In this document: piece by piece, positions 1 through 64,000 of the stretch
Position numbering within the stretch: position 1 is the stretch's first letter
Layout of the letters: the number at the start of each line of letters is the position of its first letter
Assembly (NCBI GenBank): GCA_036490385.1
Contig: DASXDX010000034.1
Coordinates: 122,474-186,473 of the forward strand
Reading direction: 5' to 3'
DNA length: 64,000 nt
Source: Terracidiphilus sp.
GTDB lineage: Bacteria; Acidobacteriota; Terriglobia; Terriglobales; Acidobacteriaceae
Program-made: the position numbers and the translations under genes
Notes under the pieces: model-generated
The model's input: only the letters and a program-made list of their open reading frames with translations
Database searches by the model: none
Told to the model about the DNA's origin: nothing

Positions 1-1
1 G

Positions 2-817
2 CAATCCACGGTGGACACGCGGTTCGGCGTGGTGCAGAATCTTGCCCAGCAAACGGCTGATGCAGCCAACCAGATGACCGCAGCCGTCGGCGACCTGCAG
101 AAGAAACTCAACGCGCAGAACGACGCGCTGAACGGCAAGCTGGATGCCGCCTCCGGACAGGCGCAATCGCTGAATGATTCAGTCGATGAGCTGAAGACCC
201 GCATCGACAAGCTGAACAAGGCTGTTCAGGATTTGCAGGCGCAATTGCAAAATATTCAGAGCCCGCCGCCCGGCGCCGTGACGCCGGGCGCAATGCCGGG
301 TGCTTCAGGTCCTCCCGCGCCAGGGGGCGACACGGCGCAGCAGCTCGCAGGAAATCCGCAGCAGCCCAGCGGATTCCCAGGCGGCGCGCCAGGCGCGGCT
401 CCCGCTTCGCAGGCTCCGCCGCTCCAGGAAACCTTCCAGGCCGGCGTGCGCGATTACAACGCGGCGCGCTACCAGGTGGCGAGCAGTGAATTCGGCGACG
501 TAGTGCATTATTATCCGCTGGACGATCTCGCCGGCACGGCTCAGTTCTACCTCGGCGAGATCGCCTACCAGCAGCAGGACTACGCCAAGGCAATCAACTA
601 TTACAACGCCGTCCTGGACGGATTCGCCGGCAACGCGAAGGCGCCCGCGGCGCAACTCCACAAAGGCGAAGCCCTGCTGGCCCAAAACAAGCGGGATTCG
701 GCCATTCATGAGCTGCGGTTGCTCATCCAGCGCCATCCGCAAACACCAGAGGCGGCGCGGGCGCGCAGCAAGCTGAACGGCATGGGCGTGCGCATTTCGA
801 GTGCAGCGTCTCACTGA
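2..817 (+). CDS. cpoB: Tol-Pal associated CpoB/YbgF-like protein (coiled coil + TPR); 5' end probably outside window
   Basis: The frame is open to base 2. The N-terminal part is a Q/L/D/K-rich coiled coil (DELKTRIDKLNKAVQDLQAQLQNIQ). A long P/G/A linker follows, then C-terminal TPR-like repeats (YYLGEIAYQQQDYAKAINYYNAVL, AQLHKGEALLAQNKRDSAIHELRLLIQRHP). This coiled-coil plus TPR layout is the CpoB/YbgF architecture. Confidence 0.55.
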   Translation, partial: QSTVDTRFGVVQNLAQQTADAANQMTAAVGDLQKKLNAQNDALNGKLDAASGQAQSLNDSVDELKTRIDKLNKAVQDLQAQLQNIQSPPPGAVTPGAMPGASGPPAPGGDTAQQLAGNPQQPSGFPGGAPGAAPASQAPPLQETFQAGVRDYNAARYQVASSEFGDVVHYYPLDDLAGTAQFYLGEIAYQQQDYAKAINYYNAVLDGFAGNAKAPAAQLHKGEALLAQNKRDSAIHELRLLIQRHPQTPEAARARSKLNGMGVRISSAASH

Positions 818-835
818 AAAAACCTCATCCCAAAT

Positions 836-864
836 AAAAAGCCCCGCACACCGCGGGGCTTTTT
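836..864. terminator. Bidirectional rho-independent terminator between convergent cpoB and phoU
   Basis: The sequence is aaaaa-GCCCCGC-acacc-GCGGGGC-ttttt: a 7-bp GC stem flanked by an A-run and a T-run, placed between two convergent stops. Confidence 0.75.
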
Positions 865-891
865 ACGTTGGTGTCACCGGGGCCGTTGTAG

Positions 892-1584
892 TTAGCGGAG
901 TGTCTGTACGTCGCCGGCCTTAAAAAGGCTCTTATGATGGCGCACATCCGCTCCCTGCACCCAGAAGATCACGTCTTCGGCGATGTTGGTGGCGTGGTCG
1001 GCCACGCGCTCCAGGCTCCGGCAGATCATGAGGGCATTGAGCGCCTGCGGAGCAAGATGGCTCTGCTCTTCCATCACCTTCGTCAACGCTTTGTATGCGG
1101 AACGATTCATGGTGTCGACCGCGTCATCCATCATGAGCACGCCGCGGGCGAGTTCCGCATCGGCCTCGATAAAGGATTGCAGGCTCTTGCGCACCATGTC
1201 CGTGGCCAGCGAAGCCATCCGCGGAACATCGACCGGAAGATCGGCCACGGCCATCTGCTCCATGTGCCGCACGCGGTCGCTGATGCTCTTGGCGGAATCG
1301 CCCACGCGCTCCAGGTCGGCGTTGATCTTGATGACCGAGAGAATGAAGCGCAGGTCGATGGCCATGGGCTGCTCCATCGCCAGCAGATCGAGCGCGGCCT
1401 GGTCGATATCGCGTTCCATGCGATTGATCGCGATCTCGCTGCGGCTCACCAGGTCGCAGATCGATAGATCGCGCACCCGATACGCCTCAATGGCGCGTTG
1501 AATGGCCTGTTCCGCCAGGCCGGCCATGATGAGAAGGTTCTCTTTCAAATCTTCCAGACTCTGTTGAAAGCGTATGCGTGTCAT
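892..1584 (-). CDS. phoU: Phosphate signalling complex protein PhoU
   Basis: 230 aa with the two-repeat PhoU pattern ([46 protein letters not shown]). Its start overlaps the pstB stop by 4 nt, and it is the last gene of the pst operon. Confidence 0.9.
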
Positions 1585-2375
1585 CCGAACCTGCCCGTAA
1601 TGTAGTCTTCCGTGCGCTTGTCGGTTGGGTTGGTGAAGATCTTGTGGGTGGAATCGAATTCCACCATGCGGCCGTTCAGGAAGAAGCCCGTTTTTTCCGC
1701 CACCCGGGCCGCCTGTTGCATGTTGTGCGTGACGATGACGATAGTGTACTGCGATTTGAGCTGAAAGATGAGATCTTCGATCTTCGAAGTGGAGACCGGG
1801 TCGAGCGCCGAGGCCGGCTCGTCCATCAGCAGCACCTCCGGGTCAACCGCAAGCGCGCGGGCGATACAGAGGCGCTGTTGCTGGCCTCCCGAGAGGCTGG
1901 CGCCGGATTTCTTCCTGAGATCGTCCTTGACTTCATCCCACAGAGCCGAATTCCTGAGCGAGCGCTCCACAATCTCATTCAGGGCATGGCGGTTTGAGAA
2001 GCCGTTGAGCTTGAGGCCGGCGGCCACGTTGTCGTAGATGGACATGGTGGGAAAGGGGTTGGGGCGCTGGAAGACCATGCCCACGCGGCGACGAATCTCC
2101 ACCGGCGTGGCGTCGGCATAGATATCGCGATCGCCAATGCGGACCACCCCCGTCACGCGGGCGATGGGATTGGTTTCGTGCATGCGGTTTAAACAACGCA
2201 CAAAGGTGCTCTTGCCGCATCCTGAGGGGCCGATGAGCGCGGTGGCATGATTCGCCGGAATGTTCAAATTGATGTCCTGCAGCGTGTGATTCGCGCCATA
2301 CCACGCATTCAGGTTCGAGACTTCAATGCCAACGCCCACGTACGCATTTCTCCTTCTGGACTGCCCTGAAACCAA
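1581..2375 (-). CDS. pstB: Phosphate ABC transporter ATP-binding protein PstB
   Basis: Walker [13 protein letters not shown] signature [15 protein letters not shown] and Walker [12 protein letters not shown] are present. The PstB-type context [16 protein letters not shown] is also there, and the gene sits between pstA and phoU. Confidence 0.93.
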
Positions 2376-2468
2376 TCACTTCCACGGCGATTTCCTCAAG
2401 AAAATCGCCACTTCAACATTCTTCAAGACGGCAACTCACAAGACGGCAACTCAAAGGAGAAATGCCGT

Positions 2469-3356
2469 TTAGCTTGCGCCTTTCAAGACGCCCCGGCCGG
2501 TAACGTAGCGCACCAGCGAAACCGCAAGCACGATCAACACAATAAGAACCAGCGCTCCCGCCCAAGCCAGCCTGTGCTGGTCGTCGTATGGAGAGATGGC
2601 GAAGACCCAGATCTGCAGCGGAAGAGCCTCGATCGGCTCGTTCAGGTTCGAATTCATGAACGCATTGCCGAAGGCCGTGAAGATCAGCGGCGCCGTCTCT
2701 CCAGCCACGCGCGCGAAGGCCAACATGCAGCCCGTGATGATGCCGGGGGAGGCGGTTTTCACGGTGATCGACAAGACCGAGCGCCAATTGGGCAGGCCCA
2801 GCCCAAGCGCCGCCTCGCGCACCGCGTTCGGCACCATCAGCAGCATCTCCTCGGTGGTGCGGCAAACGGTAGGGATCATCATGATGCCCAGGGCCACGCC
2901 GCCTGAAAAAGCCGAGAAGTGTCCTGAGAACGGTATGAAGCGGCTGTGTGTGCTCACGACCAGCGAATAGACTGCCAGGCCCATCACAATGGAGGGTACG
3001 CCGTTCAACACGTCGGCGGTAAACCGGACGGCGTTCGCCAGCTTCGTTCCGCGTCCGAACTCAGCCAGAAAAATGCCGCCGCCGATGCCGATGGGAATCC
3101 CGATCGCGCTGGCCAGCGCCAACAGGACGCCGGAACCGACAATGGCATTGGCCATGCCTCCGCCGCTCTCGCCCTCAGGCTTGGGAATCTGCGTGAAGAA
3201 GGCCAGGTTAAGCGAGCTCGCTCCCTTGTAGATCAAGTATCCGAAGATGGCCGCCAACGGCGCGACGACGGTCAAGGTGGCCAGAATTGCCAGCACGGTC
3301 ACACCGGCGTCCGTCCATGCCCGCCAACGCGCTCTTAAACTCTGCTTGCTTGCCAC
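2469..3356 (-). CDS. pstA: Phosphate ABC transporter permease PstA
   Basis: 295-aa multi-TM permease with an EAA-type loop (VREAALGLGLPNWRSV). It is the second permease gene, immediately upstream of pstB. Confidence 0.85.
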   Translation of the reverse strand: MASKQSLRARWRAWTDAGVTVLAILATLTVVAPLAAIFGYLIYKGASSLNLAFFTQIPKPEGESGGGMANAIVGSGVLLALASAIGIPIGIGGGIFLAEFGRGTKLANAVRFTADVLNGVPSIVMGLAVYSLVVSTHSRFIPFSGHFSAFSGGVALGIMMIPTVCRTTEEMLLMVPNAVREAALGLGLPNWRSVLSITVKTASPGIITGCMLAFARVAGETAPLIFTAFGNAFMNSNLNEPIEALPLQIWVFAISPYDDQHRLAWAGALVLIVLIVLAVSLVRYVTGRGVLKGAS

Positions 3357-3413
3357 GTCCTACTCTCCTGCCCGCTCGCTCCCGATCCCCGGCTCAGCCA
3401 CACCATCCCCGCC

Positions 3414-4511
3414 TCACCGTGCCTGCGCGGGCGCTCCTCGCGTCACCGCCCATACCAGCAATTGCGCACAGGCGTTCACCACAATCGTCACCAGAAAAAG
3501 CGCCAGACCGATCTCGATCAGTGCGCTCCGGTGCATATCGCTTACCGCTTCAGAGAACTCGCTCGCAATCACCGACGCCATCGAGTTGCCGTTGGCCAGC
3601 AGCGACTTGTGAATCTCCGGTGCATCGCCGATCACCATGGTCACGGCCATCGTTTCGCCCAGCGCGCGGCCCAGGCCGAGAATGATGCCGCCCACAATGC
3701 CGATGCGCGCATTGCGCAGCACGCCCACGCGAATCATCTCCCAGCGCGTGGCGCCCAGTGCCAGTACGGCTTCCCGCTGCGAGTGGGGCACTGCCATCAT
3801 GACCTCGCGCGTCAGCGACGAGATGATGGGCAGAATCATGATGGCCAGAATCACGCCGCCGGCAAGAAAACCCAGGCCCGTCGGGTTGTCGTTCTCGAAG
3901 AAGCCCGTCCAGCCCAGCAGGCTTACGAGCAGTGGATTGACATGCTCCCGCAGCAGCGGCACCAGCACAAAGAACGCCCACAAGCCATACACGATGCTGG
4001 GGATCGCTGCAAGCAGTTCAGTAAGGAATGCGAGGGAGCCACGCAGCGCCCGCGGGCACATCTCGGTGAGGAAGATGGCCAGCCCCACGCCCAGCGGCAC
4101 CGCGATCAGCAGCGCCAGAAAAGAAGAGACCAGCGTTCCGTAGATGAACGGGATGGCGCTGAAAAATCCGTTGACCGGGTCCCAATACAGCGGCCGATGG
4201 GTCTCGGGGTTGATGAACGACTTCCAGAAGAAGCCCACGCCGAACTCATGCCAGGTCAACTGCGAACTCACCATGAGCCGCCATGCGATCAACCCGACGA
4301 TGGCAAAGATGCTATAGGCGCACAGCACCATCAACCAGCGAAAACACCGGTCCGCGAGAGCCGAATTGCCGCGGGAAAGCAGAAAGCGTCGAACCGGGGA
4401 TTGCTCTTCCTGAATTGGGTCTCCCGGAGACTTCCCGGTACGGGAGGATGTCGGCTGCTCGCGGAGTGATCGGGGCACACGTATTTCAGGCACTTTGACT
4501 TCCACAGACAT
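3414..4511 (-). CDS. pstC: Phosphate ABC transporter permease PstC (start uncertain; has an N-terminal extension)
   Basis: Multi-TM permease with the loop QREAVLALGATRWEMI. It is the first of the two permease genes of the pst operon. The first ~60 aa are hydrophilic, so the real start may lie downstream. Confidence 0.85.
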   Translation of the reverse strand: MSVEVKVPEIRVPRSLREQPTSSRTGKSPGDPIQEEQSPVRRFLLSRGNSALADRCFRWLMVLCAYSIFAIVGLIAWRLMVSSQLTWHEFGVGFFWKSFINPETHRPLYWDPVNGFFSAIPFIYGTLVSSFLALLIAVPLGVGLAIFLTEMCPRALRGSLAFLTELLAAIPSIVYGLWAFFVLVPLLREHVNPLLVSLLGWTGFFENDNPTGLGFLAGGVILAIMILPIISSLTREVMMAVPHSQREAVLALGATRWEMIRVGVLRNARIGIVGGIILGLGRALGETMAVTMVIGDAPEIHKSLLANGNSMASVIASEFSEAVSDMHRSALIEIGLALFLVTIVVNACAQLLVWAVTRGAPAQAR

Positions 4512-4729
4512 CAGGCTAGCGAGCGAATATGAACGGCAGGTTACAAGTGTGCAAAATCAAGCGCCTACAAGCGGAAATCAGGGCCACGCGGGCCTCGTTG
4601 AGACGAGCCAGGAAACACATGCCGAAAGTTCCCCGCGGGCTTACCACGTCCTTCGAATGTAAGATGAAATGGTTTTTCTATTGGTTTCTCGAAAATGCCG
4701 TAAAACTGGTAACCTGGGAACCCACAGCC

Positions 4730-7135
4730 ATGCGCGTCTTTGCGACACTCTTGCTCAGCCTCTTGTCAGCCCCTGTTCTTAACGCTCAGGCCGGCCCGCA
4801 TCCTGATCCGCAGCACCGCGACTGGCACGCCTCCTGGGTGACCCACCCTGCCGCACCGCTGCGGGAGCCGCTGGTGCTGCACTTCCGGCGGTCGCTTCTG
4901 CTGGCGGCCGCGCCCCAGACCTACATCGTGCGGGTGAGCGCCGATAACCGGTTCATTTTGTGGGTAAACGGCCGGCGCGTCGGCGATGGCCCGGCGCGGG
5001 GCGACCTGGCGCACTGGCGGTATGAGCGTTTCGACCTGGCTCCCTTTCTGCGCGCGGGCACGAATCTTGTGACGGCAACGGTCTGGAACTGGGGCGTTTA
5101 CGCGCCGATCGCGCAGATCAGCGACCGCACGGCCTTTCTCCTGGAGAGTGAGGGCGCGGCAGCCGATTCAATCAGCACGCCGGAGGGTTGGGAGGTCGAG
5201 GTCGAGCGCGGACACCGCCCCCTGGACCGCAGCTCCGTCGATCTGCGCACGTACATGGCCGCGGGACCGGGCGAAGAGCTCGATGCGGCGCAGTACGACT
5301 GGAAATGGCAATCGCCGGACGATGCGAGCGAGGCATGGGCTCCGGCCGCCACGCCGATGCGCGACAGCATTCACCCCGGCGTAAACAAAGCCCACTCGGC
5401 TGACACGACCGGCGACAACAGCTGGGGCCTGGTTCCGGACACGCTGCCGCACATGGAGTACACGCCGGTCAGCGCGGGCGAAGTAGTGCGGATGGATTCG
5501 ATTGCCAGCGAGCAGCCCGGCTTGCGCAAATTTCCAGAGTCTTCCGTCACATTGCCGCCGGGCATTCATGCGCATCTGCTGCTCGACCGCAAAACCCTTA
5601 CCACCGCATATCCCATCCTCGCCGTCTCCGGCGGCAAGGGCTCAAAGATCTGGCTCACCTATTCTGAAGCGCTCTACGACAAGGGGATGCACAAGGGCGA
5701 TCGCGACGAGGTGGGCAATCGCACGGCACACGGGTTGAAAGATTGCTTTTTGCCGGACGGCGGCGCCGATCGCGTCTTCGAGCCGCTCTGGTGGCGGACG
5801 TGGCGTTATCTCGATCTCGACATCACAACCAGCAGCGAGCCATTGCAGCTCGAATCGCTCACCGCCGCATTCACGGCGTATCCGTTTCAGGAAGACGCGC
5901 GTTTTGAATCGAGCGATCCTGACTTAGCGAAGATCTGGGAGATCAGTTGGCGCACGGCCCGGCTCGATGCGCATGAAACCTACATGGACACGCCCTACTA
6001 CGAGCAGCTCCAATACGTCGGCGACACGCGGATTCAGGCGCTGATCTCGTATGCGGTTGCAGGCGACGACCGGCTCGCGCGGCAGGCCCTGGAGGCGTTT
6101 GACGAGTCGCGCATTCCGGACGGGCTGACGCGCAGCCGCTATCCGAGCTCGCTGGCGCAGACGATTCCGACCTTTTCGCTGCTGTGGCTCGGCATGGTGC
6201 ACGACTGGTGGATGTATCGGCCCGATCCGGAGCCGGCGCGTGCTTCGCTTGAAGGAACCAGGGCGGTGCTGCACTGGTTTGCGCGCTACGAGCAGCCCGA
6301 TGGCTTGCTGGCAAAGCTGCCATGGTGGAGCTTCATTGACTGGGTGTCTGCGGGCGAAATTCCGACTTACGACGCCAAGGGCGAGTCGTGCATGACCACT
6401 CTTGAATATCTGGGCGCGCTCGATGACGCCGCCGATCTCGAAAAGGCGCTGGGCGATCCGTTGTTCGCCGGGCGATATCAAGCCCGCGCGGCGCATGTGC
6501 GGAGCGGCCTCTTTCAACAGTGCTGGAATGCGCAGCGCGGATTGCTGGCGGATACGCCGGACCGCAGCAGCTTCAGCCAGCAGGCAAACATTCTGGGCGT
6601 GCTTTACGACGTGATTCCGAAAGACCGGCAGAAGGATGTGCTCCAAAAGATATCGGCCATCGAACCCGGAACCGCGCCGGATGGGGTCCTGAGTGCGTCG
6701 TATTACTTCCGCTTCTATCTCGCGCGGGCGCTGGACCATGCCGGCATGGCAGACCAGTATCTCAGCTCGATTGAGCCGTGGCGCAAGCTGCTGGCCTTGC
6801 ACTTCAGCACCTGGCCTGAGGTTCCCGGCGACACGCGTTCGGACTCGCACGCCTGGAGCGCGCACCCGATCTACGACCTGCTGACGCTGGTGGCGGGCAT
6901 CGAGCCGGCCAGCCCGGGATTTGCGACCGTGCGGATCGCTCCGCATTTGGGATCGCTGCCCGCGTTGACTGCTGATTTTCCGCATCCGCAGGGCACGATC
7001 CATGTGGAGTATCGCCGCGAGAATGGCAAATTGAATGGGCTCGTGACGCTGCCTGGAACACTCACCGGAACCTTTCTTTACGAAGGCAAGGCGTGGCCGC
7101 TGAAGCCCGGCAGGAATCAGATCGAAGCTCGGTAA
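4730..7135 (+). CDS. Secreted glycoside hydrolase, GH78 alpha-L-rhamnosidase-like (six-hairpin catalytic domain)
   Basis: An ATG at 4730 gives the signal peptide MRVFATLLLSLLSAPVLNAQA. The motif MDTPYYEQLQYVGDTR matches the D-x-P-x-x-E...GD pattern of the GH78 catalytic domain. SHAWSAHPIYDL lies near the C-terminus, and a LacI regulator follows. The upstream 67 codons of the ORF look non-coding. Confidence 0.6.
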   Translation: MRVFATLLLSLLSAPVLNAQAGPHPDPQHRDWHASWVTHPAAPLREPLVLHFRRSLLLAAAPQTYIVRVSADNRFILWVNGRRVGDGPARGDLAHWRYERFDLAPFLRAGTNLVTATVWNWGVYAPIAQISDRTAFLLESEGAAADSISTPEGWEVEVERGHRPLDRSSVDLRTYMAAGPGEELDAAQYDWKWQSPDDASEAWAPAATPMRDSIHPGVNKAHSADTTGDNSWGLVPDTLPHMEYTPVSAGEVVRMDSIASEQPGLRKFPESSVTLPPGIHAHLLLDRKTLTTAYPILAVSGGKGSKIWLTYSEALYDKGMHKGDRDEVGNRTAHGLKDCFLPDGGADRVFEPLWWRTWRYLDLDITTSSEPLQLESLTAAFTAYPFQEDARFESSDPDLAKIWEISWRTARLDAHETYMDTPYYEQLQYVGDTRIQALISYAVAGDDRLARQALEAFDESRIPDGLTRSRYPSSLAQTIPTFSLLWLGMVHDWWMYRPDPEPARASLEGTRAVLHWFARYEQPDGLLAKLPWWSFIDWVSAGEIPTYDAKGESCMTTLEYLGALDDAADLEKALGDPLFAGRYQARAAHVRSGLFQQCWNAQRGLLADTPDRSSFSQQANILGVLYDVIPKDRQKDVLQKISAIEPGTAPDGVLSASYYFRFYLARALDHAGMADQYLSSIEPWRKLLALHFSTWPEVPGDTRSDSHAWSAHPIYDLLTLVAGIEPASPGFATVRIAPHLGSLPALTADFPHPQGTIHVEYRRENGKLNGLVTLPGTLTGTFLYEGKAWPLKPGRNQIEAR

Positions 7136-7222
7136 TCGAGACGGTTGCAGTATGCAGGAAAATCGATCCACTTGCCCCTTTCCGTGCTTTCGCGCTCAGG
7201 AGAAACGTGTTACAAATCCAGC

Positions 7223-8302
7223 ATGGCAAAGGGAAAACTAGCTACTCCCCCAGGGCACGTCAACCTGCGGATGCTCGCCGAGCATCTGGAGCTTTCGCAG
7301 ACAACCGTTTCCCTTGTGCTGAACGATTCGCCTTCCGCTAAGTCGATTCCCCAGGAGACGCGCAACCGGGTCACCGAAGCAGCCAAGCGGCTGAATTACC
7401 GGCCCAACTACTTTGCGCGCTCTCTGCGGCAGAGCCGCTCGATGAGCGTGGGCGTGCTTGCGCCTGACTTGAGCGAAGGGTACTTTACGCGCGTGATGAG
7501 CGGCGTGGTGGAAGAGCTGACCGCGGCTCATTACTTCTATTTCACGGCCTGCCATGACTGGAAGCGGGAGTTGATCGAGAAATACCCGCGCATGCTGGTA
7601 GAGCGCGCAGTGGACGGATTTTTGCTGCTGAATACACCGGCGGATCACATCGCCGTCCCGGTGCCGGTGGTGGCCATCTCGGCGCACACCGTAACCGAGA
7701 ATGTGACGAACATTATTCTGGATCACCATCAGGCCGTGCAGCAGGCGCTCGGTCACTTGCATGAGCTGGGTCATCGGAGGGTTGCAGTCCTGCGCGGCCC
7801 GCGCGCGATTCCCGACTCCGAATTCCGCTGGGAAAGCTGCCTCGAGGTAGCGCGGGAGATCGATCTCAAGCTCGATCCGTCCCTGGTCGTCCGCATCGAT
7901 GCTGCCGCGTGGTCGATTAAAACTGGATACCACCCCATGGCCCCGGAGATTGGTTACAAGCCGATGCAGGCGCTGCTCGAGAAGACCCGCGACTTCACCG
8001 CCGTCTTCTGCTTCAACGATATCGCGGCCATCGGCGCCATCCGGGCGCTGAAGGAAGCCGGGCTCAGGGTGCCGGAAGACGTATCGGTCGTGGGATTCGA
8101 CGATATTCTGTCGGCGGCCTACGCGACCCCGTCGCTCACCACGGTGAGGCAGCCGCTAACCGAGATGGGCAAACGCGGAGCGCAGATTCTTCTGGAACGG
8201 ATCGGCAACCGTGACAAGGAGTATCCAACGGAAGTGGTCATGAGCCCGGAACTGGTGGTACGCGAATCAACCTGCCCCGCCCCGGCAAGGCGCCGCGTGT
8301 GA
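7223..8302 (+). CDS. LacI family transcriptional regulator
   Basis: N-terminal HTH (VNLRMLAEHLELSQTTVSLVLND ... ETRNRVTEAAKRLNYRPNYFARSL) followed by a periplasmic-binding-protein-like sugar-binding fold (VPEDVSVVGFDDI). Confidence 0.85.
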   Translation: MAKGKLATPPGHVNLRMLAEHLELSQTTVSLVLNDSPSAKSIPQETRNRVTEAAKRLNYRPNYFARSLRQSRSMSVGVLAPDLSEGYFTRVMSGVVEELTAAHYFYFTACHDWKRELIEKYPRMLVERAVDGFLLLNTPADHIAVPVPVVAISAHTVTENVTNIILDHHQAVQQALGHLHELGHRRVAVLRGPRAIPDSEFRWESCLEVAREIDLKLDPSLVVRIDAAAWSIKTGYHPMAPEIGYKPMQALLEKTRDFTAVFCFNDIAAIGAIRALKEAGLRVPEDVSVVGFDDILSAAYATPSLTTVRQPLTEMGKRGAQILLERIGNRDKEYPTEVVMSPELVVRESTCPAPARRRV

Positions 8303-8336
8303 GGGAGCGAAGCTGTGCCCCCAGTCTGCTAATGCC

Positions 8337-8543
8337 CTAACTGCAGTACGACTCCATCCAGCGGCTGATATAAACCTGGGCGTGGGCTTCGCCGCAGTAG
8401 TGGCGGGCGTGGGGCTCATCGGCCGCTTCCAGTGTCCACTTGTAGACGATCAGTCGCGCATCGTTGCAGTGGATCACAATCCAGCGCACCGGATTCTGGC
8501 TCTCCTCGCCGCAGATTTCACATCGATATATCCTGTTAATCAC
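8337..8543 (-). CDS. Small Cys/His-containing hypothetical protein (68 aa)
   Basis: The ORF sits directly downstream of hom on the same strand. It has CEIC ... HC ... HYCGEAH spacing that suggests a small zinc-binding fold. I recognise no family. Confidence 0.4.
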   Translation of the reverse strand: MINRIYRCEICGEESQNPVRWIVIHCNDARLIVYKWTLEAADEPHARHYCGEAHAQVYISRWMESYCS

Positions 8544-8617
8544 GGTGCGACCTCCGCATCAATGTTAGCTTGTTCATGAATCTCTCCCGCCGCTTCCTGA
8601 TCCTCTTTGCGGTCGTT

Positions 8618-9910
8618 CTATTCCAGCATCTGCAAATCGAGCGGCTCGACCAGCATGCAATCCATCGCGCGGACCCGAGCGAGCGCACGCTGCAGCGCGG
8701 AAGACTTGCACGGCTCAACTGTCACGACAAAGGGCAGCGCGTCGGCCGGATAACCGGGCTTCTGCAGGATGGCGCGAATGTTGATTTGCTCGGCGGCGAG
8801 AGCTCCGGTGATGGCGGCGACAATGCCCGGCCGGTCGGCTACCAGGAAACGAATGTAATGCGGCACTTCAAATTCTCCGGCTATCTTCGCGGGAGCAGAG
8901 GGGATCTCGACGCGGCGCGATCCATGCGCCAACGCGAGAAGATCGCTAACCACCGCAACGGCCGTGGGATGACCTCCGGCGCCATGGCCGGAGAAGACCA
9001 CATCGCCGCCATAACGGCCGCAGGCGATGACCATATTCTCCGTACCCTGCGACCAGGCGAGCGGTGAACGCGATGAGACGAGCATGGGACCGACGGTTGC
9101 GGCCAGGCGTCCCTCGGCCTGCTCGGCGCGCGCAACCTGGCGAATGGTGCAGCCAAGATCGCGCGCGTAGCTGAAGTCGACGGCCGTGACGGTAGTGATC
9201 GGCCTCGGTGAAATCTCTTCCGGATCGATCTGCACGCGCAAGGCAAGCCGCATCAAAATGGCCAGCTTGGCGCGGGCGTCAAAGCCGCACACATCTTCTG
9301 TGGGATCGGCCTCCGCATAGCCTTTGGCCTGCGCCACGCTCAACACGGTTGCATACTCCGCGCCTGCTTCCATCTGACTCAGGATGAAATTGCACGTGCC
9401 GTTGAGAATGCCTTCAATGCGGTCGATGCGGTCACCGGCGAGGCCCTGCTCCAACCCTGGAATTACCGGGATTCCGCCGGCGACCGCGGCGCCGTATTTG
9501 AGGTGCCCGCCTTTTTGCGCAGCCAGGCGTTCGAGATCGACGCCGTGAAAGGCGATGAGCTTCTTGTTCGCGGTAACTACGCTCTTCCCTGCCTCAAGCG
9601 CGCGGCGCACCCACGTTCCCGCTGGGTCGAGGCCGCCGGCGAGCTCCACAATCACATCGACATCCGAGGCCAGCACGGCGTCGGCATCTTCACTCCAGAT
9701 CACGTGCGCGGGCGTCCAGTCGACCCGTTTGCGCGCAACACCGCGGTTGAAGATGTGCGTCAGTTCGAGTCCCTGCGGCTTTGATTCAGTGAGGATGCGC
9801 GCCACAGAGCTGCCCACGGTTCCGAAGCCGAAGATCGCAATGCGCAAGGGACGCTGCACGCGGAATTCGGAAACCTCCCTGGAAGACGGGGAACCTTGCA
9901 CCTGAGACAC
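8618..9910 (-). CDS. hom: Homoserine dehydrogenase with C-terminal ACT domain
   Basis: Rossmann start LRIAIFGFGTVGSSVARIL, catalytic-domain motifs (NGTCNFILSQM, AQAKGYAEADPTEDV) and a C-terminal ACT-like segment. I chose the GTG at 9910 because AAGGA lies 7 nt upstream. GTGs at 9901 and 9859 are alternatives. Confidence 0.85.
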   Translation of the reverse strand: MSQVQGSPSSREVSEFRVQRPLRIAIFGFGTVGSSVARILTESKPQGLELTHIFNRGVARKRVDWTPAHVIWSEDADAVLASDVDVIVELAGGLDPAGTWVRRALEAGKSVVTANKKLIAFHGVDLERLAAQKGGHLKYGAAVAGGIPVIPGLEQGLAGDRIDRIEGILNGTCNFILSQMEAGAEYATVLSVAQAKGYAEADPTEDVCGFDARAKLAILMRLALRVQIDPEEISPRPITTVTAVDFSYARDLGCTIRQVARAEQAEGRLAATVGPMLVSSRSPLAWSQGTENMVIACGRYGGDVVFSGHGAGGHPTAVAVVSDLLALAHGSRRVEIPSAPAKIAGEFEVPHYIRFLVADRPGIVAAITGALAAEQINIRAILQKPGYPADALPFVVTVEPCKSSALQRALARVRAMDCMLVEPLDLQMLE

Positions 9911-10023
9911 TTGTATGTCCTTTTGCGGTAAAGATGACGGGCTGAACCCGGGCAATATGATGATACCTGACGATGCAGGCCAGAATGGGCATGAAGCGAT
10001 CACTCGTGTAACATGATCTGCAG

Positions 10024-10401
10024 ATGCGGCGCAGTTTCTCCATTTTGCTGATCCTGTTCTTCGGTCTGGGGCCGCTCTCGGCCACGATCGAAGGCAGCGA
10101 TGATGCGGGCTTGCCGGCATGTTGCCGGCGCCACGGGGCGCATCACTGCGCGATATCGATGGAGATGGCGGCGGCGCAGGCGCAACCCGATTCCACGCCC
10201 GCAGTTTCTGCGCCTCTCACCTGCCCACACTATCCGGGAGCCGCGGCCGCCCTCACGGCTACAGTTTTCGCGCTGGTCTCCGCCACGGCTCATCTGCCCG
10301 CTCTTGCGCAGTCCGGCTACAGACCTGCCGCCACGCCCACAACGGCTCTCGCAACGCCTATCCGCACCCACGCCGGGCGCGGTCCTCCGCAACACTCCTG
10401 A
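10024..10401 (+). CDS. Small secreted Cys/His-rich protein (125 aa), putative metal-binding partner of the downstream receptor
   Basis: Signal peptide MRRSFSILLILFFGLGPLSA, then the motif LPACCRRHGAHHCAISMEM followed by an Ala/Pro/Thr-rich tail. It lies 220 nt upstream of, and co-oriented with, a TonB-dependent receptor. Confidence 0.45.
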   Translation: MRRSFSILLILFFGLGPLSATIEGSDDAGLPACCRRHGAHHCAISMEMAAAQAQPDSTPAVSAPLTCPHYPGAAAALTATVFALVSATAHLPALAQSGYRPAATPTTALATPIRTHAGRGPPQHS

Positions 10402-10624
10402 TCCGAAGCATCCCTGAAATTCCAGTTCCTTCAGCTAATCGGCAGTAGCGCTAGTCGGCAGTAGCGCGTGCTCTCTCGTATGAACGAGCACGGCGAGCAG
10501 GCGACCCGCTGCCGCGTTCTGTGATTGAGAGGAACGGGCTGTTTTCGGCGACTCCCTTCGCTGGCGGCGCTACACGCGCATGCCATCGCTTACATCGAGC
10601 GATCTAATCCCGAGGTCCTGCGTG

Positions 10625-12913
10625 ATGCGGCGTTCTTCTATTCTTTGTCTATGGATGCTCCTGTGTGCCTGTAGCCCAGGGTTTGCAACCGTCTTCGCCA
10701 CGGTGCACGGCATAGTGCACGATCCGCAGCACCGGCCCATCGGCGGGGCCGAGGTCACGCTGCACGCGGCCGATTCCGCATTTCAGCTCCACGCAACAAC
10801 AGATGCGGAGGGCGCATTCGAGCTGGCGCAAGCGCCGATCGGTGTCTACACGCTTACCATCGCCGCGCCTGGTTTTGAAACCGTGACGGAGACGCTGGCT
10901 GTCACATCCGGCACCAACCCGCTCCTGCATATTCCGTTAGAGCTGGGCGCGGCCAAGGAGTCGGTTGAGGTGCATGGAACGGCCAGCTCCGCCGATACCG
11001 TGACACCCACCACGCTGATCACCCGCCAGATGATCGACCAAACGCCGGGCGCGGACCGCACCACCGGCATGGAGATGATTACCGATTACGTGCCGGGCGC
11101 GTACATGACCCACGACATGCTGCACATGCGCGGCGGCCACCAGACCAGTTGGCTGATCGACGGCGTGGCCATTCCAAATACCAAGATCGCCTCGAACGTG
11201 GGGCCGCAGATCGATCCCAAAGACATCGACTCCCTGGAAACGCAGCGCGGAAGCTATGCGGCGGATTTGGGCGACCGCACCTACGGCATGTTCGATGTGC
11301 TGCCGCGCAATGGCTTCGAGTTCAACCGCGATGGCGAGCTGATGCTCTACGGGGGCGACCTTTATACCGGTGAGGCGCAACTCGCGTTCGGCGATCATTC
11401 CGAGAAGACCGCATGGTACACGAGCGTTACCGGCTCCCGCTCCAACTACGGCCTGGCGACGCCGGTTTCAACCATCTACCGTGACGCCACGAATTCGCAG
11501 AGCGTGTTTGCTTCGCTCATCCGCAACCAGACGCCCAGGGATCAGCTGCGCGTGGACGCGCAATATCGCCAGGACTACTTTCAGGTTCCCTACGACCCCA
11601 GCCAAACCGACTATGAATGCACCTCCGGCTACTACTGTTCCGCCGGGCTGCGCGACGGGCAGACCGAGCGTGATTCGTTTGTGATTGCCAACTGGGTTCA
11701 CACGCTCTCTGCGAAGGCGACGTTTTCCGTTGCGCCGTTTTATCACTTCAATCAGGCTGACTACGATTCGAAGGCAAATGATTTTCCGGTAGCCACCACC
11801 TGGCATCAGAACTCGAATTATGGGGGCGCGCAGGCCGACGCGCGCGTCGATCGGGGATGGAACAGCTTCTCCGGTGGGCTCTACGCGTTTTACCAGAAGG
11901 AGAACGATCTCTTCGGCGTACAGGCGAACGACAGCAGCGGATCCTATCCGAATACGCCAGCCAACGCCAATGCCGGGCTGGTCGAGTTCTATCTCTCCGA
12001 TCACCTGCGCCTGGGCCGGTACATCACCCTCCTCGGAGGAGAACGATTCTCCATCTATCGAGCTGAACCGGACGAGTCGGCAGTATATCCGCACCTCGGC
12101 GCCAGCATCGAGATTCCTCGCCTGCACTGGGTTCTGCGCGGTTTCTACGGCCACTTCTTCCAGCCCGCTCCGCTGCTCACCGTCTCCAGCTCGGTGTTGA
12201 ACTACGCGAGCAGTCTGCCGGGTGGAGAGAATGCCTTCTCGCCGCTGCCCTCCGAGCGGGACGAGGAACACCAGTTCGGCATCGAAATTCCCTACCGGGG
12301 ATGGATGCTCGATGTGGACACCTTCAAGAACCGCGTCAACAACTTTCTCGATCACTCGAACCTGGGTGAATCGAATATGTACTTCCCGATCGCCGTGGAC
12401 GGGGCTCTGATCCGTGCCTGGGAGATGACGCTGCGCTCGCCTGCCCTATGGCGTCTTGGAGCGTTCCATATGAGCTACTCGAATCAGATTGCCGAACAGC
12501 GCGGCAATATCATCGGCGGATTCACGTGCAGCATTCCTACCGATCCCGCGTGCGACCTGGGTCCTGACTACACGCCGCTCGATCATGACCAGCGCAACAC
12601 GTTGAATACCGGCTTCACCGCCAACCTGCCGGCGCACGTCTGGTTCGCCACGAACGTATATTACGGCTCCGGATTTTCGAACGGGCTGGCCGATTCAGGC
12701 GAAGGCCCCTATCAAGGCCAATACCTGCCGGTGCATACCACCTTCGATTCGTCCATTGGCCACGCCTTCGGAGAAAACTGGAGGGTTTCGGCCAATGCGA
12801 TCAATGTCACAAATCACCGCGTGCTGCTTGACAATTCCGTCACCATCGGAGGCTTCCACTGGAACGATCCGCGCATGATCTCGGCGGAGCTCCGGTATCG
12901 GTTTCATTTCTAG
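10625..12913 (+). CDS. TonB-dependent receptor with N-terminal carboxypeptidase-regulatory-like domain
   Basis: Signal peptide MRRSSILCLWMLLCACSPGFA. A beta-sandwich follows (VHGIVHDPQHRPIGGAEVTLHA...GVYTLTIAAPGFETVTETLAV), then a plug region (IDSLETQRGSYAADLGDRTYG) and a long barrel ending in RYRFHF with a terminal Phe. Confidence 0.8.
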   Translation: MRRSSILCLWMLLCACSPGFATVFATVHGIVHDPQHRPIGGAEVTLHAADSAFQLHATTDAEGAFELAQAPIGVYTLTIAAPGFETVTETLAVTSGTNPLLHIPLELGAAKESVEVHGTASSADTVTPTTLITRQMIDQTPGADRTTGMEMITDYVPGAYMTHDMLHMRGGHQTSWLIDGVAIPNTKIASNVGPQIDPKDIDSLETQRGSYAADLGDRTYGMFDVLPRNGFEFNRDGELMLYGGDLYTGEAQLAFGDHSEKTAWYTSVTGSRSNYGLATPVSTIYRDATNSQSVFASLIRNQTPRDQLRVDAQYRQDYFQVPYDPSQTDYECTSGYYCSAGLRDGQTERDSFVIANWVHTLSAKATFSVAPFYHFNQADYDSKANDFPVATTWHQNSNYGGAQADARVDRGWNSFSGGLYAFYQKENDLFGVQANDSSGSYPNTPANANAGLVEFYLSDHLRLGRYITLLGGERFSIYRAEPDESAVYPHLGASIEIPRLHWVLRGFYGHFFQPAPLLTVSSSVLNYASSLPGGENAFSPLPSERDEEHQFGIEIPYRGWMLDVDTFKNRVNNFLDHSNLGESNMYFPIAVDGALIRAWEMTLRSPALWRLGAFHMSYSNQIAEQRGNIIGGFTCSIPTDPACDLGPDYTPLDHDQRNTLNTGFTANLPAHVWFATNVYYGSGFSNGLADSGEGPYQGQYLPVHTTFDSSIGHAFGENWRVSANAINVTNHRVLLDNSVTIGGFHWNDPRMISAELRYRFHF

Positions 12914-12934
12914 AACTGATTGCATAAATCCGGC

Positions 12935-13030
12935 TTTGAAAGGGCTCGGCTTTAGCCGTGCCGTGAAAGCCGCAAGACATTGGGCTTTAGCCCCTGAGGG
13001 ACGTTCCGTGCTTGCCTCACGGCATTAATG
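12935..13030. repeat. Stem-loop intergenic repeat (REP-like), copy A
   Basis: tttgaaagggctcggctttagccgtgccgtgaaagccgcaagacattgggctttagcccctgagggacgt shares order and most bases with 48378-48460. It contains the hairpins ggctcggc/gccgtgcc and ccgtg-cttgcct-cacgg, and it lies after the receptor stop. Confidence 0.5.
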
Positions 13031-13347
13031 CGTGATTTGCAGATTATTTCCGCAGAATGGCTACGATGAATTCCAGTAAGAGAGATTCGAGAAATTCAGG
13101 AAGCGGAGGAAGAACATGCAGACAACGCCAAGAGCCCTGCGGCCGGCACAGAATGAGGTGCAACGCACCGCGCATGATCAGGATCTGATCGAGGTTCCGA
13201 TGCGGGCCACGCTGGATCGGGAGGCTGAAGGCCTTGAGCTTCCCTTGGTGAAGGAGCAAGCTCTCGGCGATGCCGCTTATTGAATCCGGCTTATCGCGGG
13301 GTATGTCTCCAAAACGCTCGAAGCTCGATGCAAGGCTCTTGCCCGGT

Positions 13348-14079
13348 TCACTTCTCGACCTGAAATAAATTCGGCAGCACTTCGCCGGCTTTGCCTTCCA
13401 CAACGTGCGTGAACGCTGAGGCATTGAGTGGAGCTTCAGGGCCGACGTACACCGTGCGTGCGCCCGCGTGGCGCGCCCGGTGAACAAAGTTGGCTGCTGG
13501 ATACACAGACCCCGATGTGCCCACGACCAGCATCAGCGTGGATTTCGCGATCTCGCGCTGGATGCGGTCCATTTCGAGGGGAATCTCGCCGAAGAAGACG
13601 ATGTGCGGACGCAGACGGCCTCCACAGGCGCAGCGGCCAACCTCGTTGAGGCTCGCGTAGACTGCGCGATCTTCCACGGGCAGCGCGCCGCACTCGCACT
13701 CGCAGCGCGATTTAGCCAGTTCGCCATGCATATGAATCAGGTGCACGGAACCGGCGCGCTCATGCAGGTCGTCCACATTTTGCGTGCACAGAAAGAACCG
13801 GCCGGGCAGTACCGCTTCGAGTTCTGCAAGCGCGAAATGCGCGGGATTGGGATTGGCTTTTTGCGCCGCTGCCCGCCGCGCGGAATAGAAGGCCCACACG
13901 CCGGCTGGATTGCCCTCCCAAGCCTCAGGCGTGCAGACATCCTCGATGCGATAGCCCTCCCACAGACCATCCGAAGCGCGAAACGTAGGCAGTCCGCTCT
14001 CCGCGCTGATGCCCGCGCCGGTGAGAACGAAGACACGATCTGTGGGAGCGATGGATATGAGTGGCATGGGTTTCTGCAC
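13348..14079 (-). CDS. cobB: NAD-dependent protein deacylase, Sir2 family (CobB type)
   Basis: GAGISAESGLPTFR, TQNVDDLHERAG, a Zn-ribbon of Cys pairs (SRCECECG ... RCACGG) and VVGTSGSVYPAA are present. The 243-aa length is typical of housekeeping CobB. Confidence 0.85.
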   Translation of the reverse strand: MQKPMPLISIAPTDRVFVLTGAGISAESGLPTFRASDGLWEGYRIEDVCTPEAWEGNPAGVWAFYSARRAAAQKANPNPAHFALAELEAVLPGRFFLCTQNVDDLHERAGSVHLIHMHGELAKSRCECECGALPVEDRAVYASLNEVGRCACGGRLRPHIVFFGEIPLEMDRIQREIAKSTLMLVVGTSGSVYPAANFVHRARHAGARTVYVGPEAPLNASAFTHVVEGKAGEVLPNLFQVEK

Positions 14080-14080
14080 G

Positions 14081-14192
14081 GCTGTCAGCTCTCAACTATC
14101 AGCTCTCAGTTTATTCCGAGACGGGACCACCGGATCCGGAGTTGAAACGCTGATCGCTGAGAGCTGACGGCTGATAGCTGAGAGCTGAGAGC
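14081..14192. repeat. Inverted arrays of a CTG-phased heptamer (potential long hairpin) between qor and cobB
   Basis: The right arm is ctgagag-ctgacgg-ctgatag-ctgagag-ctgagag (14157-14192). The left arm at 14081-14109 is its reverse complement; 14081-14102 pairs with 14171-14192 at 20 of 22 positions. Confidence 0.6.
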
Positions 14193-14197
14193 CGCTT

Positions 14198-15166
14198 TCA
14201 CGGCACCAGCAAAATCTTCCCCGTGGTCTTGCGGCCCTCCAGGTCAACCTGCGCCTGCGCGGCGCCGGCCAGTGGATAAATATACTCAGTGCGCAGTTTG
14301 AGCTCTCCCTTTGCGGCCCAGCCTAGAACGTCGCCCGCCCGCCATTCCAGTTCAGAGCGCGTGGCAATGTGGTGCCACAGTGTGGGCCTCGTCACGAACA
14401 GCGAGCCCTTGCCGCTGAGCTGGATGAGATCAAAGGGAGGAACAGGACCGCTGGATGCTCCGAAGAGCGCCAGCAGGCCGCGGGGACGAAGACAGTTCAA
14501 GCTCTTCTCGAAGGTCGTCTTGCCCACCGAATCGTAAACCACGTCCACGCCCTTGCCGCCCGTGAGCCGCTTGATCTCGGCTTCGAAGTCCTGCTCCGTG
14601 TAAAGAATCACTTCGCAGGCGCCGGCCTCGCGCGAGAGCTCGGCTTTGGCGGGCGTCGAAACCGTGGTGAACACGCGCGCGCCCAGCCGCACCGCGATCT
14701 GCGTAAGCAGCAGGCCCACGCCGCCGGCGCCGGCATGGACGAGCGCGGTATCGCCGGCTTTGAGCGGATAGGTCGAACAGGCAAGATAGTGCGCCGTCAT
14801 GCCCTGCAGCATCGCCGCGGCTGCCTGTTCCGGAGCCAGCGTGGCGGGAATCTTGACCAACTGTGCCGCGGGCACCAGAGCGTACTCGGCATAGCTGCCC
14901 AGCACGCTGGTGGATGCGACCGTTTCGCCGGCAGAAAATCCGGTGACGCCTGGGCCCAGTTCTTCCACGGTGCCCGCCGCCTCGCTGCCCGGCGTAAACG
15001 GCAGCGCCGCCTTGTACACGCCCTTGCGAAAATAAATTTCGATGAAGTTAACGCCGGTAGCCTCGACGCGGATCAGCAACTGTCCCGGTCCCGGTTGCGG
15101 AATGGGCAATTCGGCGAGCTGAAGAACCTCAGGGCCGCCCGTCTCCTGAATCTGAATCGCTTTCAT
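14198..15166 (-). CDS. qor: NADPH:quinone oxidoreductase (zeta-crystallin-like MDR family)
   Basis: MKAIQIQETGGPEVLQLAELPIPQPGPGQLLIRVEATGVNFIEIYFRKGVYK, then the Rossmann motif HAGAGGVGLLLTQIA. The protein is 322 aa. Confidence 0.85.
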   Translation of the reverse strand: MKAIQIQETGGPEVLQLAELPIPQPGPGQLLIRVEATGVNFIEIYFRKGVYKAALPFTPGSEAAGTVEELGPGVTGFSAGETVASTSVLGSYAEYALVPAAQLVKIPATLAPEQAAAAMLQGMTAHYLACSTYPLKAGDTALVHAGAGGVGLLLTQIAVRLGARVFTTVSTPAKAELSREAGACEVILYTEQDFEAEIKRLTGGKGVDVVYDSVGKTTFEKSLNCLRPRGLLALFGASSGPVPPFDLIQLSGKGSLFVTRPTLWHHIATRSELEWRAGDVLGWAAKGELKLRTEYIYPLAGAAQAQVDLEGRKTTGKILLVP

Positions 15167-15451
15167 GACAAGGTCAAGGATGAACCATCTTCAATATTGA
15201 AAGCAAGTAAGTTATTGTACTTTTCAAGTACGGCTCTAGCCCTGGATCAGCATAGTGACTGCACGCTGAGCACAAATTAGCGCAGAATTTTGAGCGCCCG
15301 TTCTGTCCCTTCTCACTCACTCTGTACTCCCGGGAAAAGTCCCAGCAGCTTACTCGCGATTGCCACGAATCCTTCTGCCCTTTGATCCCCTTAACCGTCT
15401 TCTTCACCGAATCGAAGTCATCTGCCCGCGTACGGACAACCAATTGGGATT

Positions 15452-15697
15452 TTGTGGGAAAATGAAAACATCCCAAGCCATTTCCCCACCCTGGAGTACC
15501 TCGGAGTGTCAGCAGCTAAACCCCTCTTCGTCCACCGCATCAACGCGGACGGAACGATCGATTCCTTTTGCCGCAAGTGCTTCATTACTGTCGCTTCGTC
15601 CCACTGGGAAGCAGAACTGGAACGTGCCGAGCACAAGCACGAGTGCGATAAATTACAGTTGGCCTATGTGCAGAGCGTTCTCAGTCCGTTGCAATAA
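15452..15697 (+). CDS. Hypothetical small Cys/His protein (start uncertain)
   Basis: This is the only protein-like frame in an AT-richer 760-bp gap: FVHRINADGTIDSFCRKCFITVASSHWEAELERAEHKHECD. The ORF as tracked starts at a TTG, an internal GTG is an alternative, and other frames overlap it. Confidence 0.3.
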   Translation: MWENENIPSHFPTLEYLGVSAAKPLFVHRINADGTIDSFCRKCFITVASSHWEAELERAEHKHECDKLQLAYVQSVLSPLQ

Positions 15698-15931
15698 AAA
15701 CCCGTAAATTACCGATCAGAACACACTGGTTAGTCTAATCGAAGCCGAATACTTCTTTGGCGTTAAGCCCCTTATTTTGCTCGATTTGAAAACGGACAAC
15801 CCTCAGGATACGGGGGCTGCAGGGGTCGATGGCAACGGGTCATGCAGTGAAGGATAAGAGGCTGGAAGACTGAAGCTCAGAGCCCGCCTGCCAGCAGGAA
15901 AAACCCCGAGCCCTACGTCCCTGGTTGCTGC

Positions 15932-16942
15932 TTAGAAGTTGCCGTCCTGCCGCTCGGACATCAGGTTCTGCTCGTCGGCCATCGCCAGGCGCACCAGGCG
16001 GTCGACGGCATACGACGCGGGATGCTGGCCGGTGTAGTGGTGGCGCACTTGCAACTCGCCCAGCAGGCCGATGGCGAGCAACTGGATACCCGCCAGAATC
16101 AGCACGGAACCGATCACAAACATCGGGCCATGATGATGCATCACGTCCATGTGCGGCTGGAAGATTTTCAAGCCGAGCAAAATGACCGCCATGCTGCTTC
16201 CGCCGAACATGCTGATTGCTCCGAGCCCGCCGAAGAAATGCAGCGGACGGCTCATGTAATTGAGCAGAAAACGAATGGTCAGCAGGTCAAAGAAGACGCG
16301 GAATGTGCGCCCGAGACCGTAATGGCTCTTGCCGCGCTCGCGGTTCACATTGTGAATGGGAATCTCGCAGATCGACGCCCCGTACCAGCTTGCCAGTGCG
16401 GGAATGAACCGGTGCATTTCGCCGTAGAGCGGTATGTTGTGGATCACTTCGCGGCGGTATGCCTTGAACGTCGTGCCGAAGTCGTGAATATCGACGCCCG
16501 AGAGTTTGGCCATCAGCCAGTTGGCGCAGCGCGAAGGAAATCTGCGGAAGACAAAGTTGTCAATGCGCTCTTTGCGCCAGCCGGAGACCACATCGTATCC
16601 CTCGTCGAGCTTCTCGAGAAACGCGGGAATATCGTTGGGATCGTGTTGCAGATCGCCATCCATCGCCAGGATAAACTCGCCCGAGGCGTGATCGAAGCCG
16701 GCGGCGAGCGCGGAGGTCTGGCCGAAGTTGCGGCGGAGCTTGACGACAAGCACGCGGCTGTCCACGGCGGCGATCTCTTCGAGAAGCTTGTACGTGCGGT
16801 CGCCCGATCCGTCATCGACCAGCACCAGCTCGAAGCTCTCCCCCACCTGCTCCATCACCTGCTTCAGGCGAGCATAGAGAACGGTTACGTTCTCTTCTTC
16901 GTTATGAAATGGCACAACAATCGAGTACTTAGCCATAAACAC
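15932..16942 (-). CDS. Family 2 glycosyltransferase, polyprenyl-phosphate sugar transferase type (DPM1/ArnC-like)
   Basis: IVVPFHNEEENV, VLVDDGSGDRT and the DXD-type motif MDGDLQHDP are present, with two C-terminal TM helices (ISMFGGSSMAVILLGL, VIGSVLILAGIQLLAIGLLGE). Confidence 0.8.
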   Translation of the reverse strand: MFMAKYSIVVPFHNEEENVTVLYARLKQVMEQVGESFELVLVDDGSGDRTYKLLEEIAAVDSRVLVVKLRRNFGQTSALAAGFDHASGEFILAMDGDLQHDPNDIPAFLEKLDEGYDVVSGWRKERIDNFVFRRFPSRCANWLMAKLSGVDIHDFGTTFKAYRREVIHNIPLYGEMHRFIPALASWYGASICEIPIHNVNRERGKSHYGLGRTFRVFFDLLTIRFLLNYMSRPLHFFGGLGAISMFGGSSMAVILLGLKIFQPHMDVMHHHGPMFVIGSVLILAGIQLLAIGLLGELQVRHHYTGQHPASYAVDRLVRLAMADEQNLMSERQDGNF

Positions 16943-17033
16943 TTAGACGCTCATGAGATGGCCAAAGACTACTATGAGATTCGTAAATTCTTCCTAAGGA
17001 TCGCCAGTGGCGCTACTGGAAGCACAGCTACGG

Positions 17034-17372
17034 CTAATCCCGCCGGCTGGGCGAGCGGTCGAGCTCATCCAGCATGGCCTGCATCTCGCTGAGCGCGTGA
17101 CTATTACCGCTGCGCGCGGCGCACCCGATTCCAGCCTTCAGGCGCTCGATTGCCTCGGCCGAACGGCCCGCAGCGGAGAGGGTTTGTGCACCCATGAAAT
17201 AGCCGGCCGTGTAATCCGGATCGTTGTTGAGCAGGACGTCGAATTCAGCCAAAGCCGCTGCCGTCTCGCCCCGGTTTACGAGCTCCATGGCAATGCCGTA
17301 GCGGGCAAAGCTGTTTCTGGGGTCCAGTGCGAGAATCTCTTTGAGTCCTGCGATCTTATCGGTGGTGCTCAT
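17034..17372 (-). CDS. Small TPR-repeat protein
   Basis: Taken from the ATG at 17372: MSTTDKIAGLKEILALDPRNSFARYGIAMELVNRGETAAALAEFDVLLNNDPDYTAGYF. This is a tandem TPR pattern. Confidence 0.6.
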   Translation of the reverse strand: MSTTDKIAGLKEILALDPRNSFARYGIAMELVNRGETAAALAEFDVLLNNDPDYTAGYFMGAQTLSAAGRSAEAIERLKAGIGCAARSGNSHALSEMQAMLDELDRSPSRRD

Positions 17373-17560
17373 AATCCGGTCCGTCCTGTTCCACGCGGGC
17401 CACAAGGGAAATTTGCGTATTTGGCGAGGATTGCCGAAACTAAACAGAATATCTGGCCTGGCTTGGGTAGCCGGTTCGCCTGCCGCCAATTCCATTGTAG
17501 CTGGAGTTCGGATAATTGCGCGCGCCGGGTCAGGAATACCGCGAACGGAGCCAAGGCAAG

Positions 17561-18097
17561 ATGAACGAACCGGAGAAGCAGCCGCTTGTGCGCACGGTGG
17601 CCAGCACGCAGTCGGAGATGACTGAGATCATCCTGCCCAACGATACCAATACGCTCGGCAACCTGCTGGGCGGGCGGCTAATGCACTTCATCGACCTCAA
17701 CGGCGCCATGGCGGCTTACCGGCACTCGCGCACTCATGTGGTCACCGCGGCGATGGATCACATTGATTTCATCCGGCCGGTGCACCTGGGGGACTTGCTC
17801 ACGCTCAAGTCGAGCGTGAACCGCGCCTTCACCAGTTCAATCGAAGTGGGCGTGAAGGTGTGGGCGGAAAATACGCGCACAGGCACCGTGGCGCATGTGG
17901 CCAGCGCCTACCTGGTCTTCGTGGCCATCGACGAGCATGGACGGCTCACGAAGGTGCCGGAGTTGAAGCCTGAGACACCGGACGAGATTCGCCGGTACGC
18001 GGATGCGATGCGCAGGCGCAGGCACCGCGAGGCGGAGCATGCGCGCCGCAAAGAGGTGAAGCTCGCGACCGCGGCGCTGGAAGAGGCCAACTCCTGA
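17561..18097 (+). CDS. Acyl-CoA thioesterase (hotdog fold, YciA/ACOT-like)
   Basis: EIILPNDTNTLGNLLGGRLMHFIDLNGAMAA ... VVTAAMDHIDFIRPVHLGDLL ... AYLVFVAID. This is the typical single hotdog thioesterase motif order. Confidence 0.8.
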   Translation: MNEPEKQPLVRTVASTQSEMTEIILPNDTNTLGNLLGGRLMHFIDLNGAMAAYRHSRTHVVTAAMDHIDFIRPVHLGDLLTLKSSVNRAFTSSIEVGVKVWAENTRTGTVAHVASAYLVFVAIDEHGRLTKVPELKPETPDEIRRYADAMRRRRHREAEHARRKEVKLATAALEEANS

Positions 18098-18166
18098 CAA
18101 GTCTGCTCCGGCCGCGCGTGGAAGAAACCGCCTGCGCGATGCACCGGAACGCCTGAATCTGAATCC

Positions 18167-19036
18167 ATGCCCATTCTAATTCCATCTCCGGCAGACTGTG
18201 CCGCGTACCCGCGCCGCATCGTTTGCCTGACCGACGAAACAACTGAAACGCTCTATCTGCTGGGCGAGCAGGACCGGATCGTGGGCATCTCGGCTTACGC
18301 GAGCAGGCCGCCCGAGGCGCGAAGCAAGCCGCGGGTCTCCGCATTTCGCGACGCGAATTTCGACAAGATCCTGAACCTCGCTCCAGATCTTGTTCTGGCT
18401 TTTTCCGACGTGCAGGCCGAGATTACGCGCGAGCTGGTCCGGCGCGGCGTGACGGTGCTGCACTTCAACCAGCGCAGCATCGCTGAAATTCTGGAGATGA
18501 TCGCCGTGCTCTCGCGGCTCGTGGGAAAACAAGCTGAAGGCGAGAAGCTGATTGCTGATCTGGTGCGCGGCCTCGATGAGATTGCGGAGTCCGCAAGACG
18601 ATTTCCACGCCGGCCGCGCATCTTTTTTGAAGAATGGCCTGATCCGCTCATCAGCGGAATCCAGTGGGTTGAGGAGCTGATCGAGATCGCCGGCGGTGAA
18701 GTTCTCTTTCCTGAACTGCGGCTCTGCGGCAAAGCCGAGGGCCGTGTCGTAGATCCGGCGGCCGTGATTGCGCGCGATCCCGAGGTGATTCTCGCCTCGT
18801 GGTGCGGCATGAAGGTGAAGAAGAACGACATCGTTGCGCGTCCGGGATGGGAATCGATAACTGCGGTGCGCAATGGAAGTGTCTATGAAGTGGAGTCCGA
18901 GGGTATTCTGCAGCCTGGCCCCGCCTCACTCACTGAAGGCGTGCGGCAGGTGCATGCAATTCTCGCCCAGGTTTTGGGCGTCGATGTGCCGCCCGCGCTC
19001 ATGCCCGCTGAAACAATCGGTGACGGCCTCCTGTAA
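18167..19036 (+). CDS. Periplasmic-binding-protein type 8 (BtuF/FhuD-like, cobalamin or Fe-chelate binding) without recognisable signal peptide
   Basis: RRIVCLTDETTETLYLLGEQDRIVGIS ... NFDKILNLAPDLVLAF ... PDPLISGIQWVEELIEIAGG ... DPEVILASWCG follows the helical-backbone PBP pattern. The N-terminus MPILIPSPADCAAYP has no hydrophobic core. Confidence 0.65.
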   Translation: MPILIPSPADCAAYPRRIVCLTDETTETLYLLGEQDRIVGISAYASRPPEARSKPRVSAFRDANFDKILNLAPDLVLAFSDVQAEITRELVRRGVTVLHFNQRSIAEILEMIAVLSRLVGKQAEGEKLIADLVRGLDEIAESARRFPRRPRIFFEEWPDPLISGIQWVEELIEIAGGEVLFPELRLCGKAEGRVVDPAAVIARDPEVILASWCGMKVKKNDIVARPGWESITAVRNGSVYEVESEGILQPGPASLTEGVRQVHAILAQVLGVDVPPALMPAETIGDGLL

Positions 19037-19064
19037 AATTTGATGAGGAAGCGGGGTAACTCTT

Positions 19065-19895
19065 ATGGCGCACTCTCACGCCGTGCCTTCGCCGGTAGCA
19101 TTGCCCGGCGTTTCGAAGATCGTCGCAGTCGGTTCCGGCAAAGGCGGAGTGGGCAAAACCACGGTGGCCGTCAATCTGGCGATCGCGCTCTCCAAACTCG
19201 GCCAGCGTGTGGGCCTGATCGACGCCGACATCTACGGACCGAATGTGCCGCTGATGATGGGCTCGACGAAGCAGCCCACCGTCGGCGCAGGCAACATCAT
19301 CGAGCCGAACCTGACGCACGGGATCAAGACCATCTCCATCGGCTACATCTCGCCCGGCGACAAGCCGCTGGTGATGCGCGGCCCGATGCTGCATCAGATC
19401 ATCCGCCAGTTCCTGCAGCAAGTGAACTGGGGCGAGCTCGATTACCTCGTTGTGGATCTGCCTCCGGGCACTGGCGATGTGGTGATCTCGCTGGTGCAGA
19501 CCGTGCCTCTCACCGGCGCGGTGGTGGTTTCAACTCCCAGCGATGTGAGCCTCGAAGATGCGCGCAAGGCGCTGGCGATGTTTGCGCAGGTGAACGTCGA
19601 GGTCTTGGGCATTGTGGAAAACATGAGCCACTTCACCTGCCCGCATTGCCACCATGAGATCGACATCTTCTCGCGCGGCGGGGCGGAACGCACGGCGAAG
19701 CAGTTCAACGTGCCGTTTCTCGGTTCCATCGAACTGATCCCCGCGATTCGCGAAGGCGGAGACCGCGGATTGCCGGTGGCGCTGGCCGGGCCGAAGAGCC
19801 CGCAGGCAGCGGAGTTCTATGCGGCCGCGCAAAAACTGATGGAGCGCGCTGAAGCCGCCGCGGCAAACGCGAAAGACGTGATCGAGATTCAGTGA
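19065..19895 (+). CDS. apbC: Mrp/NBP35 (ApbC) iron-sulfur cluster carrier ATPase
   Basis: Deviant Walker A GSGKGGVGKTTVAVNLA, the segment DYLVVDLPPGTGD and the CxxC motif FTCPHCHHEIDIF. Confidence 0.9.
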   Translation: MAHSHAVPSPVALPGVSKIVAVGSGKGGVGKTTVAVNLAIALSKLGQRVGLIDADIYGPNVPLMMGSTKQPTVGAGNIIEPNLTHGIKTISIGYISPGDKPLVMRGPMLHQIIRQFLQQVNWGELDYLVVDLPPGTGDVVISLVQTVPLTGAVVVSTPSDVSLEDARKALAMFAQVNVEVLGIVENMSHFTCPHCHHEIDIFSRGGAERTAKQFNVPFLGSIELIPAIREGGDRGLPVALAGPKSPQAAEFYAAAQKLMERAEAAAANAKDVIEIQ

Positions 19896-19907
19896 AGCTC
19901 TTGCGGC

Positions 19908-19948
19908 GCAACAAAAAAAGCGGGGCGCAAGCCCCGCTTTTTTGTTGC
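19908..19948. terminator. Bidirectional rho-independent terminator
   Basis: gcaacaaaaaaa-GCGGGGC-gcaa-GCCCCGC-ttttttgttgc is a perfect palindrome with A and T runs, located between convergent stops. Confidence 0.85.
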
Positions 19949-19957
19949 GGTTGCCGA

Positions 19958-20266
19958 TTACCGCCAGTGGCCTTCGATCAGGACCCAGCCGCCGTGGCGA
20001 TGAACCCAGTGATGGGGAACCCATACCGCGCCGGGATGGGGCGGATTTTCATAGTGGCCGGGATGCCACCTATAGTGCGCGCCGTCCCACTCGTGATAGC
20101 CGCCTTGCCAAACCCACCCGGGATGCGGCGGCGGACCGTAATGCTCGTGAACCGGCGGGGGCGGACCGATGCGCACAGTAACCTGTGCCATCGACGCCGC
20201 AGGAGCCATGCAGAGTGCGAGCAGCAGTGTAAGAGCAATTTTCTTCACAGAAACCTTGTCCTCCAT
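19958..20266 (-). CDS. Small secreted protein with W/G/H aromatic repeats (YXWGXW-repeat-like)
   Basis: Signal peptide KKIALTLLLALCMAPAASMA, followed by HPGWVWQGGYHEWDGAHYRWHPGHYENPPHPGAVWVPHHWVHRHGGWVLIEGHW. The start (ATG 20266 or a nearby GTG) is uncertain. Confidence 0.55.
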   Translation of the reverse strand: MEDKVSVKKIALTLLLALCMAPAASMAQVTVRIGPPPPVHEHYGPPPHPGWVWQGGYHEWDGAHYRWHPGHYENPPHPGAVWVPHHWVHRHGGWVLIEGHWR

Positions 20267-20437
20267 TCGTGTGTACTCTTCCGGAATCATGCATCCGTTC
20301 CGGATACATCTTATGAACTCGCTAACGCGCGGATAGTTGCTTTTTGAAACGCGCAAAGGCATTCTATGTCACGCGGCGCCTTCGAGGTAATTCAATTTTT
20401 TCTTGCAGATGAAGACCTTATCTCACGCGGGCTTACG

Positions 20438-21742
20438 TCAGGCAGCGGGCATTTCGGTCTCCCTGGGTTCAAACAGATTCCCCAGGCGTTGGATTTGCGC
20501 GCCCACGCCGCGCAGCTTTTCTTCAATGCGCTCGTAGCCGCGGTCCATGTGATACACGCGGTCGAGAATCGACTCGCCGTCGGCCACCAGAGCAGCCAGC
20601 ACAAGCGAAGCGGAGGCGCGCAGATCAGAGCACATCACCGCGGCTGCAGAAAGCGGCGCGGGACCGCGCACCGTGGCGGCGCTTCCATCCACCTTGATGT
20701 TGGCGCCCATGCGCACCAGTTCCTGCACGTGCATAAAGCGGTTTTCGAAGATATTCTCGCGCACCATGCTCACGCCCTCAGCCTGTGTGGCCAGCGCCAT
20801 ATATTGCGCCTGCATGTCGGTTGGAAATCCCGGATATTCTTCGGTGGAAATATCGGCCGCGCGCAGCTTCTCGCCGGCGCGCACGCGCACTCTATCGGGC
20901 CCAACTAGATCAACGCGCGCGCCCGCCTCTTCCAGCTTGGCAATCACGGCGCCCAGATGTTCGGGATTGCAATGCGTGACCAAAAGATCGCCGCCCGTGA
21001 TGGCGCCGGCCACAAGAAAGGTTGCGGCTTCGATACGATCTGGATTGATGCGGTAGTGCGCGCCGCACAAACCGGTCACACCCTTGACGCGGATGGTCGA
21101 TGTGCCTGCGCCTTGAATCTGCGCGCCCATGGCGGTAAGCAGGCCGGCAAGATCGGATACTTCCGGCTCGCGCGCGCAATTTTCCATCAAAGTTTCGCCT
21201 TCGGCCAAAACGGCAGCCATCAGCAGATCCTCAGTGCCGGTGACGGTAATCTTGTCGAAGACCAGGTGCGTGCCGCGCAGGCGGTCGGCGCGGGCTTCAA
21301 GGTAGCCGTGCTCCTGCGTAATGACTGCGCCCATTTTTTCGAGGCCTTTGATGTGCAGGTCAATGGGCCTGCCGCCGATGGCGCAGCCGCCCGGCATGGC
21401 GACTCGCGCCATCCCACAGCGAGCCACCAGCGGACCCAGAACCAGCGAGCTGGCGCGCATGGTCTTGACGATCTCGTACTTGGCCACCGGGTCAGAGAGC
21501 GTGCGGCAACTGATCGTGGTGCGGTCCTGCGCCTCGCCTTCGCGCAGATCCACTTCAGCGCCCATCGAGGCGAGCAGCTTCCGCTCGGTTTCGATATCAC
21601 GCACCTGCGGCATGTTCTCGAGCGTGATCGCCTCGTCGGTAAGAATCGCGGCAGCCATGCATGGCAGTGCCGAGTTCTTTGCGCCCGAAACACGGATAGC
21701 GCCGGTCAATGGATTGCCGCCGCGAATAACAAATTTATCCAT
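20438..21742 (-). CDS. murA: UDP-N-acetylglucosamine 1-carboxyvinyltransferase
   Basis: [34 protein letters not shown]; the active-site loop region [14 protein letters not shown]; 434 aa of full-length MurA-like sequence. Confidence 0.93.
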
Positions 21743-21967
21743 AGATGAAAGACGAATCGGAAAGGCAACGCTCTCCTGACGATCTGATTTTCCAAGTGTA
21801 CATGCGCAGCGCTAGGGACCCTTGCGCCAGGAACCGGGCACGGCACGCCTGCGCGAGAGTATGCGGCGCGTCACGGATATCGGGCAGGGATCGAATACAG
21901 ATCTAAGAAAGGTCGAGCGCCGCACTGAAGATGTCGCAGCGCTCGATAGGCTCCGTGATCGCAGGTC

Positions 21968-23002
21968 TCAATTCTGGGAAACTGCACCGGACGCCGTGGG
22001 AGCGTCGCTTGAATCCGGCTGCGCATCCTGCGCGGGCTGAGTTGCGGCTCCCGGCTGCGCGCTTGCTGCCGCGGGCGCCTGTTGTGCCAATACCGCCAGG
22101 CTGAGCGGTTCCGTCAGCGAAAATTGCAGCGCCGTGCCGGATGCGAGCGTTGCCTGCGGATGATCGATAAGCAAGTGTGCCGTGACCGCGCCCGCGCCAA
22201 TCAAAGTGCCGGCGAGCGCACCTGCGGGTCCAGCAAGAATTGCGCCGGTGACCGCTCCCGCCCCCACCGCACCGCCATACTCGATGCCGTCTTTCTTGAG
22301 ACGCGAATCGGGAGTGACACTTCCCTCGGCTCCCACGCGGGTATTCGAACCCGGAGCTCCGGTCAGCTGGGCATAGAGGCGATAGCGCGAGCCATCGGGC
22401 AGAATCACGGTCTCGGGGCGCAGCAGCATGGAACCATGGCCGCCCGTGTGGCCCGTCGAAACCTGAACGATGGTGCCGTCGATCTCGGCTCCGGCAGGAA
22501 TCAGAATGTCATTGCCGCGGAAGACATCCGAGGCCACGCGTGTGCGGAAGGTGTCGCCGGGCCGGCTCTGAGAGGTGGAAAGCCGGTCGAGCAAGCGAAC
22601 GCGAATCTGAGTGCCCTCGCCCAATTCACCGGGCGGAAGTGGACCGGGGTGCACAATATCGCCGTCGGGATCGCTGCTCTCCGCACGCTCATTCAGCGCC
22701 GGCTCCGTTGAGGAGTCGGGCACAACCTGCACGACGCCATCGGCGCCGCCCTGAGCCGGAGCGGTGGAAAACGATTGGGCCGGAGCGGACTGCGGCTGAA
22801 CCGGCGCTGCGGGCTGCGCGTAGCGCGCTGCCGGAGGCTTGACTGCCGGCGCCGGCGACGTGTTGTCGATGATGGTGTCGTCCGGGGGCGGACTCGAAGT
22901 CCCGGCGTAGGGGTTCGACTGCGAGGTCTGGGCCGCCACAGCGGTTGCGGCAGCAACTAACGAGACGCATAACAAGGCGCACACGAGAGGGGCGCGGTTC
23001 AT
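21968..23002 (-). CDS. Secreted Pro/Ala-rich protein with C-terminal glycine-zipper segment
   Basis: Signal peptide MNRAPLVCALLCVSLVAAATAVAAQ, then a P/A/Q-rich low-complexity region, a beta-rich core (GTQIRVRLLDRLSTSQSRPGDTFRTRV...IPAGAEIDGTIVQV) and GGAVGAGAVTGAILAGPAGALAGTLIGAGAV. Confidence 0.5.
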   Translation of the reverse strand: MNRAPLVCALLCVSLVAAATAVAAQTSQSNPYAGTSSPPPDDTIIDNTSPAPAVKPPAARYAQPAAPVQPQSAPAQSFSTAPAQGGADGVVQVVPDSSTEPALNERAESSDPDGDIVHPGPLPPGELGEGTQIRVRLLDRLSTSQSRPGDTFRTRVASDVFRGNDILIPAGAEIDGTIVQVSTGHTGGHGSMLLRPETVILPDGSRYRLYAQLTGAPGSNTRVGAEGSVTPDSRLKKDGIEYGGAVGAGAVTGAILAGPAGALAGTLIGAGAVTAHLLIDHPQATLASGTALQFSLTEPLSLAVLAQQAPAAASAQPGAATQPAQDAQPDSSDAPTASGAVSQN

Positions 23003-23288
23003 CTTGGACTCCTTCGAGACGCTTATTCGCGGGCAGAAACTCCCCATGCAATTTAGACCCGGAACCGCGTCAATAGTTGCGCAAACGGCGAGCGGGTAAG
23101 AGCACGAGGGCGCTACGCGCAGAATGCACCTATGAGCAGGCTAGCGCGTTCGCGATCCGCAAGAAGCACGGGGCAGGCTGCGGGTGCCTTCTACGGTACG
23201 AATCGAGATGGTTAATCCCGCGTGCGCCATAAGAAGACCCGCGCCGGTGTGACCCCTCATACACAGCGGTGGAAGTCCGGTTTGTTAG

Positions 23289-24746
<1,458 letters not shown>

Positions 24747-24787
24747 ATTCGTGGCACGAAGAGACTGAGTTCGTGGCGTGAAGAACA

Positions 24788-24819
24788 GAAAGGGGAGGGA
24801 TCTATTTCCTCCCCTTTTC
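24788..24819 (+). terminator. Rho-independent terminator after eno
   Basis: aaa-GGGGAGG-gatctattt-CCTCCCC-tttt. Confidence 0.7.
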
Positions 24820-24884
24820 TGGGCTCCGAGTTGGTTGCCGCTGGACAACTGAGAACTGTGAACTGAAAGCTGTGAACTGTTTCT

Positions 24885-25877
24885 CTACCAGTAGGTCAAG
24901 CTCAGATTATCGAGATACGTCGTGTTCGACGACTCAAAGCGATCCCCATCCATCTGGTAGTTCACGGTAACGCCATACCAGCTTGCCGGCACGGCATACG
25001 GAGAAAGCGTCTTGTTGATATTCGCCGTAATGCCGTTCAGTGTGATGGTCTGGAACAAGAGAGTGTTGTCGTCCTCGCGCTGCACTTGAATGGTCACGTG
25101 ATTCCATGCGTTATCGATCAGCTGGCACGGCGCTCCAGTCGACTTCCAGCCGGAGTTGGCGCTGATGTCCCAATCGCCATCGCCGAGATGGTTGCACTGA
25201 TTGCCCCACGTCCACGCCATTGAATTCATGTACAGGTTGATGTCGAACTCCAGCACCTGCGTCACCGAGGCGTCGGTCACGTAAAAATCGGCGTCGTAGA
25301 CGAAGTTATGGATGGTCGGCAGCAGCGTGTGATTGTTATCCGGCAGCCCCTGCGAGGAGAACTGGCCCAACACCGGATTCGTCCACAGCACGTCGGCATA
25401 AGGGGTCGTCCCGCTGATTTGGAATTGGGCCGCGTTGCCGCTTAACGAAGGCGACGCAACGCCCTGTGTCAGGTTCCAGGTCACGCCGGAGCACGGCGCA
25501 TCGCAATCCGAATAAACCGGAGCCAGCTGGCCCCAGCTTTCCCACCCCGGGCTATTTTGAATGTTTGAGAGCGTCGTTGCCCCCGCTGGAACTGTCGAGG
25601 GAGGTGTCGACGGGGTCGATGGGGGCGTCGTCGGCGTCGAGGGAGGCGTCGTCGGGGTCGAGGGCGGAGTCGACGGGGTCGAGGGCGGAGTCGACGGGGT
25701 CGATGGGGGAGTCGACGGAGGCGTAGAGGGGGACGTCGACGAAGGAGTCGACGGTGAAGACGAGGCAGGTGTCGAGGGCGTCGAGGTCGAGGCGTTTGAA
25801 GTGACTGGCAATGCACCGCCGCATCCCGTGAGCGCCAGGGCGCAAGCCGCCACCATAAACCAGAAAAATGTTTTCAT
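24885..25877 (-). CDS. Lipoprotein with long Pro/Thr/Ser linker and C-terminal beta-rich (lectin/jelly-roll-like) domain
   Basis: Lipobox MKTFFWFMVAACALALTGC. About 70 aa of (STP/PSTP) repeats follow, then a ~230-aa domain rich in W/N/T/Y that ends LDNLSLTYW. Confidence 0.6.
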   Translation of the reverse strand: MKTFFWFMVAACALALTGCGGALPVTSNASTSTPSTPASSSPSTPSSTSPSTPPSTPPSTPSTPPSTPSTPPSTPTTPPSTPTTPPSTPSTPPSTVPAGATTLSNIQNSPGWESWGQLAPVYSDCDAPCSGVTWNLTQGVASPSLSGNAAQFQISGTTPYADVLWTNPVLGQFSSQGLPDNNHTLLPTIHNFVYDADFYVTDASVTQVLEFDINLYMNSMAWTWGNQCNHLGDGDWDISANSGWKSTGAPCQLIDNAWNHVTIQVQREDDNTLLFQTITLNGITANINKTLSPYAVPASWYGVTVNYQMDGDRFESSNTTYLDNLSLTYW

Positions 25878-26146
25878 TGGATAGAAACTGCTCCAACTCC
25901 GGAGCAGGCAAATCGGGGCCAGTGGTTCAGGCGGACTCCGGGCACGGAGTCTCTCCCTTACCCCCTGGTGGGTTTTTCCCCTGATCTGCGGGATCTGCTT
26001 CCTGAAGATGAGTTAAATCTAATCCAGGGTAACCATAGAAAGCGGTGACGAAAATCACTCAATTGGGTTACTAACAAGGCGCGGCTGAGAGACAATGGGT
26101 GCGAAATTGCTAAAAACGCGATTAGAATCCCCGGCCGGTTCTCCAA

Positions 26147-27217
26147 CTAGCTGTGCGAGAGCCGCACAACCGCCGCATCCACTGAGTCTTTCATCCGTCC
26201 ATCGGAGCTCTTCAACTCCTGCTGCAAGGTTCTGAAAAGCGTGAGCGATCCGGCTCGATCGCCGCTCACTTCGAGCAGGTTGGCATGGATAAATGCATGG
26301 GCGAGATCGTGATTTTCCTGGTCGGGATTCTCATCGAGCCATAGGTAGGTCTTCCACTCTTCGTCCGGGGGCACGGCCGAAAGCGACTCCGCAAGCTCGC
26401 CGGGCTCGGTGACGACCGGATCGAAGCAGAAGCTCAAAATCCGGCTCTTGTACTCACTGTCGAGCGATTCGCTCCCCTTGCGCATATCATTGGCGACTCT
26501 GATTTGGGCGGCTCTCGCTCCCTTCCGGTCGAGATACGTGAGCGCTCCCATTTCGAGCCGTCTCACGAACGGGCGCGCTTTGCCGGTCGCCGCGGCCACG
26601 GCGAAGTAACTCATCGCCTGGGCGAGATCGCCGTTATTTTGCAGAATCCAGTTGCCCAGCATCGAGTTCGCATACACGTTCTGAGGATCGAGCTTCAACG
26701 CGGCGCGCAGATTCTGCTCCGCGGCCGGCCCGAATTCTCTCTCCGCCATGCTTTGGTTCAGCCAGTGCGCCCAGCCGACATGAGCCAGAATGTCCGGCAT
26801 CTGCGCCCGGCCGGCGCGCGAGAGGCCTCCGTCGAGGATGGGCAGGATCTGGTCCAACATCGCCGCTGCCGTTGCGGCTGTACTCTGCCCTTCCGGCGCT
26901 GCCGCGTGAAAATCCTCCGCCCACTGCTCCGCCGTGCTCAGCTCGAGGTCGAGAGCGGGGCGGTAGGCCGGCTCTTCCTTCAGGATCTCTTGGTACGTCG
27001 CTATCGATCCCTGGTAGTCTCCCTGTTCGGCCTGCGCCTTCGCCAGAGCCATCCGGGCCGTGCGCTCAGACGCGGCCGCGTGGTGGCGCACAAGCCATGT
27101 CACCCCACCGGCGAGACTGGCGCCCAGACCGATCAGCGCAGTAATGCGGCCCACCCAGCTCATCGCTGCGGGCCATCCCCTGGAGTCCGGTTCCGAATTC
27201 GGCGCTTTGTCTTTCAT
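26147..27217 (-). CDS. Membrane-anchored TPR-repeat protein
   Basis: From the ATG at 27217 there is a hydrophilic N-terminus and one TM (WVGRITALIGLGASLAGGVTWLV). TPR-like repeats follow (AKAQAEQGDYQGSIATYQEILKEEPAYRPAL; NLRAALKLDPQNVYANSMLGNWILQN). Confidence 0.55.
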   Translation of the reverse strand: MKDKAPNSEPDSRGWPAAMSWVGRITALIGLGASLAGGVTWLVRHHAAASERTARMALAKAQAEQGDYQGSIATYQEILKEEPAYRPALDLELSTAEQWAEDFHAAAPEGQSTAATAAAMLDQILPILDGGLSRAGRAQMPDILAHVGWAHWLNQSMAEREFGPAAEQNLRAALKLDPQNVYANSMLGNWILQNNGDLAQAMSYFAVAAATGKARPFVRRLEMGALTYLDRKGARAAQIRVANDMRKGSESLDSEYKSRILSFCFDPVVTEPGELAESLSAVPPDEEWKTYLWLDENPDQENHDLAHAFIHANLLEVSGDRAGSLTLFRTLQQELKSSDGRMKDSVDAAVVRLSHS

Positions 27218-27447
27218 ACGATGTACAAACCGGGAGACTGGCTGTGTCGATTCGCGGAGAGCGTTCGAACTCAATCCCGCACAATATCTGGCACGCTGCC
27301 GGCGCTCGATTTGGAGCGTGATCAACGGCCAGAACCCGGAGCCCTTGGGAAATGAGATTTCATGCTATTACGAGGCGCATGGCAGCGGCAATCGAATTTG
27401 TGCTGGCTATGGAGATCATCCTCCTCACGTCGGAAGGCAATCTCAAA

Positions 27448-27505
27448 GAAGAGGCCCCATCCTCCAAACGCAAAATGCGCGGACGATGGGGCCTCTTCTG
27501 TTTCG
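27448..27505 (-). terminator. Probable terminator hairpin downstream of the FecR-like gene
   Basis: gaagaggccccatc ... gatggggcctcttc forms a 14-bp stem with a 23-nt loop. On the minus strand it is followed by tctttgag, a weak U tract. Confidence 0.4.
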
Positions 27506-27538
27506 CAATGATTTCCAGCACCCGATTACAGGACCGGA

Positions 27539-29131
27539 TTACTTGTGGCCTCCGCCCCCGCCACCGCCGCCGCCTCCACCGCCATGCGAGCCGCCACCAC
27601 CGCCGCCGGATGAACCGCCGCCACCATGCGACGCGCCACCACCACCGCTATACGATGGATGACTGGCCGGCGCAGGGGCGCTGCGACTGGGCGGCGTATA
27701 GCTTCGAATGCCGGGTGACGGGCGGTACTGCCCATTGCCGGGCATTGCCGAATAGGCTCCGCGGTTGGGAGTATTGCCCGGCCCGTTTGCGTTCAGGCTG
27801 CGCGTCGGGCTGCCATAGGTATGCGCTTCCTGCTCGGCGAAACTCGCCGCCGGCCGCCCAGATTCAGGGCGCATACCGAGCGGCCGCAGAGGCTGGACGG
27901 TATTGCCGCCAATGGTTACCGGCGTGTTCCTGTCCCGCAGCGGCAGGCTGGCTACCGTGGTGCCCACGCGGCGGTTAACCGCGATCATGGGGATGGGCCG
28001 GCCGCGGCCCGGCGGGTACGGCGGCAAAGGCCGGTGAGGAGGACGGTAACCGCCGGGCAACGACCCGCCGAACCTCAATCCGGGGTAATAGCCCCCGCCC
28101 CACCAGGGATGGCAGCCGCCGAAGCCTGGCGCCCAACCCCAGCCGAAATTGTCGTAAAAATTCCAGGCTCCGCACTGGTAGGGCAAATAACCCCATGGAT
28201 AGCCGGATGCCCAGACGTACCCGTATCCGGATGTGTACATCCAGTTTCCATTGCCGTATGGATCCCATCCGGTATTGGCCGCCTCATACGGCGACCAGAC
28301 GTAGCCCTGGCCCGGCACGTCATACCAGTTGCCGTTGGCGTCCAGGTCATTCCAGGCCGGGTTCTGGCTCTCATCGGGAGAGATATTGTTCGCCGCTCCG
28401 GTGGGCGTGCTGGCCTCCGCGTTAAGGGCCTGATCGCGGTCGGAGTTCCACGCGTCCCATGAGTCCGGCTCGATATTTTCCGCCACGACCGAATGGCTCG
28501 GGTCGCCCGGAATTAGCTTCACGCTCTCGCCGCCATGAAGATCGAGAGCCAGTGCGCCATTACTCCCCTCGATATGCGCATTACCTGAAAAGACCGCAAG
28601 CTCGCCGGGGGCAGCATCCATGTTCAGGCGGAAGACCGTGAACCCGCTGGCGGTCACCGTGCTATCGCCGAAATGAACGGTCATCTGGCCGGATTGGCCG
28701 GTCCCCTGCAGCTCAAAGTAGGCAAGTCCGCTGTTCAGGGTCATCTCCGCGTCGCCGGACGCCCCTTCGCCGCGCAGAGCGGTCAGCGTCAGCACGCTGT
28801 CGGGCGAAAGCCGGGCCACGCTTCCATCCTCAAACTGGATTTCCGCGCGTCCATCATCGGCCGTTGTTACCTGCATGCCCTCGAACAAAGGCGAATTGAT
28901 CGTGGCCTGCTCGGCGACCACCTGGCCGCCCTGGGCCACCTTGACTGTCCCATCCACGGAACTGAGGCGCACCGCGCGCGTCCCGGGACCCAGTGCGCCC
29001 GGCGCGGCATCGTCCGCCCGCAGGACGACCGGCGCCAGGCAGATCACTCCCAGAAGCAGGCCCACCCAGCCCATAGCCAATGCGCCGCTCCGGCGCCTGC
29101 TGATTCTCTTGTGGTTCCCCATGCGATCCAT
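27539..29131 (-). CDS. Membrane-anchored FecR-domain protein with W/Y/G aromatic-repeat region and poly-Gly/His C-terminal tail
   Basis: TM segment LAMGWVGLLLGVICLAPVVL, then a FecR-like beta region (VRLSSVDGTVKVAQGGQ...FEDGSVARLSPDSVLTL). The aromatic-repeat region reads WYDVPGQGYVWSPYEAANTGWDPYGNGNWMYTSGYGYVWASGYPWGYLPYQCGAW. The tail is GGGGASHGGGGSSGGGGGGSHGGGGGGGGGGGGHK. The start is ATG 29131 or 29122. Confidence 0.6.
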   Translation of the reverse strand: MDRMGNHKRISRRRSGALAMGWVGLLLGVICLAPVVLRADDAAPGALGPGTRAVRLSSVDGTVKVAQGGQVVAEQATINSPLFEGMQVTTADDGRAEIQFEDGSVARLSPDSVLTLTALRGEGASGDAEMTLNSGLAYFELQGTGQSGQMTVHFGDSTVTASGFTVFRLNMDAAPGELAVFSGNAHIEGSNGALALDLHGGESVKLIPGDPSHSVVAENIEPDSWDAWNSDRDQALNAEASTPTGAANNISPDESQNPAWNDLDANGNWYDVPGQGYVWSPYEAANTGWDPYGNGNWMYTSGYGYVWASGYPWGYLPYQCGAWNFYDNFGWGWAPGFGGCHPWWGGGYYPGLRFGGSLPGGYRPPHRPLPPYPPGRGRPIPMIAVNRRVGTTVASLPLRDRNTPVTIGGNTVQPLRPLGMRPESGRPAASFAEQEAHTYGSPTRSLNANGPGNTPNRGAYSAMPGNGQYRPSPGIRSYTPPSRSAPAPASHPSYSGGGGASHGGGGSSGGGGGGSHGGGGGGGGGGGGHK

Positions 29132-29256
29132 GCTGACCCGCCTTCCCCCGCCGATGCCGGCGACCCGGTACATTTTAACGGCAGCCCAACATTAGATTGG
29201 ACAAGCGCCAGCGGGAAAAGTCGCGTAAAACCGCCGCTGGGTGGCGATTTATAAGG

Positions 29257-29958
29257 TTAACTGTCGCCCTGCGCGAGAAGCAGCCTGGCCCGTTTTCTCA
29301 CCCGCTCCAAGACTTCGTCATCCTGGGCCAGCCGGACCAGAATTTCCCGGATGGCGCAGATCTGCTGCGCGCGGCCATTGCCCGCGGCATCCACCAGGAA
29401 TTCCATCTCCTTGTCGAGGCCGAGGCGATCGTGCTGCAGAAGAATCTCTAGACGCGCTCCCTCGAGAATGGTCTCAGCGACTGCGCCCAGTGAATCGCCG
29501 AGGGCCTGGATCTCCTTATCCTTGGAGTAATTGAAGGTGCACGATCCGCTGCCCTCGGGTCCCGTGTAGCTGAGCTTCTTCCAGCCCTGAAAGGCGACCT
29601 TGAGGTGACTGTCACAATCTTCGTTGAAGAACTTGTGGTGATGCGCGGCCTCAAAGACCTTCGACGTAAAACTGACGCCCAGTTGAACGTCCCGGTCAAT
29701 GTCGGGCGCATCGATCTCCTGCGTATCAACCTGGGGCGTCTTGCCCATCTCGGAGTGAAAGTGCCCGCTCCCGTCGGGATGCAGCGTGAGCGTCCAGTGC
29801 GACGGGCTGAGGCTGGGGTCGGAGAAGTCGACCAACACTACGGGCGAGCTCGCAGGACGGCTCGCGAGCCGATCCACCGCGTAATCCTGGGCCCGTCCGC
29901 ACCGGCTGCCCGCGCCCAGCGCAAGCGCGAAGACCGCCAGCGTCAACCGCAATCTCAT
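29257..29958 (-). CDS. Secreted hypothetical protein, translationally coupled to ruvC
   Basis: Signal peptide MRLRLTLAVFALALGAGS. The start ATG overlaps the ruvC stop (ATGA at 29955-29958). I recognise no family. Confidence 0.5.
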   Translation of the reverse strand: MRLRLTLAVFALALGAGSRCGRAQDYAVDRLASRPASSPVVLVDFSDPSLSPSHWTLTLHPDGSGHFHSEMGKTPQVDTQEIDAPDIDRDVQLGVSFTSKVFEAAHHHKFFNEDCDSHLKVAFQGWKKLSYTGPEGSGSCTFNYSKDKEIQALGDSLGAVAETILEGARLEILLQHDRLGLDKEMEFLVDAAGNGRAQQICAIREILVRLAQDDEVLERVRKRARLLLAQGDS

Positions 29959-30515
29959 CGCCCCGCTCCTTGAATCGCGCTTGCTTGAACTGCGGTTGCT
30001 TGAACTGCGGTTGTTTGACGTGCGAGTGTCTGCGCGGTGTGAATGTGGCAGATGGCAATGGCCAGTGCATCCGCCGCGTCTGCGGGCTGTGGCAACGTAT
30101 CCAGACCGAGCAGCCGCGCCACCATGAACTGCACCTGCTCTTTCTTCGCCAGCCCGTAACCCACCACGCTGGACTTGATCTTCAGCGGCGCATACTCCGC
30201 CACCGGAATTCCCCTCCGCGCGGCAGCCAGCAGCGCCACACCCCGTACCTGCCCCAGCTTCAGGGCCGATTTCGCGTTCACGGAATAAAACACTTCTTCA
30301 ACCGCCACGGTATCCGGGCGCCAGTTCTCAAGCTCCGCCGTGAGTTCACGGAAAACCTGATCCAGCCGCTCCGGCAAAGATTGAGACTTGGCCAGCCGCA
30401 CGGCGCCATGCGTCAGGCATTCGAGACGCGGACCGCGCGGGTGCTCAACCGATTCGACAACGCCAAAACCGGTCAGCTCGGTCCCGCAGTCGATGCCGAA
30501 TATCCGCATGCGCAC
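29955..30515 (-). CDS. ruvC: Crossover junction endodeoxyribonuclease RuvC
   Basis: MRIFGIDCGTELTGFGVVE ... DTVAVEEVFYSVNAKSALKLGQVRG ... ADAADALAIAICH. The C-terminal tail carries TAVQA-type repeats. Confidence 0.9.
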   Translation of the reverse strand: MRMRIFGIDCGTELTGFGVVESVEHPRGPRLECLTHGAVRLAKSQSLPERLDQVFRELTAELENWRPDTVAVEEVFYSVNAKSALKLGQVRGVALLAAARRGIPVAEYAPLKIKSSVVGYGLAKKEQVQFMVARLLGLDTLPQPADAADALAIAICHIHTAQTLARQTTAVQATAVQASAIQGAGR

Positions 30516-30743
30516 CTAGTGTACCGCAGTTATTGGTTGCCTGGCGCAGCCTCGGAATGCCCCCCTGGCGCAGCCATCGGAATGCCCCCTTGATCCGGCG
30601 CGATTTCCGCTTTCTCTCACCAGGGCATCTGTTCAGCTCAGGAACACCGACCCCCTGCCACTTTTGGTTCATTTACTAAAGTTTCATCGCGAAGCAACTA
30701 TAGAACTCCAAAATGTGTCGATAGGTTTAACGCAGGGGGAAAC

Positions 30744-31220
30744 GTGACAGCGCCGAGTTCGATGAAGCGCGATCTGGTCCACTGGCTTTGCCATGGTATC
30801 TCGCCGCGCCGTCTCGCGTTGACCCTCGCGCTCGGATTTGCCATCGGCTGCATTCCCGTAGTCGGTATTCCAACCGTCCTCTGCGCCGCCGTCGCGCTGG
30901 GATTACGGCTGAACCTGCCCGCGATTCAGGCCGCCAATTATGCGGCCATGCCCTTCCAACTGGCGCTTGTGGTGCCTTTCGTGCGTCTCGGCGGCAAGCT
31001 CTTTTCAACCGGTGCGCAGGCCAGCCTGACTTCCGGAGCGCTGCTGCACCTTTCAACAGCTGCGCTGCTGGCCAATCTCGGCGCGCTCACGGTGTTGGCC
31101 GCGCATGCGCTGGTGGCCTGGCTGGTGGTCGCGCTGCCGGCGGTGATTTTGTTGACCGCCACTCTCACGGTGATGCTGCGGCGGATTCCCGCTTTAGCAA
31201 GCTCCAATTCCGGAGATTGA
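30744..31220 (+). CDS. DUF2062-family membrane protein
   Basis: GISPRRLALTLALGFAIGCIPVVGIPTVLCAAVALGLRLNLPAIQAANYAAMPFQLALVVPF matches the DUF2062 pattern as I remember it. The start is GTG 30744 or ATG 30762. Confidence 0.65.
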   Translation: MTAPSSMKRDLVHWLCHGISPRRLALTLALGFAIGCIPVVGIPTVLCAAVALGLRLNLPAIQAANYAAMPFQLALVVPFVRLGGKLFSTGAQASLTSGALLHLSTAALLANLGALTVLAAHALVAWLVVALPAVILLTATLTVMLRRIPALASSNSGD

Positions 31221-31296
31221 TCCGGGGGCCAGTACCCAGGCCATTTCCGGAGATTGACCCGCAGATTGACCGTCGTTCCGATCATTCCCGTCCCGT

Positions 31297-32226
31297 CTAC
31301 TTCCCCGCGTAGGGATCAGGTACCGGCTGCGCGCTGTCAAGCCATGCGGTGTAGATCATGTCGCGCAGCATGCTGGCTCCCGCAGCCAGCCGCTCCGCGG
31401 TAAACTCCCGCGATTCCGGCGTTCCGGCTCCCACAAAACCGCCCGCCTTCTCGAGCTGATAGACCTTTTCGACATATGTCGCGGTGTGGCGCAGATACGC
31501 CATGTAGGCGTCAAACATGTCGCCGTCGATCGCCTTGACGGGCGTCATCTTGGCTTCCACCTCCGGCGCGTGAATATTTGCCGCGACAAACGGGCTCTCG
31601 AACTCATAGTGGATCTGATGGGCGGTGGTATAGCCGTTAGGATTCGGGCCTGTCCACCCGTTGTACTGCACGGTCACGTGCAGCGGCTGCGAGCCGTCTC
31701 CCACATAATGGCCGAGCCATCCGGCATAGAAGATGATCGCCTGCTCCACCGGCGCCGTATCCCCGCCTGAGGCTTTCAGCTCACGGTACTGGCGCATCGC
31801 GGACTTGAGCCGCTCCCACACTTCGTCAGTCACCCAGGGCTGCAAGCCGATCTTTTCCGGCCTTTGCCCCGCGGCAAAGACCTTGGCTTCAAAATCCAGC
31901 CTCTTGCGCGGCAGCGGTCCCAGGGCATCGGCGAGTTCCAGGTCAATAAAATGCTCCGGCGCCTGCGCTGCGTTCAGCTCTGGCTCGGCCGGGGAACGCC
32001 AGCGGTCCGGCTCCGGACCAAGGTATTCCATCTCATCGACCGCGGCCGGGGAGCGCAGGAAGGCCGGAACGTCCGCGGGCAGCGTGCTGGCAGCGAGCTT
32101 GTTGACCAGCTTATGCCCCTCACTACCCCAGGCGTGAGCCAGAGAAGGAAGCAAGGCAATGCATGCTGTGCCCATCGCGGCGAGCACCGGACGCGTGAAA
32201 ATGGAACGGAAAATTCTCCTTAACAT
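31297..32226 (-). CDS. Secreted S1/P1-nuclease / zinc phospholipase C superfamily-like protein
   Basis: After the signal peptide, the mature N-terminus is AWGSEGHKLVNKLAASTL (W-G-x-x-G-H as in S1/P1 nucleases). A later His/Asp cluster reads GWLGHYVGDGSQPLHVT. Assignment is to the superfamily only. Confidence 0.5.
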   Translation of the reverse strand: MLRRIFRSIFTRPVLAAMGTACIALLPSLAHAWGSEGHKLVNKLAASTLPADVPAFLRSPAAVDEMEYLGPEPDRWRSPAEPELNAAQAPEHFIDLELADALGPLPRKRLDFEAKVFAAGQRPEKIGLQPWVTDEVWERLKSAMRQYRELKASGGDTAPVEQAIIFYAGWLGHYVGDGSQPLHVTVQYNGWTGPNPNGYTTAHQIHYEFESPFVAANIHAPEVEAKMTPVKAIDGDMFDAYMAYLRHTATYVEKVYQLEKAGGFVGAGTPESREFTAERLAAGASMLRDMIYTAWLDSAQPVPDPYAGK

Positions 32227-32694
32227 AGGAGCCAGTATACGGTTCCGGGCCTCGATGACTGGGCTCAGGGACTGGGCTCAGGCCGATGGCCGGATCGTTC
32301 CCATTTGCGGCGACGGGAGCCCGCCGGTACTGAAGAGGATAACCATCCCGCTAAAATGCTATAGAGCCTTCCAGACCAGGCCTTATACTACTTGCAAATC
32401 GCGCTTAAGAATTTGAAATGGCTGCGATGCGCACCGAAATTTTTCCCCCAGTCGGCGTTTGTCGCATGCTTCAGAGGCTTGCTCCTCAGGCGAGGTAAGG
32501 CTGAGACGCATCTATATTTCCTTGAAGCCGCCCCACGTATCGCCGCGTGAGGGAAGGGCTTAGGTTGCCGGCACGATCCCGATATAGGGAAGAAAGAGGG
32601 CGGCCGGAAAACTGCGGAACTTGAACGATTGGCAGGATTTGGACCGATTCGGCAGACGGGAAGGGCAAACGCCGAAGATTGAATGGGGGCATAG

Positions 32695-35600
32695 ATGGCG
32701 GTCCGATCAATGGAGATCGGCACAACTGAAGACCGACAACCTACAGCCTGGATCGGCAAGCAGCTTGTGTGGCCCATCCTCGCGATACTGGCGCTGGCTG
32801 TGGCTACCGGCGCTGTGGTGCTTCGCGTAACCGCCGGCGAGCGCTACGATGCCCTCCTCGTGCTCGCAGCGGTGCTGGCCGCCGCAGTTTTGGCTCTCCG
32901 TTTGCGCACGCATGCCCATGCCCTTCTGAAACCAGCGGCGGATTCCAGGCGCGAGTTGTCGAAGGAGCTCGTCGAGTCGGCGGGTCCGGCGATGCTGGCG
33001 ATCGACCTGGACGGGACGCTGAGTTACGCCAACCCCTCCGCCGAGCGGCTGCTCGGCTGTCACGCCGCCGAGCTTACCGGCGAAGTGTGTTTTACAGACA
33101 TTCTGGCCAAAGGCGAGGCCGAGCGCCTGACAGCCGAGATGCAAAAGCTCAGCGGCTGTGAAAAACCACCGCTGTCAGCTCCGGACCCCTTGTTCTCCCA
33201 TTACCTCGATTGCGTGCGCATGCTGCCGCCGAGCATGGTGCCCAGCTTCGAAACGCAGATGCTCCGGAAGGACGGAGCCGTGGTCCAGACGACCCTCCAT
33301 ATCTCCGCCCTGCGGGACGGTTCCGGGGCGCTTTCCGGGCTGGTTGCCGTGGCCCTGGACCAGAGCGCGACTCATCGCCATGAGCTGGCTCTGCGGGAGT
33401 CACAGGAGCGCTATCGCGACCTCTTCGAAAGTTCGAACGAGATGATTGCGACGCTCAGTCCAGCGGGACGGTTCCTCTATGCCAATCCAGCCTGGAAGCG
33501 CTGCTTCGGGTACGATGACCCGGCGCTGCTCGCGCTCGAATCCTTTGAAGAGCTTTTTACCGCCGCATCCCGCGGAGAGACAGCGACGCTCTTCCGGCGC
33601 GCACTCGACGGAGAGGCGGTGGATCGCGCCCCGCTTCGCCATCACACGCGGGACGGCCGGATGCTGGATCTTGAACTGAGTCTCAGCCAGCGGCAGAAGG
33701 CGGGCAATCCGCTGGCGGTGCGCTGCCTGCTGCGCGACGTGACCCAGCAGAAGCAGCGGGAGCATCGCCTGGCGCTGCAGCTTGCGGTAAGCCAGATCGT
33801 GGGAGAAAACGTTTCAGCAGAGACCGCGGCCATGCACATTCTGGAGGCTCTTTGCATTTCGCAAGGCTGGGATGCGGGCATCAAGTGGTCTGTGGACGCG
33901 AAGCAGAACCATCTGGAGTTCAGCACAGCCTGGGGCACTCCGGGCCGCAGATCGGAGACGCTGATCCGCGAAAGCATGGGGCTCACCATCGATCTGGGCG
34001 CTGAGCTGGCCGGCCGCGCGTGGAAAGAGGGCCGCTCGGTGTGGGCATCCGATTTGACCGCCCTGCCGCCCACGCCGCGCGCTCAATCCGCCCTGCGCCA
34101 GGAGATGGCCTCGGGATGGGCTGTTCCAGTGCGGGTGGGCAGCAATGTTCTGGCGGTTCTCGAGTTCTATTGCCGCTACACACTGCGCGAGGACCGCGAA
34201 GCGATGGCCACGGTCGAAACAGTGGCCGCCTCTCTGGGGCAGATGCTGGCCCGCTCACAGGAACGGGGCCGGGCCGAAGAGCTCTCCCGGCGGCAGGAGG
34301 TGCTGCTGGATTCGGTTGCCGACGGAATCTGCGGCCTCGACCAGAATGGCCAGATCGGTTTCGCCAATCCTGCGGCGGCCCGCATGCTGGGCGCCGATGC
34401 CCCGGCGCTCACCGGCAGATCGGTCCATGACCTCCTGCACGGCTCGGCTCCCAAAGACCGCGCGTGCGGAGACGATTGCATGCTGCTGCGCAATGCTTCG
34501 CAGCCGCGCGCCACAGCCGGAGAAGACAGCATCTACCGGGCCGACGGCTCATCGTTTCCGGCAGAATACGCGCTGACCCCGATTCCCGAGCAGGGCCGCT
34601 TCTCCGGGTCGGTCCTGAGCTTTCGCGATATCAGCCAGCGCTACGCCCTCGACCGGCTGAAGGACGAATTTATCTCCACCGTCAGCCACGAGCTGCGCAC
34701 GCCGCTCACCTCGATCCGGGGCGCGCTCGGGCTGCTCTCCTCGGGCATTCTGAGCGACCTGAGTGCAAAAGCCGCGAATCTTCTCCGCATTGCGCTTACC
34801 AACTCCGACCGCCTGGTGCGGCTGATCAACGATATCCTCGATCTTGAGCGCATCCAGAGCGGCCGCGAGCCGCTGGCCTTCCGCAGCGTCCAGCTGGCGG
34901 AGATCGTGAGTCAGGCCATCGATGGCATGCAGCCGGTGGCCGATGCGGCCGGCGTGCAGTTGATCCACGATACGACCCAGGTGGAGATCGGCGCCGACCC
35001 CGATCGCCTGCTGCAGGTGCTCACCAATCTGCTCTCGAACGCAGTCAAATTCTCTCCCCCCAACTCGGCGGTTTCCGTGATGCTGCGGCCCGGCATCACC
35101 GGCGTGACGATCTCGGTGATCGACCATGGCCGGGGGATTCCCGCCGACAAGCTGGAGGCCATTTTCGGCCGCTTCCAGCAGGTGGATGCCTCGGATTCGC
35201 GCCAAAAGGGCGGCAGCGGATTGGGCCTGGCGATCTGCCGCACCATTGTCCTGCAACACTCCGGGCGCATCTGGGCGGAGCGCAATCCGGTCCGCGGATC
35301 GACCTTCCGCGTCTTTCTTCCCTACAAGCCGGTACCGCTCGAACCGGTCGAGCCGTTCGTAGGCGAATCGCGCACCGGGACAGTTCTCCTGGCCGGCGCC
35401 GTAGCCGAGGCTCGCCCCCGCATCGCCGCGCAACTGGTTCGGCATGGCTATCGTGTGCTCGAGACTTCGACGGTCGAGCAGACGCTGGCCGCGGCGAGTG
35501 AGAGTGTTCAGGCTATCCTGCTCGATACAGCGCTGGATGGCATGAACGGCTGGGAGATTCTGCCGCTTCTGCGCCGCCTCGATCCCGAATCGCGAACCCC

Positions 35601-36156
35601 GGTGGTTTTGCTCTCCGTCGATAGCGCCCAGACTCGAGCTGAACTTCCCGCGGGGGCGGAGGGGTTTGTCTCCAAGCCGCTTCATGAGGACGCCCTGCTC
35701 GGCGAACTGGCGCGCGTGCTCTGCGGGCCGGGCGAAAAGGCGCGCATCCTCATCGTCGAAGACGACCAGGACCTGGCGCGGGTGATTGGCGAGGTCTTCT
35801 CGCGTGAGAGCATTGAAGTGCACCTGGCGCACTCGCTGCAGGAAGCAATCGACGCGTGTTTCGCCTTCCAGCCGCATCTGATGGTGCTCGACATCGGTCT
35901 GCCTGACGGCAATGGCTTCAATGTGGTGGATTGGCTGCGCCAGAATGAAACTCTCGCGCGCCTTCCGCTGGTGGTGTATTCGGGCCGCGAACTCTCCCCC
36001 ACCGAGCGCCGTCATCTGACGCTCGGCCCCACGCATTTCCTGGCCAAGGCCCGGGTGCAGCCGCAGCAGCTTGAAGCTCTGGTTTTGACCATGCTGCGCC
36101 GCTCACGGCTCATGGAAGATGCACCTTCACCCGAATCCTCGGTACCCAATTCGTAG
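32695..36156 (+). CDS. Hybrid sensor histidine kinase (TM, PAS x2, GAF, PAS, HisKA, HATPase_c, two receiver domains)
   Basis: H-box FISTVSHELRTPLTSIRG, N-box LTNLLSNAVKFSP, G-boxes DHGRGIP and GGSGLGLAIC. Receiver 1 (VLLAGAVAEA ... ILLDTALDGMNG) lacks the N-terminal acidic pair. Receiver 2 is canonical (ILIVEDDQD ... MVLDIGLPDGNG ... LAKA). Confidence 0.85.
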   Translation: MAVRSMEIGTTEDRQPTAWIGKQLVWPILAILALAVATGAVVLRVTAGERYDALLVLAAVLAAAVLALRLRTHAHALLKPAADSRRELSKELVESAGPAMLAIDLDGTLSYANPSAERLLGCHAAELTGEVCFTDILAKGEAERLTAEMQKLSGCEKPPLSAPDPLFSHYLDCVRMLPPSMVPSFETQMLRKDGAVVQTTLHISALRDGSGALSGLVAVALDQSATHRHELALRESQERYRDLFESSNEMIATLSPAGRFLYANPAWKRCFGYDDPALLALESFEELFTAASRGETATLFRRALDGEAVDRAPLRHHTRDGRMLDLELSLSQRQKAGNPLAVRCLLRDVTQQKQREHRLALQLAVSQIVGENVSAETAAMHILEALCISQGWDAGIKWSVDAKQNHLEFSTAWGTPGRRSETLIRESMGLTIDLGAELAGRAWKEGRSVWASDLTALPPTPRAQSALRQEMASGWAVPVRVGSNVLAVLEFYCRYTLREDREAMATVETVAASLGQMLARSQERGRAEELSRRQEVLLDSVADGICGLDQNGQIGFANPAAARMLGADAPALTGRSVHDLLHGSAPKDRACGDDCMLLRNASQPRATAGEDSIYRADGSSFPAEYALTPIPEQGRFSGSVLSFRDISQRYALDRLKDEFISTVSHELRTPLTSIRGALGLLSSGILSDLSAKAANLLRIALTNSDRLVRLINDILDLERIQSGREPLAFRSVQLAEIVSQAIDGMQPVADAAGVQLIHDTTQVEIGADPDRLLQVLTNLLSNAVKFSPPNSAVSVMLRPGITGVTISVIDHGRGIPADKLEAIFGRFQQVDASDSRQKGGSGLGLAICRTIVLQHSGRIWAERNPVRGSTFRVFLPYKPVPLEPVEPFVGESRTGTVLLAGAVAEARPRIAAQLVRHGYRVLETSTVEQTLAAASESVQAILLDTALDGMNGWEILPLLRRLDPESRTPVVLLSVDSAQTRAELPAGAEGFVSKPLHEDALLGELARVLCGPGEKARILIVEDDQDLARVIGEVFSRESIEVHLAHSLQEAIDACFAFQPHLMVLDIGLPDGNGFNVVDWLRQNETLARLPLVVYSGRELSPTERRHLTLGPTHFLAKARVQPQQLEALVLTMLRRSRLMEDAPSPESSVPNS

Positions 36157-36227
36157 GCTGCGCCGGTTTCCACATCCATCGACAACGCCTCTATGGCGCT
36201 TCACAATGATTCCGGAGGATTTCCGCT

Positions 36228-36602
36228 GTGGCACGCAAAATTCTGATCATCGACGACGAAGACGACATCCGGGAAGTGGCGGCGCTGAGCCTGGAGAGCG
36301 TGGCCGGATGGGAGGTCATGATGGCCAGCTCCGGCGCCCAGGGCCTGGTCCGCGCCGCCGAGTACCAGCCGGATGCAATCCTGCTCGACGTGATGATGCC
36401 GGGGATGGACGGTCCGACCACCTTCCGCGAGTTGCGCAAGAATCCCGCTACCTCGCGCATTCCGGTGCTGCTGCTGACCGCGAAGGTACAGAGCACGGAC
36501 CAGCGCCGCTTTGCCGACCTGGGGGTTGAAGCCATCCTCTTCAAACCCTTTGACCCACTCACCCTCTCCACGCAGATCGCCGGCGTGCTGGGCTGGCGCT
36601 GA
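36228..36602 (+). CDS. Single-domain response regulator (CheY-like)
   Basis: ILIIDDEDD ... AILLDVMMPGMDG ... VLLLTAK ... ILFKPFD. All canonical receiver residues are present. Confidence 0.85.
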   Translation: MARKILIIDDEDDIREVAALSLESVAGWEVMMASSGAQGLVRAAEYQPDAILLDVMMPGMDGPTTFRELRKNPATSRIPVLLLTAKVQSTDQRRFADLGVEAILFKPFDPLTLSTQIAGVLGWR

Positions 36603-36615
36603 CCGTCCATTCTTC

Positions 36616-36954
36616 ATGGAGTCCACGAACAAAACCGCTCAACCTGATCTGGCGGCTGCACTTGATCGCCTGTGGGCCAAATTCCTGCCGGAGATCCAGG
36701 AGCGCGTCACGATTCTCGAATCGGCAGTGCAATCGCTCAGCGCGGGATCGCTCCATCCGGAACAGCGGGAAGCCGCGCACTCGGCGGCTCACAAGCTGGC
36801 CGGCGTGCTCGGCACCTTCAATCTCGAGCGCGGCACGGTTCTCGCGCGCGAGATCGAGATGACCTTTTTTGCGGATCATCCCGACCCGGATTCCTCAGCC
36901 CGGCTCGCCGCGATGACGGCTGAATTGCGCTCGGTGATCGAGAGCCGCGGATGA
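36616..36954 (+). CDS. Hpt (histidine phosphotransfer) domain protein
   Basis: ATG at 36616. A four-helix-type sequence contains the H-x-x-K-G-like phospho-His motif AAHSAAHKLAGVLGTFNL. It sits directly after the hybrid kinase and the receiver gene. Confidence 0.7.
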   Translation: MESTNKTAQPDLAAALDRLWAKFLPEIQERVTILESAVQSLSAGSLHPEQREAAHSAAHKLAGVLGTFNLERGTVLAREIEMTFFADHPDPDSSARLAAMTAELRSVIESRG

Positions 36955-36981
36955 GAGGCACCCGTTACACTCGTAAAAGGA

Positions 36982-38460
36982 ATGACCCGGCACAACCGAT
37001 CGCCGCAGCTCGATCTGGCCCCGCGGCTCGATCTCGACCCGCAACTGGGCCTCAACTTTGACGACCCGGCGCCCACCCGGCGCATCTGGCCCGTCAACGA
37101 GCTTGTCACCCGGGTGCGCGAGTCAGTGGAGCAGGCGTATGGGGATGTGTGGGTTGAGGGCGAGATCTCGAATTGCCGGCCCGCGCCTTCCGGCCATCTC
37201 TATTTCACGCTGAAGGACGCGGGCGCGCAGCTTCCCGTGGTTCTCTTCCGCCGGCAAGCGTTGCTCTTGCGTTTCCGGCCCGAAGATGGTCTCCACGTGC
37301 TGGTCCGCGGCAAGGTGAGCGTGTACGAGCAGCGCGGCCAGATGCAACTTGTGGCCGAGACAATGGAGCCGGTGGGCGCGGGCTCACTCCAGCTTGCCTT
37401 CGAGCAGCTCAAGGAGCGCCTCAAAGCCGAAGGGCTCTTTGACGCAGCGCGCAAACGTCCGCTCCCGGCTTTTCCGCGAACCGCGGGCATCGTCACTTCC
37501 CCAACCGGGGCGGTGATCCGCGATTTTCTCAACATCGTCGGCCGGCGCCACTCGGGGCTGAACGTGCTGCTCTATCCGGTGTCAGTGCAGGGCGAATCGG
37601 CGCCGGCGGAGATTGAAGCCGCGATCGCCGATCTCAATGCGGCTTCTCGCGAGGGTCCGGCATCGGTCGACCTCATCGTGCTCGCCCGCGGCGGAGGGTC
37701 GCTTGAGGATCTCGCGGCTTTCAACAGCGAGCGCGTCGCCCGCGCGATTGCCGCTTCGCGTTTGCCGGTCGTTTCGGCAGTCGGCCACGAGACTGACTTC
37801 ACCATCGCCGACTTCGCCGCCGACCTGCGCGCTCCTACGCCTTCAGCGGCCGCTGAGCTCATCACCGAGGCGCAGCACAAAATTTTCGAGCACCTGGCCA
37901 CGCAGGCGCACCGGCTGGAGCGGGCAATGCGTTTCCAGCTCCTGCACGCGCGGCGATGCTTTGCCGATCTCTCGATTGCCCGCGCCGATTCGCGCATCTC
38001 CATGCTGCTGCATCGCCGCGCCCAGCGCCTGGACGATCTTGCATTTCGGCAGGAGTCCGCGCTGGCCGCGCAGATTCGCCTGCGCCAGAGCCGGATTGCC
38101 AGCCTTGCCGCAGCGGTGCTCCGTCACGACCCGCGCCAGTCGATCGCGCAGACCCGCGAAGTGCTCGTCGGCCTGCGCACCCGTCTCGACCGGTCCCTCG
38201 AGCGCGTGCTTCAGTCCTCGGCCTTCACGCTGAACTCGCTCCAATCCCGGCTTCACTCGCTTTCGCCGCTCGCCGTGCTCGATCGCGGCTACGCTCTCGT
38301 GCTCGCAGACGACGGTTCGCTGATTCGCTCCGTCAGCAAACTTACCTCCGGCGATACCGTCACCACGCGCCTTTCTGACGGCGCCTTCACCAGCCGCGTG
38401 GAAGCTGCCACGCCGAATGCGGCTGCCCGCGGCAAAAAAGGCATTCGATCCAAATCATGA
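36982..38460 (+). CDS. xseA: Exodeoxyribonuclease VII large subunit
   Basis: OB-fold N-terminus VWVEGEISNCRPAPSGHLYFTLKDAGAQLPVVLFR, catalytic core GIVTSPTGAVIRDFL ... ARGGGSLEDLAAFNSE ... SAVGHETDFTIADFAAD, and a long helical C-terminus. Confidence 0.9.
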   Translation: MTRHNRSPQLDLAPRLDLDPQLGLNFDDPAPTRRIWPVNELVTRVRESVEQAYGDVWVEGEISNCRPAPSGHLYFTLKDAGAQLPVVLFRRQALLLRFRPEDGLHVLVRGKVSVYEQRGQMQLVAETMEPVGAGSLQLAFEQLKERLKAEGLFDAARKRPLPAFPRTAGIVTSPTGAVIRDFLNIVGRRHSGLNVLLYPVSVQGESAPAEIEAAIADLNAASREGPASVDLIVLARGGGSLEDLAAFNSERVARAIAASRLPVVSAVGHETDFTIADFAADLRAPTPSAAAELITEAQHKIFEHLATQAHRLERAMRFQLLHARRCFADLSIARADSRISMLLHRRAQRLDDLAFRQESALAAQIRLRQSRIASLAAAVLRHDPRQSIAQTREVLVGLRTRLDRSLERVLQSSAFTLNSLQSRLHSLSPLAVLDRGYALVLADDGSLIRSVSKLTSGDTVTTRLSDGAFTSRVEAATPNAAARGKKGIRSKS

Positions 38461-39833
38461 CCGTGACTGACTCTCGCAAACTCTTCGGCACCGACGGCAT
38501 TCGCGCCGTCGCGGGCGAATCTCCTCTCGATCCGACGACCATCTTCGCCGTTGGCCTGGCGCTGGCGCACTCCTTGCGAAAAACCGCAGCCGCGCCGCGC
38601 GTTCTGCTCGGCCGCGACACCCGCGAGTCCAGCCCGTGGATCGCCGCCACGCTGGCCGCCGCCCTCCGCCAAGCGGGCTCGCATGTCGAAAGCGCCGGCA
38701 TCGTGCCCACGCCCGCCGTGGCGTTCCTTGCGCGGACCCACGGCTTTCATGCCGGGGTGGTGGTCTCAGCGTCGCACAATCCCTGGCAGGATAACGGCAT
38801 CAAGCTCTTCGGCGGCGATGGATTCAAGCTTCCCGACTCGGTCGAGCTGGCCATGGAAGATGAAATCCTGCACCACGCCGCGCAAATTCACCCGCCTGAT
38901 CCCAATTCCCTACCGCCCATTGAAGACAATCACGCGCTCCAGGCCGACTACATTCAGTTCCTCATCGATTCGATCCCCGGTCTTTCGCTGGCAAATCTCA
39001 AGATCGTTGTGGACTGCGCCCACGGCGCGGCTGCCGCAATCGCTCCGGAACTCTCTCACCGGCTCAATCGGGAAAGCCGGGCCGAGATCACGCTTCTCAA
39101 CATCGCGCCTGATGGTCGCAACATCAATGCAAACTGCGGAGCGCTTCATCCGGATTATGTTGCCCGGGAAGTGAAGGCCCGGGGCGCCGATCTTGGCCTC
39201 ACCTTCGACGGCGATGCTGACCGCTGCATGCTCGCCGGCGCGCACGGCAACGTCATCAACGGCGACGCCATCCTGCTGCTGGCTGGGCGCGACTTGAAGA
39301 CGCGAGGCCTGCTCACCGGAGATCTTGTCGTGGCCACTACGATGTCGAACATGGGCCTCGAAGCCGCACTCAAGCGCAGCGGCATCCGCATGCTGCGCGC
39401 GCCGGTGGGTGATCGCTACGTTCTCGAAGAGATGCAGAAACACCAGGCGGCTCTCGGCGGCGAGCAGTCCGGCCATATTCTCGTTCCGCATTTGGCGACA
39501 ACGGGAGACGGCATGCTGACGGGGTTGGTCGTGCTCGATCTGCTGGCCCGCACCGGCAAATCGATCGAGGAACTGACAGCCGACCTGAAGGTCTTCCCGC
39601 AGGTCATTCTCAACGTGAAGGTCCGCGAGAAAAAGCCGCTTGCCTCTATTCCGGCGGTGCAGGCTGCGATCCACGCCGCCGAAAACGAGCTCCAGGACAC
39701 GGGACGCGTGGTCATCCGCTATAGCGGAACCGAGCCCCTGGCCCGGGTGATGATCGAAGCCGAAGACGAAGGCAAGATGAAAAAGCACGCGGAGGCAATT
39801 GCCGCTGCGATCCGCGCGGAGTTAGGCGCGTAG
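38457..39833 (+). CDS. glmM: Phosphoglucosamine mutase
   Basis: LFGTDGIRAVAGE, phosphoserine loop SASHNPWQDNGIKLF, metal loop TFDGDADRC and GGEQSGH. The start overlaps the xseA stop (ATGA). Confidence 0.93.
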   Translation: MTVTDSRKLFGTDGIRAVAGESPLDPTTIFAVGLALAHSLRKTAAAPRVLLGRDTRESSPWIAATLAAALRQAGSHVESAGIVPTPAVAFLARTHGFHAGVVVSASHNPWQDNGIKLFGGDGFKLPDSVELAMEDEILHHAAQIHPPDPNSLPPIEDNHALQADYIQFLIDSIPGLSLANLKIVVDCAHGAAAAIAPELSHRLNRESRAEITLLNIAPDGRNINANCGALHPDYVAREVKARGADLGLTFDGDADRCMLAGAHGNVINGDAILLLAGRDLKTRGLLTGDLVVATTMSNMGLEAALKRSGIRMLRAPVGDRYVLEEMQKHQAALGGEQSGHILVPHLATTGDGMLTGLVVLDLLARTGKSIEELTADLKVFPQVILNVKVREKKPLASIPAVQAAIHAAENELQDTGRVVIRYSGTEPLARVMIEAEDEGKMKKHAEAIAAAIRAELGA

Positions 39834-39946
39834 CTCTCCCGCAACTGCCTCCTGCTCTTCAATCGCAATCTTCTCGATTTCCGCATCGCCGCGAGGAAAC
39901 TCCGGAGTTGCAAGCCGGCCGCTCGGGGACTGTACCATACAAAAAT

Positions 39947-40651
39947 ATGCCGCAGTTTCCGCCGGGCCAGACGCTCCTCATCGACGCCGACGACACGCTC
40001 TGGGAGAACAACATCTACTTCGAGCGCGCCATCGCGGCCTTCATCGGCTATCTCAATCACGACGAGTATTCGCCGGTCGAGGTGCGCCAGGCGCTGAACG
40101 CCGTGGAACGCGAAACCATCCTCACTCACGGCTACGGCCTGAACAGCTTCACGAGCTCGCTCGTGGCCTGCTTTGAGCGCCTCACCCCCCACCAGGTGAC
40201 GGACGAGAAGCGCGAGAGTATTCGCGGATTTGCCCGCGCGATCGCCGCGCAGGAGATCGAGCTGCTCCCCCATGTGGCCGAGACGCTGGCCGACCTTGCC
40301 GCGCGGCATCGTCTCATCCTGATGACCAAGGGCGACCAGGCCGAGCAGGCGGACAAGCTTGCCCGCTCCGGGCTGGCGGCGCATTTCTCGGCCATCGAGA
40401 TCGTTGGCGAGAAAGATCCGCCCACCTATCGCCAGGTGATCGCCCGCCATGGCCTCGCACTCCATGCGGCTTGGATGATCGGCAATAGTCCCAAGAGCGA
40501 TATCAACCCGGCGCTGGCCGCCGGACTGAATGCCGTTTTTCTCTTCCACAAAGACACTTGGGTACTGGAACACGCCGAGGTCGATCCCGCGCCCGCGGGC
40601 CAGCATCTTATCGAGCTTGATTCGTTTGCGCGGCTACGCGAGATATTCTGA
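39947..40651 (+). CDS. HAD-superfamily hydrolase
   Basis: Motif I LLIDADDTLW, followed by LILMTKGD and a motif III-like MIGNSPKSD. The ATG is at 39947. Confidence 0.7.
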   Translation: MPQFPPGQTLLIDADDTLWENNIYFERAIAAFIGYLNHDEYSPVEVRQALNAVERETILTHGYGLNSFTSSLVACFERLTPHQVTDEKRESIRGFARAIAAQEIELLPHVAETLADLAARHRLILMTKGDQAEQADKLARSGLAAHFSAIEIVGEKDPPTYRQVIARHGLALHAAWMIGNSPKSDINPALAAGLNAVFLFHKDTWVLEHAEVDPAPAGQHLIELDSFARLREIF

Positions 40652-40679
40652 CCTGCCCCGTCGCCACTCGCGGCGCCAA

Positions 40680-41927
40680 TCATCGTCCGATGCGCCAGTG
40701 CAACACGCCGGCCACGCCTACGGGATGATCTCCATACAAAGGGATCAGCCGCGGCGGAGTGTTGTAGAGCGTGATCTGCGCGCCGAGCTCGAGCGCGCTC
40801 CATCCGTCAGACCAGACGCGATGCGCATATCCGCCGGTATAGGCCTGCACACGGCCTACGACGCTTTCTTCGGGCGGCGCCGCGGGGCCCAGCAGATCCG
40901 TTGTCCGGTCGGCATTCTCGATGCGCGTCCACAGCGACTGGCGCGCGCGCAGGCGGGCTTCGGCTTCGACCAGATATCCATTCGCATTCACGCCCGTGCC
41001 GATGGTGTGATTGCGTCCCCACACCGCGGTCGCATCGAGCTCGGCTGCGGTCCATGCATGATGCACGCCCACTGACGCGGTCTGGCGCAGTACATCCTCC
41101 TGCGGATGCAGCGCCTCGGGCGAATGCAGGCGGCCCAGCGAGTATTGCGCGATCCAATCCCGAGCCGGCGCAACGGTCAGCCGCGCGGACCACGAATCCA
41201 CTGCGCCTTGATAAATCGTCCAGCGGTTCTCGCCCGGCTCGCGCCCGTGAAAGCCCGATGCTTCCATGCGCACAGGACCCCAGGTGAGGCCGCCGGTCAG
41301 CACGTCGTAGGCAATGTGCGTCGAATCCTGCAGATGGTGCGCCAGCGGCGCCAGCGGATTGCTCTCCGCGCTGGCGCGATGCGGAAACGCCACAGGCCCC
41401 AGCGCGGGATCGCCCACCGGAGCTACATAGACCGTCGCCAATCCCCTCGCGCCGAGATTTTGATCATAGATGGCGGCCAGCTCCATGAAGAGGTCATGCG
41501 GATGCTGGCCATCGACGATTGGCTTACCGAATGCCGTCTCACCCTGCTCAAAAAGCTCGGGGTAATAACGGCCGGTGATGGTGGCCGGCTCCAGACTGAA
41601 CATGCCCGCGAAGGTCCATTGCCCGTTTTTGGTGGCCCGCTGGGCCATGGGCATCACCCAGTTCGCGCTGAACAGCTTGTCACGCCCGCGCGGCCCGGTC
41701 TGTTGCTGCTCGGCTGCCAGCGCTTCGCCGTGCAGCATCTCCATCCAATTGCCGTGCATGCGCATGAGCATCGGCGGCGCGCTGGATGCGGGCTCGAGGC
41801 TCGTGCCTGATTCGGAATGCCTGAGGACGTTCTGCTTGAGGGTCTCCACCGGGCTGCCCATGTTCATCTGGGCGCGCACGCTTACCGGAACGCAGAGCAG
41901 GAACACTGCCCACCATCGCAACTTCAT
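40680..41927 (-). CDS. Secreted His/Met-rich putative outer-membrane beta-barrel protein
   Basis: GGAGG lies 5 nt upstream of the ATG at 41927. Signal peptide MKLRWWAVFLLCVPVSVRAQ, then MNMGSPVE...MLMRMHGNWMEMLHGE...VDGQHPHDLFMELAAIY and alternating beta-strand-like segments. I cannot name a family. Confidence 0.5.
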   Translation of the reverse strand: MKLRWWAVFLLCVPVSVRAQMNMGSPVETLKQNVLRHSESGTSLEPASSAPPMLMRMHGNWMEMLHGEALAAEQQQTGPRGRDKLFSANWVMPMAQRATKNGQWTFAGMFSLEPATITGRYYPELFEQGETAFGKPIVDGQHPHDLFMELAAIYDQNLGARGLATVYVAPVGDPALGPVAFPHRASAESNPLAPLAHHLQDSTHIAYDVLTGGLTWGPVRMEASGFHGREPGENRWTIYQGAVDSWSARLTVAPARDWIAQYSLGRLHSPEALHPQEDVLRQTASVGVHHAWTAAELDATAVWGRNHTIGTGVNANGYLVEAEARLRARQSLWTRIENADRTTDLLGPAAPPEESVVGRVQAYTGGYAHRVWSDGWSALELGAQITLYNTPPRLIPLYGDHPVGVAGVLHWRIGR

Positions 41928-42083
41928 CTTTACCTCCGCCTGCACTGCGGTCTCCCCGGTTTCTGCCGGGGGCGCATAAACGCCGGCCGCTGCGCGCAAG
42001 ATCTCCTGCGCGATGCGTTATTCAGGCCAGATCAGCCGGCTTATTTTGTCGAAGCTCGTTTCGTCGGAGAGAGAGATGGGGGA

Positions 42084-42416
42084 TCAGGTGCGCCGGACGG
42101 CGGGAGGCTGAGGATGAAGAGGAATGCGCGTAACGGAATTGTCGTACGTTCGTTGCTCGAGTGCAGGTGCGGCGGTGAGCATAAGGATCTCTCCGCCCGG
42201 CGCTTTCACTTTCACGCCTGCCACCGGCCTGTTGATATCCGCGGCAGGCCGGCCGGAGATGTTCCCCGGTGCGCAGCAGCCGGCGCCAAAGGAATGGGCC
42301 ACGGGAGCGCAGCACAAATTCATGGCGCCGTGCCTCATGGACCCGCAGACGGCATCGCATGGAGCAAGGGAAAGCACCAGCGCAGCGAAAATGACAAGCA
42401 AACCGGCCCGGCGCAT
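42084..42416 (-). CDS. Small secreted Cys-rich protein (110 aa)
   Basis: Signal peptide MRRAGLLVIFAALVLSLAP, then CDAVCGSMRHGAMNLCCAPVAHSFGAGCCAPGN. It lies 156 nt upstream of, and co-oriented with, the His/Met-rich outer-membrane protein. Confidence 0.45.
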   Translation of the reverse strand: MRRAGLLVIFAALVLSLAPCDAVCGSMRHGAMNLCCAPVAHSFGAGCCAPGNISGRPAADINRPVAGVKVKAPGGEILMLTAAPALEQRTYDNSVTRIPLHPQPPAVRRT

Positions 42417-42652
42417 AGCGCTATTCTACGCCAGCCAGAATTCGCTTCCCCCTCGCACTGTGAGAAAATGAAGAGGCAAACATTCTCCGGCGCGGCCTGC
42501 TTCGGCGCGCTGCATCCGCACTGCAACCCAGGCAAAGACGCCGCTTGCCGCGGAAGGCAGAACTGCGATTTGACCTTTGGGCCCGTATCGTCGGGGCCCA
42601 TGCGCTCTGGCCCAACTACGGCAACCGGAACTGGAATAGGAATCAGCCAAGA

Positions 42653-44266
42653 ATGCTCAGTACCAGCAACGTCTCCATGCGCTACGGCTCGAAGGTGCTC
42701 TTCGAAGACGTCAGTGTCAGCTTTGTTCCCGGCCGCCGCTACGGCCTCACCGGCCCCAACGGCTCCGGCAAATCCACCTTCATGAAGGTCCTCACCGGCG
42801 AGCTCGACGCGCAGAAGGGCACCGTGGTCCGCCCGCGCAAATTCGGCGTGCTGCGCCAGGACCAGTTCGCCTTCGACGCCTATCGCGTCATCGACACCGT
42901 CATCATGGGCAACAAGCCCCTGTGGGCCGCGCTCGAAGAACGCGACCGCATCTATGAGAAGCCCGAGATGACCGACGAAGACGGCATGCGCCTGGGCGAG
43001 CTCGAAGGCGTCATTGGCGACGAGGACGGCTACACCGCCGAGGCCGATGCCGCTATCCTGCTCGACGGCCTCGACATTCCCGAGGAACTCCACCAGCGCA
43101 AAATGGGCGAGTTGCAAGGCGGCCAGAAAGTGCGGGTGCTGCTCGCGCAGGCGCTCTTCGGCAAGCCCGAAGCCCTGCTCCTCGACGAGCCCACCAACTA
43201 TCTCGATCTCGATTCGATCCACTGGCTCCAGGATTTCCTGCTCAACTACGACGGCACGCTGATCGCCATCTCCCACGACCGGCACTTCCTCAACAGCGTC
43301 ACCACGCACACCGCCGACATCGATTATCAGACCATCATCGTCTACACCGGCGGCTACGACGAGATGGTGATGGCCAAGACGCAGATCCGCTCCACGCTCG
43401 AGTCGCAAATCGTCCAGCGCGAAAAGAAGATCGCGCAGCTCAACGACTTCATCGCGCGCTTCGCCGCCGGCACGCGCTCTTCGCAGGTCACCAGCCGCCG
43501 CAAAGAGGTTGAGCGCCTGCAGACCAATGAGCTGGCGCGCTCCAACATTCAGCGCCCATTCATTCGCTTCGACCAGGTGCGCCCCAGCGGCAAGCATGTT
43601 CTGGAGTTCAAGCACATCACCAAGCTCTATGGCGATCTGAAGGTGCTCGACGGCTTCACGGCCAACGTGCTGCGCGGCGAAAAAATCTGTCTCATGGGCC
43701 GCAACGGCGCCGGCAAAACCACGCTGCTCAAAAGCCTGCTCGCGAATTATCCCGGCCTGGCCGACAAGGATTTCATGCTCGACTCAGGCTCCGTCTTCTG
43801 GGGCCACGAGGCGCAGGTCGGCTACTTTCCGCAGGACGTAGGCTCGACGCTGACTGGACCGGGAATGGAGCACGGCCTCACCGTAGCCGAGTGGCTGCAT
43901 CGCTGGAACCCGCAGGCGCATGTCGAAGAAATCCGCGGCATCCTCGGCCAGATGCTGTTCAGCGGCGAGGAAGGCGGCAAGCCGACTAAAGCGCTCTCCG
44001 GCGGCGAACAAGCGCGGCTGGCCTTCTGCAAATTGATCCTCACCAAGCCCAACATCCTCATCTTCGACGAGCCCACGAACCACCTCGACTTAGAAGCCAT
44101 CAACGCGCTCAACATAGCATTGCAGCGGTACGAAGGCACCGCGCTTCTGGTGACTCACGATCACGACCTGATCGACGAAGTAGCCACGCGCCTATGGAAC
44201 TTCAAAGAAGACGGCATAGAAGATTTCCAGGGCCCGTATGCGGAGTGGAAGGGCAAGCACAACTGA
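42653..44266 (+). CDS. ABC-F family ATPase (two ABC cassettes, no TM domain)
   Basis: Cassette 1 has GPNGSGKST, LQGGQKVRVLLAQAL and LLLDEPTNYLD. Cassette 2 has GRNGAGKTT, LSGGEQARLAFCKL and LIFDEPTNHLD. A charged linker lies between them. Confidence 0.9.
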   Translation: MLSTSNVSMRYGSKVLFEDVSVSFVPGRRYGLTGPNGSGKSTFMKVLTGELDAQKGTVVRPRKFGVLRQDQFAFDAYRVIDTVIMGNKPLWAALEERDRIYEKPEMTDEDGMRLGELEGVIGDEDGYTAEADAAILLDGLDIPEELHQRKMGELQGGQKVRVLLAQALFGKPEALLLDEPTNYLDLDSIHWLQDFLLNYDGTLIAISHDRHFLNSVTTHTADIDYQTIIVYTGGYDEMVMAKTQIRSTLESQIVQREKKIAQLNDFIARFAAGTRSSQVTSRRKEVERLQTNELARSNIQRPFIRFDQVRPSGKHVLEFKHITKLYGDLKVLDGFTANVLRGEKICLMGRNGAGKTTLLKSLLANYPGLADKDFMLDSGSVFWGHEAQVGYFPQDVGSTLTGPGMEHGLTVAEWLHRWNPQAHVEEIRGILGQMLFSGEEGGKPTKALSGGEQARLAFCKLILTKPNILIFDEPTNHLDLEAINALNIALQRYEGTALLVTHDHDLIDEVATRLWNFKEDGIEDFQGPYAEWKGKHN

Positions 44267-44364
44267 TTTAGGTATGACGCCTCGGGTTAACGGAAAACTT
44301 TCGCTAGTTCGCGTACATCCGATCCGTATTGGAAGATGGGGTTGAATCGTATATTGTGTTGCGC

Positions 44365-45234
44365 ATGGCTCTTTCTCCATCACAGCGCGTTTCATTAATG
44401 AAGGAGATATCCCAGCGACTTGGTTCCGAGCAATGGTCGCTAATCGACCTGACGCTGAAGCAATTTGCACTCCCTTGGACGGATCAATGGAGCAGCGACA
44501 GCAATTCCTATATTTTGGAGATGATCGCAAAGGCTTCCGACGAAGCATTAATTGAGCTGGCTCAGCATCTCGGGTTCGCGCTTGAAACGTCGGCATCGTC
44601 ACACATTGAGCCTGCATTTTGGCAAAAGGGAATGTTTCGCCTTTTCATTTCGCATCTAGCCGTGCATAAAAAATCTGCGAGCGAGTTGCAGGCCGCCCTT
44701 CTTCAATATGGTATTTCTGGATTCGTCGCTCACAGCGATATTGAACCCACTACTGAGTGGCAGGATCAAATTGAGACAGCCCTGTCGACTTGTGACGCGC
44801 TTGTTGCGCTGCTACACGACAGCTTTCATGAGAGCAAGTGGACAGATCAAGAAATTGGGTTCGCGATGGGCCGTGCTGTCCCAGTCTGCTCGGTCCGCCT
44901 CGGCGAAACGCCCTATGGCTTCATCGGTCGCTTCCAAGCCTTCAATGGGGTCAACAAGCAATCTTCAGACTTGGCACTTGAGCTATTCGAGTTGTTTCGC
45001 AAGAACAAGCAAACCAAAAGAAAGATGGGGGAAGTATTAGTAGGCATATTTGAACAGAGTGGGAGTTTTGCGGAAGCTAGGGCAAGAATTGGATTCCTTG
45101 AAGGGTTGGATACTTGGGAACCGTCATTCGCGAAGCGAATTCGGGCGGCGGCCGAGAGTAACTCGCAGATTGCAAACTCTTATCATGTTCCGCCACGAGT
45201 AGTCAGCCTTGCCAATAAATGGTCAGCGACATAG
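44365..45234 (+). CDS. TIR-domain protein with unassigned N- and C-terminal domains
   Basis: The central segment FRLFISHLAVHKKSASELQAALLQYGISGFVAHSDIEPTTEWQDQIETALSTCDALVALLHDSFHESKWTDQEIGFAMG follows the bacterial TIR pattern: F-I-S-[HY], W-x-x-x-I-x-x-A, a hydrophobic strand, then S-x-W-x-x-x-E. The locus is visibly AT-richer than its flanks. The start is ATG 44365 or TTG 44329. Confidence 0.6.
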   Translation: MALSPSQRVSLMKEISQRLGSEQWSLIDLTLKQFALPWTDQWSSDSNSYILEMIAKASDEALIELAQHLGFALETSASSHIEPAFWQKGMFRLFISHLAVHKKSASELQAALLQYGISGFVAHSDIEPTTEWQDQIETALSTCDALVALLHDSFHESKWTDQEIGFAMGRAVPVCSVRLGETPYGFIGRFQAFNGVNKQSSDLALELFELFRKNKQTKRKMGEVLVGIFEQSGSFAEARARIGFLEGLDTWEPSFAKRIRAAAESNSQIANSYHVPPRVVSLANKWSAT

Positions 45235-45417
45235 CGAAAGGTATCGAATTGGGTGGAAAACATGCCCATCGCCTCACATCTTGGATTTAGGACTGTTCCC
45301 GCTTTCCCCCGCCTTGGAATCTCGCGCCGCGGGCCGACGAACCGACGGCGGGCGGGTGGTCCAGGACTCGCTTCCGAGACCTGGGATGCTTAGATTCAAA
45401 TATGACATAATCATGTC

Positions 45418-45648
45418 ATGGCCGTCCGAACCACTGTCGATATCCCCGAGCCGCTTCATGACCGCCTGCGGGATCGCGCCGAGCGTTCCGGCACTTCGAT
45501 TCGCTCCCTCATCGTCCGGGCTCTCGAAGAGACCTACGCGGAACCCAAGAAAGGCCGCCGCGTGACCGGCCCGCTCATTATTGCCAAAGGCAAGCGCGGT
45601 CCTCGATTCCCGGTGGACGAGACTCCCCATGACCTTGTTATTGATTGA
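45418..45648 (+). CDS. vapB: Ribbon-helix-helix antitoxin (VapB/CopG-like)
   Basis: MAVRTTVDIPEPLHDRLRDRAERSGTSIRSLIVRALEETY has the RHH pattern. It is 76 aa and overlaps the downstream PIN gene by 20 nt. Confidence 0.7.
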   Translation: MAVRTTVDIPEPLHDRLRDRAERSGTSIRSLIVRALEETYAEPKKGRRVTGPLIIAKGKRGPRFPVDETPHDLVID

Positions 45649-46075
45649 CCTCAATGTCTGGCTGGCCCTCTCTATCGATAGGCACGTCCACCACGCAACT
45701 GCGTGGGCATGGCTCAATCGCCTGCCAGACGATTCCAGCCTCATCTTTTCCCGCTATACGCAACTGGGTCTGCTGCGCCTGCTCACCAACACAACCGTGA
45801 TGGGTGAAGCGACACTGACATTGCGCCAGGCCTGGGCCGTTTATGACCGATGGCTCGACGATCCCCGCGTCGAGTTCTACCCCGAGCCGCGCGATGTTGA
45901 CGCCGGATTCAGGCGAGCGACTCAGCCCTTTGCCGCCCAACAAGCCTCGAAGTGGGCAGGAGATTGCTGGCTGCTGGCCTTCGCCGAAGCCGCCAAGGCT
46001 CAGTTAGTCACCTTCGATCAGGCGCTCCATCAATTCGCCCGCAAGCGAGGCCACGCCGCTGTTCTTCCAGCCTGA
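45629..46075 (+). CDS. vapC: PIN-domain toxin (VapC-like ribonuclease)
   Basis: MTLLLIDLNVWLAL carries the first acidic residue of PIN. The segment ...GDCWLLAFAEAAKAQLVTFDQAL carries the distal D...T-x-D. The protein is 148 aa and is coupled to the RHH gene. Confidence 0.75.
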   Translation: MTLLLIDLNVWLALSIDRHVHHATAWAWLNRLPDDSSLIFSRYTQLGLLRLLTNTTVMGEATLTLRQAWAVYDRWLDDPRVEFYPEPRDVDAGFRRATQPFAAQQASKWAGDCWLLAFAEAAKAQLVTFDQALHQFARKRGHAAVLPA

Positions 46076-46318
46076 GCGACCTGGGAAAGCTTCTGATCCA
46101 GTCGGGAATGGCAGGTAGGGATTCATCCCCGCCCGGCTCCGGCGATTTCGCCACGTCAAACGCATTCGCCGGGGTCAGTGCCGCAATCGTTCGCGACCCG
46201 GTCTGTCCAACCATTTTTTGCGGGTTCGCATCGAACGAGATCAAGCACTCGTTTTCTCAATGGGCAGAGACCAGCGTCCTTTGGGCGTGAAGAGTGAACT
46301 TTGGACGCAGCCCAGACC

Positions 46319-48280
46319 ATGAAATCCTTTACCCGCGAATCCGGACCCGTGGCGCAGGCGCCGCGACATCGCCCGGAGCTCGCGGAGCCGGGGCGGCCGT
46401 ATCGGTCTGCGTCGGATTTGGATCCGCGCCAGCTTCAGGAGCTGCTGGCCAAAGCGCCTGCCGTGATCGGGCTGATGAGCGGTCCGGAACACCGATGGAC
46501 CTATGTGAATGAACATCTGGTGCGGGTAGCCGGCCGATCGAGCGCGGCGGAGTGCCTGGGAAAGACTCTGCGCGAGAGCCTTCCCGAGATGGACTCGCAG
46601 GTCTTCCCTGCTTTGCTGGATGAGGTTTTTCAGACGGGAAAGCCTTACGCGGGCTGGGAGGTAAAGGCGAGACTGAACCGGGCGGCCTCCGGTCAGCCGG
46701 AAGAGGGCTATTTCGATCTCGTTTTTCAGCCTGTGCGGAACTCCGAAGGCAAGGTGGAAGCGATTCTGATTCATGCCGTCGAGGTGACGGAGAAGGTAAA
46801 AGCCCGCAAGGCCATTGAGGAAAATGCGGAGCGCCTGCAACTGGCCCATTCCGCGGCCCAAATCGGCACCTGGGAATGGGACCCGTTGATGAAAACACAG
46901 GCTCTCTCCCCGGAGCTGCACCGGATCTTCGGCACGGAAGCTTCCGATCCTGATCATGCAGCCAAATGGGCATCGCGGGTGCATCCAGCCGACTGGGATG
47001 AAGTGCAGCAGAACATGCAAGAGGGACACCGGCGGGGAACCATCGAGTTCGAATACCGTTATCTGCATCCGGATAGCGGACTGCGCTGGCTGTTCTGCAA
47101 AGGCAGCCGTGCTCCCCAGGAGACACGGATGTTCGGCATCGTGCAGGATGTCACGGCTCGCAAGATGGGTGAGGAGGCATCGCAACGCCTGGCCGCGATT
47201 GTCGAATTCTCTGACGACGCAATCATCAGCAAAGACCTCAATGGCACCGTCACGAGCTGGAACCCGTGCGCGCAGCGCATGTTCGGCTATACCGCGGATG
47301 AGATCATCGGCCGTCCGATCACCACCATCATTCCTCCCGAGCTGCACGCGGACGAAACGAGAATCCTCGCCACCATTGCAGCCGGGGAGCGGATCGAGCA
47401 CTTTGAGACGGTGCGGCTGAAAAAGAACGGCGAGACCATCGAGGTCTCGCTCACGGTCTCCCCGGTCAAGGATCAGGACGGCAAGATCGTGGGCGCAGCC
47501 AAGATCGCGCGCGACATAACGCAGCGCAAAAAGGCCGAGCGCGCTTTGCAGACCACCGAAAGACTCGCCTCCGTGGGCCGGCTTGCCGCCACTGTGGCCC
47601 ATGAGATCAACAACCCGCTCGAAGCGGTGACTAATTTGATCTACCTGGCGAAGCATGCCTCCTCTCCGAGCGACGTGAAGAAGTATCTCTCGATTGCCGA
47701 AGAAGAGCTGGAGCGCGTCTCGCATCTGACCAAGCAAACGCTGGGCTTTTACCGCGAGACCAAGGGCGCAACCTACGTCCGGATGGGGGAGCTCGTCCAG
47801 TCCCTGCTTTCGGTGTTCGCTTCGAGGACGCGCAACAGAGGCATCGAGCTCTGCACCGAGATCGACGACGACCCGGAGCTTTACGCGGTGGCGGGAGAGC
47901 TTCGCCAGGTGATCGCGAACCTCATCAGCAACAGCATCGACGCGCTCCAAGCGGGCGGAAAGATCCGCGTCCGGGTCTCTGCCGCCACGCGCTGGATCAG
48001 CGGCCACCCGCGCGGCGTGCGGCTCACTGTGGCCGATACCGGCAGCGGCATTCCGTCTGAGCTGCGCACGCAGCTCTTCGAACCATTTTTCACCACCAAG
48101 AAAGATGTAGGAACCGGTCTCGGTCTGTGGGTATGCAAGAGCATTACCGAGAACCATCACGGCTCAATCCAGGTGAGAAGCGTCGCCACGCCGGGGAAAA
48201 GCTGGACGGCGTTTTCGGTGTTCCTGCCCCTCAACACGCAGGAATCCGCGACCGGGGAACTGGTTCGAAAAGCGGGTTGA
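46319..48280 (+). CDS. Multi-PAS sensor histidine kinase (cytoplasmic)
   Basis: There are three PAS/PAC-like modules (e.g. IVEFSDDAIISKDLNGTVTSWNPCAQRMFGYTADEIIG). H-box ATVAHEINNPLEAV, N-box IANLISNSIDAL and G-boxes DTGSGIP and GTGLGLWVC are present. Confidence 0.85.
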   Translation: MKSFTRESGPVAQAPRHRPELAEPGRPYRSASDLDPRQLQELLAKAPAVIGLMSGPEHRWTYVNEHLVRVAGRSSAAECLGKTLRESLPEMDSQVFPALLDEVFQTGKPYAGWEVKARLNRAASGQPEEGYFDLVFQPVRNSEGKVEAILIHAVEVTEKVKARKAIEENAERLQLAHSAAQIGTWEWDPLMKTQALSPELHRIFGTEASDPDHAAKWASRVHPADWDEVQQNMQEGHRRGTIEFEYRYLHPDSGLRWLFCKGSRAPQETRMFGIVQDVTARKMGEEASQRLAAIVEFSDDAIISKDLNGTVTSWNPCAQRMFGYTADEIIGRPITTIIPPELHADETRILATIAAGERIEHFETVRLKKNGETIEVSLTVSPVKDQDGKIVGAAKIARDITQRKKAERALQTTERLASVGRLAATVAHEINNPLEAVTNLIYLAKHASSPSDVKKYLSIAEEELERVSHLTKQTLGFYRETKGATYVRMGELVQSLLSVFASRTRNRGIELCTEIDDDPELYAVAGELRQVIANLISNSIDALQAGGKIRVRVSAATRWISGHPRGVRLTVADTGSGIPSELRTQLFEPFFTTKKDVGTGLGLWVCKSITENHHGSIQVRSVATPGKSWTAFSVFLPLNTQESATGELVRKAG

Positions 48281-48377
48281 GTACTGCCGCGAAGATCGGA
48301 TCGGGCCCGCGGCGGGACTGGCTCAATCCTTGCCGGCAACGCTCTTTCCATCCTCGAACTGGTCTCATAAATGGTTT

Positions 48378-48460
48378 TTTGAAAGGGCACGACTTTAGTC
48401 GTGCCGCAAAGGACAGCAAAATTCGGGGGCTTCAGCCCCTGAGGGACGTCTCCCTCAGGG
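48378..48460. repeat. Stem-loop intergenic repeat (REP-like), copy B
   Basis: tttgaaagggcacgactttagtcgtgccgcaaaggacagcaaaattcgggggcttcagcccctgagggacgtctccctcaggg contains two perfect hairpins (ggcacgac-ttta-gtcgtgcc and ccctgaggga-cgtc-tccctcaggg). It is collinear with 12935-13004 and lies between convergent genes. Confidence 0.55.
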
Positions 48461-48500
48461 CCGCAAACATATATGAGATATGAGACAGCTTCTCCGCATC

Positions 48501-49958
48501 CTACGCTCTCCGCTCGGCCGCCTCCTGATAAACAGCTCCATACTCACGCGCCGGGCCTTCCCATGAATAGTTCTGCGCCATGCCATTCCGCATCAGCCGT
48601 TGCCATGCTTTTTTGTCCTGGAAGGCTTTGAGGGCCTTATCCATTTCGGCGAGCAGATCGCGCGGATCGAAGCCGGCGAACTTGAATCCAGTCCCGGTTC
48701 CCTTTTCCGGATCCCACTCCTCGATGGTGTCATCGAGACCGCCGGTCGCGCGCACGACGGGCACGGTCCCGTACTTCAGCGAGTAGATCTGATTCAGGCC
48801 GCAGGGCTCATACCGCGAGGGCATGAGAAAGGCATCCGCGCCCGCCTCAATCTTGTGCGAGAGCGCATCGTCATAGCCCACGCGCACGGCCACGTTGGCC
48901 GGATGCCGGAAGGCCCAATCGCGGAAGAAGTTTTCATAGATGGGCTCTCCCGACCCAAGCGCTGTGATAACCAGATCGCGCGTGACGAGTTCTTCGGCGA
49001 TTCGCGACAACAGGTCGAAGCCCTTTTGGGTCGCGAACCGGGAGACAATGCCAATGACCAGTGTCGTATCCGCAACCGATTCGAGCCCGAAGGCGTGCAG
49101 AAGATCCGCGCGGCAGGCGCTCTTTCCGGCTAGGTCGTCGGGCGCATAGTGCGCGGCCAGATTTTTGTCCACGGCAGGATCCCAGCGCGAATAGTCCACG
49201 CCGTTCAGGATGCCGCGCAGATCCGTCGCCCGCTTGCGCAGCACGCCGTCCAACTGCTCGCCGAAGGCCGGGGTCTGAATCTCCTCGGCATATTTCCGGC
49301 TCACTGTGGTCAGCATGTCGGAGAATTCAATGCCGCCTTTCAGAAAATTGAAGCTGTCATAGTGCTCCACTTTGTCCATGGTGAACACGTCCCACGGAAA
49401 CAGGAGCTGCTCGGTGGTCGCGGGCGGAAATTTTCCCTGGTAGGCCGCGTTGTGAATCGTGAGCACGATGCCGGTTCCATGAAAAACGGGATCGGCGGCG
49501 TAGACGGTACGGAGGTAAACCGGAATCAGGGCCGCCTGCCAGTCATGCACATGGAAGATCTCCGGCACGCCAAGCTGCTTGGCGGCTTCGAGCACCGCGC
49601 GGCAGAAGAGCGCGAAGCGTTCGGCGTTGTCGGCATAGTCGCCGCCCGCAGGCCCGTAGAGTTCCGGCCGGTCGAACAGCTCCGGGGAATCGACGAAGTA
49701 GAACTGCACTCCATCTCGCACGCCGCCATCGACGATGCCCACGAACCGGTTGTAATACCGGGACGGAATGGTGATGGACCGCACGGCGTACCTGGGCTCG
49801 CTTTCAAGAAGCGGACGGACCCGCGCGTAGAGCGGGAGGTATACGGTGACTTCGTGGCCCAGTTTGACGATCTCGCGCGGCAGCGCCCCTACTACGTCCG
49901 CCAGACCTCCGGTCTTGGCGAACGGCACACACTCTGACGCTGCAAAGACAATATGCAT
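48501..49958 (-). CDS. glgA: Glycogen synthase (ADP-glucose type)
   Basis: The ATG at 49958 gives MHIVFAASECVPFAKTGGLADVVGALP. Later motifs are HVHDWQAAL and PSRYEPCGLNQIY. The upstream 77 codons of the ORF look non-coding. Confidence 0.9.
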   Translation of the reverse strand: MHIVFAASECVPFAKTGGLADVVGALPREIVKLGHEVTVYLPLYARVRPLLESEPRYAVRSITIPSRYYNRFVGIVDGGVRDGVQFYFVDSPELFDRPELYGPAGGDYADNAERFALFCRAVLEAAKQLGVPEIFHVHDWQAALIPVYLRTVYAADPVFHGTGIVLTIHNAAYQGKFPPATTEQLLFPWDVFTMDKVEHYDSFNFLKGGIEFSDMLTTVSRKYAEEIQTPAFGEQLDGVLRKRATDLRGILNGVDYSRWDPAVDKNLAAHYAPDDLAGKSACRADLLHAFGLESVADTTLVIGIVSRFATQKGFDLLSRIAEELVTRDLVITALGSGEPIYENFFRDWAFRHPANVAVRVGYDDALSHKIEAGADAFLMPSRYEPCGLNQIYSLKYGTVPVVRATGGLDDTIEEWDPEKGTGTGFKFAGFDPRDLLAEMDKALKAFQDKKAWQRLMRNGMAQNYSWEGPAREYGAVYQEAAERRA

Positions 49959-50120
49959 CCAGCCTTCCCCCTCTATCGAACTCTGCGCGAGGCGCCTTGC
50001 TCCAAAGGGCAAGTCTACTATGCGCGTTCTTTCGATGCCGGAACGCGGAGCAGCGGTTCGAAGGACGGGGGCATCGCGGGCGCGCAGACCGCAGGCGCAA
50101 AGGGTAACGCACACATCAAA

Positions 50121-50177
50121 GGACCAGGGACACTTTTGCGGACCGCGGATATTTTTGCGGACCGGGAATATTTTTGC
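50121..50177. repeat. Three tandem 19-bp direct repeats upstream of glgA
   Basis: ggaccagggacacttttgc / ggaccgcggatatttttgc / ggaccgggaatatttttgc, head to tail, located 163-219 nt upstream of the glgA start. Confidence 0.75.
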
Positions 50178-50223
50178 CGCGCCTGACAAAGCAGTGTGCG
50201 CGACTTCTGGAGAGGGATTGCGT

Positions 50224-51594
50224 TCAGGCTTCCTGGACCGCCGGCTCCGCCACCACCACGCTGGCGGATTCGCCCACGCGGGCGCGCCACGTGAGAAGAG
50301 CGTGACAGCCCAGCATGACCAGCACTGGATCGAGGGGCCGCATGTGGTAAGGCTCGGGGTGGCTAAAGTAATAAATCATCGGAAAGAGAAAGAGCACTCC
50401 GCCATAGCGAAGAACCTCGAATGGCCGCTCCCGCCACGCCATGGCAAGGCCCGCAATCGCCAGCAGCGTCAGAGCTGTGGCGAAGGGAATGTTGGCGGGA
50501 TCCATCGGCTCTAATTCCAGATACTCGCGGCTCAAGCTCCAGTATCCCGTCCACAGGTACACCGCGCGCCGCATGCACATCCAGATAAACCACTCACGAT
50601 GCTCCGAGATGAACGCCTCTGCCTGGCTGGCTTTGCGATCCATGTAGGCCAGCTCACCCATTCTGTTGTAGTCGGCCAGTTCCTCCTGGTCGTGCAGCGG
50701 GTGAAGGCGATCACTGGTCCAGCGGACCGAATACCCATTGTTCCCCATCCAGAGTTCCAGTCCCATGCTGTCGCGCATGGGAATGAAGCGATGAAAGGTC
50801 ACGGCATTGCGAATCATCCATGGGGAAATCGTCGCGGCCAGGGTCAGCGACGCTACCACTCCCGGCAGCAGCCACTTATAGCCGGATCGGGCCAATCTCC
50901 AGCAGGCGAGCATTAACAGGAACGGAACCACCACCAGCACCGAGGGCTCGTTCAGACCTGCAAATCCAGCCAGAAGACCGAACCCCGCCCACAAGGCGAG
51001 GCGTGGCGTTCTCTCAAGGTCCTGCGCCAGATAAAGCAGCCAGCACAGGCACAGCAGAGAAAGATGCGTCGACCACGCCCATGCTGCCGCAAAGTAAATC
51101 CCGTAGGGAGAAAAAGCCCAACCCCATGCAGCCCAACGGGCCGCGCGCTCTCCAAAGCTGCGGCGCGCGGTGAGGAACAGAGGAATACAGGCCAGGGCGG
51201 ACAGCAGGCAGTTCAGGGCGTGCGTCACAAAGATCGATGCCCAGGTATGGATTCCGAAGCAGCGAAAGATGACGGCGATCAGGAGCGGGTAAACGGGCGG
51301 CATCACCGCTGATAGCTGGGTTGAACTAAATGGGCTGCCGAAGCCGCGCCCCGCCACCAGAGACTCCGCCACGTTGCCGGGTTCCCAGGCGTGGAGATGG
51401 TCAGGATTCATCAGCCCTTCAAAGTTGTTGAACGGGACCACGGCGAGGCGCAGCGCAAGCGCTACCAGGACGATGACGGGAAGCAGCCAAGGGGCGGCTT
51501 TCCCGGCTTTTGTCCTTCCTCCGATACGCGCCTCCGTCCCGGACTGCGGGGGATTTTGCAGAACTGTCGCGGTTGGCATGGTTCTTCTCTTCAA
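50224..51594 (-). CDS. Integral-membrane glycosyltransferase, GT39/ArnT (PMT_2)-like
   Basis: 456 aa with about 10 or more TM segments, a hydrophilic loop after TM1 (NPDHLHAWEPGNVAESLVAGRGFGSPF) and a periplasmic C-terminal region. This layout is typical of polyprenyl-phosphate-dependent glycosyltransferases. Confidence 0.65.
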   Translation of the reverse strand: MKRRTMPTATVLQNPPQSGTEARIGGRTKAGKAAPWLLPVIVLVALALRLAVVPFNNFEGLMNPDHLHAWEPGNVAESLVAGRGFGSPFSSTQLSAVMPPVYPLLIAVIFRCFGIHTWASIFVTHALNCLLSALACIPLFLTARRSFGERAARWAAWGWAFSPYGIYFAAAWAWSTHLSLLCLCWLLYLAQDLERTPRLALWAGFGLLAGFAGLNEPSVLVVVPFLLMLACWRLARSGYKWLLPGVVASLTLAATISPWMIRNAVTFHRFIPMRDSMGLELWMGNNGYSVRWTSDRLHPLHDQEELADYNRMGELAYMDRKASQAEAFISEHREWFIWMCMRRAVYLWTGYWSLSREYLELEPMDPANIPFATALTLLAIAGLAMAWRERPFEVLRYGGVLFLFPMIYYFSHPEPYHMRPLDPVLVMLGCHALLTWRARVGESASVVVAEPAVQEA

Positions 51595-51686
51595 TTAGAC
51601 GAGAACTCTAAAAAGACGCCGACACGCGAAAAATCTCGTTACCGGAGAGAGGGATTGGAGGCTGGACTTTCTTATGGCGCTCGATC

Positions 51687-52211
51687 TTATGGCGCTCGAT
51701 CAAAAGTGGGGGCGAGGCCGAGCGCGCTCCAGAAACGGTCCAGAAGAGCCACGGTTTCGGGCAGCGTGGCCGGCGTAGTGCGAATCGCGATGCCCGGGCC
51801 GGCGGCCTCGGCTAGCGCGGCCGGCTCCGCGGCAATGGCGACGCACTGGCCCGGCCGATAGGTGCAGGAGGCCAGGTCGGCGATGGAGAGGCTCGTCGTG
51901 GGAGTGGCGAAGACGGCATGAGGCGGAGCCATGCGATCGAGCAGCCAGAGAATTTCCAGCTTTGATTCCAATTCGTCGGGGACGCAGTCGATGACCAGAT
52001 CCGCGGACCGAACGGCGTCCTCGACCGTCGACACGAAGGCCACGCCCGAAAGCGCGTCGGCGCTGAGCTCGCGGCGAATGCACTCCTGGGCATGACGCAA
52101 GTTCGACGGCATCACGTCTTCGAGCAGAACACGGAAACCGGCGCGGGCGGCACGCAAAGCAAGCGAGCGGCCGAGCGGGCCGGCTCCGATGATGGCGACG
52201 GTTTGCGGCAA
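51687..52211 (-). CDS. 3-hydroxyacyl-CoA dehydrogenase NAD-binding-domain protein (C-terminal domain absent)
   Basis: TVAIIGAGPLGRSLALRAARAGFRVLLEDV, ADLVIDCVPDELESKLEI and ATPTTSLSI are present. The protein ends at 174 aa, where the dimerisation domain normally begins. Confidence 0.6.
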   Translation of the reverse strand: MPQTVAIIGAGPLGRSLALRAARAGFRVLLEDVMPSNLRHAQECIRRELSADALSGVAFVSTVEDAVRSADLVIDCVPDELESKLEILWLLDRMAPPHAVFATPTTSLSIADLASCTYRPGQCVAIAAEPAALAEAAGPGIAIRTTPATLPETVALLDRFWSALGLAPTFDRAP

Positions 52212-52219
52212 GCGGTGGG

Positions 52220-52402
52220 TTACTTCGCGGCGAGCGCCTGAGCAACGTCGGCAGCATTCGGCCTTACCTGCTGCAGATGCTCAGCGATCCGGGCACGCTC
52301 CTCAGGAGAGAGCGTTGGGACGACGGCGAGGACGCGGCGCAACGTCACGGCGACGTCGTCAATGTAGTTCATCAGGCGGATGGCTTCTCCGGAAAGGGGC
52401 AT
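52220..52402 (-). CDS. Small hypothetical protein (60 aa)
   Basis: GAGGA lies ~8 nt upstream of the ATG at 52402. The helical sequence is MPLSGEAIRLMNYIDDVAVTLRRVLAVVPTLSPEERARIAEHLQQV, and the stop is 9 nt before the next gene. I recognise no family. Confidence 0.35.
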   Translation of the reverse strand: MPLSGEAIRLMNYIDDVAVTLRRVLAVVPTLSPEERARIAEHLQQVRPNAADVAQALAAK

Positions 52403-52853
52403 GGACTTTTTCCTCGAATCGTAAACTTCCGCTCTCATTGTAGGGGTTCGGGTTGGGGTGGTGGAAATCAGCCTGAGACCCCTCTCTGCGGTTCCGGCCC
52501 TGCTCGCGCGCGAGAAACGAGCAGTTGCAATCGCGGATGACGGTGCAGCACACCTCGCCTTCAGATCCAGGGAGATTGACGGGGAAGAAGCGGCGTGAGC
52601 ACAAGAACGGGCCGAGCCAAGTATCTGGATGAGTTTTGAATGAGAAGCTGCACAGCTTCATTAAGCTCCCAACCTGGGCGCCAGCCTGCGTAGGATCGAT
52701 CTCACTCAATAACTTCAATATCGTCAGCAATTTGTCAGAGGAGTGGCGACAAAGCGCAGCAACCGCACATTTGGCGAAGTGTGGCGATTCAATTGCAGCC
52801 GATCTGCATGCGGCACTCTCCGCGGGTACGACGGCGGACCACGGCAGGAGAAC

Positions 52854-55800
52854 ATGCGGAATCCAGGCGGTTGCCCTAGAGCACACGAATCTACTCACGA
52901 ATCTGCGCAGGAATTTACACCGGGTGAGGCGCCGAGAGCGGCCGCTTCGCTCGATCCCGGCGACTGGACCGGGTTTCGCGAACAGGCGCACCGCATGCTC
53001 GATGACATGCTGGATTCGATCGAGCACATCCGTGAAGCGCCGGTCTGGCAGCCGATTCCCGAGCAGGTGCGCGCGCACTTCCGCAGCGAATTGCCGGCCA
53101 AACCGACGGCGCTGGACCAGCTTCACCAGGAGTTCATGACGCACATTGTGCCGTTCACGGCGCGCAATGCGCATCCGGGATTTATGGCGTGGGTGCAGGG
53201 CGGCGGTACCGCCGTAGGCATGCTGGCCGAGATGCTGGCCGCCGGCCTCAATGCCAACCTGGGCGGGCGCGACCAGATCCCGCTTGAAGTCGAGCGGCAG
53301 GTCGTCGAGTGGATGCGCAAGCTGTTTGGCTTTCCCGCAGCAGCCTCGGGCATCCTGGTCACCGGCAGTTCGATGGCAAACTTCATGGCGGTGAAGATCG
53401 CGCGGGACGCGAGCATTGGCAGCGATGTCCGCCGCCAGGGGGTAGCGCAGCAGCCGCAAAGATTGACCGCCTATAGCTCCACCGCCGTCCATGGATGTGC
53501 AGCCCAGGCGCTGGATCTTGCCGGCCTGGGCAGCGATTCTCTTCGTCTCATCCCCGTAGACAGCCGTAATCGCATCGATCTCGAGGCTCTGGCTCAAACT
53601 GTCGCCTCGGATCGGGCTGCGGGCTTCACTCCCTTTCTCGTAATCGGCACTGCGGGAACGGTGGATACGGGCGCCATCGATGACCTCGCCGGCCTCGCCG
53701 CATTTTGCGGCGCGCAACAACTCTGGTTTCACGTCGACGGCGCCTGCGGAGCGATGGGTATGCTGGCTCCCGAAGTGGCGCCCCGGCTCAACGGGATCGA
53801 ACTGGCCGATTCGCTGGCCTTCGATTTTCACAAATGGGGTCAGGTGCCTTATGACGCCGGTTTCCTGCTGGTGCGCGATGGCGCCCGCCATCGGCAGTCG
53901 TTTGGCTCCTCAGCCGCTTATCTCGCGCGCGAGGACCGCGGCATGTCTGCCGGTTCACCGTGGCCCTGTGACCTTGGCCCCGATCTGTCCCGCGGCTTCC
54001 GCGCGCTGAAGACCTGGGCAACATTCAAAGCTTACGGAACTGAGAGGATGGGTGCGGTTATCGCCAACACGTGCACGCTGGCGCGCTATCTCGAAGGCCG
54101 CATCGCCGCCTATCCGGAGCTGGAATTGCTGGCTCCAGTCGAGCTGAATATCGTCTGTTTCCGCTATCGGGGCGCAACCAGCGCCGGCCCCGCAACTGAG
54201 AATTTCCTGAACCAGGTTAACCGCGAAATCGTCATCCGGCTGCAGGAGTCCGGCGCTGTGGCTCCCTCTACGACCCAGATCGGCGGCAGCCTCGCCATTC
54301 GCGCCGCCATCGTGAATCACCGTACCACGCACGCCGATATCGACACCCTGATAGAAGCTGTTTTGTCGGCCGGCAGGTCGCTGCGCCCTGCTGCAACCCG
54401 CCCGGAACCGCCTCGCGCAAAAACCGGCGAAAAAATGTGGCAACCCTGGGTCAAGCGCAATACGAGGCTCGAAGTCATTGACTCCCAGCTTGATTCGCAC
54501 GATGGTATCGAGAAGAAAACCGAAGTTGCGCTGCGTTTCGAGCGCGCGATGCTGCTCACCCAGCAGGGACGCACTCTGGAGGCACGCAGCGAACATCTCA
54601 AAGTGGTCGCGCTCGATCCCTTCAATCTGCGCAACCTTAACGCTCTCGGACTGCTGCTCGCCGTAACCGGCAACCGGAAAGCGGCGCTCATTGCCCTGAA
54701 CCAGGCGGTGCAAGCCGCGCCTGAATCGATCCTGAGCCGCGTCAATTATGGCGGCGTCCTGCTCGAAGAGCATGATGCCGCTGCGGCTCTCGAGCAATTT
54801 GAAGCGGCGTTGCGCATCGATCCCTCCTCTCCGCAGGCGCATGCGGGCATGTTTTACGCGCTGAGCAGGCTGGGAGACCGGGAGAACGCGGAGCTGCATC
54901 GCCGGCTGGGCTTCGAGCAGAAGAATGTCTTCGTCAACCTCTACCGCGGCACTGGGCAACCTGTCCCGGTGGTGCTGCTGGTTTCCTCCACCGGGGGCAA
55001 TACTCCCATCGAGAAACTCATCGACGACACGGTCTTTCAGACCTACGTGATCGTCGCCGAATTCTACGACGCCCAAAACCCGCTGCCGGAACACCGGCTG
55101 GTCATAAACGGCATCGGCGATGTCGAAGTCTCCGAAGAAGCGTTGCGCGCGGCTCAGTCTTTGCTCACGCAAGCGTCGGCGCCGGTGATCAACTCGCCGG
55201 CAGCCGTGCTGGAGACTGGACGCTGTGAGAACGCCGCGCGCCTGCGCGCCATTCCCGGCATCGTCACACCGGAGACGCAGTTGTTTCCCTATTCCCTGCT
55301 CGCCGGGCCTGACGGTGCCGCAGCGCTTCTCGATCGCGGCTTCAACTTTCCGCTGCTGTTGCGCGTACCGGGCTTTCACATGGGCGAGCATTTCGTCGAC
55401 GTTTCGGCGTCCGACGCGCTGCCAGCCGCGGTTGCCGGGCTGCCGGCCGCGGTTGCGGGGCTGCCGGGCGCAGCGCCCACCGATGCGCAACTGCTGGCCA
55501 TCGAGTACCTGGACGCACGCGGCGCGGACGGCTGCTTCCGCAAATACCGCGTGATGATGATCGATGGCGAGCTTTATCCGTTGCACCTGGCCATCTCGTC
55601 GCATTGGAAGATTCACTATTTCAGCGCCGATATGAAGGACAAGCCCGACCACCGCGCCGAGGAAACGGTCTTCCTCACGGATATGCCCGGCGTTCTGGGC
55701 CGGCGCGCGATGGACGCGTTGCGGCAGTTGCAGACGGCGCTTGGCCTGGACTATGCGGGCGTCGACTTCGGGCTCAGCCAGGATGGCGACGTTCTGCTCT

Positions 55801-55985
55801 TTGAAGCCAACGCGACCATGGTGGTCCAGCATCCCGATCCAGACGAAACCTGGGCTTACCGGCGTCCCGCTGTCGACCGCATTCATGGTGCAGTGCGGCG
55901 GATGTTATTGAGAAAGGCGGGCGTCTCCACACCCATGACTGGCGAAGACCGTCTTGCGCCGGTTGAATCTGCTCTACCTGGCTGA
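52854..55985 (+). CDS. Three-module fusion protein: group II PLP-dependent decarboxylase + TPR repeats + ATP-grasp-like ligase domain
   Basis: AGGAG lies 6 nt upstream of the ATG at 52854. The N-terminal ~480 aa read HPGFMAWVQGGGTAVGMLAEMLAAGLN ... GILVTGSSMANFMAVKIARD ... FHVDGACGA ... AFDFHKWGQVPYDAG, with the PLP-Lys codon at 53832-53834. The middle has TPR repeats (LEARSEHLKVVALDPFNLRNLNALGLLLAVTGNRKAALIALNQAVQAAPES...). The C-terminal ~320 aa read FPLLLRVPGFHMGEHF ... YRVMMIDGELYPLHLAIS ... GLDYAGVDFGLSQDGDVLLFEANATMVV, which follows the ATP-grasp pattern. Confidence 0.7.
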   Translation: MRNPGGCPRAHESTHESAQEFTPGEAPRAAASLDPGDWTGFREQAHRMLDDMLDSIEHIREAPVWQPIPEQVRAHFRSELPAKPTALDQLHQEFMTHIVPFTARNAHPGFMAWVQGGGTAVGMLAEMLAAGLNANLGGRDQIPLEVERQVVEWMRKLFGFPAAASGILVTGSSMANFMAVKIARDASIGSDVRRQGVAQQPQRLTAYSSTAVHGCAAQALDLAGLGSDSLRLIPVDSRNRIDLEALAQTVASDRAAGFTPFLVIGTAGTVDTGAIDDLAGLAAFCGAQQLWFHVDGACGAMGMLAPEVAPRLNGIELADSLAFDFHKWGQVPYDAGFLLVRDGARHRQSFGSSAAYLAREDRGMSAGSPWPCDLGPDLSRGFRALKTWATFKAYGTERMGAVIANTCTLARYLEGRIAAYPELELLAPVELNIVCFRYRGATSAGPATENFLNQVNREIVIRLQESGAVAPSTTQIGGSLAIRAAIVNHRTTHADIDTLIEAVLSAGRSLRPAATRPEPPRAKTGEKMWQPWVKRNTRLEVIDSQLDSHDGIEKKTEVALRFERAMLLTQQGRTLEARSEHLKVVALDPFNLRNLNALGLLLAVTGNRKAALIALNQAVQAAPESILSRVNYGGVLLEEHDAAAALEQFEAALRIDPSSPQAHAGMFYALSRLGDRENAELHRRLGFEQKNVFVNLYRGTGQPVPVVLLVSSTGGNTPIEKLIDDTVFQTYVIVAEFYDAQNPLPEHRLVINGIGDVEVSEEALRAAQSLLTQASAPVINSPAAVLETGRCENAARLRAIPGIVTPETQLFPYSLLAGPDGAAALLDRGFNFPLLLRVPGFHMGEHFVDVSASDALPAAVAGLPAAVAGLPGAAPTDAQLLAIEYLDARGADGCFRKYRVMMIDGELYPLHLAISSHWKIHYFSADMKDKPDHRAEETVFLTDMPGVLGRRAMDALRQLQTALGLDYAGVDFGLSQDGDVLLFEANATMVVQHPDPDETWAYRRPAVDRIHGAVRRMLLRKAGVSTPMTGEDRLAPVESALPG

Positions 55986-56054
55986 AGAAGGAGCGTGGTT
56001 CCACCCGCCAGGCGATGCTTCGCCTTATTTTCGCTCTTCCGCTATAATTTATCT

Positions 56055-58046
56055 ATGGATTTTCAGCTCGTCACCAGCTACAAACCCAGGGGCGACCAGC
56101 CGCGCGCGATCGATGAGCTTATGCAGGGATTGGCCGCGGGCGAGAAGCATCAGGTGCTGCTGGGCGTGACCGGATCGGGCAAGACCTTCACGATGGCCAA
56201 GGTCATCGAGCAATCGAACCGGCCGGCGCTGATCCTGGCGCACAACAAGACCCTGGCCGCGCAGCTTTATCACGAGTTCAAGCAGTTCTTTCCCGGCAAT
56301 GCGGTCGAGTACTTCGTCAGCTACTACGACTACTACCAGCCCGAAGCCTACATCCCCGCCGGCGACCTCTACATCGAGAAGGAAGCGACGATCAACGAAG
56401 AGCTGGACAAGCTGCGGCTCTCGGCGACGCGCTCGCTCTTCGAGAGGCGCGACTCGATCATCGTCAGTTCCGTGAGCTGCATCTACGGCCTCGGTTCGCC
56501 GGAGGCGTACTTCGGCATGCTGCTGCTGCTCGAAAAAGGGCAGCAGATCAGCCGGAAGGACATTACGCGGCGGCTGGTGGAGATTCTCTACGAGCGCAAC
56601 GACAACGATTTTCGGCGCGGCACGTTCCGGGTGCGCGGCGATGTGATCGAGGTTTTTCCTACATACGACGAGACCGCGTATCGCATTGAGATGTTCGGCG
56701 ACGAGATTGAATCGCTGGCCCAGATCGATCCGCTCTTCGGCACCGTGAAGCAGAAGTTTGCGCGCCTGCCCATCTATCCCAAGAGCCACTACGTCATCAA
56801 GCCGGAGCGCAAGGCGGAGGCGATCGACTCGATTGTGAAGGAGCTGAACGAGTGGGTGCCGCACCTCGAAGCGGAAGGGCGGATGGTCGAGGCGCAGCGG
56901 GTGCACCAACGCACGCGCTTCGATCTTGAAATGATCAAATCCATGGGCTACTGCCATGGGATTGAGAATTACTCGCGGCATTTTTCGGGCCGGCTGCCGG
57001 GCGAGCCGCCGCCGACCCTGCTCGACTATTTTCCCCGCGATTTCCTGCTCTTTGTGGACGAAAGCCACGCCACGGTTCCGCAGGTGCATGGCATGTGGCA
57101 CGGGGACCGCAGCCGCAAGCAAAATCTGGTGGACTACGGGTTCCGTCTGCCCTCGGCGATGGACAACCGGCCGCTGAAATTCGACGAGTTTGAGAATCGC
57201 GTGCACCAATCCATCTACGTCTCGGCTACGCCGGGCCCCTACGAGCTCACGCGCTCCGCGGGGGTGGTGGTCGAGCAGGTGATCCGGCCCACGGGCCTGG
57301 TCGATCCCGAGGTCGAGATTCGGCCTGTGAAAGGGCAGATCGATGACCTGCTGGCGGAGATTCGCGACCGCGCCAAGCGCAACGAGCGCGTGCTGGTGAC
57401 CACGTTGACCAAGCGCATGGCCGAAGATCTGGCCGGCTACTACACCGAAGTGGGCGTGCGCTGCCGCTACATGCATTCGGAGATCGAGACGCTCGAACGC
57501 GTGAAGCTGCTAGCCGGGCTGCGCAGAGGCGAGTTCGACGTCCTGATCGGGATCAATTTGCTGCGCGAGGGGCTGGATCTGCCCGAGGTCTCGCTGGTGG
57601 CAATTCTCGATGCAGACAAGGAGGGCTTTCTGCGCTCAGCGGGTTCGCTCATTCAAACCATGGGCCGGGCGGCGCGCCATCTTGAGGGAAGAGCGATCCT
57701 CTACGCCGATAGGATGACGGACTCCATGCGCCGGGCGATCGACGAGACAGACCGGCGCCGACTGATCCAGCGCGCGTACAACGAGGAGCACGGCATTACG
57801 CCCCAGTCTGTGATCAGCCAGGTGGACATGGGCCTGGCGCAGATCCTGAAGGCTGAGTACGGCGAGTTGGCGATCGAGGAGAGCGAGACGATCCCGGACT
57901 TTGCCTCCCAGGAACAACTCGATGGATACATTGGGAAACTGGAAAACGAGATGCGGGACGCTGCGAAAAAATTCGAGTTCGAACGAGCCGCCCGGCTGCG
58001 CGATACCATAAAGGATTTGCGTGAGAAGGAGTTCCTCTTCGGATAA
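56055..58046 (+). CDS. uvrB: Excinuclease ABC subunit B
   Basis: [22 protein letters not shown], Walker [13 protein letters not shown], the beta-hairpin region [10 protein letters not shown], the helicase motif DESH and the C-terminal UVR domain [18 protein letters not shown]. Confidence 0.95.
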
Positions 58047-58115
58047 GAGACTCCATTCGTTGAGAGGGAGCAACTCGGCAGTCGTCATTCGCCATCCCAG
58101 TCGAAGGAGTGCTTT

Positions 58116-58700
58116 ATGCATGTGGCGGCCGAGACCAGCGAGGCAACGATATTCTGGGGTGATATTGCTCCCAGCCAGCACGTTGCCCAATTCTACGCGG
58201 ACGACACTATGTTGCTGGACACATTGACAGGGTTTGTAGGCGGGGGCCTGACGGCTGGTGAAAGCGCCATCGTGATCGCGACTCCCGAGCACTTTCGAGC
58301 GCTGAAGCAGCGGCTCCAGAGCGCCAACGTCGATCTGACAAGAGCGATGTTCGAAGATCGATACATTGCGCTCGAGGCCGACGTAGCCCTTACCAGTTTC
58401 ATGGTCGATGACTGGCCGGACGAGCAGCTCTTCTCCAGTTTCGTTACAGGCCTGCTGCATCGCGCCTCGGCCCACAACCGGAGAGTGCGGGTTTTTGGCG
58501 AGATGGTGGCGGTGCTCTGGGCAAGAGGCCTGGAGGCTGCAACCGTGCGTCTCGAAGATCTATGGAACCAGTTCTGCAAGGATGACTCGTTCTCACTCTT
58601 TTGTGCCTACCCGAAAGCCGGATTTACCGAAGATTCTTCGCGTTCGCTGGATGCGATCTGCATAGCCCATTCGACGGTTTTTCACGGCCGAGTCATTTGA
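58116..58700 (+). CDS. MEDS-domain protein
   Basis: QHVAQFYADDTMLLDTLTGFVGGGLTAGESAIVIATPEH ... RVFGEMVAVLW ... FSLFCAYPKAGF follows the MEDS (DcmR-type sensory domain) motif order. Confidence 0.7.
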   Translation: MHVAAETSEATIFWGDIAPSQHVAQFYADDTMLLDTLTGFVGGGLTAGESAIVIATPEHFRALKQRLQSANVDLTRAMFEDRYIALEADVALTSFMVDDWPDEQLFSSFVTGLLHRASAHNRRVRVFGEMVAVLWARGLEAATVRLEDLWNQFCKDDSFSLFCAYPKAGFTEDSSRSLDAICIAHSTVFHGRVI

Positions 58701-58926
58701 TTCCGATCCGGCGGGGCTCTCCCCTTTTTGACGAACGAAAGCTACCTCTAAACATTGCTGGCTCTCGACCTGGGCGCCTGAGCCGACGATTTCGGCTCTA
58801 GGATTTCACGCGCACCCGTAAAATTTTCAGCCTGCAGGCAACCTGGGAACGTTTTCGACCCATCTTATTTCTTAATATTTAATGATCCGGCGAGCGCACG
58901 GTCCCGGGTCTGGGCTCAGGGGAATC

Positions 58927-59307
58927 ATGAGGACCATCCTTCTGGTCGAGGAAGACCCACTTCAGGCATTTGTACGCATGTCGGTCCTGGAAAAACGGTT
59001 CCCCGGGGTAAGGCGAGTGGCTGATCCGGGAGAAGCGCTTTGCCTGATCGAGCAACCGGTCTTCTCAGACAATCTGGGGCTGGTCATCGCCGGCCACCGG
59101 CTGTCCGGTTTGGACGGACCGGCTTTTGTAGCCGAACTGCACGCGCGGAAGCCGGCATTGCCGGTGCTGGTGCTGGGCGACAGGCAAGAGTCAGCCAGTG
59201 CTTATGCGGGTAAGGACGTCCGCTTTCTGGCCAAGCCGATTGCCGCCGATGAGATGGTGGCGGCAGCGAGCCAGTTGCTGGATGAAAACGAGCACCAGAC
59301 CCATTAA
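58927..59307 (+). CDS. Receiver-like domain lacking the phospho-acceptor Asp (pseudo-receiver)
   Basis: RTILLVEEDPLQ ... NLGLVIAGHRLSGLDG ... VLVLGD ... RFLAKP. Aligned to the canonical DD ... D-x-x-M-P-G-x-D-G ... T ... K-P, the acceptor position is Gly and the T/S position is Gly, while the Lys is kept. Confidence 0.6.
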   Translation: MRTILLVEEDPLQAFVRMSVLEKRFPGVRRVADPGEALCLIEQPVFSDNLGLVIAGHRLSGLDGPAFVAELHARKPALPVLVLGDRQESASAYAGKDVRFLAKPIAADEMVAAASQLLDENEHQTH

Positions 59308-59352
59308 GCGGCGTGCCAGGAGTTCATCCGCACTGAATCGAAGCCATGTCGG

Positions 59353-60036
59353 CTATCCACGCACGGAAACGCCGGAGAATGAGAGCACCGCGAGGCCGCG
59401 GACCGGCTGCCCAAAGAAGCGGGCCGGCTCAAACTTGCTGAAGAGAAGCAGATTTTCAACCTGCGACCGTGTGTTCGGGTCCGCGGGGCCGGAGACAATG
59501 CGATAGTCGTACACTTCGCCTTCGCCATTGATGTAGGCCTCCACGACCACCGGACCCGCGATCGCGCCGATGGTATCGCTCTCCGCGCCGCTTGATAGAT
59601 AGAGGAAATGGGGGGCGGTCGCCATGCCCAGCGGCTCGTCCTTGACGGCCTGCGCTGTTTCGGGCTGGGTGAATACGCTCACCAGCACGATGACCGTGCC
59701 CAGCAACAGCACCGCGCTGGCAAAGCCGGCTGAAGCCTGCAGAAGAAACGGACCGACTGTATTCTTCCACGCCAATTCCACCGCCTGCCGGCGATTGCAG
59801 CGGGTGCGGGCTCGCTCCTGGCTCACGGCGACACGAATTCTCAGCAATAGATCCGGGGGCTCCGGCACCGACCCCAGCGCCGAAAGCGAGGACTGCGCCC
59901 GCCGCAGCGCATCCCACTCCTGGGCGCAGATGCGGCAATGGTTGAGATGGGCGGCGATGTCCTGCATCTCGTGACCATTCAGCCGGCCATCCAGATAATC
60001 TGTAAAGCCCGCTTGTACTGAATCGCAGCCGCTCAT
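59353..60036 (-). CDS. Anti-sigma factor (zf-HC2, one TM, TonB-C-like periplasmic domain)
   Basis: HLNHCRICAQEW is the H-x3-C-x2-C motif. The TM is FLLQASAGFASAVLLLGTVIVLVSVF. The C-terminus VVVEAYINGEGEVYDYRIVSGPADPNTRSQVENLLLFSKFEPARFFGQPVRGLAVLSF resembles the TonB C-terminal fold. The gene overlaps the sigma gene by 4 nt. Confidence 0.7.
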   Translation of the reverse strand: MSGCDSVQAGFTDYLDGRLNGHEMQDIAAHLNHCRICAQEWDALRRAQSSLSALGSVPEPPDLLLRIRVAVSQERARTRCNRRQAVELAWKNTVGPFLLQASAGFASAVLLLGTVIVLVSVFTQPETAQAVKDEPLGMATAPHFLYLSSGAESDTIGAIAGPVVVEAYINGEGEVYDYRIVSGPADPNTRSQVENLLLFSKFEPARFFGQPVRGLAVLSFSGVSVRG

Positions 60037-60725
60037 CGCGCCTCCTCTCTTAGAGGGGTGTCAAATTGGGCAGAAACGGAAGGGCGCGTCACAGGTTTAG
60101 GGCCAGCCAGCAGCGTCTTCAAATGAGCCCGCCCGCGCACGAGCCGCGACTTAACCGTGCCGAGATTCACGCCCTGCATCTCCGCAACTTCCTCGTAGAC
60201 GAAGCCTTCAATGTCGCGCAGGATCAGCGTGGTGCGGAACGGCTCCGGAACCTGGCCCAAGGCCCATTCGACCCGTTCCCGGTTTTCCCGGTGCACAGCG
60301 GAGTCAAAGGGCGATTCCGCCGGGTCGACGAGCATCTCCTTCAGGCGCACCGGGCTTCCGGATTCGGAGTCGAACATCTCCTGCTCAATGGGAATCTCCT
60401 GCTGCTTGTGACGCATCCACCAGCGGCGCTGGTTAGAGGCTTCGCGCAACGCGATGCGGTAAATCCAGGTGCGCAGAGAGGATTCACCATGAAAACTGCG
60501 AACGCCGCGGAAGACTTTGACGAAGACTTCCTGACTGATATCGGCGGCATCGGCGCGATCGTGAACGGTGCGTGCCAGCAAGGAGTAGATCGGCTGATGA
60601 TAGCGCGCAATAAGCCACGCGAACGCCTCTTCAGAGCCGGCGCGCAACTCTTCGATCAGAGCCGCTTCGTCAGATTGGAAGGTTAACGCACTTGCCAGAT
60701 TGCCCATGGTGAGATCCGCCTGCAA
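60033..60725 (-). CDS. ECF-type RNA polymerase sigma-70 factor
   Basis: Region 2 is YHQPIYSLLARTVHDRADAADISQEVFVKVFRGVRSF...RTWIYRIALREA. Region 4 is LILRDIEGFVYEEVAEMQGVNLGTVKSRLVRGRAHL. The TTG start at 60725 has GGAGGA 6 nt upstream; the ATG at 60707 is an alternative. Confidence 0.85.
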   Translation of the reverse strand: MQADLTMGNLASALTFQSDEAALIEELRAGSEEAFAWLIARYHQPIYSLLARTVHDRADAADISQEVFVKVFRGVRSFHGESSLRTWIYRIALREASNQRRWWMRHKQQEIPIEQEMFDSESGSPVRLKEMLVDPAESPFDSAVHRENRERVEWALGQVPEPFRTTLILRDIEGFVYEEVAEMQGVNLGTVKSRLVRGRAHLKTLLAGPKPVTRPSVSAQFDTPLREEAR

Positions 60726-60978
60726 ACCTCTGTCCTCCCACCTTACCGCAACTCGAGCCCCCTTTGCATCTGGCCCGGCTTGACGACAGCCGACAGATGC
60801 ACGGCGACACGGGACGCAGTCGCTTTGAACAGCCGCGGAATCAGCCCTAAACCCTGGAGCGAGAACGCCGCCATAAAAATCGGCTATCTGCGCTCCACTC
60901 TGTTAGACACCGGCACCCACCCAAACTGTTCCCGGGCACAGTCAAAGTTTTTCCTGTCGCGCAAAGGCGTTCCGCCGG

Positions 60979-61929
60979 TCAGACAGTAAATACGATCCTT
61001 CTGCCCTTTTCAACGCGATTCCACGCGGATTCAACTTGCGCGAGAGGAACCGGTTCCACGGCAATCTTGAGACTGCCGGCTGCGGCCATGGAGAACAGTG
61101 TGGGAATTGCGGCGAAGATCAGATCCAGCCGTGCGGAGCCGAATCCGCTGCCCATCAGGATCAGATCGATACTCCGCAGGATGGCGCCGGGAAGGTTGAT
61201 CGTTTTGCCCGCGCTCTCGCCTACTTCCACCAGCCGGGTTTGATGAGTCGAACTGGCTTTGAACCCTTTGGCGAGCGCTTCGAGCAGCAATTCGGTCGGC
61301 CGGCCCCACAGGTAGTTGATAATCACGTCGATCCCGGCGGCGGCGTGGGCTGCGAAGGCTTCGCGTACCGCGTCTTCCGGCTCGTCGAGGGCCACGATCG
61401 CGTCCACATCCGCCGCCGCGATGGCATTCACATTCCGGCCGGCGGCGATCACGCGCTTGGCGCCCAGCAGACGCGCGGACTGCACCGCAAGCTGCCCCGC
61501 CACACCCGTGGCTCCCAGAACCAGCACCGTCTCTCCAGGTTTCACCGCGGCCCGCTCCTTGAGAGAGATCCAGGCCGACATGCCCGGATTCGCGATGGCT
61601 GCGGCCTGCACGTCCTCCAGTCCGTCGGGCAACGGAATGCACTTCGCAAGCGGAGCGGCCGCCTGTTCCGCCATCGGTCCCCAGGGCTTGCGCACGAAGA
61701 GGAAGTAGACGCGGCGGCCATCTTCGAGAACGCCCACTCCATCGATGCCCGTGACCGCAGGCAGCTCGCCGCCGCTTGCATAATGTTCGCCGCTCGCGAG
61801 GCCTTTCACAATGGGGTGCAGCCCGGCCGCGCGGACCTGGATGAGCGCCTCGCCTTCCTGGGGCATTGGATCGGGAAACGATTGGTACTTCGGCGCCTGG
61901 CCCAGAGTGTTGACGACGGCTGCCTGCAT
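60979..61929 (-). CDS. Zinc-type/quinone oxidoreductase family dehydrogenase (MDR)
   Basis: MQAAVVNTLGQAPKYQSFPDPMPQEGEALIQVRAAGLHPIVKG, then the Rossmann motif VLVLGATGVAGQLAVQSARLLGA. The protein is 316 aa. Confidence 0.8.
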   Translation of the reverse strand: MQAAVVNTLGQAPKYQSFPDPMPQEGEALIQVRAAGLHPIVKGLASGEHYASGGELPAVTGIDGVGVLEDGRRVYFLFVRKPWGPMAEQAAAPLAKCIPLPDGLEDVQAAAIANPGMSAWISLKERAAVKPGETVLVLGATGVAGQLAVQSARLLGAKRVIAAGRNVNAIAAADVDAIVALDEPEDAVREAFAAHAAAGIDVIINYLWGRPTELLLEALAKGFKASSTHQTRLVEVGESAGKTINLPGAILRSIDLILMGSGFGSARLDLIFAAIPTLFSMAAAGSLKIAVEPVPLAQVESAWNRVEKGRRIVFTV

Positions 61930-62141
61930 CGGCTCAGTCTCCTTGCAAACTCGTGATTGGATTCACGGATACCTGATTGTGACTCTTCTATAACAATTCC
62001 TCGCAAAAAGCGAGCCGGAGCTGCCGCTCTCCCGCGACATGCGCGAGGAGTTGGATCAAGAGCTCCGACCCCAGAGGGCGATTGAGAGTGGACTCGCCGG
62101 CGGCCGACGGTGTAGCTTGGATTCGTTCCCGAGGAGCGATT

Positions 62142-62852
62142 GTGCAGCGCCGAGACTTTGTACGCGCCGTGATCTCATTCCTGTTTGCAGCGAAGGTTTC
62201 CAGGGCCCAGCAGGCCGGGGACCCCACGCTGCCGCCGCCCGCGCCTGTGCCGTGGACTCTCGGCCTCAACTCCCGAACACCGGTGCCCGCCACTCAACTG
62301 GCAGATGAGATCGCTGCGGCTGAGCTGCGCTTCTTCTCAGAGAAGCAGATGGCAACGCTGATGCGCCTCAGCGACGTGTTGCTTCCGCCGTTGAATGGCA
62401 AGCCTGGTGCGCTCGAGGCGCAGACGCCCGTCTTTCTCGATTTCCTGATTGGAAGTTCGCCTGAGCCGCGCCAGAAAACCTATGCCAGTGGACTCGATTG
62501 GCTTGAAGCGCAGTCGCAGGCAAAATTCAAGGCCCCCTTTGCCAGGCTTGATGACAATCAGGCCGGCGATCTGCTCAAACCTTGGCTGCGCACCTGGATG
62601 ACCGATCATCCGCCGGCAGAGTCCGGCGCCGAATTCATCAATATCGCCCACGATGACATTCGCACGGCGACGATCAATTCCAAGGCATGGAGCGATGTTC
62701 CTTCGGTCGGCGCGGAAGAATCCACTGAGGTGGCGCTCTACTGGTCTCCCATCGAGCCGGATATCTACGGACCAGAGGCGTCCGGACACATTCCGCCGCA
62801 TGTGCAGGCAGCGCCTAAAGCGGCCCACGCGATGCCCTCCTACCCGCGATAG
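62142..62852 (+). CDS. Gluconate 2-dehydrogenase subunit 3-family protein (Tat-signal small subunit of a GMC dehydrogenase)
   Basis: The GTG at 62142 follows GAGGAG. The Tat-like signal is VQRRDFVRAVISFLFAAKVSRAQ. FFSEKQMATLMRLSDVLLP is the family-typical start of the mature domain, and the GMC oxidoreductase gene is immediately downstream. Confidence 0.65.
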   Translation: MQRRDFVRAVISFLFAAKVSRAQQAGDPTLPPPAPVPWTLGLNSRTPVPATQLADEIAAAELRFFSEKQMATLMRLSDVLLPPLNGKPGALEAQTPVFLDFLIGSSPEPRQKTYASGLDWLEAQSQAKFKAPFARLDDNQAGDLLKPWLRTWMTDHPPAESGAEFINIAHDDIRTATINSKAWSDVPSVGAEESTEVALYWSPIEPDIYGPEASGHIPPHVQAAPKAAHAMPSYPR

Positions 62853-62881
62853 CTTCGCGGCACTAAACAACGAAGCGACCC

Positions 62882-64000
62882 ATGAGAAACGAAACCTACG
62901 ATGTGCTGATTATCGGGTCCGGCCACTCCGGCGGAATGGCGGCCAAGGTCCTGACCGAAACGGGCATTCGCTGCCTGATGCTGAATGCCGGACCGGTCGC
63001 CGACGTCCTGCGTGATGCCGCGCGCAAGCCTGCGTACGAGCTTCCCTATCGTGGATTCAGACCGCCCGGCCGCATTGACCATGTCTTTCAATCCAACGAG
63101 TTCAATGCCAACGTGTGGGTGGATGAGCAGGAGGTCCCTTACACCTTCGAGCCCGATCAGCCTTACAACTGGGTGCGGGTGCGCCTCTTCGGCGGCCGTT
63201 CGCTCTTCTGGTCGCGCCAGTCGTTCCGCTTGAGCGACTACGAGTTCAAATGCAAATCGCATGACGGCTTCGGCGAAGACTGGCCCATCAGCCATGCCGA
63301 TCTTGCCCTCTATTACTCGCGCGTAGAAAGAATCTTTCGTGTGGCGGGCGCGCTCGATGGCCCTCCGCAGATGCCCGACGGCAGCTTCATTCTCGACGAC
63401 AGCCGATGGTCGCTTTCGATGCAGCGCTTCATCACCGCCGCTAAGCCGCGCAACATTCCTGTGTGCAAGCAGAGGCGCGCGTTAGGCGTGGACGGCCTCG
63501 CCAGCTCGGTGAATCTTCTGCTGCCTGACGCCGAGCGAACCGGCAATCTCACCTCCATTGCCGACGCCGTCGTCCGGGAGATCACAGTCGACAAAGCCAC
63601 CGGTCTGCCTAACGGGTGCAACTTCGTTGACCGGCTCTCGCGGCGGGAGATGAGCGTGAAGGCGCGCGTGGTGATATTGGCAGCGGGAACGCTCGAGAGC
63701 ACGCGCCTGCTGTTGAACTCGAACCTCGCCAATTCAAGCGGCCTGGTGGGCCGCTATCTCACCGACCAGATCTACGGCGCCGGCGTCGTGTGCTCGGTGC
63801 CGGAGGCGCGCGGCCGCAGAGCGGGAGATGTTGCAGCCGGAAAGCTCATGGGCGGCGCGCTCATGGGCGGAGGCGCAATCGTTCCCCGTTTCCGCAACAT
63901 CGAAAGTAAAAGCGACAGGTTTTTGCGCGGCTACGCGTTGAACGTAAGCAGCATGACCGGCGCCCTTGGGCCGCGCAACTTCGCCGCCTATGGCGCGGAG
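62882..64000 (+). CDS. GMC-family FAD-dependent oxidoreductase (3' end outside window)
   Basis: My own translation from the ATG at 62882 gives 373 codons with no stop. It reads [28 protein letters not shown] (FAD GxGxxG) ... [15 protein letters not shown] ... [16 protein letters not shown] ... [20 protein letters not shown]. Confidence 0.8.

Follow-up and report, generated by a model that had tools for sequence, protein, structure and literature searches.

A TIR-domain gene at a variable hotspot of a Terracidiphilus genome belongs to a large family that moves alone and may act as a single-gene anti-phage system

The single-gene defense protein SpbK is carried on the mobile element ICEBs1 of Bacillus subtilis (PMC12847820, PMC11984713) and has a TIR domain with a catalytic Glu behind a small N-terminal domain of four helices. 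The N-terminal domain binds the phage portal and clusters the TIR NADase (PMC12847820), which provides a model in which binding of an oligomeric phage protein leads to TIR clustering, loss of NAD+, and an aborted infection. E. coli is also defended by single-protein TIR systems (PMC11350192), and the ThsB proteins of Thoeris (types I-III) possess a TIR_2-type domain. AbiJ-NTDs serve as sensor-type N-terminal domains of Abi effectors, where a variable N-terminal domain is placed on a constant toxic enzyme (PMC3710099, Anantharaman et al. 2013). Integron cassettes have been described as anti-phage biobanks (PMC13434031, citing Darracq 2025 and Kieffer 2025), and such cassettes are small, promoterless, and bounded by attC sites, with a single ORF. 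TIR-domain proteins have been flagged as a main class of predicted effectors among the integron cassettes of plant-associated communities (PMC11089894).

A comparison of these systems with a TIR gene found in Terracidiphilus, within a 64-kb stretch of DNA analyzed here as a whole (the window), shows a shared plan and some significant disparities. Like SpbK, the window gene stands alone on mobile DNA and encodes a small four-helix N-terminal domain, a putative sensor, ahead of a TIR domain carrying the catalytic motif. Unlike SpbK, its family possesses an additional and invariant bundle of helices, about 75 aa long, at the C-terminus, is phyletically different and much more widespread, and occurs in integron cassettes. 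SpbK was not retrieved by the family profile at E<=1, and neither the profile nor the fold of the N-terminal domain gives a significant PDB match or a detectable similarity to the SpbK N-terminal domain or to any known sensor.

Architecture and predicted activity of the protein

The gene and the parts of its product are as follows.

44365..45234, + strand: TIR-family gene, 289 aa plus stop, a complete functional and mobile unit
44365..44574, + strand: N-terminal four-helix domain, residues 1-70 (AlphaFold2 helices, pLDDT about 90)
44575..44628, + strand: linker, residues 71-88, of low model confidence, ending in an invariant E-P-x-F-W-x-x-G-M
44629..45006, + strand: TIR domain, residues 89-214 (Pfam TIR_2, AlphaFold2 strands, Foldseek matches)
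44851..44853, + strand: codon of E163, putative catalytic Glu of W159-T-D-Q-E163, invariant in 31 sequences
45007..45231, + strand: C-terminal helical bundle, residues 215-289 (AlphaFold2 helices, pLDDT about 90)

The longest frame at this locus in the ORF list runs from a TTG start at 44329 to 45234. The ATG at 44365 is nevertheless the true start, because an N-terminus of the form M-x-L-S/T-P-S-Q-R is conserved in 31 homologs; in one integron cassette (locus L036) the ORF starts at the homologous Met, 8 nt past an attC site. An earlier interpretation made from the letters alone (the sequence-only reading) had placed the ORF at 44365-45234 and quoted a central TIR-like peptide, and both were correct. 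No recognizable promoter is found upstream of the window gene.

The same reading had proposed a TIR domain with the Glu of WTDQE at the catalytic position, and profile and structure searches bear this out. Pfam TIR_2 (PF13676) matches residues 94-194 with 52.4 bits (E=9e-14, cutoff 28), and the AlphaFold2 model (pLDDT 83) shows over residues 89-214 the flavodoxin-like alpha/beta core expected of a TIR domain, with five strands (91-96, 117-121, 145-149, 174-178, and 191-194) and helices between them. Foldseek matches of the model include SARM1, BtpA/TcpB, AbTir, RRS1, the SPARTA TIR, and ThsB. The alignment places E163 at the position where BtTir (7uxr), TcpB (4lzp, 4c7m), and BcThsB (8fz9) have their catalytic Glu, and both W159 and E163 of the W-x-x-x-E motif are invariant in 31 family sequences. 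AbTir, BtTir, and TcpB/BtpA have the same fold, an F-I-S-H-type first strand, and W-x-x-x-E, but sequence similarity to these proteins is marginal (E>=0.13), and they use coiled coils at the N-terminus and have no C-terminal bundle. The TIR domain is thus predicted to be catalytically competent, with NAD+ as its presumed substrate.

The fold search is unable to separate TIR domains from N-glycosidases of the MilB/DNPH1 type, as Foldseek scores to MilB CMP N-glycosidase and DNPH1 are as good as those to TIR NADases, which means that a nucleotide other than NAD+ may be the substrate. A single-gene defense enzyme whose TIR/NDT-like domain acts on a target other than NAD+, either by taking bases off canonical or modified nucleotides in the manner of MilB and DNPH1 or by degrading nucleic acids, would also be in keeping with the top BFVD matches, which are nucleoside 2-deoxyribosyltransferases, with a weak match to Pfam Nuc_deoxyrib_tr (PF05014), and with the naming of several homologs as nucleoside deoxyribosyltransferase by JGI. 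The PF05014 match, at 18.6 bits, falls below its cutoff of 28.8 while TIR_2 exceeds its own, and the F-I-S-H strand and W-x-x-x-E are hallmarks of TIR domains; we therefore regard a non-NAD+ target as unlikely.

No curated model of a defense system recognizes the protein, and PADLOC and NCBIfam yield only sub-threshold, TIR-level matches. The model for type XII retrons (RT-TIR; NF042941) matches the TIR part only, with 39.7 bits where its cutoff is 600, and no Pfam RT domain is present. Membership among the TIR effectors of CBASS, Pycsar, or STING systems finds no support in Pfam, as SAVED, STING, and cNMP-binding domains are all absent and SAVED_TIR matches the TIR core only; nor is a cyclase encoded nearby in the window or at other TIR loci. 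For SPARTA, in which a TIR-APAZ protein is paired with a short pAgo, only the TIR part aligns structurally, and there is no pAgo in the window or at the other loci.

The N-terminal domain (helices 5-20, 24-33, 46-54, and 59-68) and the C-terminal bundle (helices 218-230, 235-246, 253-265, and 275-287) are both without a match in Pfam, NCBIfam, PHROGs, or PDB sequence profiles, in agreement with the earlier statement that neither flanking region could be assigned. That statement had given the C-terminal region as about 100 aa; an extra domain does exist there, but part of the stretch is the last TIR helix and the domain proper is about 75 aa. PADLOC returns weak, recurring matches between this domain and the C-terminal end of PDC-S34 and PD-T7-3. 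The best Foldseek match of the N-terminal fold to the PDB has an E-value of 1.2. A SAM-like N-terminal domain was considered on account of 230-250-column Foldseek alignments to full-length SARM1 and was rejected, as the isolated domain model has neither a significant PDB neighbor nor a SAM match; an internal duplication relating the two helical domains was likewise rejected (hhalign probability 0.1%). In the linker region, where pLDDT is below 50 at residues 75-82, P83, F85, W86, and M90 are invariant across the family alignment. The N-terminal domain may be a sensor or regulatory module, and the C-terminal bundle probably supports self-assembly or autoinhibition.

A large family that moves alone

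Although described at first as an orphan, the window gene is a member of a very large family whose conservation extends along the entire protein, with 1372 clusters at 90% identity and 1356 at 50% identity (E<=1e-30). Family members occur in about 85 species of more than ten phyla, mostly free-living bacteria of soil, peat, and sediment, and a full-length homolog adjoining IS26 is found on IncFIA plasmids of Klebsiella pneumoniae (Klebsiella plasmid homolog WP_086540592.1). The family is unnamed, and our literature search found no paper characterizing it. No family match was found in complete E. coli genomes, which were searched in order to link the family with the tested TIR-I to TIR-IX systems. 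A phage origin was also considered and rejected, as full-length homologs are absent from 50,697 phage records and from BFVD.

The TIR domain and the C-terminal module are also joined to other N-termini, namely AbiJ_NTD3 (P0204), a receiver domain, or a domain with a YDNW[ND]GGTY-type motif. The C-terminal domain is kept in all of these variants and is thus the constant partner of this TIR clade. This recombination of the module with other N-terminal domains had gone unremarked in the sequence-only reading. The arrangement resembles that of the AbiJ-NTD-fused effectors, with a variable N-terminal domain of the sensor type on a constant toxic enzyme, but the window protein has an N-terminal domain outside all AbiJ-NTD types, and in place of HEPN its effector part consists of the TIR domain and the C-terminal bundle. 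Abortive-infection genes of the PrrC/RloC type are embedded in R-M systems, with PrrC lying between hsdS and hsdR. The distant family branch with the YDNW[ND]GGTY-type N-terminal domain takes up the same position, between hsdS and hsdR, in type I R-M operons; its enzyme and N-terminal domain differ from those of PrrC/RloC, and the window gene is not linked to R-M.

Neighbor analysis was conducted on 49 full-length TIR loci. No neighbor cluster is common to these loci, no Pfam or PADLOC family appears in more than 2 of the 149 flanking proteins, and non-coding flanks are conserved only between near-identical genomes. A conserved neighbor or operon was rejected on this basis. Housekeeping genes flank many loci, including the window and those at recQ/smc and cysG, and defense-associated neighbors elsewhere include DpnII-MboI, GmrSD_N with HEPN, type I and type III R-M, NucC, and PD-Lambda-2. 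Since no neighbor is conserved over the 49 loci and the VapBC pair adjoining the window gene is never alongside elsewhere, the TIR gene is a self-contained unit, and its family moves alone across bacterial phyla.

This solitary habit bears on whether the protein could be a Thoeris-like signal generator, making a messenger of the cADPR-isomer or His-ADPR type for an effector encoded elsewhere. Messenger-making TIR proteins of the Thoeris kind exist, and ThsB and ThcB4 models are the best matches in PADLOC and NCBIfam, all at the domain level. The PADLOC ThsB models reach at most 28 bits over the TIR core only, and NF058526 (ThcB4) gives 39.7 bits against a cutoff of 220. Unlike ThsB, members of the family have no linked ThsA-type effector and carry extra N- and C-terminal domains. 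No such effector (SIR2, SLOG, Macro, or TM) recurs at the 49 loci or is present in the window, where the sequence-only reading had also seen no ThsA, SIR2, STING, CBASS, or pAgo partner. A gene that travels alone across phyla as a 934-bp cassette cannot rely on a resident partner, and we consider a messenger-making role improbable.

That cassette is one of several. Sites of attC, defined as an R''-L''...L'-R' imperfect palindrome that ends in GTTRRRY at the 3' end of an ORF, were detected by a motif and fold scan followed by a covariance model (R1), which also recovered non-seed sites in arrays. They flank the family gene at five loci (L015, L028, L031, L036, and L046; 57-81 bits), and a sixth locus (L058) has a weak one, so that the family gene is an integron cassette in at least five or six genomes. 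Arrays of 8 sites are present in a Novilysobacter isolate (L036), of 3 in L046, and of 2 in L028, and the 934-bp cassette of L036 contains the TIR-family ORF alone. No IntI was noticed in a general view of the fetched flanks. These loci are like the anti-phage cassettes of PMC13434031 and the TIR cassettes of PMC11089894 in being small, single-ORF, promoterless, and attC-bounded; unlike those cassettes, the window copy has no attC and lies outside any integron, and no family member is known to have been included when such cassettes were tested. An integron in the window itself was rejected, as no attC was found there by R1, even with filters off, or by the motif and fold scan. The cassette status of the family elsewhere is an addition to the sequence-only reading.

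The prominence of TIR proteins among the predicted effectors of plant-associated cassettes (PMC11089894), and the presence of BtpA/TcpB among the structural matches, could also indicate an effector aimed at a host or at other bacteria, as has been suggested for plant-microbiome TIR cassettes or virulence factors of the TcpB/BtpA type. Hosts of the family are predominantly free-living, no secretion-system genes recur near its loci, and the AbiJ_NTD3 and receiver fusions and the embedding in type I R-M operons point to a role in intracellular conflict, leaving this explanation with an even lower probability than messenger production.

Insertion at a variable hotspot

The surroundings of the gene in the window are given below.

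42659..44266, + strand: ABC-F ATPase gene (two Pfam ABC_tran and ABC_tran_Xtn), conserved left flank
44265..46300, no strand: variable hotspot from the ABC-F stop codon to the PAS-kinase start, with a break in DNA homology at 44264
44267..45290 (right end approximate), no strand: low-GC segment from the composition profile, GC about 0.50, covering the TIR gene only
45418..45648, + strand: VapB-like RHH antitoxin gene (weak RHH matches), host-like GC, independent neighbor
45629..46075, + strand: VapC PIN toxin gene (TIGR00028, 102 bits against a cutoff of 73.6; Pfam PIN), independent neighbor
46301..48280, + strand: PAS/HisKA/HATPase sensor kinase gene (Pfam), conserved right flank; L092 has an ortholog in the corresponding position

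An AT-rich islet judged by eye to extend from 44267 to about 45420 proved real and extreme when composition was computed, but its extent is that of the TIR gene plus about 55 nt. The GC of the gene is 0.50, while the window averages 0.615 (sd 0.028); the gene is the GC minimum among all 870-nt windows of the 64-kb stretch and has the lowest GC3 (0.53) among the 56 called ORFs. It is thus foreign by composition. The same holds across the family, in which the gene falls below its own flanks in GC at 41 of 45 loci (p=1.8e-7).

Orthologs of the ABC-F gene are 90-95% identical in many relatives, and in three close relatives (L092, L093, and L094) DNA homology to the window stops at 44264, in the ABC-F stop codon. 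All share the ABC-F gene, and each carries different cargo after it; the TIR gene is absent from the matching site in all three. In L092 both flanking genes are present with three different genes between them, and the cargo of L093 consists of a GmrSD_N/NsnA-like gene plus ParE/RHH. A 78%-identical relative has the TIR gene at another insertion site (recQ/smc). In L096, the locus of the closest TIR homolog, the DNA matches that of the window no further than the TIR stop codon; L096 also carries an ABC-F remnant.

Two repeats were considered as possible boundaries and rejected. A 20-nt inverted repeat around the ORF (44293-44312 / 45226-45245) scores similarly in shuffled sequences and is missing from most other loci. 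An 8-nt direct repeat, GATTTAGG (44264-44271 / 45284-45291), was considered as an insertion scar; by rough estimate its chance expectation is about 0.15, and the stretch in common with L096 stops with the TIR stop codon, short of 45291.

The neighboring VapBC pair is of the type II form, with a PIN toxin above cutoff preceded by a small RHH gene that overlaps it at 45629-45648. The sequence-only reading had placed this pair and the TIR gene in one islet and suggested that they might work together. That the TIR gene is a selfish addiction or toxin gene acting with VapBC as one islet is very improbable: the TIR gene and the pair do lie side by side here, and both hotspots and cassette arrays often contain toxin-antitoxin pairs, but tblastn found no VapB or VapC homolog at any other fetched TIR locus, the GC of the pair is host-like (about 0.60), the DNA shared with L096 ends before VapBC, and 62 nt from the 3' end of VapC survive as a remnant in L092, which has no TIR gene. 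These four observations indicate independent histories, and VapBC was rejected as a TIR partner; the TIR gene and the pair appear to have been acquired separately at a variable hotspot.

Proposed function and significance

The evidence as a whole favors the view, raised earlier as one of two options, of a single-gene TIR effector with built-in sensor domains, given the solitary unit and its three-part architecture. A link with defense, seen in some of the neighbors, in the AbiJ_NTD3 and receiver fusions, and in the embedding in type I R-M operons, points the same way, while the housekeeping flanks of many loci weigh against it. In our analysis the most likely role of the window gene is that of an anti-phage suicide switch encoded by one gene. 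The best explanation, which we hold as probable though by no means secure, is a self-sufficient mobile gene encoding an abortive-infection NADase of the SpbK type with an N-terminal sensor. The gene was inserted right after the ABC-F stop codon, separately from VapBC; elsewhere, family members occur as promoterless integron cassettes, on conjugative plasmids, or in defense islands. Its product, presumably a cytoplasmic protein of three parts (four-helix N-terminal domain, TIR domain, and C-terminal helical bundle), would be kept inactive as a monomer or dimer. The N-terminal domain may then sense an oligomeric phage component or some other infection cue, upon which the TIR domains would cluster head-to-tail and complete the active site around E163. 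Hydrolysis of NAD+ would follow, and the infected cell would no longer support phage growth. The sequence analysis itself shows the identity of the TIR domain, the conservation of the family, its solitary mobility, its cassette status elsewhere, the insertion at the hotspot, and the modular N-termini, while NAD+ as the substrate, the trigger, the roles of the two helical domains, and the defense phenotype are proposed.

More tentatively, and on balance short of what we would call probable, the window gene may be the founding example of a widespread, unnamed single-gene anti-phage system, in which a TIR NADase with a new C-terminal module is combined with swappable N-terminal sensors (four-helix, YDNW[ND]GGTY in type I R-M operons, AbiJ_NTD3, or receiver) and is spread largely as an integron cassette. 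If so, the system has already reached conjugative Klebsiella plasmids.

Should the proposed function hold, one 870-bp gene would make up a complete immune device of cassette size, with a range that takes in both peat Acidobacteriota and clinical Klebsiella plasmids. The family presents a single effector module under a set of naturally exchanged sensors, which may help in understanding how TIR enzymes are switched on, and it offers two compact helical domains without known relatives. It also provides a concrete case for the circulation of anti-phage genes by integrons and intergenic hotspots, and it advises caution that the TIR cassettes of plant microbiomes should not by default be taken as host-directed effectors.

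A TIR protein with two unassigned domains

The longest frame at this position runs from 44329 to 45234 (301 aa in the ORF list). In an alignment with 30 homologs, however, conservation starts at the ATG at 44365, with the motif M-x-L-S/T-P-S-Q-R, and the TIR gene product is therefore 289 aa long. Residues 94-194 match Pfam TIR_2 at 52.4 bits against a cutoff of 28; TIR (PF01582) and Nuc_deoxyrib_tr score below threshold. An AlphaFold2 model based on the homolog alignment (mean pLDDT 83) divides the protein as follows:

Residues 1-70, N-terminal domain of four helices
Residues 71-88, poorly defined linker
Residues 89-214, five-stranded alpha/beta TIR core
Residues 215-289, C-terminal bundle of four to five helices

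Foldseek matches in the PDB comprise SARM1, BtpA/TcpB, RRS1, AbTir, BtTir, SPARTA TIR-APAZ, EcThsB and TIR-STING, as well as the related N-glycosidases MilB and DNPH1. Against the family profile, PDB sequences gave only marginal matches (E>=0.13), and in every one of these E163 of the invariant W159-T-D-Q-E163 falls on the catalytic Glu of BtTir, TcpB and BcThsB. The protein is a TIR superfamily member with catalytic hallmarks. The sequence-only reading had proposed a TIR ORF here, and the TIR_2 score, the modelled fold and the position of E163 bear it out. Its further claim of an unassignable C-terminal region of about 100 aa stands as to assignment, while its extent shrinks to an extra domain of about 75 aa, since the modelled core reaches residue 214 and the longer region takes in the last TIR helix.

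Searches of Pfam, NCBIfam, PHROGs, PDB sequences and PDB folds gave no match for the N-domain. Long alignments to SARM1 had raised the idea of a SAM-like N-domain, which was rejected when the isolated domain found no PDB fold match. The C-terminal bundle, which is unrelated to the N-domain, likewise has no match among PDB sequences or in PHROGs.

A large family with interchangeable N-termini

The gene had been described as an orphan, a label that the size and full-length conservation of its family overturn. A search of 5.8 billion proteins returned 1372 matching clusters at 90% identity, the best 120 of which are all about 280-300 aa long with 95-100% query coverage and 61-83% identity; 1.84 billion representatives at 50% identity, searched exhaustively with a profile, yielded 1356 clusters at E<=1e-30. 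Two peptide patterns run on one-genome-per-species data place the family in at least about 85 species, a lower bound. Acidobacteriota form the majority, and the other hosts are Gamma-, Beta- and Alphaproteobacteria, Desulfobacterota, Verrucomicrobiota, Planctomycetota, Gemmatimonadota, Latescibacterota, Bacteroidota, Actinomycetota, Campylobacterota and one Sericytochromatia MAG, with between-phylum identity of about 60%. A homolog with all three domains (37% identity) is carried by conjugative IncFIA plasmids of Klebsiella pneumoniae from human isolates (WP_086540592.1; locus L095 6989-7921, pKpVSI78_2, NZ_CP118040.1); one IS26 copy lies about 1 kb upstream of it, and the plasmid stretch holds two. 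Full-length relatives were absent from phage records and BFVD, and the family was not found in complete E. coli genomes. The protein is not covered by any curated model of PADLOC 2023 or NCBIfam 2026, and literature searches found no paper on the family.

Profile searches showed that residues ~78-289 (linker motif, TIR and C-terminal bundle) also occur behind other N-termini. The TIR and C-terminal regions thus form a constant effector module with interchangeable N-termini, the bundle being kept in all variants. A common alternative is a domain of about 120 aa with the motif Y-D-N-W-[ND]-G-G-T-Y, and at least three further types have no Pfam match. Every member found between hsdS and hsdR of type I restriction-modification (R-M) operons has the YDNW type; this distant branch of 354-379 aa comprises L069, L071 (9593-10657), L072, L073, L074, L078 and L084. 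The HsdR of L071 bears a C-terminal Peptidase_S24 domain. The bundle also weakly matches (14-18 bits) the C-terminal ends of single-gene defence candidates in PADLOC, in four proteins, a hint that it may be a module common to other defence proteins.

Variant N-termini and weak bundle matches in the family
P0204, 472 aa: AbiJ_NTD3, then YDNW domain, then TIR and C-terminal module
P0150, 358 aa: response-regulator receiver fused to TIR and C-terminal module
PDC-S34, same profile positions: window protein 212-270, P0245 273-326, P0204 397-456
PD-T7-3: P0266 253-338

A self-contained and mobile gene

No 870-nt stretch of the window has a lower GC than the TIR gene (0.50 against a mean of 0.615, sd 0.028); GC falls from 0.60-0.65 to about 0.50 over roughly 44200-45300, and the GC3 of the gene, 0.53, is the lowest among 56 called ORFs, where real genes typically have about 0.75. 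The neighbouring VapBC pair has the GC of the host, which leaves the TIR gene as the only compositionally foreign one, and the AT-richer islet described from the sequence holds for this gene and not for the pair. The same bias recurs in 41 of the 45 loci with enough flank (median difference -5.3 points, Wilcoxon p=1.8e-7). The second-lowest stretch of the window, at 15170-15930 (about 0.52), is a gap of 760 nt that separates a quinone-oxidoreductase-like from a glycosyltransferase-like gene and contains neither a convincing ORF nor an Rfam match at the gathering threshold.

When every ORF within 5 kb was clustered across 79 loci, full-length members shared no neighbour apart from near-identical genomes, and no Pfam or PADLOC family occurred more than twice among 149 proteins flanking 49 full-length loci. 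Some neighbours are housekeeping genes (cysG, recQ/smc, a dehydratase); others are defence or mobile genes, namely DpnII-MboI, GmrSD_N with HEPN, type I and type III R-M, NucC, PD-Lambda-2 and an integrase with HTH_17. Among the other 51 window ORFs, the single PADLOC match at E<=1e-15 was a generic ABC-ATPase model, and the window therefore holds no ThsA, SIR2, STING, CBASS or pAgo partner, as had been read from the sequence. The suggestion that the protein works with the adjacent RHH/PIN pair, or forms an addiction module jointly with VapBC, fares worst of the alternatives, as homologs of the window's VapB and VapC are absent from all other fetched loci. The gene is self-contained and highly mobile.

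Orthologs of the upstream ABC-F gene are many, at 90-95% identity, and in three orthologous loci DNA homology stops at 44264, where the ABC-F stop codon begins. What follows differs in each:

L092, the closest relative (ABC-F 95% identical), slot 6021-8165: flanked as in the window by ABC-F and PAS kinase; between them, three other genes of unknown function (120, 330 and 121 aa; no Pfam match on record, no PADLOC match)
L093, slot 7600-11600: GmrSD_N/NsnA-like gene, two genes with no Pfam match on record, ParE/RHH pair
L094: unrelated genes after ABC-F

This differing cargo marks 44265-46300 as a hotspot at which genes are swapped in and out. L092 lacks both vapBC and the TIR gene, and its intergenic 7548-7609 retains a 62-nt patch of the vapC 3' end (81% identity to window 46017-46078). 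The remnant suggests that vapBC was once present at that site and that VapBC occupied the slot before the TIR gene arrived. A palindrome at 45402-45419, ATGACAT-AATC-ATGTCAT, overlaps the vapB start codon and may be a VapB operator.

In the closest TIR homolog (L096 and L097, 83% amino acid identity), the DNA shared with the window begins at 44162 and extends to the TIR stop codon. The shared stretch includes, directly 5' of this homolog, a frameshifted remnant of the last 34 ABC-F codons (L096 573-678, L097 150-252), and the DNA preceding the remnant shows no homology to ABC-F. The remnant is a footprint left when an ABC-F-to-TIR junction moved as one block; recombination that takes flanking DNA along is a further route by which the gene moves in this lineage. 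An 8-nt direct repeat, GATTTAGG, around the low-GC segment (44264-44271, over the ABC-F stop, and 45284-45291) is probably due to chance, because L096 homology ends at the TIR stop codon instead. In the next-closest relative on a long contig (78% identity), the gene lies between recQ and smc.

In other genomes, reading of the TIR-gene flanks revealed attC-type sites. The inverse core G-Y-C-T-A-A-C overlaps the TAA stop of the gene, the inner arms pair with bulged bases, the core is GTTAGGC or GTTAGAC, and a second core lies a few nucleotides 5' of the start codon. Fold-based detection placed such sites at gene boundaries in L015, L017, L028, L031, L036 (both sides) and L046. A covariance model, R1, seeded with eight sites (60 positions, 16 pairs), found non-seed sites in L036 (four more, two cut by contig ends), L046 (two) and L028 (one), and a weak one precisely at the TIR stop codon in L058. 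L036, a scaffold of the cultured isolate Novilysobacter erysipheiresistens RS-LYSO-3, carries an array of eight attC, in which the TIR ORF (1900-2772) is the sole content of one 934-bp cassette. In such attC-bounded loci the ORF alone is therefore the unit moved by integron integrases. This holds for a minimum of five or six of the 79 species-level loci, with L017, L027 and L030 as possible further cases. The window itself lacks attC sites; its best R1 match with filtering disabled scores 13 bits and lies within the kinase gene.

In L015 (contig shared with L004), the site at 10871-10928 and the DNA downstream show that a GmrSD_N gene directly follows the TIR cassette, together with a HEPN (RiboL-PSP-like) gene and a Y1 transposase. 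With no integrase within 8 kb, this is a lone cassette inside a small defence cluster. In L019, a 42-nt direct repeat (93% identical, with a GC-rich hairpin inside) lies on both sides of the TIR gene (~5088-5129 and 6013-6054); the attC model does not recognise it, and it could be a different type of recombination site or a REP-like element.

Proposed function

The family is repeatedly associated with defence contexts and carriers, and we regard the identity and mobility of the TIR gene as very likely. That it acts as an abortive-infection NADase stands at roughly an even chance, by analogy with three precedents. SpbK becomes an active NADase when its four-helix NTD binds the phage portal and brings the TIR domains together in clusters (PMC12847820). 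For AbiJ-type architectures, the N-terminal domains have been proposed to act as sensors restraining a toxic domain (PMC3710099), and E. coli is defended by TIR systems that consist of a single protein (PMC11350192). The N-domain would sense an infection cue, sensing would lead to TIR self-association, and NAD+ would be hydrolysed, aborting infection. Less likely readings are that the substrate is another nucleotide, that the protein makes a signal for an effector encoded in trans, or that it is a host-directed effector, as TIR cassettes are read in PMC11089894. In its proposed mode of action the protein is closest to SpbK, to which it is not homologous outside the TIR core. By their defining tests, the protein falls outside Thoeris ThsB, retron-TIR, CBASS/Pycsar/STING effectors and SPARTA.

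Another candidate TIR defence gene will not astonish a specialist. The interest of this one lies in its family size, its conservation across phyla, its cassette lifestyle, its presumably swappable sensors and its two unassignable domains, which make the family a good and easily testable candidate.

Follow-up and report, generated by a model that had tools for sequence, protein, structure and literature searches.

A widespread, uncharacterised decarboxylase-TPR-ATP-grasp gene fusion of soil bacteria that probably makes an amine and attaches it at once to an acid, possibly on the flagellum

Background

In methanofuran biosynthesis, the tyrosine decarboxylase MfnA acts first and is followed by MfnD, an ATP-grasp tyramine:L-glutamate ligase (PMC8141765). 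The logic is that proposed here, in that the amine produced by a PF00282 decarboxylase is joined to a carboxylate by an ATP-grasp enzyme, but MfnA and MfnD are separate proteins without TPR repeats. The ATP-grasp ligases RimK, LysX and ArgX modify proteins at a C-terminal Glu, with an amino acid rather than an amine as the nucleophile, and have neither a TPR array nor a decarboxylase. The opposite order of steps is seen in BtrJ/BtrI/BtrK, CtaD-F and FlvN/L/O, where an ATP-dependent carboxylate-activating ligase and a PLP decarboxylase share one short pathway, a carrier protein is required, and side-chain-tethered Glu or Asp is decarboxylated post-ligation (PMC11350588). In FlmG, an N-terminal TPR domain binds flagellin and the fused C-terminal glycosyltransferase modifies it (PMC7591256). 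Members of the R2K clade of ATP-grasp proteins (CDC123, R2K.2 and R2K.3) are predicted protein-peptide ligases; their pre-ATP-grasp linker has no basic residue, their loop contains a second Lys, and R2K.3 has ExGD in place of ExN (PMC4431377).

Here we analyze a gene within a 64,000-nucleotide stretch of Terracidiphilus DNA (the window) that encodes a decarboxylase, a TPR array and an ATP-grasp domain in one polypeptide. The family to which it belongs is abundant in Acidobacteriota, a dominant and poorly understood soil phylum.

Results and discussion

The gene and its surroundings

52846 to 52850, + strand: Shine-Dalgarno-like AGGAG (read from the sequence), 3 nt upstream of the ATG at 52854
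52854 to 55985, + strand: decarboxylase-TPR-ATP-grasp fusion gene, an uninterrupted ORF of 1043 aa, stop codon within the span
56010 to 56025, + strand: terminator-like hairpin and T-run (consensus scan, pattern match only), 25 nt past the stop and ahead of uvrB

The reading frame runs unbroken on the + strand to 55985 from either of two possible starts, GTG at 52743 or ATG at 52854. Homologues have 13-63 residues (median ~24) ahead of a conserved SLDP motif, and the protein begun at 52854 has 32, which lies within this range and makes the ATG at 52854 plausible as the true start. Upstream, on the - strand, are a 72-aa ORF and a 174-aa 3HCDH_N fragment, and uvrB lies downstream. This is the neighbourhood that the sequence-only reading had described (a small ORF and a dehydrogenase fragment on one side, uvrB on the other); its 1043-codon frame was likewise found intact, its quoted motifs were all recovered in place, including the PLP-lysine codon at 53832-53834 (K327), and its division into three modules agrees with Pfam matches to the decarboxylase and TPR families and with the ATP-grasp fold obtained from AlphaFold and Foldseek. 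The window itself contains no flagellar gene, and no methanofuran or methylofuran genes occur near the fusion gene. The database gene call begins at M48, and a conserved helix is thereby lost.

The decarboxylase domain

52947 to 54389, + strand: group II (fold type I) PLP-dependent decarboxylase domain, aa 32-512 (PF00282, E=8.5e-62)
53832 to 53834, + strand: codon of the predicted PLP Schiff-base lysine K327 in the motif DFHKW, aligned to DAHKW of 4obu and invariant

Pyridoxal_deC (PF00282) matches aa 69-439 over profile positions 1-375 of 375, at 209.5 bits against a curated cut-off of 27. The nearest solved structures are Trp decarboxylase (4obu, E=4.8e-65) and DOPA and Tyr decarboxylases, with E values from 4.8e-65 to 1e-51. 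In enzymes of this kind, the Lys of the H-K-W motif forms the Schiff base, the Asp of HVDGA contacts the pyridine nitrogen, a His stacks on PLP, and a catalytic-loop Tyr protonates the quinonoid, whereas Phe at that position gives an aldehyde synthase, as known from work on plant aromatic amino acid decarboxylases. K327, D295 (in HVDGA) and H213 align with identical residues of 4obu, and the invariant Y356 (in AAYL) aligns with the Tyr of PEYL; H213, D295, H326-K327, Y356 and R380 do not vary across 47 fusion proteins. The claim of a complete decarboxylase module thus holds on profile alignment, with no catalytic residue missing.

The substrate-pocket motif, GFMAWVQGGGT, is presumably unlike those of AADC, GAD and HDC. 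The domain reached the cut-off of none of the NCBIfam equivalog models, among them those for DABA decarboxylase (162 bits, 900 needed), PanP (122 bits, 606 needed) and the tyrosine decarboxylase MfnA (TIGR03812, 68.1 bits, cut-off 299.4). By sequence, the N-terminal domain appears nearest to aromatic-amino-acid decarboxylases, a resemblance that falls short of assigning a specific substrate. Stand-alone decarboxylases 67-69% identical to this domain are found in a gap-pgk-...-NUDIX context.

The TPR array and the ATP-grasp domain

54390 to 54431, + strand: flexible interdomain linker, aa 513-526 (pLDDT <50 in the full-length model)
54432 to 54914, + strand: TPR array, aa 527-687, nine helices, ~4.5 repeats
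54921 to 55916, + strand: ATP-grasp ligase domain, aa 690-1021, with pre-ATP-grasp, RAGNYA and kinase-like subdomains
55362 to 55364, + strand: R837, closing RAGNYA strand 2 and preceding the G840...G844 loop; aligned with RimK K141, Arg replacing the usual Lys
55418 to 55471, + strand: in-frame tandem duplication of 21 bp (2.6 copies; score 87 in Tandem Repeats Finder), translated as LPAAVAG-LPAAVAG
55542 to 55550, + strand: K897-Y-R899, with R899 on the first kinase-like strand; aligned with D-I-R of RimK
55764 to 55811, + strand: Mg/ATP site predicted from alignment, D971 ... E984-A-N986, with the D-x12-E-x-N spacing of DdlB

The linker varies in length among homologues (variable alignment columns), and it is to this region that the stop/start overlap of the two-gene versions described below maps. 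Pfam TPR_2, TPR_14 and TPR_19 match at aa 545-680 (TPR_2 at 29.7 bits against 27, TPR_14 at 26.4 against 23.5), and nine helices follow one another at aa 530-687 in both structure models. The array opens with a W-Q-P-W motif, as do separate TPR-ATP-grasp genes elsewhere, and two-gene versions have TPR-ATP-grasp N-termini such as MTSWAP and SNWQP.

An AlphaFold model of aa 523-1043 (pLDDT 90, pTM 0.88) predicts the TPR array and the ligase as a single rigid unit. In a Foldseek search of the PDB with this model, every one of the top 50 matches was an ATP-grasp protein (probability 1.00, E values of 1e-8 to 6e-7, TM on the target reaching 0.61), and the leading matches were RimK (5zct, E=1.1e-8, TM 0.59 on the target), LysX/ArgX (5k2m and 3vpb), Ddl, synapsin and PsnB. 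The C-terminal domain is therefore confidently predicted to adopt the classical ATP-grasp fold. The sequence-only reading had seen ATP-grasp likeness here; as regards the fold it stood, but not as regards significant sequence similarity, since no curated Pfam or NCBIfam model matched the C-terminus significantly (best R2K_3 E=0.088, rimK_fam 0.068 and ATPgrasp_ST 0.15) and phmmer and profile searches of the PDB with it gave nothing, at E >=0.38.

Catalytic motifs were compared by hhalign with E. coli RimK and DdlB, and in these alignments, which are of low confidence (E ~2e-3 to 4e-3, probability <15%), they fall in register. D971, E984 and N986 align with RimK D248, E260 and N262 and with DdlB D257, E270 and N272, and do not vary among 40 relatives that are 31-50% identical. 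R837, K897 and R899 are also invariant in distant relatives. The invariant R790, a candidate for the basic residue between the pre-ATP-grasp and RAGNYA subdomains, lies one column off RimK K100 in the same low-confidence alignment. Both canonical ATP-binding Lys appear to be replaced by Arg. The loop PGFHMGEHF has the expected length and invariant G840 and G844, with a sequence that departs from the ssxGbGl consensus. The superfamily template places an acidic residue on kinase-like strand 4 and ExN on the last strand, and the Mg triad and basic residues found here agree with it (PMC4431377). Judged by these residues, the ligase would be competent under the classical template even with Arg for both Lys.

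Membership in described ATP-grasp families was also considered. The RimK family model (TIGR00768) gave 12.5 bits, with a cut-off of 143.4. R2K.3 (PF14243) gave 13.4 bits, below the gathering threshold of 26.3, and its weak match lies on the Mg-binding strand; the domain encoded here has ExN rather than the ExGD of R2K.3, an invariant linker Arg and a 9-residue G-containing loop, and thus follows the classical template. The domain fits no curated ATP-grasp family. The LPAAVAG duplication falls within an ATP-grasp surface loop where homologue alignments have a gap, so that it is absent from the homologues, and pLDDT in this loop is low at residues 852-856 of the full-length model.

Fused, split and reversed arrangements

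The sequence-only reading knew of no characterised enzyme with a decarboxylase-TPR-ATP-grasp architecture, and none was found in the literature searched. The fusion is nonetheless common: full-length homologues and protein clusters number more than 1000 and come from independent projects. The best 120 homologues cover 81-100% of the query at 60-100% identity. A cultured species, Tunturiibacter psychrotolerans, carries a full-length homologue on its chromosome, the fusion frame is continuous on the finished chromosome NZ_CP132941.1 (L075), and an identical protein is encoded on a 720-kb metagenome contig from a second, independent assembly of the sample. The fusion gene is widespread in soil bacteria.

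Linkage was surveyed at 80 species-representative loci. About 36 carry fused genes, and at least 10 have a separate decarboxylase gene directly upstream of the TPR-ATP-grasp gene. In at least 7 of these two-gene loci, the frame shifts exactly at the domain boundary, with 4-nt stop/start overlaps of ATGA, GTGA or TTGA at the junctions; L098 is an independent two-gene example from called genes. The gene order is reversed at L026, and the two genes lie close by in other arrangements at L084 and L092. The suggestion that separate adjacent homologues be sought is thus answered by translationally coupled pairs and one reversed-order locus. Linkage of decarboxylase and ligase extends over Acidobacteriaceae, Bryobacterales and Alphaproteobacteria, and among the surveyed loci no neighbour other than the two halves is conserved, a carrier-protein gene included. 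Fused, split and reversed arrangements without any other conserved neighbour point to one shared pathway. This genomic pattern supports the view that decarboxylase and ligase serve the same pathway, and it amounts to a clean prediction of pathway coupling.

TPR-ATP-grasp proteins also occur solo. This pair is the older and much larger family, with ~2700 clusters at 50% identity and no Pfam or NCBIfam model, and most of its members have no decarboxylase nearby. Against a one-pathway model, each half thus also occurs alone and the decarboxylase-free TPR-ATP-grasp proteins are the majority; together with the 67-69% identical solo decarboxylases, they indicate that each half works independently too.

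Proposed function and its alternatives

With moderate confidence, we propose that the protein is a bifunctional enzyme. The N-terminal group II decarboxylase would convert an L-amino acid to a primary amine, and the C-terminal ATP-grasp ligase would activate a carboxylate as acyl-phosphate and couple it to the decarboxylase's amine, forming an amide. The TPR array, packed rigidly on the ligase, would present the carboxylate partner (most likely a peptide, a protein or a protein-linked glycan) or mediate assembly. We infer this order of reactions, the decarboxylation product as the ligase nucleophile, the nature of the amino acid and carboxylate, and the selection of a peptide or protein by the TPR module. 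A protein carboxylate as acyl donor, as in RimK/LysX/ArgX, would suit a TPR substrate-binding module. The "RimK-like tailing" of the sequence-only reading may apply, with the RimK family model itself unmatched; the Ddl structural match is almost as good, and so the fold does not separate protein from small-molecule substrates. If the model is true, Acidobacteriota abound in a self-contained enzyme that makes an amine and installs it. Once identified, the amine and its carboxylate acceptor would reveal either an amide metabolite or a protein or glycan modification that is new, and thousands of proteins whose sole annotation is "tetratricopeptide repeat protein" or "pyridoxal-dependent decarboxylase" would gain a function.

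It is unlikely, although some of the data would accommodate it, that the two halves do not perform consecutive steps, with the TPR-ATP-grasp part doing separate work like that of the thousands of solo family members and the fusion only co-regulating or co-localising a decarboxylase with it, or that the C-terminal domain is a non-catalytic ATP-binding regulator like synapsin. Both modules are plentiful alone, the top structural matches include synapsin, an ATP-grasp protein that is not a ligase, and Arg appears to stand at both canonical Lys positions. The interdomain geometry is not fixed either: the AlphaFold check proposed for a channel or juxtaposed active sites gave no confident juxtaposition in the full-length model (pTM 0.53). 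But fusion, 4-nt-overlap operons and reversed order recur in two phyla as the sole conserved linkage, the classic signature of pathway coupling, and the strict invariance of the Mg-binding D/E-x-N triad and basic residues is expected of a working enzyme.

Gene linkage is silent on which step comes first, and the order could be the reverse of the one we propose, an alternative that we consider improbable. The ATP-grasp domain would then use the side-chain carboxylate of an acidic amino acid to tether it to an acceptor, whether amine, carrier protein or a protein bound by the TPR array, and the decarboxylase would afterwards remove the free alpha-carboxylate, leaving a GABA- or beta-alanine-type amide. 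The BtrJ/BtrI/BtrK-type pathways provide the precedent, and a carrier protein could be held by the TPR array. However, no conserved carrier-protein gene was found nearby, and BtrK-type decarboxylases belong to a different fold family. The domain is nearest to aromatic decarboxylases acting on free amino acids, and its close relatives without a ligase partner likewise favour a free amino-acid substrate.

That two neighbouring genes in the window were merged by a frameshift or by loss of a stop codon, as an assembly or sequencing error, is highly improbable: split versions with 4-nt overlaps, which a single indel could fuse, do exist, and related loci (L034, L053, L083 and L088) have frameshifts within domains, but the same frame recurs in the ~36 fused loci, the finished chromosome among them, in the >1000 clusters and in the second assembly, and the linker is an ordinary variable peptide, so that the fusion is real and no frame artefact.

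Under the preferred reading, in which the amine is made and then ligated, one more specific target may be considered, at present tentatively and as an unlikely case. Flagellin or another flagellar protein would be the partner of the TPR array, and the ligase would amidate one of that protein's carboxylates (at the C-terminus, on the side chain of an Asp or Glu, or on a nonulosonic or uronic acid of its glycan) with a biogenic amine made by the fused decarboxylase. By analogy, this may be an unrecognised post-translational or glycan modification system, a chemical counterpart of the TPR-guided FlmG. The two share a plan of TPR and fused catalytic domain, but FlmG catalyses with a GT-B glycosyltransferase domain rather than an ATP-grasp ligase, the likeness drawn here is one of modular plan, and the flagellar link comes from the genes around a minority of loci. 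Of 50 decarboxylase-linked loci, 11 have flagellar genes close by, above expectation, which provides a concrete first candidate for the target.

Reading frame and upstream region of the fusion gene

The following features of the window are referred to in this section.

51687-52211 (-): ORF of 174 aa with an NAD-binding 3HCDH_N domain
52220-52438 (-): small divergent ORF of 72 aa with no family match
52743/52854-55985 (+): open frame of the fusion gene
52884-52918: 12-bp repeat, 2.9 copies, encoding the HESTHES segment in an unconserved, disordered N-terminal tail (pLDDT ~30)
55418-55471: in-frame 21-bp tandem duplication, 2.6 copies with 90% matches, encoding LPAAVAG-LPAAVAG

The sequence-only reading had described one uninterrupted frame with a good ribosome-binding site, and both descriptions hold: 1043 aa are encoded from the ATG at 52854, which is preceded by AGGAG at 52846-52850. 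The motifs it had quoted all lie where it placed them, with the codon of the PLP Schiff-base lysine K327 at 53832-53834. Among 47 aligned homologues, between 13 and 63 residues (median ~24) precede the conserved SLDP motif, and since the 32 residues of the window protein fall inside this range, ATG 52854 is a reasonable start. The public gene call (996 aa) begins at M48 (window 52995), 47 codons 3' of the likely start, and drops the conserved N-terminal decarboxylase helix SLDPxDW...FR. The LPAAVAG-LPAAVAG duplication falls in a surface loop of the ATP-grasp domain that is modelled with low confidence, and is present as a single copy in homologues. Upstream, the small divergent ORF and the truncated dehydrogenase noticed earlier are both there, the latter being a truncated 3-hydroxyacyl-CoA dehydrogenase because only its NAD-binding domain is present. 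The 415 nt of intergenic DNA ending at 52853 gave no Rfam match at E up to 1 for a riboswitch or structured leader, its folding z-score (+0.75) is not unusual, and no sigma-70-like promoter was found in it.

Domains of the fusion protein

The N-terminal module is a complete group II decarboxylase, as had been proposed, with Pfam Pyridoxal_deC matching aa 69-439 over the full profile (E=8.5e-62; 209.5 bits, cut-off 27). Its closest solved structures are the Ruminococcus Trp decarboxylase 4obu (4.8e-65), followed by DOPA and Tyr decarboxylases. H213, D295, H326-K327, Y356 of the catalytic loop and R380 match their counterparts in the alignment and are invariant in the fusion homologues. Judged by its sequence, this domain should be an active decarboxylase. 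The NCBIfam equivalogs were not approached (DABA decarboxylase, 162 bits vs 900; PanP, 122 vs 606; MfnA, 68 vs 299).

The TPR array was likewise borne out, with several TPR models matching aa 545-680 and nine helices over aa 530-687 in the AlphaFold models. The claim that an ATP-grasp module follows was upheld as to fold but not by sequence models. Searches of the C-domain with Pfam, NCBIfam, PDB phmmer and a PDB profile of 21 sequences were all sub-threshold or empty; the best sub-threshold matches (R2K_3, E=0.088; rimK_fam, 0.068; ATPgrasp_ST, 0.15) covered the last strand only. AlphaFold, given 41 sequences, modelled aa 523-1043 with pLDDT 90 and pTM 0.88, and the top Foldseek matches of this model in the PDB are solely ATP-grasp proteins: RimK 5zct (1.1e-8), LysX/ArgX, DdlA/B, VanA/G, synapsin, PsnB and BacD. 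The predicted identity of this domain is settled only by structure prediction combined with Foldseek.

A diverse family profile aligned by hhalign with E. coli RimK and DdlB weakly (E around 2e-3 to 4e-3), though in register. This weak alignment pairs R837 with RimK K141, the IEYLD segment with the QEYIK hinge, K897-Y-R899 with D-I-R, and the Mg/ATP-site residues D971/E984/N986 with D248/E260/N262 of RimK and D257/E270/N272 of DdlB. No variation is seen at these paired positions, or at R790 of the pre-ATP-grasp linker, among 40 relatives at just 31-50% identity; in the window protein, both canonical lysines appear to be replaced by arginine. Because the ExN motif and the basic linker residue are both present, as compared with the superfamily template (PMC4431377), the C-domain is predicted to be a classical ATP-grasp and not an R2K member; scores and motifs rule out membership of either R2K or RimK. 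The TPR and ligase modules are modelled as one rigid body (pTM 0.88). In the full-length AlphaFold model (pLDDT 75, pTM 0.53, disordered linker at aa 513-526), no channel, juxtaposition of active sites or fixed geometry is evident.

Occurrence and gene arrangements

With the full-length protein as query, 1162 proteins matched at E≤1e-5, of which the best 120 are 840-1127 aa long, with 81-100% query coverage and 60-100% identity; the few named sources are Acidobacteriaceae and Terracidiphilus. The C-domain occurs in at least 441 places in species-representative genomes, and about 36 of the 80 best loci carry continuous fusions, among them L075, on the finished Tunturiibacter psychrotolerans X4BP1 chromosome, and loci from Acidobacteriaceae, Bryobacterales and other Terriglobia. 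Moreover, an identical window protein is found in two assemblies of one sample. An assembly artefact, which the earlier reading had allowed for, is therefore excluded for the fusion class and very unlikely for this window. JGI automatic protein names already give all three COG parts; however, our literature search found no paper that combines ATP-grasp, TPR and decarboxylase or flagellin, or that describes the three-part architecture. The superfamilies of all three parts are already known and the proposed chemistry has precedent, whereas the architecture and a divergent ligase family outside every curated model are new. The fusion is real, occurs commonly in Acidobacteriota from soil, and lends itself to direct testing.

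Homologues also exist as separate adjacent genes, as the sequence-only reading had suggested checking: in at least 10 loci the same decarboxylase (55-67% identical) is encoded by a gene of its own directly upstream of a TPR-ATP-grasp gene. At least 7 of these loci switch frame precisely where the domains meet (aa 510-529). Stop and start codons overlap by 4 nt at the junctions, e.g. ...TATGACTAG with ATG ACT AGT TGG (MTSWAP), and corresponding GTGA and TTGA forms were also found; a gene pair called independently (L098) has a like overlap at 6533-6536. In the window protein, the xWxP N-terminus of the separate TPR-ATP-grasp proteins is matched by M528-W-Q-P-W. The order is reversed in L026 (Bryobacterales), with TPR-ATP-grasp ahead of decarboxylase, and the linkage reaches Alphaproteobacteria in L077, L084 and L092. 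To find two genes fused, translationally coupled and in reversed order in two different phyla is a textbook sign that they serve two steps of the same pathway, which here would be those of the decarboxylase and the ligase.

Neither all-against-all ORF clustering of the 80 loci nor Pfam censuses of nearest and second-nearest neighbours revealed a conserved third gene for a substrate, carrier or transporter. The sole recurrent neighbours were extra TPR proteins (5-6 of 129 nearest) and MotA, the commonest family among second-nearest neighbours (4 of 122). An FAD oxidoreductase lies upstream of the fusion in L006 and in L007 and recurred at no other locus.

The TPR-ATP-grasp unit belongs to a much larger and older family than the fusion, with 5068 matches in 2696 clusters at 50% identity, mostly proteins of 450-600 aa; the decarboxylase fusion accounts for 1 of the 150 clusters listed. 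Stand-alone TPR-ATP-grasp loci have no decarboxylase within 6-8 kb. Conversely, decarboxylases that share 67-69% identity with the fused domain stand alone, with no ATP-grasp gene, at 5001-6490 of L095, L096 and L097, in the conserved context gap - pgk - (PGA_cap) - decarboxylase - NUDIX ... Nramp. Either half is therefore able to function without the other, and the fusion brings together two activities that existed before it.

Proposed reaction

RimK and LysX/ArgX, which match the C-domain best in structure, use a protein C-terminal Glu as acyl donor. For the fusion, decarboxylation followed by amidation is the best-supported reading. The PLP domain would decarboxylate an L-amino acid, and the ATP-grasp domain would convert a carboxylate into an acyl-phosphate and capture the amine to give an amide, while the TPR array, which is modelled as packing against the ligase, would most plausibly hold a peptide or protein partner. 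The nearest functional precedent is the PF00282 tyrosine decarboxylase MfnA followed by MfnD, an ATP-grasp tyramine:glutamate ligase (PMC8141765), although the window protein is an orthologue of neither. The order could also be the opposite, with ligation preceding decarboxylation of a side-chain-tethered residue, as in BtrJ/BtrK (PMC11350588). With no conserved carrier gene, and with close relatives of the decarboxylase acting alone, this order is the less likely one.

Flagellar genes near decarboxylase-linked loci

Flagellar or motility genes lie within ~6 kb of 11 of the 50 decarboxylase-linked loci and 1 of the 30 stand-alone loci (one-sided Fisher p=0.02, with loci treated as independent and shared ancestry ignored). 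Against a generous 3% background, the 11 of 50 give a binomial p of 2e-7, again ignoring shared ancestry. FliC, FliD or FlgL is found near L019 (where fliC comes immediately downstream, in the same orientation), L029, L051, L085, L084 and L092, and MotA or MotB near L021, L023, L027, L031 and L036; in L007, FliS-FliD-FliC lies 4 kb from the fusion. In the alphaproteobacterial L084, both genes sit inside a flagellar cluster, in the order flagellin, decarboxylase, flagellin, FlbT, TPR-ATP-grasp, a Formyl_trans_N protein and a second ATP-grasp paralogue, with a FlgJ-like gene farther on. The set in L092 includes a P4H-like 2OG oxygenase and its end adjoins a flagellin gene. FlmG (PMC7591256) shows that flagellin can be the target of a protein in which a TPR domain is joined to a catalytic one. 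The flagellar association is confined to a minority of loci and the 64-kb window has no flagellar gene; we consider it unlikely that the fusion modifies a flagellar target.

Related proteins

A second, TPR-less ATP-grasp paralogue co-occurs with the decarboxylase and TPR-ATP-grasp genes in L026 (8597-9850), L084 (7672-8922) and L092 (3106-4344). It is ~30% identical to the window C-domain and has no Pfam match; the three copies are mutually 47-57% identical, and their last-strand motif is FE(V/A/T)xxGM in place of FEANATM. Also present are the Formyl_trans_N protein in L084 and an AhpC/TSA + 2OG-FeII_Oxy_3 fusion in L092. A large multi-TPR protein (~600 aa), transcribed divergently, adjoins several stand-alone TPR-ATP-grasp genes in L002-L004 (6017-7810, -) and L015 (3453-5354, -). 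Among individual proteins of the TPR-ATP-grasp family, P0244 has a C-terminal extension of 500 aa with no match in PDB or NCBIfam. P0250, a candidate second PLP-enzyme fusion with a C-terminal Aminotran_5, was rejected: that part is a bona fide SerC (547 bits) occurring once, and the fusion is probably adjacency or a gene-call artefact. P0241 is a TPR-ATP-grasp tandem duplicate, and P0281 and P0367 carry a C-terminal nucleotidyltransferase-like extension (NTP_transf_2/ANT-like, weak matches), over which the two are 45% identical.
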